64,000 nt of DNA from Macrostomum lignano (lineage: Eukaryota). Both the position numbers and the translations under genes were made by a program. This document shows, piece after piece, positions 1-64,000 of the stretch. Within the stretch, counting starts at the first letter, position 1. The number at the start of each line of letters is the position of its first letter. The DNA lies in assembly GCA_002269645.1 (NCBI GenBank), contig NIVC01000424.1, forward strand, positions 124,001-188,000, written 5' to 3'. The notes under the pieces are model-generated. The model saw only the letters and a list, made by a program, of their open reading frames with translations. It ran no database searches and had not been told where the DNA came from.

Positions 1-1237
1 CTTTTCTCAATATATACGCAAGGGCCAGGGTCAACAGCCATGCGCGTCGGGGATTTCGGATTTCCATGCAAAGCTCCCCTTTTTCCCTTCTCGTGTATTC
101 CGTGTATGTCGGCGGGAAAGAAAATTAGAGGGCTAGCAGAAGATCGTTCGATCAATTCGTTGGGGTGCTACAGCAGGGTCGCGGTGCTCCCGGGCGGTGG
201 ATTTCTCGCAGCCTTGAGGCTTTTGACACGTCTCTCTAGTCTCTAAATCTTCTTCGGGGAAGTGACGTCTGCCGGGTGGATTTACAGCCCGCGATTTCCT
301 TTTAAATCCATCCCATCGACACTGAGGCTCTCTAAGAATTCAAAAAGGCGACAAAGACGTCACCAGCTGTATAGTGTGCCAAACAGAGATCAAGATGTCA
401 ACCTTGCAGGCTTTTCATTTCAAGCGCTGTTGCCTCTTGTGTAAACATTAACAGGCCAAAGTGGGTTGTCCTAGATAGTAGAATTTATTTTTCAAAAGAT
501 GTGCGAAAAACTAACTTTGCGAGTGTAAAAAATGGATGGACCACCCGCTGTTCATGGAGGTCAGCCGGTGTTCACGGGAACGAAGATTTTCCATGCGCAG
601 AATTCATAATTACAGTTGTCAATGATGATTGCACCGACGATTTTTAATAGTAGAAGAGAAGCATCTCCCAAGAGGGACTCCTTGCCGTCGGTTCTGTCCT
701 AGCTTCTCATAGGAGGTTGGCATTCAAATTAAAACGCTCCCGCAGTTTGAGTAACTTAATTTTCTCCGCTCCCATATTTGAGTCGCCCCGTGCAGGCAGT
801 AATAGTCGGTGCGGGTCACTTAAGACAACTCGGCAAACGAGAAAAAACTCCATTATAACCCCGCTTGGGCTTTCTAAATTCTACAACGGGCCAGCGCTCG
901 TCAGAAATTCTGCCTCCAAAGATCGAAGCTATCAGCGGGCCGCTTTCTGAAGTCCCATGCAGCAGTCTCTTTGCGCATAATAATGATTTCAATGCGCATT
1001 AATATCGCAGAGGCTTTGATCTGTGACGAATTAGCCGTCTAAAACCTAATTACCGCATATTTTGCCAGCAGCGGAAGCTGTCGCTCTCCCCCAGGATCCG
1101 TTGGGAATATGTTTTTGAGGAAATTCTCCCCCCTCCCCATCCCGAAAGGAGAGTCGGAGTGAAGCTTAAACTGTGCATAAATTCAACGAACATCATTTGA
1201 CACAGTAGAGCGTACAAATACTTAATTATATACTTAC

Positions 1238-1392
1238 CGAAAGTTTGAAAACCACTTTACTAATTGTGCGGTGTTGTTCTTGTTGAACTTCACGTCCGGG
1301 AAGTAGGCCTTCAGCACGGCCGAGCTGGGATAGCGATTGTAAAAGAACAGCAGCTTCGCTTTGCGCAGGTGGATCGGTGTCAGCGTGGTGGT
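1238..1392 (-). CDS. pros: prospero/Prox exon encoding the atypical homeodomain (gene continues beyond the left edge)
   Basis: Translates [52 protein letters not shown], the Prospero homeodomain signature. Acceptor ttgccttcag|ACC at 1393/1392; donor CG|gtaagt at 1238/1237. Confidence 0.95.
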
Positions 1393-3153
1393 CTGAAGGC
1401 AAATTGACGTATGGAACAATTGTTTAAGAGAGTTTATCGAAATTGAGAGTCAACCTTTTCTTGGAGATTTGTTTTACTTTGATGCAAAGTAATCAAAAAG
1501 ATTTGAATATTTAGCAACGGATACTTAGAATACAGAACTACAGTCAGTGGCTGTTTGGGGTCTCAGCGAGCGTTACGCAATGTTGCGTTACGAACCAGTC
1601 GCTTTATACAGCGTTATGTGCTGGTGCGAATATGCGCGCTTCGCAAGACTCAGTTGATGTGTATAGCTAAAGTTTTTAATAGTCAACACACAATTTGTTG
1701 AGCGAAACCATTCGTCAAACCATTGACGAATGCCCCGAACGCAAAAATTTTGTATATAGCTATGCATTTCAGCGCAAATTAACTAGAAAGCAGAAAAGCA
1801 AGCGCTGCATGGTTGAAAGCAAAAAAAACTGACATCACTGCTGCAGGCGTATTTCTGTCGTTTACAAAGCGGTTCAGGGCCGCATTCAACCGGATATAAA
1901 CTTGAAATCCTCTCTTCTATGTTTTACTGCGCAATCCTCAGATTGCAGGCGAAAAGAATTTCCAAAAGAGCCAATTTTGTCCTCCTCAAGCTGGCAAATT
2001 TTCACGTCTCCCCAGAAAGTTTTTTAAACGCTTCGACGAATGACGATCGCTTCAGTGCAGTTCCGCCCCGGAAACTCGACAAGGGGCGGAGGGGCGGGGG
2101 CTAAGTTACGACCCGAAGTAAACCCAGCGCCAGATGTAGGAAGAATCGCATTAAAAGAGTTTCAGATTCTCCGATCATAGCAACTCATCATCGCTTGCTA
2201 CGCAACCAGTTTTGATGACCAAGGAATGAATAAACAGTGATAAACACCGGAGGACAAGAGTGGAAGGGGTTGGTAGGCTGCAATCGCTGCATTGAAACTT
2301 ACAAGAATTATACTCGTACGTCTCTTCCGACATTCCAGAGCCGTTGTGCCTTCCTCAAATCCCTCTTACCGAAGGGCAATTTCTGCCGAAAAAAGAGCCT
2401 GCCAGACCTTAACCTACAACGATACCAAAATTTGTTTACGCACTGAGTGCTGCTTTCAACGCATCGGGTTGTGTGGCGCACAGACTACTGGCGGTATCAT
2501 GTGACTTGATAGTTGCCTATGCCTGCCCCCCCCCCCAACCTCAGCTGCACCGTAACTTACTGGGTTAGCTTATAACTGACTTTAGTCAACGCGTTCAATC
2601 AGCAGCTAACTAAACTGATCACCTGGATGTGGGTGCGTGCGGTCTTGTATAATGCAGCCAGGCAACCAAATGCTTTAGCTATGATTGCTGGGTATATTAT
2701 ACACAAACATGCAAACAAAGACGGAGCCACTGTCAAGTTGTGAGACAGCAAAAGACAAGCAAGGCAAGCAAAAAATACTGCCCCGCCAGAGACACGCAGA
2801 AAGATAGATGGCCGGCTAAGATTAAGTTCAAAGAGGCTGCTGCGAATGAGGAAGCAATCACTTCTTCCCTGATATTCGGCTACAACAGAGCAGGCCTGAG
2901 GAACTATTTATGCAAAGGTGTTTTTGTCACACTGTGCCGAACGAAAGGTGTCCGCGAACTATAAACAAACGAAAGTTTATTCTAGTTGTAGCTGTGGAAA
3001 TTTTCTGGTCACTTTTTTAGACTTTGTCAAGGATTGGTGAAGACGCACGAGCTTCGATTGCGAGAGTGCGAGATCTCACGAAGTGGTAGGCCAAGCGAAT
3101 AAATTATAAATGTTGAAATGGCGCTCTTAGAAACCGAAACAGCCACTTCCTTA

Positions 3154-3514
3154 GACATCGAAATGGCACTTCATCAGAAATCGAAATGGCACTTCATCAG
3201 ACATTGAAATGGCCTTTCATCAGACATCAAAATGGCACTTCATCAGACATCAAAATGGCACTTCATCAGACATCGAAATGGCACTTCATCAGGCATCAAA
3301 ATGGCACTTCATCAGACATTAAAATGGCACTTCATCAGACATCGAAATGGCACTTCATCAGACATTGAAATGGCACTTCATCAGACATCAAAACGGCACT
3401 TCATCAGACATCAAAACGGCACTTCATCAGACATAAAAACGGCACTTCATCAGACATCAAAACGGCACTTCATCAGACATCGAAATGGCACTTCATCAGA
3501 CATTGAAATGGCAC
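3154..3514. repeat. 23-bp minisatellite GACATCGAAATGGCACTTCATCA, ~16 copies (prospero intron)
   Basis: Direct reading of tandem units. Confidence 0.95.
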
Positions 3515-4755
3515 ACTTTCTTCAAACATCGAGTTGACACTCGGTAGAAATCGAAATGGCAATTCCGATGAAAAATGGAACACTTTGGAATCAAATAGAA
3601 GCGACGATCGTAGGCCGCACTAATCAGACAAAAATGGCATTTTTATCTCACTGAATTGAAAAAAAATCTTTCAAGATCCCAGGAGCCGTTGGGAATCGAA
3701 GACCAGTCATACTGCCCCTTCCCATGCACAAAAGAAATGCAACTATGCAAGCATTCACTCTCGCGCCATCGGGTGTACTTGAGCATTAGCCGTTCCATTA
3801 GAGATCCGACCCAAGCCCACAACCTGAATTCTTCGCCTCGGCTGCACGTCTGTTCAATGCTTAATTGCAAGCCGCTGCGACATCTTAGGAAATCCGATAA
3901 GAAGGAAATTGTGTCCGGGCGATCTGGAATCCACAAAGAGAGACCCGCGCTGTTCCCGGACACAAAAGAAGTCAGCAATAAAAAATAGCGAGAAAGGCAT
4001 CCGCGGTGAATTTAGCTTTCAGAAAAAAATTTCTTCCCAGAAAACAAGGCTTATTATAGAGGCTTGGAGCTCAGTTTTTTATCTACGGCCAATAGGAACT
4101 CCTTGGCCAAGCCATGGTGGCCAGCAAACAGAACCTGGTTTGGTTTTTGATTATTGTTTCGACTGGGGGCTTGCTATGAAGACTGTACTGACTGAAGTTG
4201 TCGCAACATGGCTTGAAAATGGGACGATGAGTTGTCAGGCTGTGGTGTCAGGCCTCCTTGGCTTTATCCATAATAGCGAGACTCACAAAAAGTGTCGTAT
4301 CCTGCTCAGGATTTCTCAACCTCTCCCCGACGCGCCCGATCCCCGAGTAAAAGGAGAAGACGATGGTGAGATCGGATTTCAACACCTCATCCCACTCCCG
4401 GACCCACCATCTGCGTTAGTTTAGCATTGCCTTCCATTTCCAGTTTCCTCCATCATTCTAATCGTCAGTTTCATGCCTTTAGATTTTGTTAGAGAAAGCA
4501 GGATGTGCCCGGCAAGTTATCAGATAGGTAGGATGCATTCAGGTCTTTTGCGTCTTGTGTATTCTGTTGAACCAATATTGTAGCTGGGTCTGTAAACTGT
4601 ATCGCAGTTTTTCTCTATTCTTCGGTATTTCACTTTGACTTCCGGTGTTTGATGGAAGCCAGCAGGTATTAGTTGATCCGCTGTGCCGTTTTCAGACTTT
4701 TCATTCTTTGACTTTTTGTATAAGAATTCTAGTTAACTTCGCAGCTTTCTCTAAT

Positions 4756-5710
4756 AGAGTAGAGTAGAGTAGAGTAGAGTAGGTCCTACAGCATGTCTCT
4801 GAGAGGTCCTATACAGCATGTCTCTGAGAGGTCCTATACAGCATGTCTCTGAGAGGTCCTATACAGCATGTCTCTGAGAGGTCCTACAGCATGTCTCTGA
4901 GAGGTCCTATACAGCATGTCTCTGAGAGGTCCTACAGCATGTCTCTGAGAGGTCCTACAGCATGTCTCTGAGAGGTCCTACAGCATGTCTCTGAGAGGTC
5001 CTACAGCATGTCTCTGAGAGGTCCTACAGCATGTCTCTGAGAGGTCCTACAGCATGTCTCTGAGAGGTCCTACAGCATGTCTCTGAGAGGTCCTACAGCA
5101 TGTCTCTGAGAGGTCCTATACAGCATGTCTCTGAGAGGTCCTACAGCATGTCTCTGAGAGGTCCTACAGCATGTCTCTGAGAGGTCTTACAGCATGTCTC
5201 TGAGAGGTCCTACAGCATGTCTCTGAGAGGTCCTACAGCATGTCTCACGGAGGTCCTATACAGCATGTCTCTGAGAGGTCCTACAGCATGTCTCTGAGAG
5301 GTCCTACAGCATGTCTCTGAGAGGTCCTACAGCATGTCTCTGAGAGGTCCTATACAGCATGTCTCTGAGAGGTCCTATACAGCATGTCTCTGAGAGGTCC
5401 TATACAGCATGTCTCTGGGAGGTCCTACAGCATGTCTCTGAGAGGTCCTACAGCATGTCTCACGGAGGTCCTACAGCATGTCTCTGAGAGGTCCTACAGC
5501 ATGTCTCACGGAGGTCCTATACAGCATGTCTCAGGGAGGTCCTATACAGCATGTCTCTGAGAGGTCCTACAGCATGTCTCTGAGAGGTCCTACAGCATGT
5601 CTCTGGGAGGTCCTACAGCATGTCTCTGAGAGGTCCTACAGCATGTCTCTGAGAGGTCCTACAGCATGTCTCTGGGAGGTCCTACAGCATGTCTCTGAGA
5701 GGTCCTACAG
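4756..5710. repeat. (AGAGT)n seed followed by a 23/25-bp minisatellite GGTCCTA(TA)CAGCATGTCTCTGAGA, ~40 copies
   Basis: Direct reading. Confidence 0.95.
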
Positions 5711-6198
5711 TACACGGCTCTCATACCGCCTAAAATTGGTCTTTCGATGGTAACCACGAACTCTTAAATCGTAAAGTCGGCCTCACAAAAGTTGTTTCAA
5801 TGGTTTTTTCAGGCCGAATTTAGCCTGACCAACGAAGCACCACCAGTCCTTGCCCTCTATTTCTTCATTCTTTGCATAAACTCACAATTGTTTAAAACAG
5901 ACATATTCTCGGGGCTGTCAATGTCAACAAGGCAAGAATCAAATCAATTCAAAGGCTTCGAACTGGAATTCAGCGCTAACCCCCCCGCACCAGACTATGC
6001 AGTGCACAAACTTCAAATTTGATCAGCCGACTTTAAAAAAATCCCAAAAGCAGAAAAAGCGAAGGTCCCTGAGCAAGGCAGGAGGGTACGAGCTGACTTA
6101 AATTTCGATTTCAGAGATTGTTGTCTCGAGAAAAAAGCCCGGACCGACTTTTGGCCAGATCGTTTTGAGTCAAAAAGACAGAAACAGGCGGGCAGAAG

Positions 6199-6200
<2 letters not shown>

Positions 6201-6239
<39 letters not shown>

Positions 6240-6366
6240 GCAGACACGAGAAACAGGCGCCCTTTGGAACAAACACAGCGCGCAAGTTCCACCAGTGTTT
6301 TTTCAGGCCTCTTTTTCCGAGAATAATTTCATCTCAAGGTAGTTTTCTGCTCGCATAGCAAAATCA

Positions 6367-6458
<92 letters not shown>
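6201..6458. repeat. (CA)n at 6201-6235 and (GA)n at 6371-6458
   Basis: Direct reading. Confidence 0.95.
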
Positions 6459-6461
<3 letters not shown>

Positions 6462-7696
6462 CTCTTGTGTGCTCAGCTTATCTTGAGTCCAAGTGAGGCG
6501 ACTACACAGGTTAGATCAAGCAATAACACACACGATTCAAAAAGTGAGAGTGGACAAAGCCGAAAGAGACCGAGGAAATCTTGCTTAGCAAGTGCCACAG
6601 AAGCTCAAGTTTATAAGCAGGTAAGGCAGCAGTTGTGTGCACAGCTTCATGCGATCTCCTATCCTAGTTGAAAGGCTAGTTAGAATAGGTTGATGGGCAC
6701 CTCAGACTGAAAAAAAAACTTTTTTTACCTGTACAACTTTTCCTCAACGAAATGGTAGGACATGCAGGTTCGCACAGGTCCGTACATTGAATTTGATTGT
6801 AAAAAGTGTGAGGAATCTTTTATACTGCACAGTCATAGTTAATTTTGTTATAATCTAAAGAAACTTGGATGAACTACAGAGGGAGTAGTGTAGAGAGAGT
6901 GATAGAGTGAGAAGGGAGAGGATAGAGAGCGAGAGTGAGAGAGTGACAAGGGAGAGGTGGAGGGATTGAGTAGGAGAAGAGAGGGAGAGAGTGAAGTGGG
7001 GTAGACAGAGGGATCCGTAAGCAGATCTATAGGGGAGGAACAAAAGCAGGTGAGACGGAAGCGGCTCAGACGGAGAGCCAGACCGAGCGACTCCAGTTCC
7101 AACGGAAAAAAGGTGAATCCGCAGACGCCACGCTTCGCAACTGCAAAGAATGGCTGAAGAAAAGCGGGGCGACCCTAAAGAAAAAAGCAGGCAAACCCGA
7201 GGGGGCGAGCCTTGCCCGATCATCCCAGAAATGGGAGAAGTGAAAAAATCTGCGGCATCAATAAACGCGGATGGAGGGAGGCAGTCAGTCTCGAAAAGCA
7301 GCAGAGCAGAAGGCTAAAAAAAGCACTGAGCTTCCCCTCTTGTCTTTGCGAACTGCTTCTGCAGCAATGAGGAAATTAAAACTGAGAGTAGGATTAATAA
7401 AAAAATTAAATCTAAAAAAGTCGTTAATCCGCCAGAAGCAAGAGTTGAAGACAAAATGCCTCTGTTGCTTCTGCAGAGATGCAGAAAGTAAAATTCTTTG
7501 TTAGGATCCTTAAATAGCAATGAGTAATGAAACTTGAGTGAATGAGCTCTCCTGCATTGAATCCCGATTGTGAAAATTGATTTTTTAAGCTTAGCTCAAC
7601 GCTTTGTTTGTTGTCGTCAAGTCAAATTGCAATTGAGAATGTTGTTTACGAAAAAGTGAATTGATGGCTTTTGACAAGATCTTTTAAAATTGAGTT

Positions 7697-9210
7697 GATT
7701 GATAGACTTGATTTTGATTATTGATAGATTTGATTTTTATGATTGATAGACTTGATTTCGATTATTTATGGACTTGATTTCTATGATTGATAGACTTGAT
7801 TTCGATTATTGATAGACTTGATTTCTACGATTGATAGACTTGATTTCTATGATTGATAGACTTGATTTCGATTATTGATAGATTTGATTTTTATGATTGA
7901 TAGACTTGATTTCTATGATTGATAGACTTGATTTCGATGATTGATAGACTTGATTTCTATGATTGATAGACTTGATTTCGATGATTGATAGACTTGATTT
8001 CTACGATTGATAGACTTGATTTCTATGATTGATAGACTTGATTTCTACGATTGATAGACTTGATTTCTATGATTGATAGACTTGATTTCGATGATTGATA
8101 GACTTGATTTCTACGATTGATAGACTTGATTTCTATGATTAATAGACTTGATTTCTACGATTGATAGATTTGATTTTTATGATTGATAGACTTGATTTCG
8201 ATGATTGATAGACTTGATTTCTATGATTGATAGACTTGATTTCGATGATTGATAGATTTGATTTCTACGATTGATAGACTTGATTTCTATGATTGATAGA
8301 CTTGATTTCTATGGTTTATAGACTTAATTTTTATGATTGATAGACTTGATTTCTTTGATTGATGGATTTGATTTCCATGATTGATAGATTTGATTTCTAT
8401 GATTGATAGACTTGATTTCTATGATTGATATACTTGATTTCTATGATTGATAAATTTGATTTCTATGATTGATAGATTTGATTTCTACGATTGATAGACT
8501 TGATTTCTATGATTGATAGATTTGATTTCTATGATTGATAGACTTGATTTCTATGATTGATAGACTTGATTTCTATGATTGATAGACTTGATTTCTATGA
8601 TTCATAGACTTGATTTCTATGATTGATAGACTTGATTTCTATGATTGATAGACTTGATTTCTATGATTGATAGACTTGATTTCTACGATTGATAGATTTG
8701 ATTTCTATGATTGATAGATTTGATTTCTACGATTGATAGACTTGATTTCTATGATTGATAGACTTGATTTCTTTGATTGATGGATTTGATTTCCATGATT
8801 GATAGATTTGATTTCTATGATTGATAGACTTGATTTCTATGATTGATAGATTTGATTTCTATGATTGATAGACTTGATTTCTATGATTGATAGACTTGAT
8901 TTCTATGATTGATAGACTTGATTTCTATGATTGATAGATTTGATTTCTATGATTGATAGACTTGATTTCGATTATTGATAGACTTGATTTCAGTGATTGA
9001 TAGACTTGATTTCTATGATTGATAGACTTGATTTCGATTATTGATAGACTTGATTTCGATTATTGATAGACTTGATTTCAGTGATTGATAGACTTGATTT
9101 CTATGATTGATAGACTTGATTTCTATGATTGATAGACTTGATTTCGATTATTGATAGACTTGATTTCAGTGATTGATATATTTGATTTCTATGATTGATA
9201 GACTTGATTT
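7697..9210. repeat. 22-bp minisatellite GATTGATAGACTTGATTTCTAT, ~69 copies
   Basis: Direct reading; ends about 13 bp from the prospero donor at 9223. Confidence 0.95.
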
Positions 9211-9223
9211 AAAAAATTCAGAC

Positions 9224-9682
9224 CTGCGAAATTCCGTCGTATGCTGACGCCGTTATCTCGTTGCCATTGGCAACGCCGCTCACGGAAGATTCGGGACTCG
9301 CCACTCTGACGACTCCGACGCTGCCGCCCCCGCCGCCTCTGGAAGCGCCGCGAGGTGAGCGGCTGACTTCGGCAGCAGCTGCCGAGGCTCGTCCGTTGAT
9401 GTTGGCGAACGGCTGCGAGTGCGGAAAGCCCGCGGCGGCGGCTGCAGCGGCGGAGGCGGCGGCGGCTGCGGCGGCGGGGTGACTCACCGCCGGGCAGAAA
9501 AAAGGCGGGAAGCCGACGACCGAGCAGGATGATGAAGAGGAGGTCGCTGAAGAAGTCGGCGGCAGTTGTGGCGGTCCCTCAACGCTCATGAGGGCAGCAG
9601 CGGCGGCGTGATGTCGACTGGCGGCGGCTGCGGCGGCAGCGGCAACAGCAGAGCGTGCTGGGGACAAACGGGTGTCCGTGAC
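9224..9682 (-). CDS. pros: prospero internal exon (VTDTRLSP...YDGISQ)
   Basis: Acceptor ccccag|GTC at 9683/9682 joins the previous exon to give KKKRTK|VTDTRLSP, matching the conserved Pros motif KKKRHKVTDTRITP. Phase-0 donor CAG|gtctga at 9224/9223 is in frame with the homeodomain exon. Confidence 0.85.
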
Positions 9683-9713
9683 CTGGGGTTGGGCAGCCGG
9701 GACAGGGGGGGCA

Positions 9714-10652
9714 GATAGATTTCTACTGTAGATTGATAGATTTCTACTGTAGATTGATAGATTTCTGCGGTAGATTGGTAGATTTCTACCGTAGATTGAT
9801 GGATTTCTGCGGTAGATTGATAGATTTCTACCGTAGATTGATGGATTTCTACTGTAGATTGATAGATTTCTGCGGTAGATTGGTAGATTTCTACCGTAGA
9901 TTGATAGATTTCTGCGGTAGATTGATAGATTTCTACCGTAGATTGATGGATTTCTACTGTAGATTGATAGATTTTTACCGTAGTTCAACCGTAGATTAAT
10001 AGATTTCTACCGTAGATTGATGGATTTCTACCGTAGATTGATAGATTTCTACCGTAGATTGATGGATTTTTACCGTAGATTGATAGATTTCTACCGTAGA
10101 TTGATGGATTTCTACCGTAGATTGATAGATTTCTACCGTAGATTGATAGATTTCTACCGTAGATTGATAGATTTCTACCGTAGATTGATGGATTTTTACC
10201 GTAGATTGATAGATTTCTACTGTAGATTAATAGATTTCTACTGTAGATTAATAGATTTCTACTGTAGATTGATAGATTTCTACTCTAGATTGATAGATTT
10301 CTACTGTAGATTAATAGATTTCTACTCTAGATTGATAGATTTCTACTGTAGATTGATAGATTTCTACTGTAGATTGATGGATATCTACTGTAGATTGATA
10401 GATTTCTACTGTAGATTGATAGATTTCTACCGTAGATTGATAGATTTCTACCGTAGATTGATAGATTTCTACCGTAGATTGATGAATTTCTACTGTAGAT
10501 TGATAGATTTCTACTGTAGATTGATGGATTTCTACTGTAGATTAATAGATTTCTACCGTAGATTGATGAATTTCTACTGTAGATTGATAGATTTCTACCG
10601 TAGTTCAACCGTAGATTGATTGATTTCCCTGGTAGATTGATAGATTTCTACT
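9714..10652. repeat. 21-bp minisatellite GTAGATTGATAGATTTCTACC/T, ~44 copies
   Basis: Direct reading; fills nearly all of the 1012-bp prospero intron 9683-10694. Confidence 0.95.
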
Positions 10653-10694
10653 ATCCGTCTACCGGCGCACTGTCGGCAATTCAGCCCCAATCAC

Positions 10695-12116
10695 CTTTGT
10701 TCTCTTCTTTTTCGGCGGTCCGATCGGCATCGCCAGCTCGTTGCCATGCGTGTGCATCTGCCGGTTGCCGCCGCCAACACCCGCATGCTGCTGCTGCTGC
10801 TGATGATGATGATGGTGATGATGCATCTGATGCAGACTGTGATGCTGCTGCTGCTGCTGCTGCTGCTGCTCCTTCTTTCGAGCCTCATGCTGATGGTGCT
10901 GAAACAGTGCGGCCGCTGCTGAATAATGCGGCGGCGGCGGGGGCGGCGGTGGCGGCGGCGGGTGAAAGGGCAGGTGCGGTGGAGGCGGCGGCAGGAAGTG
11001 TCCTGGACCTCTGGAGACCGCCGACGAGGGCAACGGCAGGGGCGGAGGCGGCATCTGCGACGTCTGCTGCGAAGTCGACTGGGGAGGCAGCGGATGCGCA
11101 GGCGGAGGCGGAGGCGGCGGCCTCCAGTGCTCGTCGAACAGAAGCCGGCGTCCGAAATCGCCGCAAAACTGATGATGCTGGGAATGCGGATGCTGGGGCA
11201 TCGGTGGCGGTTTCGGGAAGCCTTCAGGCAGCATTGGGAAGGAATAGAGACCGAACGGCGGCCGCTGCTGCTGCTGTTGTTGGAAATGCTGGTCATGAGC
11301 AGCTCGAGCGGCTGCTGCCAGCCGCATTTGAGTTTTCACGCCATCGCGAATTTTGCCAACCAGCGAGTCCACCATGCGCCCGACATCGTCGCTCATCTGC
11401 TTCTTCAAGGCGTCGGCGAGGCTGCGCAGCTGCGGCTCTGTCAGGAATGGCGGCAGAGGCAGCGGCAAAGTGGTTGGAGGCTGTGCCGTCTGGTTTGATT
11501 GGCCTTCATCTTTGTCTTTATTGTTATTGTTGTTGCCGCTGCAGCTGTCGGGTTTGCTGGTCTCAGCCTCGGCGCCAGCTGCCGATGAAGCGCTGCTATC
11601 CATGAGTCTGGCGTAGTGAGTCTGCATCGCGCTGAGCTCAGCCCGAACTCGACGGATTTCAGCACGCACCTCTATTGAATCTTCTTCCGGAAGCTGCTGC
11701 TGCTCGGCTTCGGTGCTGTCAGCCTGCGGCGTCTCAGCGTCCAAGTCGGCATCTTCGTCGGGGTCTTCTTCTTGGTCTTCGACGTCGTCTTCATCGGAGT
11801 CGGCAGTCAGCGGCTGCGGCGTGCTCTGCTTCCGTTTCCGACGTCGACGGCACAGTTCGGCGCGTGTGTCGTTGAACTCTTCTGGCTCCGCTGGTGCCGC
11901 TCCAGCTTCCTCGTCCTCCATCGCGAACTCTTCCTCGCCGACGTCATTGTCGTCAACTTCGTCGTCATCCTCGACAACTCCGTCGAATGCGGCGGCAGCG
12001 ACGTCGGCGTCGTCTGCGTCGATGACACCGCCGATGCCGACTTCGCATTCGTCGTCAATTTCGTCCAACTCGTCGAGTTCGCGGTCGTTTTGAACCGGCT
12101 TCAGGATGCTGCGCAC
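10695..12116 (-). CDS. pros: prospero large N-terminal exon, main reading frame
   Basis: Contains Prox-family motifs RRRRKRKQSTPQ, a coiled coil (EIRRVRAELSAMQ), LADALKKQMSDDVGRMVDSLV (compare Prox1 LAETLKQELNTAMSQVVDTV) and PPKKKRTK followed by donor AAG|gtgatt at 10695/10694. The ORF has no ATG at its 5' end; the first in-frame ATG is at 11921. Confidence 0.88.
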
Positions 12117-12277
12117 GTAGTAGTCGCCAGCTTCCGGTTGGCAGCAGTTCCGGTAGCAGATTCGTCGGAAGCTGGCGGCGCGGCTGCCGGAGTGACGTCA
12201 GAGGCCGTGTTGTTGACGACGGTGGTGGCGTCGGAGGATTTGCTTTCGATAGCCGGCATGGCAGCGAGAGCGCTCAT
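12101..12277 (-). CDS. 58-aa ATG-initiated ORF overlapping the prospero main frame; probable true N-terminus separated by a 1-nt frameshift, or a uORF
   Basis: accATGa start at 12277 gives MSALAAMPAIESKSSD...TTTCAAS*. It overlaps the stop-free stretch of the main frame over 12197-12101. Confidence 0.5.
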   Translation of the reverse strand: MSALAAMPAIESKSSDATTVVNNTASDVTPAAAPPASDESATGTAANRKLATTTCAAS

Positions 12278-12712
12278 GGTCTGGATGGTGACGGGTTTAA
12301 GGCTCAATTTTCAAATCTCCAACTTGAGTCATTAATCTCATATAGAAAATTCTAGTTTTGAATACAAACTTCACGAAAATTGTTGACTTCCGGTTTGCTT
12401 AAATTTCTTGAAAGATGGATAAAAAAATATTGCTACAAGTTTGTGTATCGGATCCATTGCCTGTTTTTTTAGAATAGATCTTTATCTAATATTTGAGATT
12501 CGAATTCACTTCCGGGCTATGGATTTTGCTGCTGGTGGCTTCCTGCGAATCAGTTTATCTATCAATGCTGCTTCTTATCAATCGGCCATTTGGTTGGTTA
12601 GTCAGGTTGTGCAGACCGGTCTGTTGCTCCCGCAGAGGACAAGGACGCCCAGAACGAGAGACTGGGTAGACTGGGTCGGTGAACAGTCTAGCGCATGGTC
12701 GCGGGCCAGAGG

Positions 12713-13135
<423 letters not shown>

Positions 13136-13694
13136 AAAGAAGACACACAAACCTTGAGCGGGCGGCATGCATAGCCGAGTTAGTGAACAGTTTAACAAAG
13201 GCCAAAAGAATCCATATAAATGGCGATTTGAATTGAATTTTGAAACTGCTCAGTTCAGTTACAGCTTACACCAATAGTCTCAACAATTTGCATTTAAGAA
13301 AGAGCCGCGCTCACATCATCAACACTGTGAGGCATCTTCGAGAGTCTATAAATGGCCCAGAAAGACAAGACAAGCCACTGGTTGCTCAAACAAGACTCAG
13401 CATAAAAACGGGGGTCCTTTCCACCTTCTAGGTCAGCTTATTCAACTCTTAACATCTATTCTGCATTCAATATTCTCGCATAAAAGTGAGCCAAAAAAGA
13501 TCGAAAAAAACACTAATTAGCATATGGATAGTCTGAGAAGTCGGGGAGCTGGCAAGAGAAAGTCCCCTAGTGTCACGTGACCCAGTTTTGTGGACACCAT
13601 TTTTTGCCGTTTTTCAATAATCCCATCCGAAGGAAGGCGTCCTGAAGAAGGTTATCTTATAATTTCGAGGAGTCATGCCGATGATTCTGTACAT

Positions 13695-13788
13695 ATGGAT
13701 GACGTCATACAGAGGATTCTATTTATATAGATGATGTCATACTAGTACAGAGGATTCTACTGATATAGATGACGTCATACAGAGGATG
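13695..13788. promoter_or_regulatory. Three-unit repeat carrying CRE sites TGACGTCA (13700, 13770) and a TGATGTCA variant (13732), upstream of prospero
   Basis: The palindromic CRE consensus is present; function is inferred. Confidence 0.35.
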
Positions 13789-14639
13789 TTAATATTAACT
13801 TTGATTAAATTTGACCAACTCAAACTCTAAACTAAGCCTGTGTGCAACAGGTGTTCAGTAGCGCACCTGCGCCACTCCCTAACCTCCGCCCCAGTTGCTC
13901 CATCCATCTCCTTATCAGTTTGAACTTGCCGCGCGCAAACCAGCAGCAATTAACTTGCCTCAAAAATTTCAGTTTCGTGTGGCACAGGTTCGCAAAAAAT
14001 AGGCGAGACAAGTGAAAGTTAAAGATGGAATTCCATATAAAGGTGGCGTGGCTATCTATATAGGTAGGCATGGGTAAACACACTTCAAAGCCTCTCTGGC
14101 GGTATGATTCAAAAGAGAAAGGCGCCCCCATAGGAACTGCAGAATTTCCTCTATTTTCTCTTTCCCCTAGAAGAAGACACTTCGGGCTTCACAGAGGCCA
14201 GCCGCACAGAATTGATCCTAATTTATCAGGCGATCTGCAGGTTAAAGTCTTATAGTAGTATTCTAGTCTGTTGAGGAAGATGGAGCAATCAAAACCGGGG
14301 GAGGAAAACCTTTGCGGGAAAGAGGGTCCTCTTAATGTCAATTTTTCCATGGGAACTGGGAGCGGCCGCCGAAGTTGCCATCAATAATATAAGCTTTAAA
14401 AGTGTCTCTTTATTTATACCGGTGCTGTTTGATAAATGTAAATCGTAAAATTCAGTGGGGCCAAAACCTTTACTATGAATGCGAATGGACAAGTTTTTAG
14501 TAATCCATGGATGGCTTTCTCGCAAGTCGGGACCAGGTTGTCCTAGCAGCAACATACTTCTTAATATTGGGTACTGAGGGCTTCCGACTGCTTGAATACA
14601 TGAAGGAGCTAATGACAGAGATGAGATATACAGGCAGAC

Positions 14640-14716
14640 ATACACACATACATACATAACATAGATACATACATACATACATACATACATACATACAGAC
14701 AGACAGACAGACAGAA

Positions 14717-14785
<69 letters not shown>

Positions 14786-15578
14786 GTCAGACAGACAGGA
14801 AGGGAGAGACCAGACAGGAAGGGAGAGACCAGACAGGAAGGGAGAGACCAGACAGCAAGGGAGAGACCAGACAGGGAGGGAGAGACCAGACAGGAAGGGA
14901 GAGACCAGACAGGGAGGGAGAGACCAGACAGGAAGGGAGAGACCAGACAGCAAGGGAGAGACCAGACAGCAAGGGAGAGACCAGACAGGAAGGGAGAGAC
15001 CAGACAGGAAGGGAGAGACCAGACAGGGAGGGAGAGACCAGACAGGAAGGGAGAGACCAGACAGGGAGGAAGAGACCAGACAGGGAGGAAGAGACCAGAC
15101 AGGGAGGAAGAGACCAGACAGGGAGGAAGAGACCAGACAGGGAGGAAGAGACCAGACAGGGAGGGAGAGACCAGACAGGGAGGAAGAGACCAGACAGGGA
15201 GGAAGAGACCAGACAGGGAGGAAGAGACCAGACAGGGAGGAAGAGACCAGACAGGGAGGAAGAGACCAGACAGGGAGGAAGAGACCAGACAGGGAGGAAG
15301 AGACCAGACAGGGAGGAAGAGACCAGACAGGGAGGAAGAGACCAGACAGGGAGGAAGAGACCAGACAGGGAGGAAGAGACCAGACAGGGAGGAAGAGACC
15401 AGACAGGGAGGAAGAGACCAGACAGGGAGGAAGAGACCAGACAGCAAGGGAGAGACCAAACAGGGAGGAAGAGACCAGACAGGGAGGAAGAGACCAGACA
15501 GGGAGGAAGAGACCAGACAGGGAGGAAGAGACCAGACAGGGAGGAAGAGACCAGACAGCAAGGGAGAGATCAGACAGG
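14640..15578. repeat. (TACA)n then (GACA)n, then a 19-bp minisatellite GAGACCAGACAGGGAGGAA, ~41 copies
   Basis: Direct reading. Confidence 0.95.
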
Positions 15579-16289
15579 AGCAGTAAAGGCAGACTTGCTC
15601 AACTCTTAAACCAATTCACTCACCGCTTGACAGACGGCAGACAAACTGGAAGCCACTTGCAGTTCTCCGAAGCAAAACAAGTCGATTAGCGATTCGCAGA
15701 GACAATCGGGAGATTTTTGTTGCTGCTAGCAGGATTTCGGAGGCGGAGCGGGGCTCTTAAAAAATCCCCAGAAGGGGGATGAGGAAGGAAAAGGAGGGGA
15801 GGCGGGGATCTCCCACCGGATTGGGGGAGAATGGCGGTGAGGAGGCTATCCGGGATTGGGCGCCAACCGGGGGCGGAGCGCAGAAGGGTGAGGAATTGAC
15901 TTAGAAGACGTTTTTAGGGGAGCAATTCCCGCGACCCCAATAATGGAGTGGCATTTTCAAGAAGGGTTTGAGGAAATTTGTTTTCCAGCTAATGGGGAGG
16001 CTGGTGATCGGAAGCTGCGACTGCTGCTTGCTCATTGGAGGAACTGCAGGGATCAGGGATTATAGAGATCTGGAAATGACACACAGCCAGTATTGCTTTT
16101 CAACTTCTATTCTGTCACCTGTTAGTCACGTCGCGTCTCTGTAACATAGCCAGGCATCGCGGTCTAACTTTTTGCCAGTGTTTTTCTTAGTTTTTTAAGT
16201 TACATATACTTGTACGTACCATCATATTCGTGTTGAAAATTGTAAAAGTAAGAATTCAATTTTTAATAGTCATCATGCCGTCTGGGAAG

Positions 16290-16534
16290 CCATGACTCCC
16301 GTAACAACTCATATGACCCCATGACTCCCACAACCCCATGACTCTCATGAACCCCCAATGACCGGATGACAACCATCCCATGACCCCTATGACCTTCATG
16401 ACCTTCATCACGGCTTGATGAATCTCATGATTCCCATGACCCTCGTGATCCCCATGACCCTCATGATCCCAATGACCCTCATGATCCCCATGACCCTCAT
16501 GATCCCCATGACCCTCATGATCCCCATGACCCTC
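16290..16534. repeat. Degenerate 18-bp repeat CATGATCCCCATGACCCT
   Basis: Direct reading. Confidence 0.85.
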
Positions 16535-16895
16535 AGTACGAGTATATTACGAGTATATGTACACGACGAAATTAGAAGTTTATACGAAGTGGCTATACTT
16601 TATAGATGATGTAATAATGCAATATTGCTATAAACTTGTTCAGTGTCTCTAAGTCTGTCAGCCAATCCAATTATCAAATATAGGAAGCTCGGCCCCTGAT
16701 GCTGGTATCATTATACCGACATACAGGTATGAACTATGAATTGAGTATGTCACGTGCTGCAGGAGCCCCTGGACAATGTTTTATCACTCAGGCCAATATG
16801 GCAAACAATTTAAGCTGTACAAAGGGCCTAGACAATTAGGATCTCCTTGTTGAAGGGGCACAATATCTTGAATTGAAGCCTCGGCAGAGTCCATA

Positions 16896-19440
16896 AAGGG
16901 GGCGCCATGGACAGCTGCTGATGAAGGGGGCGCCACAGCTACAGCTACTGATGAAGGGGGCGCCACAGCTACAGCTGCTGATGAAGGGGGCGCCACAGCT
17001 ACAGCTACTGATGAAGGGGGCGCCACAGCCACAGCTACTGATGAAGGGGGCGCCACAGCCACAGCTATACTGAAGGGGGCGCCATGCACAGCTGCTGATG
17101 AAGGGGGCGCCACAGCCACAGCTGCTGATGAAGGGGGCGCCACAGCTACAGCTACTGATGAAGGGGGCGCCACAGCTACAGCTACTGATGAAGGGGCGCC
17201 ACAGCCACAGCTACTGATGAAGGGGGCGCCACAGCTGCAGCTACTGATGAAGGGGGCTACAGCTACAGCTACTGATGAAGGGGGCGCCACAGCTACAGCT
17301 ACTGATGAAGGGGCGCCACAGCCACAGCTACTGATGAAGGGGGCGCCACAGCTGCAGCTACTGATGAAGGGGGCGCCACAGCTACAGCTACTGATGAAGG
17401 GAGCGCCACAGCCACAGCTATACTGATGAAGGGGGCGCCATGCACAGCTACTGATGAAGGGGGCGCCATGCACAGCTACTGAGATGAAGGGGGCGCCACA
17501 GCTACTGATGAAGGGGGCGCCACAGCCACAGCTACTGATGAAGGGGGCGCCATGCACAGCTGCTGATGAAGGGGGCGCCACAGCCACAGCTATACTGATG
17601 AAGGGGGCGCCATGCACAGCTACTGATGAAGGGGGCGCCACAGCCACTGATGAAGGGGGCGCCACAGCCACTGATGAAGGGGGCGCCACAGCTACTGATG
17701 AAGGGGGCGCCATGCACAGCTACTGATGAAGGGGGCGCCACAGCCACTGATGAAGGGGGCGCCACAGCTACTGATGAAGGGGGCGCCATGCACAGCTACT
17801 GATGAAGGGGCGCCACAGCCACAGCTACTGATGAAGGGGGCGCCACAGCCACAGCTACTGATGAAGGGGGCGCCACAGCCACAGCTACTGATGAAGGGGG
17901 TGCCACAGCCACAGCTACTGATGAAGGGGCGCCACAGCTACAGCTACTGATGAAAGGGGCGCCACAGCCACAGCTACTGATGAAGGGGGCGCCACAGCCA
18001 CAGCTATACTGATGAAGGGGGCGCCATGCACAGCTGCTGATGAAGGGGGCGCCACAGCTACAGCTACTGATGAAGGGGGCGCCACAGCTACAGCTACTGA
18101 TGAAGGGGGCGCCACAGCTACAGCTACTGATGAAGGGGCGCCACAGCTACAGCTACTGATGAAGGGGGCGCCACAGCTACAGCTACTGATGAAGGGGCGC
18201 CACAGCTACAGCTACTGATGAAGGGGGCGCCATGCACAGCTACTGATGAAGGGGGCGCCACAGCCACTGATGAAGGGGGCGCCACAGCTACTGATGAAGG
18301 GGGCGCCATGCACAGCTACTGATGAAGGGGCGCCACAGCTACAGCTACTGATGAAGGGGGCGCCATGCACAGCTACTGATGAAGGGGGCGCCACAGCCAC
18401 TGATGAAGGGGCGCCACAGCTACTGATGAAGGGGGCGCCATGCACAGCTACTGATGAAGGGGCGCCATGCACAGCTACTGATGAAGGGGGCGCCACAGCC
18501 ACTGATGAAGGGGGCGCCACAGCTACAGCTACTGATGAAGGGGGCGCCACAGCTACAGCTACTGATGAAGGGGCGCCACAGCCACAGCTACTGATGAAGG
18601 GGGCGCCACAGCTACAGCTACTGATGAAGGGGGCGCCACAGCTACAGCTACTGATGAAGGGAGCGCCACAGCCACAGCTATACTGATGAAGGGGGCGCCA
18701 TGCACAGCTACTGATGAAGGGGCGCCATGCACAGCTACTGATGAAGGGGGCGCCACAGCCACTGATGAAGGGGGCGCCACAGCTACTGATGAAGGGGGCG
18801 CCATGCACAGCTACTGATGAAGGGGCGCCACAGCCACAGCTACTGATGAAGGGGGCGCCACAGCTACAGCTACTGATGAAGGGGGCGCCACAGCCACAGC
18901 TACTGATGAAGGGGGCGCCACAGCCACAGCTATACTGAAGGGGGCGCCATGCACAGCTGCTGATGAAGGGGGCGCCACAGCTACAGCTACTGATGAAAGG
19001 GGCGCCACAGCTACAGCTACTGATGAAGGGGGCGCCATGCACAGCTACTGATGAAGGGGCGCCACAGCCACAGCTACTGATGAAGGGGGCGCCACAGCTA
19101 CAGCTACTGATGAAGGGGGCGCCACAGCCACAGCTACTGATGAAGGGGGCGCCACAGCCACAGCTATACTGAAGGGGGCGCCATGCACAGCTGCTGATGA
19201 AGGGGGCGCCACAGCTACAGCTACTGATGAAGGGGGCGCCACAGCTACAGCTACTGATGAAGGGGCGCCACAGCCACAGCTACTGATGAAGGGGGCGCCA
19301 CAGCTACAGCTACTGATGAAGGGGGCGCCACAGCTACAGCTACTGATGAAGGGAGCGCCACAGCCACAGCTATACTGATGAAGGGGGCGCCATGCACAGC
19401 TACTGATGAAGGGGCGCCATGACAGCTATTGATGAAGGGG
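16896..19440. repeat. Variable 24-32 bp minisatellite CTGATGAAGGGGGCGCCACAG(CTACAG)CTA
   Basis: Direct reading; modular variants and block duplications. Confidence 0.95.
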
Positions 19441-20381
19441 TTTTTGCCAGCCTATATTGCCCCCTGCCTATGCGTCTGTAACGGTGAAGCGCAGCAGCAA
19501 TAACTTAGAACTCACCCCCTTTGTCTGCAATTGAGCTGATACCTGATTGCAGGTAGACCAGACATACAGGCGTCCAGTCACGGTGCAGGTATTCTCAACA
19601 AGTGATGGAGTTATTTGTGACAGTCGACACCAGGGACAGCCTTGTGCAAGAATCTGGAAGCAGCTTCTTCCTAGTGATTGCCATGCCACAACACGTGCCT
19701 ACGTCAACAAGGCTCCACAAACTCTCCAGACGTCTCGTTCAAAAGGGTCTCCATGGCACACAGATTATGAACCTGATATTAGAAGCTAAGAGCCGCATTC
19801 AGCTATATAGCAGAAGTTTCTACAGAGCCTGCAACAAAAGCATTTTTTGTTTTTTTCGCTGCATCTGACAACAGCGCAACTCGGAAAAACTTACATGTAG
19901 CAGAGCAAAAAATCAACATTCGAGACTGGAGCAGCAGCAGAAGTGTCTTGCAGCAGTTTGTCAGCAAGCAGACAATCATGGAGCATGTTTTGAAGACTGC
20001 CTGACATCGGGCAGATTCACTGATGCAGATCTGTTTCACTCTTTATTTTACAGGCACCCCTATACAATATCTGCGTTTTTTCTCACCGTTACGCGCTGTT
20101 TCGCTTTCACAGCCAGTTGAGCAAAGTGAATTGAATTGACTTTGCGAGCAGGAGGGACGCTGTGCAGTGAGCTGCCGGAGGCTTGTGTCAAGTTTTGTTT
20201 TACTGCAGAGTGAAATATTTCTGAGAGAGAGCTGCAGGATTTTACCTGCTTTCGCTGGCGTTGTTCTGCTTGATTGAGTTTTGCTTGCGGCTGCTGCTGC
20301 TTCTAGGAGAAAAGGCTGGGGACAACAGTAAACTTTAAACTGCAAATACGCGGCTGTATTTTAACTCTTCAGAGTTATTTT

Positions 20382-20512
20382 CTGTCTGTCTGTCTTAGTG
20401 TTTGTCTGTCTGTCTGTCTGTCTGCCTGTCTATCTATCTATCTATCTGTCTGTCTGTCTGTCTATCTATCTTTCTGTCTGTCTGTTTGTCTGTCTGTCTA
20501 TCTATCTTTCTC

Positions 20513-20602
<90 letters not shown>

Positions 20603-20658
20603 CTTGTCTATCTATCTTTCTGTCTGTCTGTTTGTCTGTCTGTCTATCTATCTTTCTC

Positions 20659-20723
<65 letters not shown>

Positions 20724-20792
20724 GTCTGTCTGTCTGTCTGTCTGTCTGCTTGTCTATCTATCTATCTGTCTGTCTGTCTGTCTATCTATCTT

Positions 20793-20827
<35 letters not shown>

Positions 20828-20868
20828 TTCTGTCTGTCTGTTTGTCTGTCTGTCTATCTATCTTTCTC

Positions 20869-20965
<97 letters not shown>

Positions 20966-20966
20966 C

Positions 20967-21028
<62 letters not shown>

Positions 21029-21050
21029 AGTCAGTCAGTCAGTCAGTCAG
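20382..21050. repeat. (CTGT)n/(CTAT)n tetranucleotide tract
   Basis: Direct reading. Confidence 0.95.
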
Positions 21051-22189
21051 ATAAGAACCCAGTCAGCGAAAGCTGATCACAATCGAACAATCAGGGAAGT
21101 GAGTGGCACAGCACTGCAGCACAGCCATGATCAGTGAGCTGAACACAAACAGCCCTCGCATCAGTCTGCACACAGCATCTGAAGCATTTGCATAGCAAAA
21201 TTGGCACAATTTAGCCCAGTAAACAGATGGGTAGCTCACCGAATCTCAATTATTGTTGAAGTGTATTTGACTTCAATCTTCCTCAATAGCGGCTCACACC
21301 CCGATCCTCATCATCTCCTCATCCTGAATTCTCAGCTTCACTCCCTGATAGACTTCCCGGGCGCACTCAAGCGAATGTGAAGTGTAGCAAGAGGAAAGTC
21401 AATATAAAAAATTTCTATATACATGTGCGGGACACTTGTGCATTCCATCTTGGACTGGTGGGCTCTTGTCAAGAGCTCAAGTATACAAGGAATACTAAAA
21501 TTCAAACGTCCTTAGCTATAGAGTTCTGGAGTGGAAACTGTTGCAAATAAACTGTGCTAGGAGTAATACGCTTATACGTAGTTGGAGAATTAAGGCGGGA
21601 ATCTTCGGGGGAATTTAGGCATTAATTTTCAGAGGAATTTATTTGAGAATCATTCAGAGAGAATATAGTTTTCAAGCCAGTCAATTATAAATCTCGTTTA
21701 TAAGCCTGATTCACTCCAGAAAGTGGATGATTTGCACAAGCATTGCGTGGCCACTCAGGTTAATCCCCAAAGCCAGCCCGGGGTCACAAGACAATGGTCC
21801 CGGGGAGGAGAGACAAGGTTGAGAAGTGGGACACAGAAAGCGAGTTTGGAGAGGCCACTTAAAAGCAGAGAGGGCCACCTATCCGGCATATAAAACTGGC
21901 TAAGTGCTGGGCCATAAAAATCAGTTTATGGACAACAGAAGCTGCAGGGAGCTCGCAGTGAGAGAAAGCTTTGAGCAGAAAGAAGCAAAAACTTTTTGAG
22001 ATGAGCAAGAGTATAGCAATTTCTGCTCCATAGACTCCGAGTGCAAGGACTCTATTATAGAGACATGGATTGCAGCAATGATTGGCTGAAATTAATTATA
22101 TCTATACATAATTATCGATCACTTCAATCGATATTCAATCCAAACCCATGGATTAACCCAGACATCCAGGCGCTTTGATCGCAAGACAA

Positions 22190-22710
22190 ACATTTAGGTC
22201 TAATCAAATTAAGTTTTTATGAAATTTGTCATTAAATTTAGATCTTACGAATTTTAGGCCTTATGTGAAGCTTAGGTTTCATGAAAATTAGATCCCCTGA
22301 AATTTGGGTCTTTTGGAGTTTGGGTCCTTTGAAATTTAGGTCTTATGAAGCTTAGGTTTCATGAAAATTAGCTCCCCTGAAATTTAGGTCTTTTAGAGTT
22401 TGGGTCCTATGAAATTTAGGTCCTATGGAATTTAGGTCTAATGAAATTTAGGTCTGATAAAATTTAGGTCCTATGTAATTTAGTTCCTTTGAAATTTAGG
22501 TCTACTGAAGCTTAGGTTTCATGAAAATTAGATCCCCTGAAATTTAGGTCTTTTGGAGTTTGGGTCCTATGGAATTTAGGTCTAATGAAATTTAGGTCCT
22601 ATGGAATTTAGGTCCCATGAAATTTGGGTCTACTGAAATTAAGGTCTTTTGAAGTTTATGTCTAATGAAATTTAGATCTTATAGAATTTAGGTCTAATGA
22701 AATTAAGGCA
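22190..22710. repeat. Degenerate ~20-bp repeat with core GAAATTTAGGTC
   Basis: Direct reading. Confidence 0.85.
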
Positions 22711-23193
22711 GCCAGCTTCGCTGTTAAATGGTATTTAGAAATCCCAAAGCTCTGACATCAGCCATCCACCGCGGGATGCCTCTTGGCTACTGACTGAGAC
22801 ACCATAAAATCACGCAACCCGAGTGCCCCACATGCGAGCACCAAAAAACTTTTCAATCCTTGATCCCGGATCCTGCAGGAATCGTTGATTCTACCCAACG
22901 CAGGACAGACTCAAAAATACCCAAATTCAATTAGCTGAGAGCACTAGATTAACAATAATCTGTCCTGCTAATAGTAAGCATATATATATAATTATCCTAA
23001 ACAACAATAATCCCAAGTGGAAGCGGGAATAGAAGTCAAACCATATGAAATTATACGCGTTATATGCTTGCAGCACTCGGTAATATGAACATATAGATAT
23101 TTTTTAGATAACTGATTTCCTGTCGCGTGCTCATCCAGGACCTGACTTGACTGGCCACTTGAGACCGGCGAGGTATGGGGATTTCGATTTAAT

Positions 23194-24148
23194 CCACCCT
23201 CTGATCCTTTCCATTTACCCTCCGATCCTTCTTCCCATTTACCCTCCGACCTTCATTTACCCTCCGATCCTTCTTCCCATTTACCCTCCGAGTCTTCTTC
23301 CCATTTACCCTCTGATCCTTCTTCCCATTTACCCTCTGACCTTCATTTACCCTCCAATCCTTCTTCCCATTTACCTTCCGATCCTTCTTCCCATTTACCC
23401 TCCAAGCCTTCTTCCCATTTACCCTCCGATCCTTTTTCCCATTTATTTACCCTCTGATCCTTCTTCCCATTTACCCTCCGATCCTTCCTCCCATTTACCC
23501 TCCAAGCCTTCTTCCCATTTAGCCTCCGATCCTTCTTCCCATTCATTTACCCTCCGATCATTCTTCCCATTTACCCTCCAATCCTTCTTCCCATTTACCC
23601 TCCAATCCTTCTTCCCATTCATTTACCCTCCGAGCCTTCTTCCCATTCATTTACCCTCCGAGCCTTCTTCCCATTCATTTACCCTCCGAGCCTTCTTCCC
23701 ATTTACCCTCCAATCCTTCTTCCCATTTACCCTCCAATCCTTCTTCCCATTTACCCTCCGAGCCTTCTTCCCATTTACCCTCCGATCCTTCTTCCCATTT
23801 ACCCTCAGATCCTTCTTTCCATTTACCCTCCGAGCTTTCTTCCCATTTAGCCTCCGATCCTTCTTTCCATTTACCCTCCGAGCTTTCTTCCCATTTAGCC
23901 TCCGATTCTTCTTCCCATTTACCCTCCGAGCCTTCTTCCCATTTAGCCTCCAATACTTCTTCCCATTTACCCTCCGAGCCTTCTTCCCATTTACCCTCCG
24001 ATCCTTCTTCCCATTTAGCCTCCAATACTTCTTCCCATTTAGCCTCCAATAATTCTTCCCATTTAGCCTCCGATCCTTCTTTCCATTTACCCTCCGAGCT
24101 TTCTTCCCATTTAGCCTCCGATCCTTCTTCCCATTTACCCTCCGAGCC
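23194..24148. repeat. 24-bp minisatellite CCATTTACCCTCCGATCCTTCTTC, ~40 copies
   Basis: Direct reading. Confidence 0.95.
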
Positions 24149-24788
24149 TATGTCCCAATTACCCGGTTTACCATATCAAAAAACGTCAATTTTCAGTGGA
24201 ACAATACTGGTTGATATTCGAATGGATTTCCTCAGGTAGGTTTGCAAAGACAAGTATAATTATGAAAACAAACAACAAATCATACTACTTAACACAGCGT
24301 AGAGAATGACATCAAAAGGCAAAACAAAAGCCGCATAGCTATATATATGCAACTCATGGAAAGATTTTTTTTTAATTTGAAAGTCGCTTCTCAAATTAAG
24401 CTTCTCACATCTCCAAACATGCTACTGAAGATAGAAACACGGGAGCATGATCAATTTAGTTTTAAATATTATAAGTTAGATACTCGATGAAAGCAAAACA
24501 ATTATAAACTAATCATATACTTTGAAGTTCTCTTTATTTAGCTCTATTAAAGGAGTGATGTAAAATTAGGAGGACTTATACTTATACTACTAATTAGCAT
24601 AAGTAGTACTTACTTTTTATTGATTCGAATTTCGAATATTTTATATTTCTAACTTAAATTGGACAAGTAGATAACTCTTAAGAGAACTGATAGATGTTAA
24701 TTCATACTTAATGCTTCAATATTCAATATTGTAAAGAATTAATGGGTCGATTGAGTCCACTTAGCAAGCGGACCAAGTCAAGCACAAT

Positions 24789-24992
24789 TCAACTATCATA
24801 AATAATATCGTAATGGCCAGGCCGGTACAGCAGGGTGAGCACAGGAACAGACTCGCCGTCATCCGGGAACGTGTGCCGACTGATCCCGGCGCCATCGCGG
24901 TGCATGTACTCAACCGCGATGCAGGTCTCCAGGGTTTGGGTCAGAGCGATTATGTGAATATGATCGGATTCGTGACGCATTGGCTCCACTTC
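24789..24992 (-). CDS. OTUB1: otubain exon 2
   Basis: Acceptor ccccgcag|GAA at 24993/24992; EVEPMRHESDHIHIIAL...LLYRPGHYDIIY with the catalytic His. The spliced product is 271 aa. Confidence 0.95.
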   Translation of the reverse strand, partial: EVEPMRHESDHIHIIALTQTLETCIAVEYMHRDGAGISRHTFPDDGESVPVLTLLYRPGHYDIIYDS

Positions 24993-25137
24993 CTGCGGGG
25001 ATTCGAGTTCGAGTTGGCAGGGTAAGAGACGATGAGCTGCGCTTTGAAGGCGGGCGATAAAATTAGGCGACTGACAATACCACAAAATCATTCATTAGAA
25101 CCGACATTCTTAAGCATCCATTCTTAAAGATTCACAC

Positions 25138-26762
25138 AAAACCGACATTCCTAAAGACCCACCAAAGCCGACATTCTCAAAGACAAATCAAAACCCGACA
25201 TTCTCAAGGATCCTACAAAACCGACATTCTCGAGGATCCATCAAAACCCGACATTCTCGAGGATCCATCAAAACCGACATTCCCAAAATCCCTATCAAAA
25301 CCGACATTCCTAAAATCCCCATCAAAACCGATATTCTCAAAGACCTAACAATACCGACATTCTCAAGGATCCATCAAAACCGACATTCTCGAGGATCCAT
25401 CAAAACCGACATTCTCAAGGATCCATCAAAACCGACATTCCAAGGATCCATCAAAACGCGACATTCTCAAGGATCCATCAAAACCCGACATTCTCAAGGA
25501 TCCATCAAAACCGACATTCTCAAGGATCCATCAAAACCGACATTCCTAAAATCCCCATCAAAACCGACATTCCTAAAATCCCCATCAAAACCGACATTCT
25601 CAAAGACCCAACAATACCGACATTCTCAAGGATCCATCAAAACCGACATTCTCGAGGATCCATCAAAACCGACATTCTCAAGGATCCATCAAAACCGACA
25701 TTCCAAGGATCCATCAAAACGCGACATTCTCAAGGATCCATCAAAACCCGACATTCTCAAGGATCCATCAAAACCGACATTCTCAAGGATCCATCAAAAC
25801 CGACATTCCTAAAATCCCCATCAAAACCGACATTCCTAAAATCCCCATCAAAACCGACATTCTCAAAGACCCAACAATACCGACATTCTCAAGGATCCAT
25901 CAAAACCGACATTCTCGAGGATCCATCAAAACCGACATTCTCAAGGATCCATCAAAACCGACATTCCTAAAATCCCCATCAAAACCGACATTCTCGAAGA
26001 CCCAACAATACCGACATTCTCAAGGATCCTACAAAACCGACATTCTCGAGGATCCATCAAAACCCGACATTCTCGAGGATCCATCAAAACCGACAATCTC
26101 AAAATCTCTATCAAAACCGACATTCCTAAAATCCCCATCAAAACCGACATTCTCAAAGACCCATCAAAACCGACATTCTCAAGGATCCATCAAAACCGAC
26201 ATTCTCAAGGATTCATCAAAACCGACATTCTCAAGGATCCATCAAAACCGACATTCTCAAGGATCCATCAAAACTGGCATTCCCAAAAATCCCCATCAAA
26301 ACCGAAATTGTCAAAAATCCCCATCAAAACCGACATTCTCAAAGACCTAACAATACCGACATTCTCAAGGATCCATCAAAATCGACATTCTCGAAGGATC
26401 CATCAAAACCGACATTCCTAAAATCCCCATCAAAACCGACATTCTCAAAGACCCAACAATACCGACATTCTCAAGGATCCTACAAAACCGACATTCTCGA
26501 GGATCCATCAAAACCCGACATTCTCAAGGATCCATCAAAACCGACATTCCTAAAATCCCCATCAAAACCGACATTCCTAAAATCCCCATCAAAACCGACA
26601 TTCTCAAAGACCCAACAATACCGACATTCTCAAGGATCCATCAAAACCGACATTCTCAAGGATCCATCAAAACCGACATTCTCAAGGATCCTCCAAAACC
26701 GACATTCTCAAGGATCCTTCGAAACCGACATTCCAAGGATCCTTCAAAACCGACATTCTCGA
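25138..26762. repeat. 26-bp minisatellite AAAACCGACATTCTCAAGGATCCATC, ~62 copies (OTUB1 intron)
   Basis: Direct reading; starts about 25 bp from the donor. Confidence 0.95.
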
Positions 26763-26788
26763 CGATCCTCCACCACTAAACCACTAAC

Positions 26789-27400
26789 CGTAGCACAGAA
26801 GTCTTTAATAGTTTGCTCTCCGTCCAGAAAGCTCTGAAAGAAGTCGGCATGTGTCTGCAAATGACCGCTGACTAGTAAGCGCAAGAACACAACAACATAA
26901 TCGCTTTGACCGGGATTGTTAAACACGGACTCCAAATTGGCAGTAGAGCATTCTCGCCTCTCAACAGTCTCAACTAGTTCGGAGAAAGCGTCGTAAAAGT
27001 CGTCAACCGTAACGGATGAATAGCCCAACTCTATAATGGCGTCTTTTCTTTGTCGACAGATTTCTTTAAGTTTGGCAGCAGCTTCTGGCGGCTGTTGAAG
27101 CAGCTGGTCCAGATAAGCGAATCCGAAGCCTCGATAAAAACAGTTGCCATCGCCTCGGGTTCGTCTCAGACGAGGATACCGAGCGCATAGTTGCTCGCAT
27201 TTGGCTAAGAATACGGGGTCGTCTGTGTACTCTTGCTTCAGGTTGCTAGTTGGTATAGCTGGCGTGATGAGGGCCTGAGCCATGGCTATCTCATTCTCAA
27301 TGTCCTGCTGCTGTTTCTGATAGGCCTCGTACAAACTGCCTGGATCTGCTGAGGAATTCTCCTCCGATTGTGGAGGCTTCTGTTCTGCCTGTTCGGACAT
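26789..27400 (-). CDS. OTUB1: otubain (OTU deubiquitinase) exon 1
   Basis: ATG at 27400; RRTRGDGNCFYRGFGF catalytic Asp/Cys motif; DYVVVFLRLL; phase-0 donor ACG|gttagt at 26789/26788; 204 codons. Confidence 0.95.
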
Positions 27401-29039
27401 TACCGCTGAATATAGCTACTGTCAGTAACAAGTTGAGTAAACAATCTTTAATTATGCTCATGCAATATAAAAGTAATTTATTTTGTTTAATAGTTAGTTT
27501 GTAATCTCGATTGCACAAAAAGCAGTAAATTGTTGTTGCCAAACCACTTGAGACGAGGAGAGAGTAAGAGAGAAGAGATCTCAGAAGGCATAAACCTTAA
27601 GAAAGCTTGGATTGCAATTGTGAAGTTTCAAAGGACCCAAAGGTTAGATAGACAGGCTTTGTAGGCTGTCTGTGGCCTGTGGGTTGAAGTTTACTGACCC
27701 CCGACTTAGAGTGCAGTGTTAGGCCAGTTTATTAGTAACTAAATTGATCACAATTGTGACTATGATTATATGAATTCGTGACCTTATTCATCATTGTGAT
27801 TTCCTAGAGCTTGTTTAAAAGGTTGTGAATGAGGGTTTGCTTTTTTTATTTCTTCCACTTAGAATTTGATCTACCACTTCTATCATAGCAAACACAGATA
27901 ATAAAGCATGTACAATGATAGAACTACTATCATAGCAAAATTGCAGCTTTTAAAGTTTTGTAACTTTTGCATTAAGTCTGGGGATATAACTTTCCCAATT
28001 TTTATTACCTTAGAAAACATTTTCTAGCTAGATAAAGCATAAACAATGATAGATTATTTTTGAAAAATACAAGTTTTTCCTTTCATTAAATTTCTACCTT
28101 GGACTATACTGAATTAGGCTCTTAAGCCTAATAACTTTTTGACCCCTATTTGAGTCACTAAAATCTTGTCTTTCATAGCTTAAATCTAAAATATTAAGAA
28201 TTAGAGAATTTAAACCATTAAATTTGAGCTCCTATTGCAGCTAAGGTCTGAACTGCACTGGATGCCCTCCTTTGTCATGCTAAATCATGTCAGTGCTAGA
28301 CCCCAATTGCACTGCCAAGGGCCAATCTGTGCTAGACATTGTAAACAATATGAACCATTGGCTGCAATAGAGACATAAGTTTATTTATTTTTTGAGATTT
28401 TAAATAGCTAAAAAATCACTTTAAAGATTTATTATTTGATTGTTTAAAAGCTAGCACAATCTAAGTGGAAACAAATCCAGGCCATTTGCATATGGAATAT
28501 AAGATATAATATAATAATAGCTTTTATATATAAGAAATCTAATTAATAGTAATATGTTTTTTAATTAATAAATTAATTATTAACTATGTTTTTTACTTGA
28601 TTATATCCTGTTTAAAGCTCCTAATAATGGGATAAATAAAGTCCCACTTCAATGAGACCATGCTGCTAAGCTGCCATTATAATAGCAGGCTATGCAGTCA
28701 TAAGAACTTTTTGCTTGTCTAGACCAGCTGGTTCTAAAAATGCTGAACTTTCCACCTAGACCTAGGGCAGTCACCCAGCAGTCTTGGGACAGCAGAACCA
28801 AGCTGAACATGGTGTACTTCACTGATAGCTATGTTAAATGGCATGGAAGCCTTTCTAATATAGCAATTACAAAATTGTATAGTTGGCCTATTGGCTATAT
28901 CTTTTGCATATTCTTAATCTTATGTAGCAAAGCCATTAAACAGCTACTATAGAACAATTAGCTTTAGTCTACTAGATATTTTTTAAGTAAATCTTAAGTA
29001 GATTTTATAAATTCTACAGCATTCTATTAAACAGGATAC

Positions 29040-29812
29040 AAAAATGCAAGCCCAGCTCTATACAATGACTAGTGCCACAAAGGAGCTGGCTGGTTTCACA
29101 AGAACCCATGGGTTGTTGCATATCTTCCTGTCCAGATGCACAGCTTAATGGCTTTTTTGGCTGGTTCTATTTGTAACTACCTTGATTGGCTTGATTGGCT
29201 TGATTGGCTGCACCATCCACTTGACCAAGTTGTTGCAGAAGTTCACCAAGCACTCTATTGAGTTGCAGCTGAAGTTGAAAAGCAAATGAGCCCAGTCTAG
29301 ATTATAATAGGTTGCAGGTTATAATCTGCAACTTCAAGCCTGCTTCTATATCCTTGACTCTATATGATGATTATCATGATTACTTGAAAACTATTGAGGA
29401 AACTTTGACAACTGGTTCAAATAGGACACCAAAAAGTGCCTGCAAGAATTGGATAAAAGCTACTAACCCAAATCAACTTAAGAAGATATGCAAGCTCCTA
29501 GATGTGATATAGGTGTTGGATAACACCATAGATATCTCCCACCTCAACAAGACCATGCTGCTAAGCTGCCACTATAGTAGCAAGCTATGCAGTCACAAGA
29601 ACTTGTTGCTTGTCTAAACTAGCCAGTTCTAAAACTGCTACATATTCACCTGGACCCAGGACAGTTGTCCAATGGTCCTAGGGACAAGACAGCCAAGAGC
29701 TAGACATGGTGCTTTTTACTAGTGGCTACTTTGAATGGCACAGAAGCCTTTCTGATATAGCAATTAGTGGGCCCATTAGCTAAATCTCTTACATATTTTT
29801 ATGTAACAAAGC
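29040..29812 (+). pseudogene. Decayed coding-like sequence of unknown family within the CpG-free tract
   Basis: Protein-like stretches (DQVVAEVHQALY*VAAEVEKQM; DYHDYLKTIEETL...KKICKLLDVI*VLDN) broken by TGA and TAG stops that could derive from CGA and CAG. Confidence 0.3.
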
Positions 29813-30019
29813 AACCAACTAGGTAGCTGCTATATAACCTATATTTATTTTTGTGCAATAGGAATGCTATATAATATTGTGACTTTCCAAACTGCATCCT
29901 TAAATTGGACCTTGGATGCAATTTTATATCTTAGTACTACCAAAGAACCCAGTGCAAAAAAATTTGCCTCAGTCTATTGTATGGCGCATTTTCTTTTACA
30001 AGTCAAAAAGCTACCTAAT

Positions 30020-33000
30020 GAATCAGACTAGGTTTGTAGACATGGTCTCAAGCATATTTCTAAAGACTTTAAGACAAGATAACTGTATTGATTCTGGCTA
30101 AAAATAAGCTTGCACCTAGCTAGTACAAATCAACTAGTACCTATAGCTATTCCATTTGCCACTGACAAGGAGAAAGGTTATGAAACTGATTCTTCAGTTC
30201 CAAATATCAACGAGGAATCAAGAGACAAAGATCTAGGTACCATTGCTATAGAACAAGGTCTAAACCAAGAGCATATGGCTATGTTGCCCTGTCATAGCAC
30301 CTATACATGCTATGCACTTGATCACTTTTTACTTTGATTGACTTATAGACAATTCTTGACCCTATTGGAATAAATTCTTAGTGTTTAGCATAACACAACA
30401 CACTTTGTATACTATTTGTATACTGCAATCTAGGGGGCAAATGGGTAAATAGCAAGAGTAACTATGAATAAGTTACTTTATCAGCTAATATTTAATAGTT
30501 TAATCCTATACAATTTGTCTGATTTTTATTAAACAAATGATAGTAGGCCTATTGACAATGATCAACTTGCCTAAGACCTCTTATAAGTTAAGAGTCTTAA
30601 GTTTTTTAATTTAGCTAGGCCTAATAAGCAGCTTATTATTTTCACTTAGTAGAAATTTACAAACGTAAAAAATATTAAACTTTGCATATCTTCTCACCTT
30701 GGCCTGCAGACTAACTATTATTAAAATGTTTTTTGAACTAAAATTGCTATGAAAAATTGGTAGCTTTTCAAGACTATGAAGATGATAAAAGCCTTCTGCA
30801 ATTTGGTGTAGGGCCTAGCTAGAAGGATAACATAAGTTATGTTTGTTACAGGTCCTCCAATATGCTATTACTTTTATGTGCCACTTTTCCAACATATGCT
30901 ACTTTTTGGAGTGCTGCCCCTTAGCCCATCTGGTATATCATCTTTTAACCCTTTTCAAGGCTTTTGGTATACCATGCTACATTAGAAAGGTGCACTTTTT
31001 GAAGTATACTAGATAGCCACCTATAAAATGTCAATTCTTCCTAAAAGGATTCTTGAGATAAACAAAAACTATTTTACTTAATTATGTAGGCCTACTCAAT
31101 ATAGGCCTAATACTCTGGCATAGGCCTTAGTCATTTCCAATAGTTTAAACAGTTTTTTCTATGATTGTTATTAATGTCTATGCATGAATATTGGCCCTAT
31201 GCCTTTTGTTCCATAAAAAGGACATAATATATTTTATATATACATTAGAGCTCAACCTAGAGCTTTAATGCATTAGGGGGCCTATTGTTTTTCTGTCTTT
31301 GTTATATATTATATGGCTTAAGCTTTGTTCAACTTTTATTCTGTAATTTTTTTGTAAGTCTATAACATTATATTCTTTCTTTTGCAAAGCTTCTTTTTTA
31401 ATTTCATTCTACTTTTCCCTTAAGACCCTACCTATAGTATTGCTACATGCTCAAGATTTCTATTGTAACTATCAAATACAAATGATAACCTTGTATTGCT
31501 TATCACTATAATCATATCAAAAAGCGAAGGCCTAGGCCTATTAAAAGCAACTTGGTTAGGCCCTAGCCATGTTGTCTAAAATGATTTAAAGATGCTTTTT
31601 CTAAATAGAATTTGACAAATATTTGATAATAATAATTATCATCTATAATTTGATTGAATATATATAGATGCTATCTTCAAAGCGTTAAGGTATAAAAAGT
31701 AGGCCTAGGCCTAGTAAGCTAGCTAAGCCTAAGCCACAGCTATTGCATGGCACATCTACAGACTGCACTGCTGCACACAGCTGTTTCTGTTTAGTCCAAG
31801 AACTGGAGGCGGGGGTCGACACACATCCTTAATTACCCCAGCTAATGCTGGTAGCTACCCATTTGATAGCTGTGTCGGTGTCGTCGGTAAACTGAAGCAA
31901 TGCAACTCAGACAGAGTTAGGCCCTACCTAGGTCCTAAGTGTCTTGCTCAAGGACACAAATTGTTCCAGTGGGATCGGGAATTGAACCCCACTTTGAATC
32001 ATAAAGGCATCATCATTTAATTCTCAAATAGAGGCTTATTATTAATAAATGAACCCTGCAAAGCTCATCAGTCATCAGTCATCACTCATCAGCAAACGAG
32101 ACGAGCCATTGACTAAGTCATTGAAGTGCCCGCAGGCCGCAGTTGGGTGGATAGTTAGATGATGATCTTGGATTTCTAACAGCAAATTTTATAGATAGTC
32201 ATCAATAGTCAATAGGCATGCCAAACCCCCCACGATGTGAATCTATCCAACTCAGGACTAGGCACTTAGCACAATTAGCCCGTTAGCCGCGGCTGTTTAA
32301 AACGTCGTCGGTTGAAAAACCGTTTAAATATGGTTCGCAAAAATGACAAAATCGCAAGCGAAACTCCTTCAAACACCTCAAAAAGCAATGCTTACTTAAT
32401 TTATTTAAATAAAGAGTAAGTGAGTACTTTTAGCTTACATTGCATAATAAAATTTTTGAAGTAGTTTATTAGACTAGTGCACCTTTTGGCGCAAATTTGA
32501 ACTGAAATTTTGATTAACACAGGTATTAATTTATATGGAATCTGGATGGATTGATCGTCACAACATCCTTAGACAGCTGATTTTTTTGTTTTTTAACAAC
32601 TATTTCGCAAATTTATTACAAAACCCTACCCGAGGCTATATAGTCGAGGCGATTAATTTTGAGTTGACAGCTGACAGCATGTACACTGTACACATATACA
32701 CGTCACACAGCTAGCTGCTGCAGCTGCAGCAATACTAGCCCACCTACTCATCAGCAAAAGTGCACTTGCTGTAGAAAAAATTCACTGAAGACAGAGTAAA
32801 ATAACTGTGATAACGGACTAGCTATATTAGTGCCTTTTAATTAAATCTCGTCGAACTGTCAAAGCCAATAACATGTACATGCACATGTACTGATGTACTT
32901 ACATGTACATCAGTGCATGTAAGCTGGAACCAAAAGCTTTAATGACACTCAACCACCAGGCTGCGTTAGACACCGATCTGCATGTGTCGAACTTCAACAA

Positions 33001-33025
33001 ATTTCCGATTCTGGTCCGGCTTACT
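30020..33025. repeat. 3,006-bp direct duplication, copy 1
   Basis: gaatcagactagg...ctggtccggcttact recurs at a constant offset of 5479 at both ends. Spot checks were identical, including the duplicated 75-aa ORF at 30110 and 35589. Confidence 0.95.
31840..32010 (-). mobile_element. tRNA-derived SINE remnant (CORE/MIR-like central domain)
   Basis: Minus strand reads gggttcaattcccg (B box), then tgtgtccttgagcaagacacttag and aaatgggtagc, segments typical of conserved-domain SINEs. Confidence 0.55.
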
Positions 33026-35498
33026 TACTTACTTACTACTGACGGGGGGCGCAGGCGCCGCGAATAGGCCGCGAGGCCCCTATCGCAACCCCAAGGTAAA
33101 AGAGCACAAGGATTAGCCTTGGGGGTGCGCCCAGTCCCCGCCAGTAGTCGGCAGGTCCGCAGTGGAGGCATCGGCGACCCTCATCCGGCCGGAGTCCCGG
33201 ACGAAGGCGCGGAGGTCTCGGATATTGTCCGCGGTGGTCAGCTCGTCCATCCGCTGGGGGTGGCCGAGGTATTTGTGCCGCGCCTTGTTGAAGTAAGGGC
33301 AGAAGGTGACGTGATGCTCCGCGGTCTCCTCTCCTATGCCACAGAAGGGACAGGTGGGAGGGCAACCGGTTTGCAACGATATATGTCTCTGGAAGAATCC
33401 GTGGCCGGTTAGGACCATGCACATCTCCCTGAGGTCGGTTCTGTTAAGCGAAATCAGATAATCAGAGACTTTCCTGTTCAGGTTAGGCATGGCAGAGCGG
33501 CTCTGCCTGTACTCGGTGCAGCTGTTCCAGTGGAGCTGGTGCTGCTGATGGAGCCACCTGTTGATATGGCGGGTGACTTGCGACCTGGGGGTGGGTAGCC
33601 TCATCAGACGGTGGTTGCCGTCTGGGTTGCTGCCCTCCTTGGCGAGAGAGTCCGCGAGCTCGTTGCCCAGGATGTTGCTGTGACCAGGTGTCCAGATAAT
33701 TCTAATCCTGTTAAGGACTGAGAGAGATTGCACACTGCGGTGGCATTGAGATACTGTAGCAGCGGAGATATTCTCAGTGGTTAAGGCCTTAATAGCAGCT
33801 TGGCTATCAGTGTAGAAATTAATGTCAAAATTATTAATGTTCGCCTGAAACAGTTGCTGGGCACACTGCTCAATGGCGCAAATTTCAGCTTGGAAAACTG
33901 AGGTGTTCTCACCGAGGTGCAGACTTTCCTGGAGAAGCATCTTACCCTCGTGGAAAATGGCAATACCCGCTCCAGCGCGGCCGTTGAACAGCGAGCCGTC
34001 GGTGAAGCAGTGAATGCCCTGGCTGCGCCGGTTCACACCGACATCCAGCGGAATGTTGTCTCGGCCAGGGATGGCGGTCTTGAAGCCCCTCCTGATGTTG
34101 AGGGCGGGAGGTCGACTATCCACATTGCCCAGGTCCATGTGGATGTTGTTAAGGTCGCGGCGGACAAAGTCCATATGCGGGATTAATGTTTTCATTGGCA
34201 TAAAGCCAGAGGGCGCGTTATTTAACGTTTTATCTCTGATAAGCCGGGAGGCAGACTTCATAGCCTCCGCCCTAATAAATAGGTGAAGCGGAGGTAGGTT
34301 AAGGATAGTGTTCAGCCCCTCGTAAGGGGTGGACGGGTACGCACCTGTGATGGCACGGCAAATGCTGCCCTGAAGCTGGTACAGCCGCTGACGGGCGGCC
34401 TTCTGCTCCAGCACGCTAGTCCAGATGAGACTCGCGTATGTGATACTGGGCCGGATGATGCCGGTATAAATCCAACGGACCGTTCTAGGCGAGAGGCCCC
34501 AAGTCGGCCCGATGGCTCTGCGCAGCTGGGCAAAGCAGCGTTTTGCCCGACCGATGACGTTATCAAGGTGCTTCGTCCAGCGCAGGTCATGCGTTAGCGT
34601 CACACCGAGGTATTTGACCTCCTTCTTGAAGGGGATGTTTCTGCCATAGACAGTGAGGTTTTTCATCTCCCATTTACGGCGCTTGGTGAAAACGACAGCG
34701 ACAGTCTTAGTGACGCTGATTTTTAGGCCATGCTGTGTAGCCCAGTCGGCCGCCTTGTCGGCGAATTGCTGCATCAGGTTGCGCAGAGTGGCGGGGTCGT
34801 GTCCGCTGACGACCGCGGCAACGTCATCGGCGTAGCCCGCCCTGGTGATACTGCTGGGAATGTCAGCGGTTAGAAGTTCGTCCATGACGAGATTCCAGAG
34901 AAGTGGAGTTAGCACGCCACCTTGCGGGCCGCCTTTCATCACCGCCCGGGTGAGGGTAACGCCCATAAGTGTGGATGTCACAAACCTTTTGCGGATCATA
35001 AAATAAATCCAGCGAACAATGCTGTGTCTTACATTCCTGCGGGAAAGAGAATTTCTGAAGGAGCGGAAGAGGACATTGTCAAATGCTCCTTCGAAGTCAA
35101 CGAACAACCCGCAAGCGAGTTGTTTGCTAAGGATGGCACTCTCAATTTTGGAGGTAATGGCGTGGAGAGCATGCTCAGTCGTCCTCCCAGGCTGGAAGGC
35201 GTACTGGTACTTACTGACAGGGTCGGAGCGCAGGTCGCACTCTCGAAGCCTCCACAGGATGAGCCTCTCCATCAGCTTAACACAAAAGGAAGTGAGGCTG
35301 ATGGGCCGGAAGGATTTCACGTTGGTGTAGTCACCCTTAGCAGGTTTCGGGATGAACACGACTCTGGACATTCTCCAGATTGTGGGAATGTAACCTGTGG
35401 TATAACAGTCAACAAGCAATTTAGAGAAAGAATCAGCAAAGTTTTGCAGCTTTAGCGCCTCCTGCAGGATACAGGGGGCGATATTGTCAGGGCCAGAC
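33026..35498 (-). mobile_element. 5'-truncated non-LTR retrotransposon with RT, RNase H and Zn knuckle (I/R1/LOA-like group), ending in a (TAAG)n tail
   Basis: Begins at SSGPDNI (the GPDG motif at the start of RT); contains [31 protein letters not shown], RNase H FTDGS...FQAEICAI...TDSQAA...WTPGH...GNELAD and CPFCG...[10 protein letters not shown]. Short 3' UTR, then gtagtaagtaagtaagtaag. Much more GC- and CpG-rich than its flanks. Confidence 0.95.
33113..35419 (-). CDS. ORF2 remnant of the retrotransposon (RT-RNase H-CCHC), uninterrupted
   Basis: 768-aa ORF in the track. The frame stays open upstream to the 5' junction at about 35500. No APE endonuclease domain is present. Confidence 0.9.
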
Positions 35499-38400
35499 GA
35501 ATCAGACTAGGTTTGTAGACATGGTCTCAAGCATATTTCTAAAGACTTTAAGACAAGATAACTGTATTGATTCTGGCTAAAAATAAGCTTGCACCTAGCT
35601 AGTACAAATCAACTAGTACCTATAGCTATTCCATTTGCCACTGACAAGGAGAAAGGTTATGAAACTGATTCTTCAGTTCCAAATATCAACGAGGAATCAA
35701 GAGACAAAGATCTAGGTACCATTGCTATAGAACAAGGTCTAAACCAAGAGCATATGGCTATGTTGCCCTGTCATAGCACCTATACATGCTATGCACTTGA
35801 TCACTTTTTACTTTGATTGACTTATAGACAATTCTTGACCCTATTGGAATAAATTCTTAGTGTTTAGCATAACACAACACACTTTGTATACTATTTGTAT
35901 ACTGCAATCTAGGGGGCAAATGGGTAAATAGCAAGAGTAACTATGAATAAGTTACTTTATCAGCTAATATTTAATAGTTTAATCCTATACAATTTGTCTG
36001 ATTTTTATTAAACAAATGATAGTAGGCCTATTGACAATGATCAACTTGCCTAAGACCTCTTATAAGTTAAGAGTCTTAAGTTTTTTAATTTAGCTAGGCC
36101 TAATAAGCAGCTTATTATTTTCACTTAGTAGAAATTTACAAACGTAAAAAATATTAAACTTTGCATATCTTCTCACCTTGGCCTGCAGACTAACTATTAT
36201 TAAAATGTTTTTTGAACTAAAATTGCTATGAAAAATTGGTAGCTTTTCAAGACTATGAAGATGATAAAAGCCTTCTGCAATTTGGTGTAGGGCCTAGCTA
36301 GAAGGATAACATAAGTTATGTTTGTTACAGGTCCTCCAATATGCTATTACTTTTATGTGCCACTTTTCCAACATATGCTACTTTTTGGAGTGCTGCCCCT
36401 TAGCCCATCTGGTATATCATCTTTTAACCCTTTTCAAGGCTTTTGGTATACCATGCTACATTAGAAAGGTGCACTTTTTGAAGTATACTAGATAGCCACC
36501 TATAAAATGTCAATTCTTCCTAAAAGGATTCTTGAGATAAACAAAAACTATTTTACTTAATTATGTAGGCCTACTCAATATAGGCCTAATACTCTGGCAT
36601 AGGCCTTAGTCATTTCCAATAGTTTAAACAGTTTTTTCTATGATTGTTATTAATGTCTATGCATGAATATTGGCCCTATGCCTTTTGTTCCATAAAAAGG
36701 ACATAATATATTTTATATATACATTAGAGCTCAACCTAGAGCTTTAATGCATTAGGGGGCCTATTGTTTTTCTGTCTTTGTTATATATTATATGGCTTAA
36801 GCTTTGTTCAACTTTTATTCTGTAATTTTTTTGTAAGTCTATAACATTATATTCTTTCTTTTGCAAAGCTTCTTTTTTAATTTCATTCTACTTTTCCCTT
36901 AAGACCCTACCTATAGTATTGCTACATGCTCAAGATTTCTATTGTAACTATCAAATACAAATGATAACCTTGTATTGCTTATCACTATAATCATATCAAA
37001 AAGCGAAGGCCTAGGCCTATTAAAAGCAACTTGGTTAGGCCCTAGCCATGTTGTCTAAAATGATTTAAAGATGCTTTTTCTAAATAGAATTTGACAAATA
37101 TTTGATAATAATAATTATCATCTATAATTTGATTGAATATATATAGATGCTATCTTCAAAGCGTTAAGGTATAAAAAGTAGGCCTAGGCCTAGTAAGCTA
37201 GCTAAGCCTAAGCCACAGCTATTGCATGGCACATCTACAGACTGCACTGCTGCACACAGCTGTTTCTGTTTAGTCCAAGAACTGGAGGCGGGGGTCGACA
37301 CACATCCTTAATTACCCCAGCTAATGCTGGTAGCTACCCATTTGATAGCTGTGTCGGTGTCGTCGGTAAACTGAAGCAATGCAACTCAGACAGAGTTAGG
37401 CCCTACCTAGGTCCTAAGTGTCTTGCTCAAGGACACAAATTGTTCCAGTGGGATCGGGAATTGAACCCCACTTTGAATCATAAAGGCATCATCATTTAAT
37501 TCTCAAATAGAGGCTTATTATTAATAAATGAACCCTGCAAAGCTCATCAGTCATCAGTCATCACTCATCAGCAAACGAGACGAGCCATTGACTAAGTCAT
37601 TGAAGTGCCCGCAGGCCGCAGTTGGGTGGATAGTTAGATGATGATCTTGGATTTCTAACAGCAAATTTTATAGATAGTCATCAATAGTCAATAGGCATGC
37701 CAAACCCCCCACGATGTGAATCTATCCAACTCAGGACTAGGCACTTAGCACAATTAGCCCGTTAGCCGCGGCTGTTTAAAACGTCGTCGGTTGAAAAACC
37801 GTTTAAATATGGTTCGCAAAAATGACAAAATCGCAAGCGAAACTCCTTCAAACACCTCAAAAAGCAATGCTTACTTAATTTATTTAAATAAAGAGTAAGT
37901 GAGTACTTTTAGCTTACATTGCATAATAAAATTTTTGAAGTAGTTTATTAGACTAGTGCACCTTTTGGCGCAAATTTGAACTGAAATTTTGATTAACACA
38001 GGTATTAATTTATATGGAATCTGGATGGATTGATCGTCACAACATCCTTAGACAGCTGATTTTTTTGTTTTTTAACAACTATTTCGCAAATTTATTACAA
38101 AACCCTACCCGAGGCTATATAGTCGAGGCGATTAATTTTGAGTTGACAGCTGACAGCATGTACACTGTACACATATACACGTCACACAGCTAGCTGCTGC
38201 AGCTGCAGCAATACTAGCCCACCTACTCATCAGCAAAAGTGCACTTGCTGTAGAAAAAATTCACTGAAGACAGAGTAAAATAACTGTGATAACGGACTAG
38301 CTATATTAGTGCCTTTTAATTAAATCTCGTCGAACTGTCAAAGCCAATAACATGTACATGCACATGTACTGATGTACTTACATGTACATCAGTGCATGTA

Positions 38401-38504
38401 AGCTGGAACCAAAAGCTTTAATGACACTCAACCACCAGGCTGCGTTAGACACCGATCTGCATGTGTCGAACTTCAACAAATTTCCGATTCTGGTCCGGCT
38501 TACT
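35499..38504. repeat. 3,006-bp direct duplication, copy 2
   Basis: Same sequence as 30020-33025; abuts the 5' truncation point of the LINE. Confidence 0.95.
37319..37489 (-). mobile_element. Second copy of the SINE remnant, inside the duplication
   Basis: Identical sequence at offset +5479. Confidence 0.55.
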
Positions 38505-39836
38505 ACCTGTGTACTATTATATCTTTATACTCTGTGTAGACAAGATACGAGTTGACATGTACTATATGTACGTGCAGTTAAGAGCATTGTAAACTCTTTA
38601 TTCAGGTCGTGACACAAACGCACACGAAATTTTACAAATTAATTCTTTACAAGTAAATTTGTATATTTTGCCATTGTCATTTTACCTGTGAAATCGGTTT
38701 TTAATAAAATTTATTATCGAATACGTGTAAACTTATTACAGCAATTTAGCGGTAAGCAGACAGAAAACCACAATGTTTTCTCGTTGAAAAAAAGCTGGCG
38801 AATGCAGTTAAACTACAACTTTGATGTTCACTGTATAGTGTATGTTTTTGACAGCAGGTCAACGACAAGTTCAAAGTGTACTTACATGAAAGTGGATATT
38901 AGCTGCTAAAAACACTGTTTAAAAGAATTCCACGAAGCTGGACAGCACATACACTGCACATACTTATACAGCAGTGCAAAAGCAAAGTTAATTGTTAAAA
39001 GCATAGATGAAAAATCGATATCTATCATGCATGTACATTTACAGTAAAATCTGAATGTGAATTTTATTTACACCTTGCAAATTTGCAAACTGCAGCTGTT
39101 TTGCACAAAGATTAGAAAGTATACACGTTACATGTACACGGGGAGTATAGGTTTAAGTCATACAATGCACTCAAGTGTACGGTATTTGTTCGAGGTATGA
39201 CCAGAAAGCCACAATAGGGTTTAATATTTACTTGTGTGTACGCGACAAAATTTTACAGCTGAAGAAACAAATCAAATATTTAACTCAATTTAAATTATAA
39301 GAATTATAAGTTAAAAACCATAATCAACAAAATTATGAAATCAAAATGCTGCAAGTGTAAATTAAATCCATCACAGAGCTACGCCAGAGATCAAGGATCA
39401 GTCCATTGGTTAACAAAAGTTGACCTTAGTTAATTTGATTTAAATGATTGATTTAATATGAGCCACATATAACATAGACGTTAACTTCAACACGCCTTTT
39501 TAATTGTTTGAATTCGTTTCGATACATATCGGCGCAGTCTAGTCTGAACTTTTAGAATCAACTATAAATGCTTCGAAACATCTCGGTAGAATCTATATTT
39601 GAATTTTATAAGTTGAATTATTCAGTTCTTTAATATTACTAATTTTAAGAAGCCAATTTACATTTTTTCGATACATATCGGTAGAATCCTCACCAGAAAA
39701 CTGTAATTGAAGTTTATATCAATCTTTATCCTATCGGTGCATTGCATTCTGGATATTAAGAGTTCAATTTATAACTGTTTCCATACATATCGGCAGAAAA
39801 ACGATATCGCACACGCACATACACAGTGTGTATTAA

Positions 39837-40043
39837 TCAGTCTTGCCAAGGAACAAAGCAGGCTTGCCGTGTGCAAATTTCTGCTCGACAGATCGGGCAG
39901 GTCTCCAGCCGGTTGGCGCAGCCGCCGCAAGCCATCATGTGACCGCAGGGCAGGAATACAATTGAAACGCTGGCATCTGAGCAGATTTGGCATAGGCGCG
40001 ACTGCTCTAGTCGACGAATTCGTTCGAGTAGACTGGCGCGAGT
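39837..40043 (-). CDS. MYLIP: MYLIP exon 5, C-terminal IAP-type RING finger
   Basis: Acceptor atttccag|ACT at 40044/40043; CQICSDASVSIVFLPCGHMMACGGCANRLETCPICR; TGA at 39839-39837. The five exons sum to 1581 nt (526 aa plus stop). Confidence 0.92.
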   Translation of the reverse strand, partial: TRASLLERIRRLEQSRLCQICSDASVSIVFLPCGHMMACGGCANRLETCPICRAEICTRQACFVPWQD

Positions 40044-40128
40044 CTGGAAATATGCATTTTTAGTTCATTCTTTTAATCAGTTTAGTTTTAGCGAAACACA
40101 GAAGTTAATATAGAGATTGAAAAATTAC

Positions 40129-40298
40129 CTCGTCGTTCCCTTTTTCTGAAATTCTGTCCACATCTTCCACTTTCTTAGCCTCGGCACCGGAAATGCCTGG
40201 AGCGGCGGAAGCGGCAGACAGGCACTTGTGCAACTGCCGCCTCGCATTGTCGTGCACCTCCTTCGCTGTGCGTCGCACGTCGAACACAAAATTGCGAA
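40129..40298 (-). CDS. MYLIP: MYLIP exon 4
   Basis: Acceptor ttttcag|TT at 40299/40298; FVFDVRRTAKEVHDNARRQL matches IDOL [20 protein letters not shown]. Donor GAG|gtaatt at 40129/40128. Confidence 0.9.
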
Positions 40299-40856
40299 CT
40301 GAAAATGTTGGATATATTTTTAGATTATTGTGTAAATAAAAAAGCATATAAGCTACTTTTTCTACTGTTAGTAGACTGTTGACGAAAAAACCTACTTACT
40401 AGCCATAGCGTAAGCAGCGAAGGTTAGGAAAACACAAGTCAAAAAAGCTTTGAGAACTATTTTCTGATTAAGTAAAATTTATCACACGGTCCAAAGAGCA
40501 GATTAAAACAGAATAATAAACTGGACAGAGTGACACATAATTTACGACTCCCAGCAGCTGTGACAACTTTTTACTTTAACACAAGTTCAAAGCCTGCAGC
40601 AACAGTTTAGAGGCTCATATAGATTCACATCTAGCCTATTGTCAGAGTCAAGAAGATACACACAATGAGAGACACACCCCTTTTGGAAGGGCCAGCTATC
40701 AGCTCTACTATTTTGTTGGTATAGCCTTTGCTACCATAACCTCTAAAAATTCTGCAAAGAATAATAAATGCAGCTCAAAGAAGGCTACGAAACATTTTCA
40801 CCCAGGTAAGCTTACTGACGTCAGTAGCTCAGCTGGCTAATAAGTAAACCCCTGGA

Positions 40857-41226
<370 letters not shown>

Positions 41227-41234
41227 AAACTCAC

Positions 41235-41494
41235 CAGACGAAAGCTCCCGTTCAACAAAGAGCGACACAAACGCGCCCTTCACATCGCGGCAAGTCTTTG
41301 TAGCCACATTGTTTCGAACCGTGTCGCACCGGAAAAAGCTGTGCGTCTCCGTGACGCACCGGTACAGACAGTTCGCCGCTTTGGGGCTGGCCAACCGGAA
41401 TCCCATTTCTCTGATGCTGCCGTTCTCTTGGCTCAGCGACAGGTAGAGAAATCGATCGCTAATTGTCACCTGTTGCACTCTCGGATAAGGATGT
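41235..41494 (-). CDS. MYLIP: MYLIP exon 3
   Basis: Acceptor ttgcag|A at 41495/41494; HPYPRVQQ...AANCLYRCVTETHSFFRCDTV...RDVKGAFVSLF is diagnostic for IDOL. Donor G|gtgagt at 41235/41234. Confidence 0.92.
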
Positions 41495-41815
41495 CTGCAA
41501 CGTACAGATTTAATAGATTTTTGTTTAAAAGAAAACGAAGTTAGCTAATTTAAACATGCACATTATAAGTGTTTTAAAAACATTTACTTTCGATACACAT
41601 CGGCAGGAAATTATGACGGACACAAAAACTATTTTCGATACATATCGGCGTGAAGTTATATCGATATGTAATATCGATGCATTGATTATTTTCTATACAT
41701 ATCGGCAAGACATTATTTCAGACGCTATTATCTATTTTCGATACATATCGGAGTTATAAATTTCGAGTGAAAAAACTTATTAAGAAACATATCGGCCCCC
41801 CGAAAAAACACCTAC

Positions 41816-42388
41816 CTTTCGAATGCAGTTTTAGCATCCGGGCGGCACAGCCAAACAGCGTCGGGACCAACGGCCACATTGAGTCTGGACTCCAAATGAT
41901 CCTTAGCCTCGTGATAGTGACTGCCGTACATTGACAAGCCAGCTGATGCTGTCTGTAACAGCCTGTACTCTGCCGCCGTTGGTGACAACTCCAACAATTT
42001 ATTGTGATACTCCATGGCAGATTTGCACAATTCCAAGAATTCCTCCCTGAAACTGTCAGTCCCGCAGCTGCCGCCGCTGCCGCCGCTGCTGTCATTGTCG
42101 TTGTAGCAGCTGTCTTCATCGTTGAAGTCAAGCAGACGGCTTAAGATTTGTCGGCATAATCTGTTGCTGCTGCTCAAGGATCCGCTGCCAAAATCTGCTT
42201 GGACAATTAAAGCGGCCAGTCGGGCTGCCAGAGGCTCCTCATGACTGTTGTCCTCTAAGTCGAATGACGACGAAGCGTCGCTGCCCGAATCTGGACTCCG
42301 AGATCCTTGACCTTGTTGAAGCTCCTTGTCCAGCAGCCAGTGATGTCTGTCCAGTAGTCGACTCCGGACGTCCAGGTAAACTTGGTGC
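41816..42388 (-). CDS. MYLIP: MYLIP exon 2, FERM F2/F3
   Basis: Acceptor gacacag|G at 42389/42388 preserves the frame (R|HQVYLDVRSRLL; AARLAALIVQADFG; SPTAAEYRLLQ; VAVGPDAV). Donor AG|gtaggt at 41816/41815. Confidence 0.85.
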
Positions 42389-42439
42389 CTGTGTCAGCGG
42401 GGCAGACATTGTTAAGAGTCAGGACTCGGAACTCTTCAG

Positions 42440-43029
42440 TGGGGGACGCCCCATTGCCATTTCATTTTTAGGGGGGCGCCATTTCAATTGTGGGGGCGCC
42501 ATTTCAATTGTGGGGCGCCATTTCAATTGTGGGGGCGTCATTTCAACTGTGGGGGCGCCATTTCATTTTTGGGGACGTCATTTCAATTGTGGGGGCGCCA
42601 TTTCATCTGTGGGGATGCCATTTCAATTGTGGGGGCGCCATTTCAATTGTGGGGGCGTCATTTCAACTGTGGGGGCGTCATTTCAACTGTGGGGGCGCCA
42701 TTTCAATTGTGGGGGCGTCATTTTAATTGTGGGGGCGTCATTTCAACTGTGGGGGCGCCATTTCAATTGTGGGGGCGCCATTTCAATTGTGGGGGCGCCA
42801 TTTCAATTGTGGGGGCGCCATTTCAATTGTGGGGGCGTCATTTCAACTGTGGGGGCGCCATTTCAACTGTGGGGGCGCCATTTCAATTGTGGGGGCGTCA
42901 TTTCAATTGTGGGGGCGCCATTTCAACTGTGGGGCGCCATTTCATTTTTGGGGACGTCATTTCAATTGTGGGGGCGCCATTTCATCTGTGGGGGTGCCAT
43001 TTCAATTGTGGGGGCGCCATTTCAATTGC
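42440..43029. repeat. 20-bp minisatellite TTTCAATTGTGGGGGCGCCA, ~29 copies (MYLIP intron 1)
   Basis: Direct reading. Confidence 0.95.
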
Positions 43030-43095
43030 ACTATCCCCGGCCTGGCTACTGATATAAAAACCGAATTGTATGGTTAAGTATGCTTTGTTTCTTAC

Positions 43096-43466
43096 CTGGT
43101 CTCCTGGTGGAGCATCATGTGAGGCGGCACATAGAATTTGACTCTTAGATAAAGCCGATAGACGCCGTTAAGCGCCAGGGTCGTTGGCAATTGCTGGTAC
43201 AAACGGTTGCGCATATTAACCCACAGCTCCTCGCGTTTGGCGCCGAAGTAGGTTAAGCCGAAATAATCGACTTCGTGGAATACGCCCAAACACTGACAGA
43301 CTTTGTCCAGGCAGTCTTGGCCGTTGGCTCGGTAATCTAGGCACACCTGGCATTGAGTTCCGTCTAGTAGAATTACGTCAATGCGAATAGTTCGCTGACG
43401 ACCTCGATTGCAGCTTGGCGATGATGAGAGCGATTCATCGTCTGCTAGGACTCCCGTTGAAGCCAT
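43096..43466 (-). CDS. MYLIP: MYLIP/IDOL (FERM-RING E3 ligase; dnr1-like) exon 1, FERM F1 lobe
   Basis: ANGQDCLDKVCQCLGVFHEVDYFGL...LWVNMRNRL...YRLYLRVKFYVPPHMMLHQETR matches the IDOL N-terminus. ATG at 43466; donor AG|gtaaga at 43096/43095. Confidence 0.9.
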
Positions 43467-45304
43467 TGTCGATTGTTGCTTGAACTTGCGACAATTGCCT
43501 CCTTGGCTTGCTTCAGAACTTGGAATGAGGAATTCCTCCCAAGTGTTTCGTTGCTTTATATGTTTCACTGTACAGTTTAGTCAGTTCTCAGCCGCGTGGT
43601 CTCTTGGCCTCTTGAAGGGAGAGAGGGGCCTTGAATATTTGTGACCCTTCCTGTCTATTTTGGGCGTTAACTTCATACACACGCTTGTAAGTGCACATTG
43701 AAGTGTACATTACCCAAAGCTTTTCCTTGCTTCTCGCGCTCGGGCAGGGGGTTTTCCCAAGGTCATTTAGGCACGCGCGTGTCTCGTGTGGTGGCGTAAA
43801 GAGCATCAAAATCACTCAATCAGCGAGTGACTGCATGATTGCATGCTCCCCCCACTGTTTGAATCATTAGGATTCCTATGTAGCGGAACCAAAGTAATTT
43901 TCTCACCTGTTATCCACCACGTGCTTGTTTTTTTGAAATCGCACCAAGCAAACTCACTGATTCTATTCCGATGGTAAATTTCCATTCGTAAATAGGAAAT
44001 CGTGGAGCGAGCGAACTAGAAAAAAACTAGAAAGTGTAGCGAAGCCGCCAAGCAAAGGGCGAAAAGAAAAGTATGTAATTCGTAAAAATAACCTTATTAC
44101 TTTCGGGAAATTACTGAGGTTAATTTTGTGTACTGACTTTTGGCAAATAATTAAGTTCTTACAGTTGCAACTCGCTAACTTGAGTATTTTCTGGCTTTTT
44201 TGTAAGACTCGTGAGTAAGAGCACTTTTTTCTTAAAATAGCAATTACGAAGCTAGCAAGCAATTCCAGTACAAATTTAGCTCGTATAATACAGGAAACTT
44301 TGGCTTCACTTTTATTTTAGTCGAAATTCGAAAACATCAACAAAATAGAAATTCTACGAATTTGAAATGTTTGTGCCTTGAAATACTGTACTGTATTGTA
44401 TGTACACCGACGGGAATCTAGATTAAGATTAATTTCTGCTACCAAAATAGATAACTGGTCTTAATAACACTACTAACAGTAGCAATCAAATGATTTTTCA
44501 AGCGCATATACAGTCACTTTTCCGATTAAATTGCTTTGCCTTGGAGAGAATAACCGAGAGGAAAGTGTTCTTACAAGCAATCTATAAACCCTGGCAGGTT
44601 TTTCTCAGCCAAATACAAAAATTGGCTTTTCCTGCTGAATGCAAATATTGAGCAAGCGAAAAAATATCGCTGCAACTTGTATAAGCGAGAGGGAGGGTAA
44701 ATATTGAGCAAACACCCCCAGTTTGCGGGGTGGCAAAAAGTCATCAAAAATTTCTTTGGCCAATTTCAACCAAAAGATGAAAAAAAAGAAATTCTGATCG
44801 CGGAAGGAAGAAACTGCAGAAAGCTGGAGAAATCGAAATGTGCCACTTCCACAGCTGCAGCAATATAATCATCACTTGTTCAAATTCTAACAAAGTTAAT
44901 CGTCATTTCTGCCTGAGAATTATGCATGCATTTTGGGCAGAGGCAGAGAGAAATGAGAAAAATTAAAGTCAAACACTGGCTCAGCAACAATGATTCAAGG
45001 CTTTGTTAGCTGTTCCGTTTATTGGCAAACATACAGACAGCCAAATACTGCAGTCACCGTGTATTCAGTGACTGTACATGCATTTCTGAATGTTGTATTT
45101 ATACAAAATGCAAGAATTTTAATCCCACTAAACAGGGTCGATCTGCCACACCTTGAGCTGCAGCACCTTTAACAATTGTTGCTTCAGGTAAATACTGAGC
45201 TCACACGGTGAGGCCAAGACCAATCATAGCACACATGGTCCGCGTAACATAATCAAGCGCCCTTGAATGTCCCCATAATTCCAAGTCACAGAGCAAAATA
45301 TTTC

Positions 45305-46078
45305 CAGCACCAGGGCGCCAGCACCAGGGGCGCCAGCACCAGGGCGCCAGCACCAGGGGCGCCAGCACCAGGGCGCCAGCACCAGGGGCGCCAGCACCTG
45401 AAGCAATCAAGAAGCAATCAAGAAGCAATCAAGAAGCAATCTAGAAGCAATCTAGAAGCAATCTAGAAGCAATCTAAAAGCAGTCTGGAAGCAATCTAGA
45501 TGCAATCTTGAAGCAATCTAAAAGCAGTCTGAAAGCAATCTTAAAACAATCTAGAAGCAATCTAGAAGCAGTCTGGAAGCAATCAAGAAGCAATCTTGAA
45601 GCAATCTAAAAGCAGTCTAGAAGCAATCTAGAAGCAATCTAGAAGCAATCTTGAAACAATCTAGAAGCAATCTTGAAGCAATCTAGAAGCAATCTAGAAG
45701 CAATCCAGAAGCAATCTGGAAGCAATCTAAAAGCAGTCTGGAAGCAATCTTAAAACAATCTAGAAGCAATCTAGAAGCAATCTAGAAGCAATCTAGAAGC
45801 AATCTTGAAGCAATCTAAAAGCAGTCTGGAAGCAATCTTAAAACAATCTAGAAGCAATCTAGAAGCAATCTAGAAGCAATCTAGAAGCAATCTTGAAGCA
45901 GTCTAGAAGCAATCTAGAAACAATCTAGAAGCAATCGTGAAGCAATCTAGAAACAATCTTGGAACAATCTAGAAGCAATCTTGAAGCAATCTTGAAGCAA
46001 TCTAGAAACAATCTTGGAACAATCTAGAAGCAATCTTGAAGCAATCTTGAAGCAATCTAGAAGCAATCTAGAAGCAGT
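45305..46078. repeat. 14/15-bp GCACCAGGG(G)CGCCA array abutting an 11-bp GAAGCAATCTA array
   Basis: Direct reading; the switch is at about 45400. Confidence 0.93.
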
Positions 46079-46639
46079 GTAGAAGAAATCCAGACTTTTT
46101 ATGGAACCTTCAGAAAACAATAATTTTTCAGAAAATGAGATGAGAAAGAAAGCAAAAGAAAAGACAAAAACGGCTTGAAAGCAAACAGACCGAGTGACTT
46201 GAAGCGACACTTTGGCCAACAACCTCTTGACAAATTTTCCAAGTCAGTTGAACACTTTGCAGGCACCGCTGAGTCAACCTCATATTCCAATATCAATATC
46301 AAATAAGTCGAAACTCTGGTCGGCCTGCTCATGCGAGCGAACTAACAATTCTGTCCGAAGCGACATAAGGATTAAACATTTCTTTTGAATTCTATTGACT
46401 AACTCCGCCGAAAAGTTTACACAATACACTTGTTCATAATCTTTGCGGCAACAGATGCCATGAGACTTATTTGCTAGCAAGTTATGAGGATTTTCCCATG
46501 AATTGAGTCTCCTATGGAAGGGTAGCTTTAAAAGGCCGGATTAGGTGAGAGATTTTGAGAGACAGCTTTTTTTGGTCAGGTCCCTGTGAGATCGACGAAA
46601 ACTCAGTTACGTTCCAGTTCAAGTGTGTGAGATTTCCAT

Positions 46640-47522
46640 TGTGTATTTTTAGTTCAAGGGTGAGACTTCCATTTGTGTATTTTTAGTTCAAGGGTGAGAC
46701 TTCCATTTGTGTAGTTTCAGTTCAAGGGTGAGATTTCCATTTGTGTAGTTTCAGTTCAAGGGTGAGATTTCCATTTGTGTAGTTTCAGTTCAAGGTTGAG
46801 ATTTCCATTTGTGTAGTTTCAGTTCAAGGGTGAGATTCCCATTTGTGTAGTTTCAGTTCAAGGTTGAGATTTCCATTTGTGTAGTTTCAGTTCAAGGGTG
46901 AGATTCCCATTTGTGTAGTTTCAGTTCAAGGGTGAGATTTCCATTTGTGTAGTTTCAGTTCAAGGTTGAGATTTCCATTTGTGTAGTTTCAGTTCAAGGG
47001 TGAGATTCCCATTTGTGTAGTTTCAGTTCAAGGTTGAGATTTCCATTTGTGTAGTTTCAGTTCAAGGGTGAGATTCCCATTTGTGTAGTTTCAGTTCAAG
47101 GTTGAGATTTCCATTTGTGTAGTTTCAGTTCAAGGTTGAGATTTCCATTTGTGTAGTTTCAGTTCAAGGTTGAGATTTCCATTTGTGTAGTTTCAGTTCA
47201 AGGTTGAGATTTCCATTTGTGTAGTTTCAGTTCAAGGTTGAGATTTCCATTTGTGTAGTTTCAGTTCAAGGTTGAGATTTCCATTTGTGTAGTTTCAGTT
47301 CAAGGTTGAGATTTCCATTTGTGTAGTTTCAGTTCAAGGTTGAGATTTCCATTTGTGTAGTTTCAGTTCAAGGTTGAGATTTCCATTTGTGTAGTTTCAG
47401 TTCAAGGTTGAGATTTCCATTTGTGTAGTTTCAGTTCAAGGTTGAGATTTCCATTTGTGTAGTTTCAGTTCAAGGTTGAGATTTCCATTTGTGTAGTTTC
47501 AGTTCAAGGTTGAGATTTCCCT
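46640..47522. repeat. 34-bp minisatellite TTCAAGGTTGAGATTTCCATTTGTGTAGTTTCAG, ~26 copies
   Basis: Direct reading; highly homogeneous 3' half. Confidence 0.95.
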
Positions 47523-48384
47523 TTGATGATTAGTTTGATAGTTTTGATGATGTTGTAGGTATAGATATAGATATTGATATTGATAGAGACATGGCCGCAA
47601 TCAATTGCAGAGTGAAAAAAGAGAATATTGAATTTCTACAGGAACTGGATTGACTGTACAATATATAGATATCCAGCATTTGCTGCTGACAGAAAAAGCA
47701 CTGAAGTAGAAACCCTCCTGTCCGTGTGGCATCAAAACCAGTGGTTGTTTTATCCGGCTTATGCCACATCACGAGCTGAACACGAGCCTCGTGTAATAAT
47801 ATATACATTTCGAACTTCCGCCTTTCGTTTATAAAGAGCGAAAATTTGTTTACACAGATTAACAAATTGCTGATTTTTTTGGAAACAGAAAAAAATTCTC
47901 TCCGAGGGGGACCTCCGACTGTGCCGCCGTGACAGCTCTCGGCGTTCATCCATCAACTAATCTATTTCTGAGGACAGCTCTGTCTCAGTCAGACGGAAAA
48001 ATGACTGACTGACTGACTGACTGGCATTCCTAGCCCAGGCTTCAAATAAATTCCAGATCAAGTAAAATCCATGTCGCATTGTGTGACCGAGAGAGCTTCC
48101 ACTGGGTGTTGATCAGCATTCCATCCGTGTGTTGTATCAACAACCAGCTTTAGTTTAGTTGGTTTATTGTTGACAATGCAGCTATACGAGCGTATGCCTT
48201 TTCAAGTACGTTGCAGATTGCTCTTTGTTTGGCTGTGCGCTGCAGAAACTGATGATTTGTGTTGAAGCGCAGTTAGACACCTGCATGCACTCTCTTATCA
48301 TCTCTTCGATCTCTCTGCATCTCAGTCCCTACCTACCTCTTCATATCTTATCTCACTTCTCCCTTCTCTACCTTCGATTCATTC

Positions 48385-49245
48385 CCTTCTCTACCCTCCA
48401 CTCCTTCCCCTCTCTACCCTCCACTCCTTCCCCTCTTTACCCTCCACTCCTTCCCTCTCTACCCTCACTTCTTCCCCTGTCTACCCTCCACTCCTCCCCC
48501 TCTCTACCCTCCACTCCTTCCTTCTCTAACCTCCACTCCTTCCCATCTCTACCCTCCACTCCTTCCCCTCTCTACCCTCCACTCCTTCCCCTCTCTACCC
48601 TCCACTCCTTCCCCTCGCTACCCTCCACTCCTTCCCCTCTCTACCCTCCACTCCTTCCCCTCTCTACCCTCCACTCCTTCCTTCTCTACCCTTCACTCCT
48701 TCCCCTCTCTACCCTCCACTCCTTCCCCTCTCTACCCTCCACTCCTTCCTTCTCTAACCTCCACTCCTTCCCCTCTCTACCCTCCACTCCTTCCCTTCTC
48801 TACCCTCCACTCCTTCCCCTCTCTACCCTTCACTCCTTCCCTTCTCTACCCTCCACTCCTTCCTTTCTCTACCCTCCACTCCTTCCCCTCTCTACCCTTC
48901 ACTCCTTCCCCTCTCTACCCTTCACTCCTTCCTTCTCTACCCTCCACTCCTTCCCCTCTCTACACTCACTTCTTCCCCTGTCTACCCTCCACTCCTTCCC
49001 CTCTCTACCCTCCACTCCTTCCCCTCTCTACCCTTCACTCCTTCCCCTCTCTACCCTTCACTCCTTCCCCTCTCTACCCTTCACTCCTTCCTTCTCTACC
49101 CTCCACTCCTTCCCCTCTCTACCCTTCACTCCTTCCCTTCTCTACCATCCACTCCTTCCCCTCTCTACCCTCCACTCCTTCCCCTCTCTACCCTCCACTC
49201 CTTCCCCTCTCTACCCTCCAATCCTTCCCCTCTCTACCCTCCAGT
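48385..49245. repeat. 23-bp pyrimidine-rich minisatellite CCACTCCTTCCCCTCTCTACCCT
   Basis: Direct reading. Confidence 0.95.
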
Positions 49246-49778
49246 TTTTCCCTTCCCCCCCTCGTTTCCATTTAAGATCCTTTCTCTCCCCTCTCAGAGT
49301 CACTCTTTCGTTCTGCCAAAAGCAAGATGACATCCTGTGAACCCTTGATGGCAAGACTGAACCCCTTAGTATAGTAACACGTGTAGAAGATGGCAGTTAG
49401 CACACTCCTGTCTGAATTCATCATTTCTACACCAGCTGGTGAATCAATGAAACGGCATACAAATTATGGAATTTCAGCAAGTTCTCCATCAATAGACAGG
49501 CCTCATACCATCAATACCATCAATACAATCTATCGAGTTCAGATCCTGTGCATAAACTGGGGACCAAAAAATCGCTTTCTTGATAACCTTACAAGGTCAG
49601 GCATATTGTCAGAATGATGTAAATGTGCTTCTTACGATCGTATAGCGCTGAAAGTAAAGGATGATATAATTAATAAAAACAGATGAGGTCAAATTGTTGC
49701 GCATCAAGTTTTGATGGAATTTGCCCTTTGTTATAAAATTAAGATTGATATTGCCTATGGATAGGTCATGCTAGAAAT

Positions 49779-50773
49779 CAGTGGATCATACTGCAAGTCA
49801 GTGGGTCATATTGTGAGTCAGTGGGTCATATTGTGAGTCAGTGGGTTATATTGTGAGTCAGTGGATCATACTGCAAGTCAGTGGGTCATATTGTGAGTCA
49901 GTGGGTCATATTGTGAGTCAGTGGGTCATATTGTGAGTCAGTGGGTCAGGCAGCGATTCAGTGGGTCATATTGTGAGTCAGTGGGTCATACTGTGAGTCA
50001 GTGGGTCATATTGTGAGTCAGTGGGTCATACTGTGAGTCAGTGGGTCATATTGTGAGTCAGTGGGTCATATTGTGAGTCAGTGGGTCAGGCAGCGATTCA
50101 GTGGGTCATATTGTGAGTCAGTGGGTCATACTGTGAGTCAGTGGGTCATATTGTGAGTCAGTGGGTCATACTGTGAGTCAGTGGGTCATATTGTGAGTCA
50201 GTGGGTCATACTGTGAGTCAGTGGGTCATATTGTGAGTCAGTGGGTCATACTGTGAGTCAGTGGGTCATATTGTGAGTCAGTGGGTCATATTGTGAGTCA
50301 GTGGGTCATATTGTGAGTCAGTGGGTCATATTGTGAGTCAGTCATATTGTGAGTCAGTGGGTCATATTGTGAGTCAGTGGGTCATGCAGCGATTCAGTGG
50401 GTCATATTGTGAGTCAGTGGGTCATACTGTGAGTCAGTGGGTCATATTGTGAGTCAGTGGGTCATATTGTGAGTCAGTGGGTCATACTGCGAGTCAGTGG
50501 GTCATATTGTGAGTCAGTGGGTCATACTGTGAGTCAGTGGGCCATAATCAGGTGAACTAGTGGGTCATCAGGTGAACTAGTGGGTCATCGGGTGAACTAG
50601 TGGGTCATCAGGTGAACTAGTGGGTCATCGGGTGAACTAGTGGGTCATCAGGTGAACTAGTGGGTCATCAGGTGAACTAGTGGGTCATCAGGTGAACTAG
50701 TGGGTCATCAGGTGAACTAGTGGGTCATCAGGTGAACTAGTGGGTCATCAGGTGAACTAGTGGGTCATCAGGT
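49779..50773. repeat. Two adjacent 20-bp arrays: CAGTGGGTCATATTGTGAGT (to ~50545), then CAGGTGAACTAGTGGGTCAT
   Basis: Direct reading; shared AGTGGGTCAT core. Confidence 0.95.
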
Positions 50774-51227
50774 TTTTGGTTCCATTCAGTATATTGCATT
50801 GTGCATTACTTTAGGCGTTAAATTCCAGTATATACTATAAATAAACGGCTGTATATAAATATATATAAGATATACTCTGTCGCTGGGCGGTTGGTGAAAG
50901 CAAAATAAGTTTGTTTAATTCATGGGCTGCAAGCTTTTATTTTATATATATATTTACATATTTATATGTTGGCTCCTATGTGCTTCCAGCAGCGCGACCT
51001 CCTGGAGTTTGAAATTGTTTGCTTATATAGTATGTGTGCGGTGGTTGCCCAGCTGAAGGGTAACTCCAAACACTGCAGCACTGTACTGGCGTGTGTTGAT
51101 GGCGTTTTAGAAAATGCAAGGACCTCCCCTGCAGAGACCTGGACTGTGCCAGTTTTGATTCTTCCTGATGTCAGCGAGGATCCACTTTTTGAACGTCGAG
51201 ACCAACAGCTCGAGCAGCAGGCCGGCA

Positions 51228-52445
51228 CCCCCTCGAAGGAAATGGCACCACACCCTCGAAGGAAATGGCACCACACCCTCGAAGGAAATGGCACCACACC
51301 CTCGAAGGAAATGACACCACACCCTCGAAGGAAATGGCACCACACCCTCGAAGGAAATGGCACCACACCCTCGAAGGAAATGGCACCACACCCTCGAAGG
51401 AAATGGCACCACACCCTCGAAGGAAATGGCACCACACCCTCGAAGGAAATGGCACCACACCCTCGAAGGAAATGACACCACACCCTCGAAGGAAATGGCA
51501 CCACACCCTCGAAGGAAATGGCACCACACCCTCGAAGGAAATGGCACCACACCCTCGAAGGAAATGGCACCACACCCTCGAAGGAAATGGCACCACACCC
51601 TCGAAGGAAATGGCACCACACCCTCGAAGGAAATGGCACCACACCCTCGAAGGAAATGGCACCACACCCTCGAAGGAAATTACACCACACCCTCGAAGGA
51701 AATTACACCACACCCTCGAAGGAAATGGCACCACACCCTCGAAGGAAATGGCACAACTCTCAAAGGAAATGGCACAACTCTCAAAGGAAATGGCACAACT
51801 CTCAAAGGAAATGGCACCACACCCTCAAAGGAAATGGCACCACACCCTCAAAGGAAATGGCACCACACCCTCGAAGGAAATGGCATCACACCCTCGAAGG
51901 AAATGGCATTACACCCTCAAAGGAAATGGCATCACACCCTCAAAGGAAATGGCACCACACCCTCGAAGGAAATGGCATTACACTCTCAAAGGAAATGGCA
52001 TCACACCCTCGAAGGAAATGGCATCACACCCTCGAAGGAAATGGCACCACACCCTCGAAGGAAATGGCATTACACCCTCGAAGGAAACGGCACCACACCC
52101 TCAAAGGAAATGGCATCACACCCTCGAAGGAAATGGCACCACAACCTCGAAGGAAATGGCACCACACCCTCGAAGGAAATGGCACCACACCCTCGAAGGA
52201 AATTGCACAACTCTCAAAGGAAATGGCACAACTCTCAAAGGAAATGGCATTACACCCTCGAAGGAAATGGCACCACACCCTCAAAGGAAATGGCACCACA
52301 CCCTCAAAGGAAATGGCACCACACCCTCAAAAGAAATGGCACCACACCCTCAAAGGAAATGGCACCACACCCTCAAAGGAAATGGCACCACACCCTCAAA
52401 GGAAATGGCACAAAGGAGCTGGCAACCCTTTGAAGGAAATGGCTC
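51228..52445. repeat. 23-bp minisatellite GAAGGAAATGGCACCACACCCTC with 21-bp variants
   Basis: Direct reading. Confidence 0.95.
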
Positions 52446-52917
52446 CCCTGAAAAAGGAAATATTGATTTCATTACACTTCATCATTTCAACACAGTCATT
52501 GTCCTTATTCAGCAAAAAGTCAGCTTTCGAATCCAGGTAACAGCTGCGCTGAAAGGTCCCTGAAAGAGACAACTATTTTTCGGCTTGCTTGACTTTCACT
52601 TTGCTGCATCCAGAAGATTGTGGGGGAAAGTGGGGGAGGGGACACTTGAGAGGAAATTCTATTTGTCAGTTTCCATATTCAGGGCTTCAAGCTGTGAAAT
52701 CTTTATTCTTATGTTTATTAACTATTTTGTTGTAAAATTCGTCGCATATTTTGTTTAAGTTGACTTATTCAGCAACACCGGAAATTTAAATAGCTAAGCT
52801 GGTTTCATGTTTATTTTTAAACAGAATTAAACTCTGACTGCTACAACAATTGCAAAATGTTTAACGGAACGTGTGAATTTTTTATTTTATAAGATATACC
52901 TCACATTGTCGGCAGGT

Positions 52918-53450
52918 TTTTCATGAGATTATCTGTAGGATTCTCATGAGATTATCTGTAGGAGTCTCATGAGATTACATGTGAGATTCTCACGAGATTA
53001 TCTGTGAGATTCTCATGAGATTTTCTGTAGGATGAGATTATCCGTGAGATACTCATGAGATTATCTGTAGGATTCTCCTGAGATTATCTGTGAGATTCTT
53101 ATGAGATTATCTGTGAGATTCTTATGAGATTATCTGTGAGATTCTCATGAGATTATCTGTAGGATTCTCATGAGATTATTTGTGGGATTCTCATGAGGTT
53201 ATCTGTGAGATTTTTATGAAATTATCCGTGAGATTTTCATGAGATTATCTGTAGAATTCTCATGAGATTATCTGTAGGAGTCTCATGAGATTATCTGTAG
53301 GATTCTCATGAGATTATCTGAAGGAGTCTCATGAGATTATATGTGAGATTCTCATGAGATTATCTGTAGGATTCTCATGAGATTCTCTGTAGGATTCTCA
53401 TGAGATTATCTGTGTGGATTCTCACGAGATTATCTGTGAGATTTCTCACA
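52918..53450. repeat. 23-bp minisatellite containing the palindrome TCTCATGAGA
   Basis: Direct reading. Confidence 0.92.
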
Positions 53451-53929
53451 ATATTATCAATGGGATTTCTAACGAGTCTATTTTTAGCTTAAACTCATTT
53501 ATTAACATGTGAAACTTCAAACCCGTAAAATTCAGCAAAGAAGTCAGCCGCTCTATGAATCATTCGGATAGATTTATCAAAGTTTATTCAATCAACACCC
53601 GAATGCAGCCTTTTATACTGTAGCCTACCGGAGATAGAGTTAAAGGTCCGTATCTTATCAGTTATTACGCAATCAAATAACATTTTCAACTTTTATGGTG
53701 ACTGAACTAAGCAGTTTATTTAGTAACATCCACAATTAATACGTTAAAAGGTTTACTGGAATATTTGTTTTAAATGTGCAATTTGTAACCCAAGATTAAA
53801 AATTCGCATTACGCAATCGCGGCTCTCGCTGATAGTCGTAACTACAGACGTCAGGTGACTAAAATTTGTTTAAAACAAAAGCATTTCGATTTTAATCCGA
53901 GAATTTTTGCTGAAACTCAAACCTGAAAT

Positions 53930-54410
53930 CTCTAACAGCCGAATACCTCAGAATCCTGAATTTCCGAGAAACCCAAATCTCTCAAAACCCGAATATCCCC
54001 GAGACCCAAATTTTCCTAAACCGAATTTCCCCGAAACCCGGTTATCCCCAAAACCCGAATATCCCCAAAAACCGAATTTTCTTATACACGAATTTCCGAG
54101 AAATAGAATTTCCTCAAAATCTGAATTTCCCCGAAACACAAGTTTCCCCAAAGCACGAATTTCCCGAAACCCGAATATCTAAAAAACGCGAATTTTCCGA
54201 AGCCAAATTTCCCGAAACCCGAATTTCCCCGAAACACGAATTTCCCGAAACCCAAATTTCCCCAAAATCCGAATTTCCCCGAAACACAAGTTTTCCTAAA
54301 ACCCGAACTTTCCCGAAACCTGAATTCCCCCGAAACCCGAACTTCCCGAAACCCGAATTTCCCCGAAACCCGAACTTCCCGAAACCCGAATTCCCCCGAA
54401 ACCCGAATTG
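53930..54410. repeat. Degenerate TTTCCC(C)GAAACCCGAA repeat upstream of FoxL1
   Basis: Direct reading. Confidence 0.85.
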
Positions 54411-54682
54411 ATCCACCGGAAATGAAATAAACACAAGGAGACCAAACATAAATAGAATGCTGTTGCTGGACAGACATGCCCAATGCAGTTTCCAGCCTGA
54501 CGAGCAAAGTTTATATTTAAACAATTTTTACAACTTCCCGTCCGATAAAATTTCACCTTCGATTTTTAGCTTGAAGGCCATAAATAATCATTTTAAGAAG
54601 TCGAATTTCGATATTTTGTCCCTCTCTTCCCGTTCATTCATAGAAGGCCAGCCTTGTGTGGAAATGCTTGACAATCAAGTGG

Positions 54683-54727
54683 ATTGGATTGGACCTGCGT
54701 CACCACCACCCCATTCCGCCAGCCAAT
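54683..54727 (+). promoter_or_regulatory. CCAAT-box cluster, putative FoxL1 proximal promoter
   Basis: ATTGG at 54683 and 54688 and CCAAT at 54723, 170-215 bp upstream of the ATG. Confidence 0.35.
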
Positions 54728-54897
54728 AGGAAGCCAGCAGTCCTGGGGGGGGGGTTGGCGGTGGAGGGACGAACCCCGACCCAGCTCTGGCTGATCTATT
54801 ATTGCTTAAAATCGCAATCAAAATCGCAATCGCAAATCTCGTTTGGCGTCGCAACTTCTAGCGAGTTTCACAAAAAAATTAATTGTTATCATTAAAA

Positions 54898-55120
54898 ATG
54901 GATCCTTTCGTAGCTTTTCCGCCAGCCTACCTGGGTCAGCAGCATCAGCCGCATCAGCCAGATCCCGCCGCCATGGCCAGCTATTATCGAGCTTTGATGG
55001 CTGGTGAGCTGACCAGCGTCACCTCCGGGATGGAAAGTCCGCCAAAACCGCCCTATTCTTACATTGCTCTCATTGCCATGGCAATTAAAAGCGCTCCGGA
55101 CAGAAAGATCACATTGAATG
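54898..55120 (+). CDS. FoxL1: FoxL1-class forkhead transcription factor exon 1
   Basis: aaaATGg at 54898; [27 protein letters not shown]; phase-1 donor G|gtgagt at 55120/55121. Confidence 0.88.
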
Positions 55121-55134
55121 GTGAGTAGTGATGG

Positions 55135-57080
55135 GTATTCACGGTGTTTGAGTTTAGGATTCACGTCTGTTTGAGTTTGGGATTCACGCTTTTTGAGTTT
55201 AGGATTCACGCTGTTTGAGTTTGGGATTCACGCTGTTTGAGTTTAGGATTCACGCTGTTTGAGTTTGGGATTCACGCTGTTCGAGTTTGGGATTCACGCT
55301 GTTCGAGTTTAGGATTCACGCTGTTTGAGTTTGGGATTCACGCTGTTTGAGTTTGGGATTCACGCTGTTTGAGTTTAGGATTCACGCAGTTTGAGTTTGG
55401 GATTAACGCTGTTTGAGTTTGGGATTCGCGCTGTTTGACTTTAGGATTCACGCTGTTTGAGTTTGGGATTCACGTCTGTTTGAGTTTAGGATTCACGCAG
55501 TTTGAGTTTAGGATTCGCGCTGTTTGACTTTAGGATTCACGCTGTTTGAGTTTAGGATTCACGCTGTTTGAGTTTGGGATTCACGTCTGTTTGAGTTTGG
55601 CATTCACGTCTGTTTGAGTTTAGGATTCACGTCTGTTTGAGTTTGGGATTCACGTCTGTTTGAGTTTGGCATTCACGTCTGTTTGAGTTTAGGATTCACG
55701 CAGTTTGAGTTTAGGATTCGCGCTGTTTGACTTTAGGATTCACGCTGTTTGAGTTTAGGATTCACGCTGTTTGAGTTTGGGATTCACGTCTGTTTGAGTT
55801 TGGCATTCACGTCTGTTTGAGTTTAGGATTCACGTCTGTTTGAGTTTGGGATTCACGTCTGTTTGAGTTTGGCATTCACGTCTGTTTGAGTTTAGGATTC
55901 ACGTCTGTTTGAGTTTGGGATTCACGCTGTTTGAGTTTGGCATTCACGCTGTTTGAGTTTAGGATTCACGTCTGTTTGAGTTTGGAATTCACGCTTTTTG
56001 AGTTTAGGATTCACGCTGTTTGAGTTTAGGATTCACGCTGTTTGAGTTTGGGATTCACGTCTGTTTGAGTTTGGGATTCACGCTGTTTGAGTTTAGGATT
56101 CACGCTGTTTGAGTTTGGGATTCACGCTGTTTGAGTTTGGGATTCACGCAGTTTGAGTTTGGGATTCACGTCTGTTTGAGTTTGGGATTCACGCTGTTTG
56201 AGTTTAGGATTCACGCTGTTTGAGTTTGGGATTAACGCTGTTTGAGTTTGGGATTAACGCTGTTTGAGTTTAGGATTAACGCTGTTTGGGTTTGGGATTA
56301 ACGCTGTTTGAGTTTAGGATTCACGCTGTTTGAGTTTGGGATTAACGCTGTTTGAGTTTAGGATTCACGTCTGTTTGAGTTTGGAATTCACGCTTTTTGA
56401 GTTTGGGATTCACATCTGTTTGAGTTTGGGATTCACATCTGTTTGAGTTTGGGATTCACATCTGTTTGAGTTTGGGATTCACGCTGTTTGAGTTTTGGAT
56501 TCACGCTGTTTGAGTTTGGAATTCACGCTGTTTGAGTTTTGGATTCACGCTGTTTGAGTTTGGAATTCACGCTGTTTGAGTTTTGGATTTATGTCTGTTT
56601 GAGTTAAGCATTCACGCTGTTTGAGTTTGGGATTAACGCTGTTTGAGTTTAGGATTCACGCTGTTCGAGTTTGGAATTCACGCTGTTCGAGTTTAAGATT
56701 CACGTCTGTTTGAGTTTAAGATTCACGCTGTTTGAGTTTGGGATTCACGCTGTTCGAGTTTGGAATTCACGCTGTTTGAGCATAGGATTCACGATCTTTG
56801 AGTTTAGGATTCACGCTGTTTGAGTTTTGGATTTATGTCTGTTTGAGTTTGGGATTCACGCAGTTTAAGTTTAGGATTCACGCTGTTTGAGTTTGGGATT
56901 CACGCTGTTCGAGTTTGGAATTCACGCTGTTTGAGCATAGGATTCACGATCTTTGAGTTTAGGATTCACGCTGTTTGAGTTTTGGATTTATGTCTGTTTG
57001 AGTTTTGGATTTATGTCTGTTTGAGTTAAGCATTCACGCTGTTTGAGTTTAGGATTCACGTCTGTTGAGTTTAGGATTAA
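55135..57080. repeat. 22/23-bp minisatellite GTTTGAGTTTAGGATTCACG(T)CT, ~88 copies (FoxL1 intron)
   Basis: Direct reading; starts about 15 bp after the donor. Confidence 0.95.
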
Positions 57081-58019
57081 CATTGCTAATTGATGGTATT
57101 CACAATGTTGGTAAAATTCACATTTAAATTTAGTGATTCACACTTTGGGTATTCACACTAATAAGAAAACGATCAAACTACCTTTTCCCCCATTCACGTT
57201 GGTAACTAATGCGTTCACACTTTCTATTTTCATTTTGTTCACGCTGTTTCACCAACAAAATTCAGTTTAGGGAATTATAGCGCCGGAAACTCCTCAAGGC
57301 GTTTTGCATTTTTAGTCCCGGATACGAAAATCCTGACTTGCTGATCTTGAAAATCGGGATGTGGCATTCCGCACTGCCAGAGGGTGTTTGAGGAAGATAG
57401 AATACAGGCTATGGGGGCTTCATACAGTTTAGATTGACATGTTTGACTGACTAATTGAAAATAACGAACGAATCTGGTAGGGGTAGGGGGAGGGGATTTA
57501 TCGGACTGTCAACATGTAATATGGGAAGATTTGCAGCATGCAGGAGGCTGCATGGGTGATGGGATAACCATTTGGCCTCAGGGTTAGTTTTGCCGGCGTT
57601 CGTTGATATATTTAACAGGGATTATCCCGGCTTGGGGATGTAGATTATGGAATCGAGATTCTTGTTTATACCAACGCATAATAATCCCATATCAGGTGGA
57701 TCCCTACAGACCGCGGGCTTTGGAGGGGGGTTGCCAGGCCACTTGACAACCTGCAGGGGGATTTGCAATTCCTCAATGGACTTGTGCCCCCCATATTGGG
57801 CAGTTCAAGTGTCACTGTGTATAGTCTTAATGCATGCAGATGTGTGCAGATAGAACCGAATGACTGGGTCCAAACATTACGGCTGGGTTATTGTTGTGTT
57901 TCCTTATAGGATATTTCATCCACTTGATTCCTGATGCAGTCGCTGCGGGAGTAAATTTTTAATTGAAATTCAAGACTTCGTTTTGAAATTTAGTTTGGCA
58001 AACACGAGCACACGCATTA

Positions 58020-58362
58020 TGGGCGTCCCCGCCTACTGACACCTGGAGTTGGCGCCCCCATCTACTGACACCTGGAATTGGCGCCCCTGTCCAAACTGAC
58101 ATCTGAAATTGGCGCCCCCTCACAACTGACACCTGGAATTGGCGCCCCATCTGCTGACATCTGGAATTGGCGCCCCCTTCCCAACTGATACCTGAAACTG
58201 GCGCCCCTATCCAAACTGACACCTGGAATAGGCGCCCCTATCCAAACTGACACCTGGAATAGGGGCCCCTATCCAAACTGACACCTGGAATAGGCGCCCC
58301 TATCCAAACTGACACCTGGAATAGGCGCCCCTATTCAAACTGACACCTGGAATTGGCGCCTT
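58020..58362. repeat. ~31-bp repeat CCAAACTGACACCTGGAATAGGCGCCCCTAT (FoxL1 intron)
   Basis: Direct reading. Confidence 0.9.
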
Positions 58363-58482
58363 TTGACAATCGAAGTGTCTGAAGCGCCTGAGGATGAGGA
58401 GCATATGAAAAAGTCAGGCCCATAAAATTGTTCAAAAGAAACTCAACACCACAAAAATCCGTCACACCGCCTTCATGCGCAG

Positions 58483-59471
58483 GGATCTACCAGTTCATCA
58501 TGGACCACTTCCCCTACTACCACGAGAACAAGCAGGGCTGGCAGAACTCCATCCGGCACAACCTGTCACTCAACGAATGCTTCGTCAAAGTCCAGCGCGA
58601 CAAAGGCCGCCCGGGCAAGGGCAACTTCTGGACGCTGGCCGAGAACTGCGAGGAGATGTTCGAGAACGGCAACTACAGACGGCGGAAGAGGCGCCAGAAA
58701 CCGGCCGAGTCTGCGGGATCGACAGCCGATGCTGAAGCTGCCGGTCAACAGTTTGATGAAGATGGGACTGGATCCTCAGCTGCCGAGATGCAGAAGCGGC
58801 CGCGACTGTTTGCAGCCGCCACCGCAAGCATGTCAGCGGCGACAACCGCTCGAAGCAGCTTCCGTATTGACGATCTGATGTCTTCTGGGAGTCCCAGAGC
58901 CTCGGCTGATCCCTACCAGCACCCCTACCAGCACCCCTACCAGCATCAGTGCCGGCCTTCTCGAGACGACTTCCCCGCATGCACACCGGATGCCGGCAGC
59001 AGCAGCCGCTCAGCGAAGCAGAAAGTCTTCGACAACATCCCCAACCCGCCAACTCGGCCGGGAACAATGCCTGCTTCTTCTGCAACAACTTCGGCTGCTG
59101 CTTCTGCTTCTGGTGTCCTGTTTGCTGCTGGCGGAGCTTCAATGCCGCTGCCGCCTCCGCCGCCTCCGCCGCCGCCGCCTCCGCCACCACCGTCGCTGCC
59201 TCTGGACTTCAGCGGTCTGTACAGTCAGTATGCCGCTCTGGCGCTCCTGGCCAATCAGCTGAGAGCAACTTCGACTTTGCCTCCGCTGCCGGGGCTGCCG
59301 CCGCTGCCTCCGCTGGCGTCGCAGCTTCAACAGCAGCTGCATCAGATACAGCAGCAGCAGCAGCTACAGTACACAGAAGCCATCACCGTGACAACAGCAA
59401 CTGCCATTGATGCAACCAATTCAACAACTTCATCGCCATCGGAGTCGCCTAATTCGACTAAGACGAGATGA
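58483..59471 (+). CDS. FoxL1: FoxL1-class forkhead transcription factor exon 2
   Basis: Acceptor gcgcag|GG at 58482/58483; [51 protein letters not shown]...[12 protein letters not shown]. The YHEN, KGRPGKG and GNYRRRKR motifs favour FoxL1 over FoxC. Contains an eh1-like motif SSFRIDDLM. Total 403 aa. Confidence 0.88.
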
Positions 59472-59618
59472 AACTGTAAAAACAAGAAATTTAATTGAAT
59501 TTGCTGGCGTAATTGATTGCAAAATATTTCTGTTTTATCTGCAAATTTGTTTGTTATTTACTTCAAAATAATGATAGCTATAGAGTAGATTCTGGGTGAC
59601 AGTGGGACAGAAAGTCCA

Positions 59619-60125
59619 CGGAAAGTAGAGGCGGAAAGTAGGGGCGGAAAGTAGGGGCGGAAAGTAGGGGCGGAAAGTAGGGGCGGAAAGTAGGGGCGGA
59701 AAGTAGGGGCGGAAAGTAGGGGCGGAAAGTAGGGGCGGAAAGTAGGAATGGAAAGTAGGGGCGGAAAGTAGGGGCGGAAAGTAGGGGCGGAAAGTAGGGG
59801 CGGAAAGTAGGGGCGGAAAGTAGGGGCGGAAAGTAGGAATGGAAAGTAGGGGCGGAAAGTAGGGGCGGAAAATAGGGGCGGAAATTAGGGGCGGAAAGTA
59901 GGGGCGGAAAGTAGGGGCGGAAAGTAGGGGTGGAAAGTAGGGGCGGAAATTAGGGACGGAAAGTAGGGGCGGAAAGTAGGGGCGGAAAGTAGGGGCGGAA
60001 AGTAGGGGCGGAAAGTAGGGGCGGAAAGTAGGGGTGGAAAGTAGGGGCGGAAATTAGGGACGGAAAGTAGGGGCGGAAAGTAGGGGCGGAAAGTATGGTG
60101 ACAGAGGGGCGGAAATAGGGGTGGA
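59619..60125. repeat. 13-bp G-rich array GGGGCGGAAAGTA, ~36 copies
   Basis: Direct reading. Confidence 0.95.
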
Positions 60126-60977
60126 TTTTTGACAAGGGGTGGGAAATAGTGACAGAGATGGCAAGGTGACAGTGGGAGTCGGAATAGGGGCGGAAATAGG
60201 GGCGGAAACAGGGGGCGGATACCTAATTATAGTGACTATAACAGTCACAGTGAGTGCAGACTGCAACTACAAGCAATTACTAAAAATATGATAGTTGTAG
60301 ATCTTCATAGCATCAGCTCCCACTGTTTACACTTGCACTAAGGTTTCTTTTTCTGTCTGCAATTGCAAAGCAACTGTTGCTAGCGTTGTTGACTTTACTT
60401 TTACTTAATTTTCTGTTCTGTACACTCATGCCTTCTACTGCCTATAGTTGTTAGTTGGTGTTGCCCTGCATTCGTGTTGATATACCAGGGTACTATATAA
60501 TCTATAGTATAGTTTTAGCAACACAGCTTATTTATAAGAAGTTTCTTTTTTAAACAAAAATTTGTCACCCATGTCGCTTATGCCTATAATTGCACCTTGA
60601 CTTCCTTCCGTCTGTCGAGCTACTGCTTCTACCTAATCATAATCATATTCGAATTATAACATAAGACCTTTATTCGAACCCAATTGTCGAAGTTGAAGTC
60701 TGCTTATTTCCATCATCAAGTGCTGGCCCTAGTGCAGCTTCTATTAATTATATTGACTCTATTTAAGTTGAGCTTAGTCTGACAAAAATAATCTCAATTC
60801 ACTGAACTGTTTATACCAAATATGATACATTCGAACACTAATATTTAGATTTGCCAATTTCAATTTTGGTCAGACTTCATTGAAACTGTGCAAAATTTCA
60901 GCATGTTTTGATTTCGTTTGACTAAAGTGCATTGGTGCGAACGCATCTAGATGCAGTGAAGTATCCAGATGCGCCCT

Positions 60978-61670
60978 CCGTTCACACAGAATCCCATCTG
61001 TTCACACAGAATCCCATCTGTTCACACAGAATCCCATCTGTTCAAACAGAATCCCATCTGTTCAAACAGAATCCCATCTGTTCACACAGAATCCCATCTG
61101 TTCAAACAGAATCCCATCTGTTCACACAGAATAACCTTCGCTCACACAGAATGCCCTCCATTCACACAGAATACCCTCTGTTCACACAGAATCCCATCTG
61201 TTCACACAGAATCCCACCTGTTCACACAGAATCCCATCAGTTCACACAAAATCTTATCTGTTCATACAGAATCCTCTCCGTTCACACAGAATATCCTCTG
61301 TTCACACAGAATCCCATCTGTTCACACAGAATCCCATCTGTTCACACAGAATCCCATCTGTTCACACAGAATAACCTCCATTCACACAGAATATCCTCTG
61401 TTCACACAGAATCCCATCTGTTCACACAGAATACCCTCCATTCACACAGAATACCCTCCATTCACACAGAATATCCTCTGTTCACAAAGAATCCCATCCG
61501 TTCACACAGAATCTCATCTGTTCACACAGAATCCCATCCGCTCACACAGAATACCCTCCATTCACACATAATATCCTCTGTTCACACAGAATCCCATCCG
61601 TTCACACAGAATCTCATCTGTTCACACAGAATCCCATCCGTTCACACAGAATCTCATCTGTTCACACATG
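60978..61670. repeat. 20-bp minisatellite GTTCACACAGAATCCCATCT
   Basis: Direct reading. Confidence 0.95.
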
Positions 61671-62397
61671 ATCCACTCCAATTATAAAAAATTTCCTACA
61701 TTCACACAGCGCCTCAGTCATTCACACAGCACCCTCCTTTCACTTTTCACTATTATTCACAGTTTTAAAAATAGTTATCTTTCTAAAAATAGATTGACAA
61801 GCTGAATTTCGCAAATTCCAAACACAAACTCTATAAGTTTACCAGGCACTAAAAGAAGTTCCAGATAAGGTTTTGATGAATAATTAAACTAAAACTTTCA
61901 CACCTTGCCATTGATTATCGCTAATAAAAAAGAAGAAGTCACGACGAGACCATTCTTGTATTATTTGGGCATAATGATGATTAAAAAGAAGACATTTCAC
62001 GCTGTTCCCAAAGACACACACACACCGAGGGTGTTTACACAGATGTTTACACAGAGTTTACACAGATGCCCCAATTCATAGCGAGGCCAACACCTTTTAG
62101 CAGTCGCACGGCTGTCTTTCGCACCTTATTAAATGTTTTCTCTGTTTGGGCGGGCTAATTCAATTTCCATATAAGTTTATCTGCTTGTGAAAACTATTTT
62201 TAAACAAACACTGTTATGTTGTGCAGTGGAAGCTGCTTTCCAGTGTGTGGCCCCTTTTTAGTTGCGTATAGGCTGGTCGAATTTATATATTGATATATAA
62301 CAAAATTATATGTTGTAATCTCTAAGAAAAAATTGTTTTACTTAGATAGTTCATTTGGTATTAAAAGGATAATTTAGTCAATTTGAGCTAGAGGAAG

Positions 62398-63076
62398 AAA
62401 GGTGAGAGAGATGAGGGAGAGAGATGAGGGAGAGAGATGAGGAGAGAGATGAGGGAGAGAGGTGAGGGAGAGAGGTGAGGAAGAGAGATGAGGGAAGGAG
62501 ATGAGGGAGAGAGGTGAGGGAGAGAGGTGAGGAAGAGAGATGAGGGAGGGAGATGAGGGAGAGAGGTGAGGGAGAGAGGTGAGGGAGAGAGATGAGGGAG
62601 AGAGATGAGGGAGGGAGATGAGGGAGAGAGATGAGGGAGAGAGATGATGGAGAGAGATGAGGGAGAGAGATGAGGGAGAGAGGTGAGGGAGAGAGGTGAG
62701 GGAGAGAGATGAGGGAGAGAGATGAGGGAGAGAGGTGAGGGAGAGAGGTGAAGGAGAGAGATGAGGGAGAGAGATGAGGGAGACAGGTGAGGGAGAGAGG
62801 TGAGGGAGAGAGATGAGGGAGAGATGAGGGAGAGATATGAGGGAGAGATATGAGGGAGAGAGACAAGGGAGAGAGACAAGGGAGAGAGATGAGGGAGAGA
62901 GATAAGGGAGAGAGAGATGAGGGAGAGAGACAAGGGAGAGAGACAAGGGAGAGAGACAAGGGAGAGAGATGAGGGAGAGAGACAAGGGAGAGAGATGAGG
63001 GAGAGAGACAAGGGAGAGAGACAAGGGAGAGAGACAAGGGAGAAAGGTGAGGGAGAGAAATGAGGGAGAGTGGTGA
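62398..63076. repeat. 13-bp purine array GAGGGAGAGAGAT
   Basis: Direct reading. Confidence 0.93.
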
Positions 63077-63864
63077 GGAAGAGAAGCATTTCACGTTTCC
63101 CTAATAGGCAATATATAAAAATAGACCGAATAATGTTGAACAAAGAGTGGGCAGGCTCTGAATGAAAGTTGAAATTCCATAACCGGAGCCGTAGCTAAGC
63201 TGGAACAGAAGGCGCAGTGCTAATGCGAAGCGAGAGTTGAGTCTATTTGTCTAAATGCCTTGGCGTCACACCTGCGAGTGGCCAAGTTCACACAGGCGCC
63301 TCCCACAGCCTACAAACAGGAGGTTGCTCTGATGTCATTGGGGGTAGAGTTGGGCAAACAGTTTATGCAGAGAGAGATAGCATACAGACACAAACATTAC
63401 ACATTCGTCAGGAATTGAGCAGTTAAAGTCACCGTTTTTTGTGCGTGACTGCGTGTTGAACATCCAACCTTATATACGGTTCGTGTTGAAAGACTCAGCA
63501 TTATATATATATATGCTAGCTTTGTCTATTTAGTTTGCAGAGTCTCCAATTTCTCAAACCCGTCTGGGCGTTTGTCTCCGCCTAGCACCTTGAGCTCGTG
63601 TTTGTCTGTTTGTGTAAGTCGCCTTTCAAATAATTCCCTACTAGATAGCGCCTCCCTTATGCCGCTCGCGCAAACTTTCCTGAGTTGGAATCATGTGCTC
63701 AAAATTTTTGAATGCAATTTTTACTGAGGATTGGAGAGCCTTTGTGTCCGGCTTCTTGGCTGGGGCGGGGGTATCTGCTTTCACTGTTGCTTGAGCGTGT
63801 GCTTTGAGTGTCTGCTTCTGCGAAATGTGTTCTACTAAAGCAAAATATAATCAGTGGGCTCAAT

Positions 63865-64000
63865 GTGTTAGATACTGGCTGCTACTGTGTTAGATACTGG
63901 CTGCTACTGTGTTAGATACTGGCTGCTACTGTGTCAGATACTGGCTGCTACTGTGTTAGATACTGGCCGCTACTGTGTTAGATACTGGCTGCTACTGTAT
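63865..64000. repeat. 22-bp minisatellite TGTGTTAGATACTGGCTGCTAC, truncated by the window end
   Basis: Direct reading. Confidence 0.9.

Follow-up and report, generated by a model that had tools for sequence, protein, structure and literature searches.

A sharply bounded CpG-erased block around an old direct repeat in Macrostomum lignano, probably decayed through deamination of methylated cytosine

In vertebrate Alu and L1 elements and in invertebrates that methylate their transposons, methylation-driven decay converts CpG specifically into TpG or CpA, leaves reciprocal TG/CA pairs and an excess of transitions between paralogous copies, and affects a whole domain whatever its copy number. In RIP, described from Neurospora and other ascomycetes, both copies of a repeat acquire C>T and G>A changes and become AT-rich; this process is fungal, needs RID, is limited to repeats, prefers CpA and produces almost only transitions, and it depletes CpA and TpG and enriches TpA. 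To our knowledge, RIP and the RID enzyme are known from fungi only, and among the papers listed by a literature search all RIP studies were fungal. AID/APOBEC editing of retroelements acts in a TpC context. In addition, a CpG-targeted hypermutation of multicopy transposons has been described in basidiomycete fungi, with TpCpG as its context in Microbotryum (PMC5381629), and erases CpG rather than CpA.

In this study, we analyzed a window (the whole stretch under analysis, 64,000 nucleotides) on contig NIVC01000424.1 of the assembly GCA_002269645.1 of Macrostomum lignano, a free-living flatworm, together with two paralogous or allelic loci, L002 on NIVC01000106.1 and L003 on NIVC01000423.1. The original prediction had described a diverged direct repeat here and had taken the differences between its copies for the signature of RIP. 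Our analyses suggested, with a probability of roughly 0.7, an old local duplication that lay in a germline CpG-methylated domain and decayed through deamination of 5-methylcytosine. The locus shares with methylation-driven decay the specific loss of CpG to TpG or CpA, the reciprocal pairs, the excess of transitions and the spread over a whole domain irrespective of copy number, and by the literature its host has both DNMT1 and DNMT3. It differs from the known examples in that bulk CpG o/e (observed over expected) is near 1, reported 5mC is low and the methylated patch is a putative one, in the extremity of the depletion (o/e 0.03) within a 3.7-kb intergenic patch with sharp edges, and in the undepleted body of the adjoining housekeeping gene.

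The passages concerned in PMC11292947 and PMC9246332, citing Wasik et al. (2015), give DNMT1 and DNMT3 as conserved in M. lignano, and those in PMC11292947, PMC9246332 and PMC10658182, with the same citation, give its 5mC level as low; a review describes the methylation patterns of free-living flatworms as unknown (PMC9246332). It is from this published presence of DNMT1 and DNMT3, along with the low 5mC of the species, that we infer methylation as the cause of the CpG loss. Because the genome is reported to be low in 5mC and most of the window has a CpG o/e near 1, a block with an o/e of 0.03 would need very focal and long-lasting methylation. The features of the window on which the argument draws are the following.

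26744-27400, minus strand: first coding exon of an otubain gene (OTUB1-like; Pfam Peptidase_C65; 100% identical to M. lignano BOX15_Mlig001358g4)
27778-31524, no strand: CpG-erased intergenic block, 3,747 bp, GC 0.34, 3 CpGs against 105.8 expected, sharp edges
28642-28955, plus strand: repeat copy A, 314 bp, 0 CpGs against 12.6 expected
28956-29536, no strand: unique spacer between copies A and B, 0 CpGs against 20.4 expected
29537-29838, plus strand: repeat copy B, 302 bp, 0 CpGs against 13.6 expected
30020-33025, plus strand: first arm of a perfect 3,006-bp direct duplication (second arm 35499-38504, 100% identical), absent from L003
33026-35498, minus strand: 5'-truncated non-LTR retrotransposon with a 768-aa ORF (33113-35419) containing RT and RNase H domains
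35499-37003, no strand: duplicate of the right-hand portion of the block, with the same sequence as 30020-31524, within the perfect 3,006-bp duplication

The diverged direct repeat of about 280 bp that had been noticed in the letters alone is real and somewhat longer. When the window was compared with itself by blastn, 28642-28916 matched 29537-29801 with 75.2% identity over 278 columns (E 2e-47), and a more sensitive blastn extended the match to 28642-28955 and 29537-29838 (73.5% over 317 columns, E 4e-53), so that each copy covers about 310 bp. Copies A and B have the same orientation and stand 895 bp apart, with an interior of 581 bp that does not resemble the sequence following copy B. A third copy was not found in the 64-kb window by sensitive blastn or with an nhmmer profile, and a sensitive self-comparison of 27400-33025 returned the A/B pair alone. 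Copy B of the window is missing 12 bp that are present in copy B of both other genomic copies of the locus. The core of the two copies, aligned with MAFFT, comprised 295 columns with 218 matches, 22 gap columns and 55 mismatches, and the latter consisted of 44 transitions and 11 transversions, in agreement with the earlier remark that most differences are transitions. All the examples quoted with that remark were present at their places, including the TG/CA pairs (28653-4 versus 29548-9, 28729-30 versus 29624-5, and 28844-5 versus 29741-2) and the pairs of TA with TG or CA (28701, 28758, 28763 and 28857).

The loss of CpG was not confined to this repeat. The deficit of the block (Poisson P about 3e-42) ended abruptly on both sides, the last CpG common to all three genomic copies being found at 27777 and CpGs starting again at 31525, and the CpG-free stretch extended beyond the repeat pair by 860 bp on its left and by 1.7 kb on its right. 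Unique DNA inside the block was as empty of CpG as copies A and B themselves, with 0 CpGs observed against 17.9 expected to the left of A and 3 against 42.9 to the right of B. In unique DNA outside the block the CpG o/e was about 0.5-1.0, and, tandem arrays apart, all long CpG-free runs of the 64-kb window were located in the block or in the duplicate of the block. The otubain exon showed normal CpG, and the block starts about 380 bp upstream of the start codon of this exon. Within the block CpG alone was depleted, and the decay products were retained (o/e of 1.19 for TpG and 1.07 for CpA). RIP is recognized by a (CpA+TpG)/(ApC+GpT) ratio below about 1.03 and by a composite RIP index above 0; the block gave 1.43 and -0.34, respectively, with a TpA/ApT ratio of 1.09. 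The o/e of TpC was 0.67.

Searches for the source of the block returned nothing that could be named. No Pfam domain was found when 27450-31650 was translated in six frames with stops written as X, the six frames of the block contained no organellar or viral protein remnant, the Rfam matches over 27400-33100 were at chance level and far below gathering scores, and LTR or TIR signatures were absent at the ends of the repeat and of the block. The absence of any recognizable transposon protein remnant, RNA family or terminal repeat that would mark the block as a target speaks against methylation.

Comparison among genomic copies placed the erasure in time. Two further contigs, those of L002 and L003, encode P0062, a paralogue almost identical to the otubain protein. 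In both loci, collinearity with the window extends from the gene through the block to the right flank, with 91-96% identity by blastn, in which indels are counted, and about 95-100% on substitutions only, and both repeat copies are present in each of the three loci. The block retains 3, 2 and 2 CpGs in the window, L002 and L003, respectively (o/e 0.02-0.03), against an o/e of 0.63-0.68 in the right flank. None of these CpGs is common to all three copies, which indicates that the few present are young, and since the CpG-free block is common to the three copies, the erasure is older than their split. The erasure falls between the duplication that produced A and B and the divergence of the three loci.

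We rebuilt each repeat copy by taking at every site the majority state among the window, L002 and L003. Over 306 aligned sites the rebuilt A and B were 78.8% identical and differed by 50 transitions and 15 transversions, the transversions making up 23% of the differences (15/65). This excess of transitions was significantly higher than that among polarized changes in flanking unique DNA (42:39; Fisher P = 0.002). The reciprocal dinucleotides CA|TG occurred five times between the rebuilt copies against 0.93 expected under independent transitions (P = 0.003), and every other class of adjacent double transitions occurred 2 times or fewer; the C/G-bearing state was divided 24:26 between A and B. 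Five such pairs point to about ten ancestral CpGs in the 306-bp unit, lost after the duplication in both copies, and ten CpGs per unit is a normal density for the M. lignano genome. The earlier claim that ancestral CpGs had decayed independently in each copy, by C>T on either strand, thus finds direct support. None of these roughly ten CpGs survives in either copy. At non-CpG sites the divergence of A from B is about 14%, or roughly 7% per lineage, and CpG must consequently have decayed faster by at least an order of magnitude. A difference of this size is within the range for methylated CpGs of vertebrates. Restoring C and G in the ancestor, as had been proposed, regained neither an open reading frame nor a database match. 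The restored sequence (320 nt, GC 0.48, 8 CpGs) still contained six stops in each frame listed, its longest open stretch was 67 aa, and its two longest peptides were without Pfam match.

Recent changes were polarized by assigning singleton differences among the three genomic copies to one lineage, under a strict filter that excluded sites with a gap within 5 columns or a further difference within 3. The block carried 92 events at 2,332 sites (3.95%, compared with singleton rates of 1.1-2.9% in the flanks), and the pooled controls 81 at 5,596. Transitions were commoner in the block than in the flanks, with a ratio to transversions of 61:31 compared with 42:39. C>T at CpA was observed at 21 of 332 sites in the block (6.3%) and at 8 of 838 in the pooled controls (0.95%). 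The corresponding block values were 2/161 (1.2%) for CpC and 10/345 (2.9%) for CpT, and the two contexts together gave 12/506 in the block and 14/1243 in the controls. The difference between CpA and the other two contexts in the block was significant (odds ratio 2.8, P = 0.006) and kept its direction under a looser filter (CpA 36/450, P = 0.003), and the flanking controls showed no enrichment of CpA. As a share of all non-CpG C>T changes, CpA accounted for 21/33 in the block against 8/22 in all controls (P = 0.058) and 3/14 in the right flank alone (P = 0.011). The most mutable trinucleotide of the block was TCA (10/80); a preference for 5' T was present in the controls as well (15/709 versus 14/1722). 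At CpG, for which the block offers too few sites, C>T amounted to 7/350 (2.0%) in the controls and did not differ significantly from other control cytosines (22/2081, 1.06%), so that no hypermutability was detectable at CpGs outside the block. Recent changes in the block ran both ways, 33 C>T against 28 T>C. In copy B of L002, a former CpG that had become CA was seen changed to TA.

These data support the proposed second hits at CpA only in part. A modest excess of CpA>TpA specific to the block is present among its polarized changes, which is suggestive rather than strong. Between copies A and B, however, no such excess exists. C/T differences in the rebuilt copies stood before A at 16/84 sites (19%), before C at 4/27 (15%) and before T at 13/73 (18%; P = 0.85), and YpA differences numbered 16/84 against 17/100 for YpC and YpT combined. 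The pairs of TA with TG or CA are therefore the product of ordinary transitions at 21% divergence. The mild recent excess may reflect a spill-over of methylation to non-CpG sites or another deamination specific to the domain. An excess of CpA>TpA in the block, with TCA at 10/80, is not predicted by strict CpG methylation and counts against it.

The decay of methylated CpG could account for these observations in the following way. The two segments of about 310 bp would have arisen long ago, when non-coding DNA was duplicated locally in an intergenic domain of 3.75 kb upstream of the otubain gene that may have undergone long-term CpG methylation in the germline. Deamination of 5-methylcytosine would turn CpG into TpG when it struck the top strand and into CpA when it struck the bottom strand, and independent deamination in each copy would leave the reciprocal TG/CA pairs. 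The same deamination would have cleared CpG throughout the domain, its unique DNA included. The remaining differences would be ordinary substitutions of an AT-rich neutral region, a background to which the pairs of TA with TG or CA would also belong.

Several other explanations were weighed against this reading. First, the two copies might derive from a transposon, either as the LTRs of a small and now decayed LTR element or as separate insertions of the same short interspersed element. The common orientation, the length of about 310 bp each and the interior of 581 bp would suit such an element, and a transposon origin would explain why the domain was methylated. However, TG...CA termini, a target-site duplication, a primer-binding site or a polypurine tract were not visible. 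The repeat has TC...AC termini, lacks matching flanks and is not preceded at copy B by purine-rich sequence, evidence that is weak because a divergence of about 21% blurs the edges. Furthermore, no tRNA-like or other RNA family was found, no other copy occurs in the window or in 43 kb of the paralogous loci outside the same position, and the CpG-free block continues far to both sides of the pair. We regard a transposon origin of the copies as unlikely; it would leave the mutational reading unchanged.

Second, the domain might have been subject to a deamination other than CpG methylation, or additional to it, by an AID/APOBEC-like enzyme or on DNA made single-stranded during transcription or replication, with a preference for CpG and TpCpA. 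The higher rate of CpA>TpA in the block than in the controls, the first rank of TCA>TTA among trinucleotide classes, the low TpC and the raised singleton rate all point in this direction, and TCA as the most mutable context together with depleted TpC recalls AID/APOBEC editing of retroelements. However, the numbers are small (21 events), and the 5' T preference shared with the controls may belong to the general mutation spectrum of the species; unlike in AID/APOBEC editing, the changes are not clustered on one strand and the loss of CpG is dominant. CpA and TpG remain at or above expectation and CpG is gone, which gives the dominant process a specificity for CpG of over an order of magnitude. 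The even division of the C/G-bearing state between the copies and a block GC of 0.34, near the transition equilibrium derived from the polarized rates, likewise fit a separate deamination poorly, and we consider it rather improbable.

Third, M. lignano might possess a focal genome defence that marks particular intergenic or repeat-derived domains and raises cytosine mutation in them far above that in the remaining genome, with complete erasure of CpG and an added hypermutation of CpA, especially in TCA. We give this idea little credence; such a defence, if real, would be linked to methylation, would need no homology as its trigger and would be the equivalent in an animal of fungal RIP/MIP. Fourth, the block may have been CpG-poor all along, because it is foreign or organellar DNA or because selection acts against CpG. 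No source element was identified and the block is AT-rich and non-coding, as this proposal would have it. The CA|TG pairs, however, show that the 306-bp unit held its roughly ten CpGs when it was duplicated and lost them later in both copies, which largely refutes the proposal for the repeat itself. The lack of organellar or viral remnants and the syntenic position of the block in all three genomic copies also speak against the proposal, which we consider very improbable. The basidiomycete process resembles our locus in the erasure of CpG and not CpA, and differs in its fungal host and multicopy transposon targets; no CpGs survive here in which its trinucleotide preference might show.

Finally, a RIP-like, homology-triggered C-to-T hypermutation of duplicated DNA, the signature originally proposed, is extremely unlikely in this animal: the transition excess between the copies (44:11, or 50:15 when rebuilt), the AT-rich block with its TpA/ApT ratio and the polarized CpA>TpA excess (P = 0.006) would suit it, but the host is a flatworm, CpG loss ignores the edges of the repeat and empties unique DNA equally, CpA and TpG are retained with both indices on the wrong side of their thresholds, YpA is not in excess between the copies, almost one difference in four is a transversion and recent changes go both ways, and other repeated DNA, namely the 3,006-bp duplication (still 100% identical), a 306-bp tandem pair in L002 and L003 (about 93% identical) and the CpG-normal flanks in three genomic copies, is without such mutation.

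Decay of methylated CpG at this locus would be a new instance of a known process and does not reveal RIP in an animal; its added interest comes from the species and from how focal and complete the erasure is. The sharply bounded CpG-erased patch beside an undepleted housekeeping gene, kept in three genomic copies, is an evolutionary footprint. Judged from sequence, this footprint suggests that long-term germline methylation in M. lignano may be focal, with certain non-genic DNA as its target in place of gene bodies. For methylome studies in a regeneration model, the block is a defined locus that can be tested, and the three-copy structure of the genome offers a built-in means of polarizing mutations without an outgroup species.

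The neighbourhood of the block has been rearranged more recently. The retrotransposon at 33026-35498 has a (TACT)n-type 3' tail at its 33026 end and a CpG o/e of 0.84; it is young and lies outside the CpG-erased block, flanked on both sides by the arms of the 3,006-bp duplication. The duplication itself may be a target-site duplication of unusual length or an artefact of assembly. L003 presents an empty site for this insertion, and L002 carries an independent, longer retrotransposon copy with a 1,003-aa ORF, located 277 bp away and bordered by a 13-bp target-site duplication. The single segment of the window at 29889-30194 resembles a recombinant of the 306-bp tandem pair still present in L002 and L003. 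The retrotransposon insertions, the 3,006-bp duplication and the event at 29889-30194 are all younger than the erasure of CpG and have no bearing on it, except in that perfect repeats of this region have stayed free of mutation. Minisatellite arrays make up 35% of the window. As a control for CpG mutability these arrays behaved heterogeneously. In those at 16896-19440, 25137-26768 and 55132-57078, transitions away from the unit consensus affect no more than about 4% of CpG positions, and in other arrays CpG is the most variable position; these counts are non-independent in both cases, as variant units can be amplified as blocks. In addition, the window contains a forkhead exon at 58428-59471, which fits an animal host.

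The sequence context of C>T changes was compared between the CpG-erased block (27778-31524) and control segments of CpG-normal flanking DNA within 14309-33025, and each singleton difference was assigned to one lineage by means of the window and its two colinear paralogous or allelic copies, L002 (NIVC01000106.1) and L003 (NIVC01000423.1). Polarised C>T changes favoured a preceding T in the block and in control DNA alike: the block showed 14/217 after a 5' T, and control DNA showed 15/709 with a 5' T versus 14/1722 with other 5' bases. The top class in the block was TCA>TTA (10/80). The 5' T preference may reflect a general TpC bias in the germ-line mutation spectrum of M. lignano. In the same polarised alignments, T>C at TpG, by which a CpG would arise, was nearly absent (block 1/313, controls 0/813), and this scarcity was also present where CpGs are not hypermutable; T>C in non-TpG contexts reached 2-3% in the block.

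According to the gene call on L003, a FERM and RING gene has its 3' end towards the block, which is therefore intergenic, lying between this gene and the OTUB1-like otubain gene. Features to the right of the block are as follows:

33026-35498, minus strand, 5'-truncated non-LTR retrotransposon with RT and RNase H
about 39700 onward, minus strand, FERM and RING (zf-C3HC4_3) gene, from the gene called on L003
58428-59471, plus strand, forkhead-domain exon

On each side of the retrotransposon lies one arm of a perfect 3,006-bp direct target duplication, the whole structure occupying 30020-38504, and the corresponding site in L003 is empty (about L003 4165). The duplication is either a target-site duplication of unusual length or an assembly artefact. 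L002 carries a longer copy of the same family (within L002 1-4360; 99.6% identical, with a 1,003-aa ORF), which is an independent insertion, located 277 bp from the site of the window insertion and showing a normal 13-bp duplication. Both insertions have ...TACT targets, matching the (TACT)n-type tail of the element.

The 3,006-bp duplication has its left end (30020) within a 306-bp segment (29889-30194), which is present once in the window and as a tandem pair, with copies about 93% identical, in both L002 and L003. The tandem duplication predates the L002/L003 split. The single window copy resembles a recombinant between the two tandem units, so unequal crossing-over has probably removed one of them. 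Identity between the window and L002 was very uneven along the locus, being 99.8-100% in certain unique stretches to the left of the otubain gene (15579-16895, 19441-20380) and about 95.7%, counting substitutions only, in the block and its right flank (29889-32748). This pattern is suggestive of gene conversion, or of constraint or a mutation rate that varies greatly within a single paralogous region.

Minisatellite arrays, their units 11-34 bp long, make up about 35% of the window, for example:

7696-9210, minisatellite array
16896-19440, minisatellite array
25137-26768, minisatellite array
55132-57078, minisatellite array

An intron of the otubain gene holds a 1.6-kb array of 26-bp units. 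Variability at CpG positions differed sharply between arrays, the share of altered units being <1% in some arrays and 16-37% in others.

Follow-up and report, generated by a model that had tools for sequence, protein, structure and literature searches.

A sharply bounded CpG-depleted intergenic tract in Macrostomum lignano and its probable origin by methylation-type CpG decay

What removed nearly every CpG from one intergenic block of an animal genome while the DNA on either side kept its own? The question is raised by a tract of Macrostomum lignano contig NIVC01000424.1 (144389-148408, reverse-strand reading), for which the first-pass annotation had proposed a local, methylation- or RIP-like hypermutation in an animal genome. 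In the window (the whole stretch of 64,000 nucleotides that was analysed), the tract sits between a FERM/RING (MYLIP-like) gene and an otubain gene, 0.4-4.4 kb upstream of the latter, whose ATG is at 27400. The features of the locus, in window coordinates, are as follows.

24789-27400, minus strand: otubain (OTUB1-like) gene Mlig001358g4 (Peptidase_C65, 6e-46; 100% identical to PAA83273.1)
27781-31800, no strand: essentially CpG-free, AT-rich, non-coding intergenic tract, defined by CpG count and observed/expected ratio (o/e)
31805-32030 (approximate), minus strand: CpG-retaining segment adjoining the right boundary, with putative tRNA T-arm-like and SINE-core-like motifs
30020-33025, plus strand: left copy of a perfect 3,006-bp direct duplication flanking a LINE (100% identity)
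33026-35498, minus strand: the LINE, a 5'-truncated non-LTR retrotransposon (RVT_1, 1e-30; RNase_H, 7e-13)
35499-38504, plus strand: right copy of the 3,006-bp direct duplication (100% identity)
35499-37279, no strand: second CpG-poor block, an exact duplicate of 30020-31800 (100% identity)

An exact count gives 5 CpGs in the 4,020 bp of the tract (29985, 30211, 30664, 31525 and 31683), corresponding to a CpG o/e of 0.044 at a GC content of 0.338, where about 75 would be expected at the window mean o/e of 0.66 (Poisson P(<=5) = 6e-26). CpG is absent from 27778-29984, and no CpG-free gap in the window exceeds the 2,208 bp between 27777 and 29985; all other long gaps are satellites with a CpG-less unit. 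To the right of the tract CpG resumes abruptly, at 31810, 31817, 31876, 31882 and 31885. The manual scan of the first-pass annotation, which had put the empty part at 27781 to about 29984, the total at about 5 and the return at 31810, was accurate on all three points. Its description of the depletion as local and sharply bounded is borne out by 500-bp windows from which tandem repeats, the LINE and the duplicate copy were masked: CpG o/e is at most 0.17 (median 0) in the 14 windows of the tract and at least 0.37 (median 0.86) in the 65 outside it. The 18 AT-rich outside windows (GC < 0.40) have o/e values of at least 0.49, and the AT-rich regions that the same annotation had named as containing plenty of CpG reach 0.99 (38505-40800) and 0.78 (43900-45300). 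The depletion is specific to CpG, the o/e of GpC in the tract being 1.78 compared with 0.04 for CpG. CpG decay is absent from the two adjoining gene bodies and from young LINE copies; the otubain exons have a CpG o/e of about 1 and the LINE has 0.84.

Little within the tract identifies it. It contains no ORF longer than 75 aa, a six-frame translation of 27701-31900 has no Pfam match at E<=0.1, and its ends carry no terminal inverted or direct repeats (TIR/LTR). No homologues were found for a 70-aa ORF that spans an internal repeat, and a degenerate 33-mer from this repeat matched no metagenome contigs. Apart from the duplicated portion 30020-31800, the window holds no further copy of the tract. 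Its identity as a single transposable element is not supported, terminal repeats, a TE domain and a homologue of the one ORF searched having all been looked for in vain, and neither is the repeat-targeted process that had been proposed, given that tract copies in the window, TE domain and terminal repeats are lacking. In the SINE-like segment at the right boundary, a 21-mer (31939-31959) matches 60 marine metagenome contigs with homology over only ~24 bp, too short a match to define the element or its ends; no tRNAs or Rfam families were detected in the whole window, nor in 31600-32400 at a relaxed threshold.

The second CpG-poor block at 35.5-37.3 kb, absent from the first-pass annotation, repeats the CpG positions of the tract at an offset of 5,479 and is part of the duplication, not an independent tract. 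The LINE between the two copies has an ORF at 33113-35419 and a (TAAG)n tail adjoining 33026, and its full-length relatives in M. lignano encode 1,204 aa with an endonuclease domain. Removal of the LINE and one duplication copy makes the locus colinear again with a LINE-less paralog (L003). The duplication boundary at 30020 falls in the middle of a ~300-bp tandem unit found in the paralogs; given this mid-unit position, a link between the two is improbable and the overlap is probably due to chance.

The window locus was compared with two further copies, L002 and L003, the three being located on separate contigs. The two paralogous intervals are NIVC01000106.1 at about 93555-97741 and NIVC01000423.1 at about 111330-115585. 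L002 and L003 are 92-94% identical to the window locus, share both of its flanks and are CpG-free over the same stretch, with 4 and 2 CpGs, respectively, against 5 in the window. None of the 8 CpG sites found across the three copies is common to all of them, and the tract was already CpG-free when the copies split. Substitutions accumulated at 0.054 per site both in the tract and in the flank, with an ordinary non-CpG spectrum that matches the flank and an AT-biased mutation pattern in both. General hypermutation, as had been suggested, finds no support in this equality of rate and spectrum.

Evidence that CpGs were once present in the tract comes from its internal repeat:

28642-28869, plus strand: internal repeat copy 1, 78.5% identical to its partner at 29537-29766
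29537-29766, plus strand: internal repeat copy 2, partner of 28642-28869

Both copies of this old 228-bp repeat are devoid of CpG. CA in one copy faces TG in the other at 7 of 39 CA/TG dinucleotides, as against 7 of 205 in the other double-transition classes (odds ratio 6.2, P=0.0023), which is the trace that would be expected of ancestral CpGs (ghost CpGs) having decayed independently on one strand or the other. Two further CA/TG discordances, one of them a CA/TA/TG series, distinguish the three locus copies within the tract, and none does so in the flank; they occur between copies that are only 3-5% diverged. Three CpGs were inferred for the ancestor of the three copies, and each has since been lost a single time, always by transition. 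This loss, at 3 of 6 C/G positions, exceeds both the non-CpG C>T changes of the tract (73/1255, P=0.004) and the CpG transitions of the flank and downstream controls (2/248, P=7e-5; non-CpG C>T in these controls, 24/1556), in a test that comprises three events, with a polarity drawn from three copies and ambiguous for changes on the root branch. In L002 and L003 the segment holding one of the three sites is duplicated in tandem, and the local tree shapes indicate that at least two of the losses are genuine. CpG decay thus appears to be ongoing, judging from few events at 3-5 sites.

A depletion found in all three copies, ghost CpGs, transitions specific to CpG and an ordinary spectrum of the remaining substitutions are best read as marking a sharply bounded island that is methylated in the germline, and CpG was probably lost in place through transitions to TpG/CpA under germline 5-methylcytosine (5mC) on the tract. 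Of the original proposal of methylation- or RIP-like hypermutation, it is the methylation-type CpG decay that the evidence fits, whereas RIP and hypermutation are not supported. In methylated CpGs, deamination is roughly 10-30 times faster than at other cytosines. A block of neutral non-coding intergenic DNA with normal CpG content would have been the starting state, on which 5mC was most likely placed constitutively in the germline by a retained DNMT1/DNMT3 system; deamination to TpG/CpA would then have emptied the block of CpG, and the flanking genes, satellites, SINE-like segment and LINE, being unmethylated, would have kept theirs. Onward decay of TpG/CpA under the general AT-biased mutation pressure would lead to AT-richness and to a normal-to-high TpA content. 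The TpA enrichment that had been noticed is real (o/e 1.02 versus 0.74 window-wide), but it need not imply mutation in a non-CpG context, because the two-step passage from CpG through TpG/CpA to TpA under AT-biased mutation would explain the rise. A standing excess of TpG/CpA is absent (TpG 1.20 and CpA 1.07 in the tract versus 1.07-1.28 in neighbours), a level that would fit old decay with later conversion to TpA but gives no positive evidence. TpG-to-CpG mutation is unusually slow in both tract and controls, which would help to hold the steady state at the very low o/e of 0.04. That 5mC was the cause, and that the methylation has lasted until today, we infer from this pattern. A counter-point is that invertebrate methylation usually targets gene bodies or transposable elements, and the tract lies outside gene bodies and is not recognisable as a transposable element. 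What is unusual is how sharp and extreme the island is; the mechanism proposed for it is ordinary. According to reviews, M. lignano retains DNMT1 and DNMT3 with low-level 5mC, and a methylation pattern has been described for no free-living flatworm (PMC11292947, PMC9246332, PMC10658182).

A possible reading, if a clearly less probable one, is that of a historic relic: an old transposon or other methylated sequence would have lost its CpGs in an ancestor with different methylation and would now be unmethylated, its CpGs having yet to return as TpG-to-CpG mutation is slow in the M. lignano genome. The CpG-free state of all three copies by the time of their split is in keeping with this, as are the low methylation reported for adults (PMC10658182) and the shift of non-CpG composition at the tract boundaries. 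Even in the CpG-normal controls, T>C is ~6-fold less frequent at TpG than in other contexts (odds ratio 0.15 in tract and controls alike), so that every one of the 8 present CpG sites could have been gained recently. New CpGs in the tract fall short of expectation (4 observed versus 16.7 expected, P=2e-4), but this was discarded as proof of continuing depletion, the controls being equally poor in TpG-to-CpG changes. What a relic does not readily accommodate is that, under the local tree shapes, at least two CpGs common to non-sister copies were lost by transition within a short branch, that CpG transition loss so far exceeds that of the controls, and that CA/TG and CA/TA/TG series appeared between copies so little diverged; a transposon as its source would also have to have left no detectable TE structure or domain.

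An account without any CpG-specific mutation, in which CpG-less short repeats of the AGGCCT/AGCT/CTAG type decayed or upstream CpG was selected against, is unlikely. It draws on the CpG-less satellites that form the remaining long gaps of the window and on the word content of the tract, in which CTAG (34 versus 12.5 expected), AGCT (44 versus 12.5) and GGCC (18 versus 3.3) are over-represented and TAGGCCTA occurs 7 times, confirming the reported richness in CTAG and TAGGCCTA words. GGCC and CTAG exceed the prediction from dinucleotide composition, and the non-CpG dinucleotide profile is distinct in the tract and switches at the same boundaries as the CpG depletion, a hint that the sequence had an origin of its own; CpG decay accounts neither for the high GpC nor for the AGCT, GGCC, CTAG and TAGGCCTA words. 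The tract has no tandem structure, however, as TRF at score 30 yields only arrays of 15-29 bp, and a decayed satellite was rejected as its source on that ground; the ghost-CpG signature points to CpGs that were present and then decayed. The tract also changes four times faster than promoter plus exon and appears to be neutrally evolving DNA, sequence-level selection being unlikely because it evolves at the neutral rate of the flank.

Hypermutation of a repeat by a RIP-like process or an APOBEC/AID-like deaminase is very improbable. The tract TpA/ApT ratio of 1.10 lies above the fungal RIP threshold of 0.89, but (CpA+TpG)/(ApC+GpT) is 1.45 (window, 1.38) where RIP needs a value below 1.03, CpA and TpG are undepleted, and the total substitution rate is that of the flank. 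C>T and G>A number 38 each in the tract, without a strand difference, and C>T shows no TpC bias and no strong preference for TpC or CpC, the rates by 5' base being 0.067 (A), 0.083 (C), 0.040 (G) and 0.060 (T). Non-CpG targeting is hinted at, weakly, only by a slightly higher C>T rate at CpA (0.079 versus 0.045, P=0.018, uncorrected). The sole true duplicate, the 3,006-bp repeat, is 100% identical and thus free of mutations, and further repeat copies of the tract are not known, so the RIP-like mutation put forward earlier is not upheld. Foreign or contaminant DNA or mis-assembly, suggested by the sharply distinct composition and by the lack of homologues for the one tract ORF and the internal-repeat pattern searched, has next to no probability, because the presence of the tract with both flanks in three contigs excludes contamination.

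If germline methylation of the tract is correct, the tract constitutes a prediction, made from the letters of the DNA, of a germline methylation site in an intergenic island and not in gene bodies or a young LINE. CpG decay by methylation is an already known mechanism. A more tentative proposition, to which we give only a small chance, is that M. lignano maintains dense, long-lived germline methylation on AT-rich intergenic islands that are neither genes nor transposons, in a genome that is otherwise unmethylated. To our knowledge, such a methylome architecture of 'inverse CpG islands' has been described for no animal. If true, targeting would have been upheld since before the locus duplication and independently of transcription, and the low bulk 5mC would be explained despite the retention of DNMT1 and DNMT3. 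Should such islands be common, segmentation by CpG o/e would map the germline methylome of M. lignano, and it would have to be asked how methylation is drawn to DNA that is not genic and cannot be recognised as a transposon; should the tract be a one-off relic, it would be an ordinary footprint of past methylation.

Among known systems, relics of fungal RIP resemble the tract as AT-rich, TpA-rich non-coding blocks that are sharply delimited and nearly devoid of CpG. The target of RIP is CpA in duplicated DNA, with depletion of CpA/TpG as the result, whereas these dinucleotides are at normal levels in the tract and its only duplicate is unmutated. Transposon-targeted methylation in invertebrates, including piRNA-linked silencing, likewise concerns non-genic targets beside retroelements, and such targeting would predate the locus duplication; the tract differs in having no detected TE domain, terminal repeat or additional copy, and in adjoining a young LINE that is undecayed. 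Vertebrate global methylation with its CpG islands shares a CpG hypermutability of ~10-fold or more, decay to TpG/CpA and sharp boundaries between methylated and unmethylated DNA (at promoters in vertebrates). Its polarity is inverted here, in that depletion is confined to a small island of the M. lignano locus, most of which looks unmethylated, and is about five times deeper than in the vertebrate bulk genome, where CpG o/e is about 0.2. CpG-specific depletion is the evolutionary footprint of germline 5mC, and in the mosaic methylation of invertebrates (Ciona, sea urchin, oyster and annelids) it is, as in the tract, long and sharply bounded, next to DNA with a CpG o/e near 1 and in species with DNMT1 and DNMT3. 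The usual targets in these animals are the bodies of broadly expressed genes, with o/e values typically of 0.3-0.6, whereas the M. lignano tract is intergenic and non-coding, reaches 0.04 and lies between two gene bodies that are undepleted.

The window corresponds, in reverse complement, to a section of the Macrostomum lignano contig NIVC01000424.1 (assembly GCA_002269645.1). Its CpG-poor tract is intergenic DNA lying 0.4-4.4 kb upstream of otubain, since the otubain ATG is at 27400; the end of a FERM/RING gene was placed further upstream, near 39.8 kb, from the gene calls of a paralog. The features are as follows.

27781-31800: CpG-poor tract, 4,020 bp, GC 0.338, 5 CpG, CpG observed/expected (o/e) 0.044 by direct count
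28642-28869 and 29537-29766: older internal duplication of the tract, 78.5% identical, neither copy with a CpG
24789-27400 (-): otubain gene BOX15_Mlig001358g4, ATG at 27400
26744-27400 (-): otubain exon ORF, Peptidase_C65 (6e-46), 100% identical to BOX15_Mlig001358g4
30020-33025 and 35499-38504: direct duplication, 100% identical over 3,006 bp
33026-35498 (-): LINE, a 5'-truncated non-LTR retrotransposon; domains RVT_1 and RNase_H, (TAAG)n tail

The CpGs of the tract lie at 29985, 30211, 30664, 31525 and 31683, and the longest CpG gap of the window runs from 27777 to 29985 with none between. At the window mean o/e, ~75 CpGs would be expected in the tract (P(≤5) ~6e-26). The first-pass annotation had described the near-absence of CpG from 27781 to 31800, its sharp return at 31810 and the CpG-replete state of other AT-rich parts, and exact counting agrees (o/e 0.99 at 38505-40800 and 0.78 at 43900-45300). 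The sliding comparison with sequence of equal AT content that it had suggested, run on 500-bp windows once the LINE, the duplicate copy and the tandem repeats (which make up 35.6% of the window) had been masked, gave o/e ≤0.17 for all 14 windows in the tract versus ≥0.37 (median 0.86) for the 65 outside and ≥0.49 for the 18 AT-rich windows outside. The remaining long CpG gaps are satellites with a CpG-less repeat unit. The tandem repeats of the window form 29 distinct arrays, mostly with 11-34 bp units; several give long spurious ORFs, and one sits in the otubain intron (25137-26768). The tract is indeed rich in CTAG and TAGGCCTA-type words (seven occurrences of the latter), together with AGCT, GGCC and TGCA; GpC is also enriched, and dinucleotide composition accounts for the enriched 4-mers except GGCC and CTAG. 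Non-CpG dinucleotide composition changes at the tract boundaries as well; the models behind this comparison had those regions as training data, which makes it circular in part. This switch may mean that the block has a separate origin. The tract contains no ORF >75 aa, no Pfam match in any frame, no homologue for the one ORF searched and no terminal repeats, and its tRNA and Rfam scans were empty. The segment adjoining its right edge (31805-32030, minus strand) carries a tRNA T-arm-like motif, GGGGTTCAATTCCCGATCCC, with no match in tRNA or Rfam scans; its 21-mer GTGTCCTTGAGCAAGACACTT (31939-31959) was found in 60 marine metagenome contigs, with homology of only ~24 bp, and the segment may be a SINE whose core is widely shared.

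Two more copies of the locus, L002 (NIVC01000106.1) and L003 (NIVC01000423.1), were reached through the sister protein (g1/g2). Over the whole upstream region each is 92-94% identical to the window by BLAST, or 95-98% when ungapped columns are counted. The same stretch is CpG-free in each of them (aligned-tract CpG counts of 5, 4 and 2 in the window, L002 and L003, respectively), so the depletion is older than the locus duplication; contamination or a chimeric join is ruled out by the same alignments. The copies are mosaics of 100% identical blocks beside ~95% blocks, with the closest pair shifting along the locus (for example, window 19441-20380 and L002 15363-16302), a pattern that points to gene conversion among the copies or else to an assembly that is partly collapsed. 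A ~300-bp unit of the tract, single in the window (29889-30194), is tandemly duplicated in L002 (6914-7518) and L003 (6959-7555), the units being 92% identical with GCAGTTT microhomology at the junction.

Both 3,006-bp copies border the LINE; once it and one of the copies are taken out, the window is again colinear with the LINE-less L003. Because of this duplication, the CpG-poor DNA at 35.5-37.3 kb is a copy of the distal tract and no second case. As a target-site duplication it would exceed the usual length hundreds of times over; the alternative is an assembly artefact. L002 (395-4371) has an insertion of its own from this LINE family, independent and longer (~3.96 kb), that is 99.6% identical to the LINE of the window. 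The two insertion sites lie ~267 bp apart, and the one in L002 shows a duplication of ordinary size (9-13 bp). AGTA(A/G)G is present in both target sites and matches the (TAAG)n tail, suggesting that tail-target microhomology primes insertion.

The two copies of the internal duplication show CA opposite TG at 7 of 39 CA/TG dinucleotides, compared with 7 of 205 for other double-transition classes (odds ratio 6.2, P=0.0023). Each such position would represent an ancestral CpG deaminated on opposite strands in the two copies. Two further cases, one a CA/TA/TG series, were found in the tract among the three locus copies, and none in the CpG-normal upstream flank. These discordances therefore argue that the tract was once near-normal in CpG and lost it in place through CpG to TpG/CpA transitions; the internal-duplication pattern is the best evidence on mechanism in this analysis.

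Substitutions were polarised by majority rule in a three-way alignment (window 26770-33025 and 38505-38618, plus 15579-16378, 19441-20380 and 21049-22191). The tract carries 202 changes at 3,752 sites (0.054 per site), a rate identical to that of the flank (67 of 1,250) and four times that of the promoter and exon 1. Its non-CpG spectrum is ordinary, with AT-biased mutation in tract and flank alike, balanced strands (38 C>T, 38 G>A) and no TpC preference of C>T in this alignment. Two weak effects were seen: C>T is slightly reduced at GpC (0.040 vs 0.069, P=0.05), which could add to the high GpC of the tract, and slightly raised at CpA (0.079 vs 0.045, P=0.018). Each of the three inferred-ancestral tract CpGs was lost in a single copy, in all cases by transition (3 of 6 positions), the direction of change with three copies being ambiguous on the root branch; this exceeds both other C>T (73/1255, P=0.004) and CpG positions of the flank and downstream control (2/248, P=7e-5), where CpG transitions are not raised. 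Local block similarities indicate that at least two of the three losses are real; one site lies within the unit tandemly duplicated in L002 and L003. The comparison of spectra between copies proposed by the first-pass annotation thus bears out CpG-specific transitions and not a raised overall rate. New CpGs number 4 versus 16.7 expected, a shortfall rejected as proof of ongoing removal because T>C at TpG is equally rare in CpG-normal controls (tract, 2/483 vs 52/2008 for other T>C; controls, 1/623 vs 18/1656; odds ratio 0.15 in both). This CpG-creating change occurs ~6-7x less often than T>C at other sites, apparently through a mutational context bias that is general to the genome, and its rarity goes some way to account for the low steady-state CpG level of the tract.

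Localised germline CpG methylation is the most likely cause of the depletion and, on balance, a fairly probable one: the CpGs of the tract would have carried germline methylation over a long time, and the surrounding DNA none. The adjacent exons, intron satellite, right-boundary SINE-like segment and LINE have CpG o/e of 0.7-1.3. Among the nine differences between two LINE copies there is no CpG to TpG change. Tract CpG was lost ~10-30x faster than other cytosines, an estimate from few events, and such rates fall within the known range for methylated CpG in vertebrates. According to reviews (PMC11292947, PMC9246332, PMC10658182), M. lignano keeps DNMT1 and DNMT3 and low-level 5mC, and the distribution of 5mC over the genome has yet to be described in a free-living flatworm. 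That the decay is purely historical, the tract being no longer methylated, we regard as unlikely. The RIP-like mutation suggested earlier is discounted: (CpA+TpG)/(ApC+GpT) is 1.45 (window 1.38), CpA/TpG is undepleted and the sole real duplicate is unmutated. Tract TpA o/e is 1.02 versus 0.74-0.85 elsewhere, and the CpA-context mutation once read into it is unneeded, as onward decay of TpG/CpA to TpA under AT-biased mutation would suffice. APOBEC-type editing was rejected (no TpC or CpC focus, no excess mutation load), as were a decayed satellite (TRF, even at score 30, detected no tandem structure) and a recognisable transposon (neither structure nor domain).

The tract leads to a prediction that can be tested on a methylome not yet described, and is of moderate interest on that ground. 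It is a further example of an already known type of footprint, the closest being the part of mosaic invertebrate methylomes that is methylated and depleted in CpG; it differs from this in that the target is intergenic and non-coding, adjacent gene bodies are spared and the depletion reaches a depth of 0.04.
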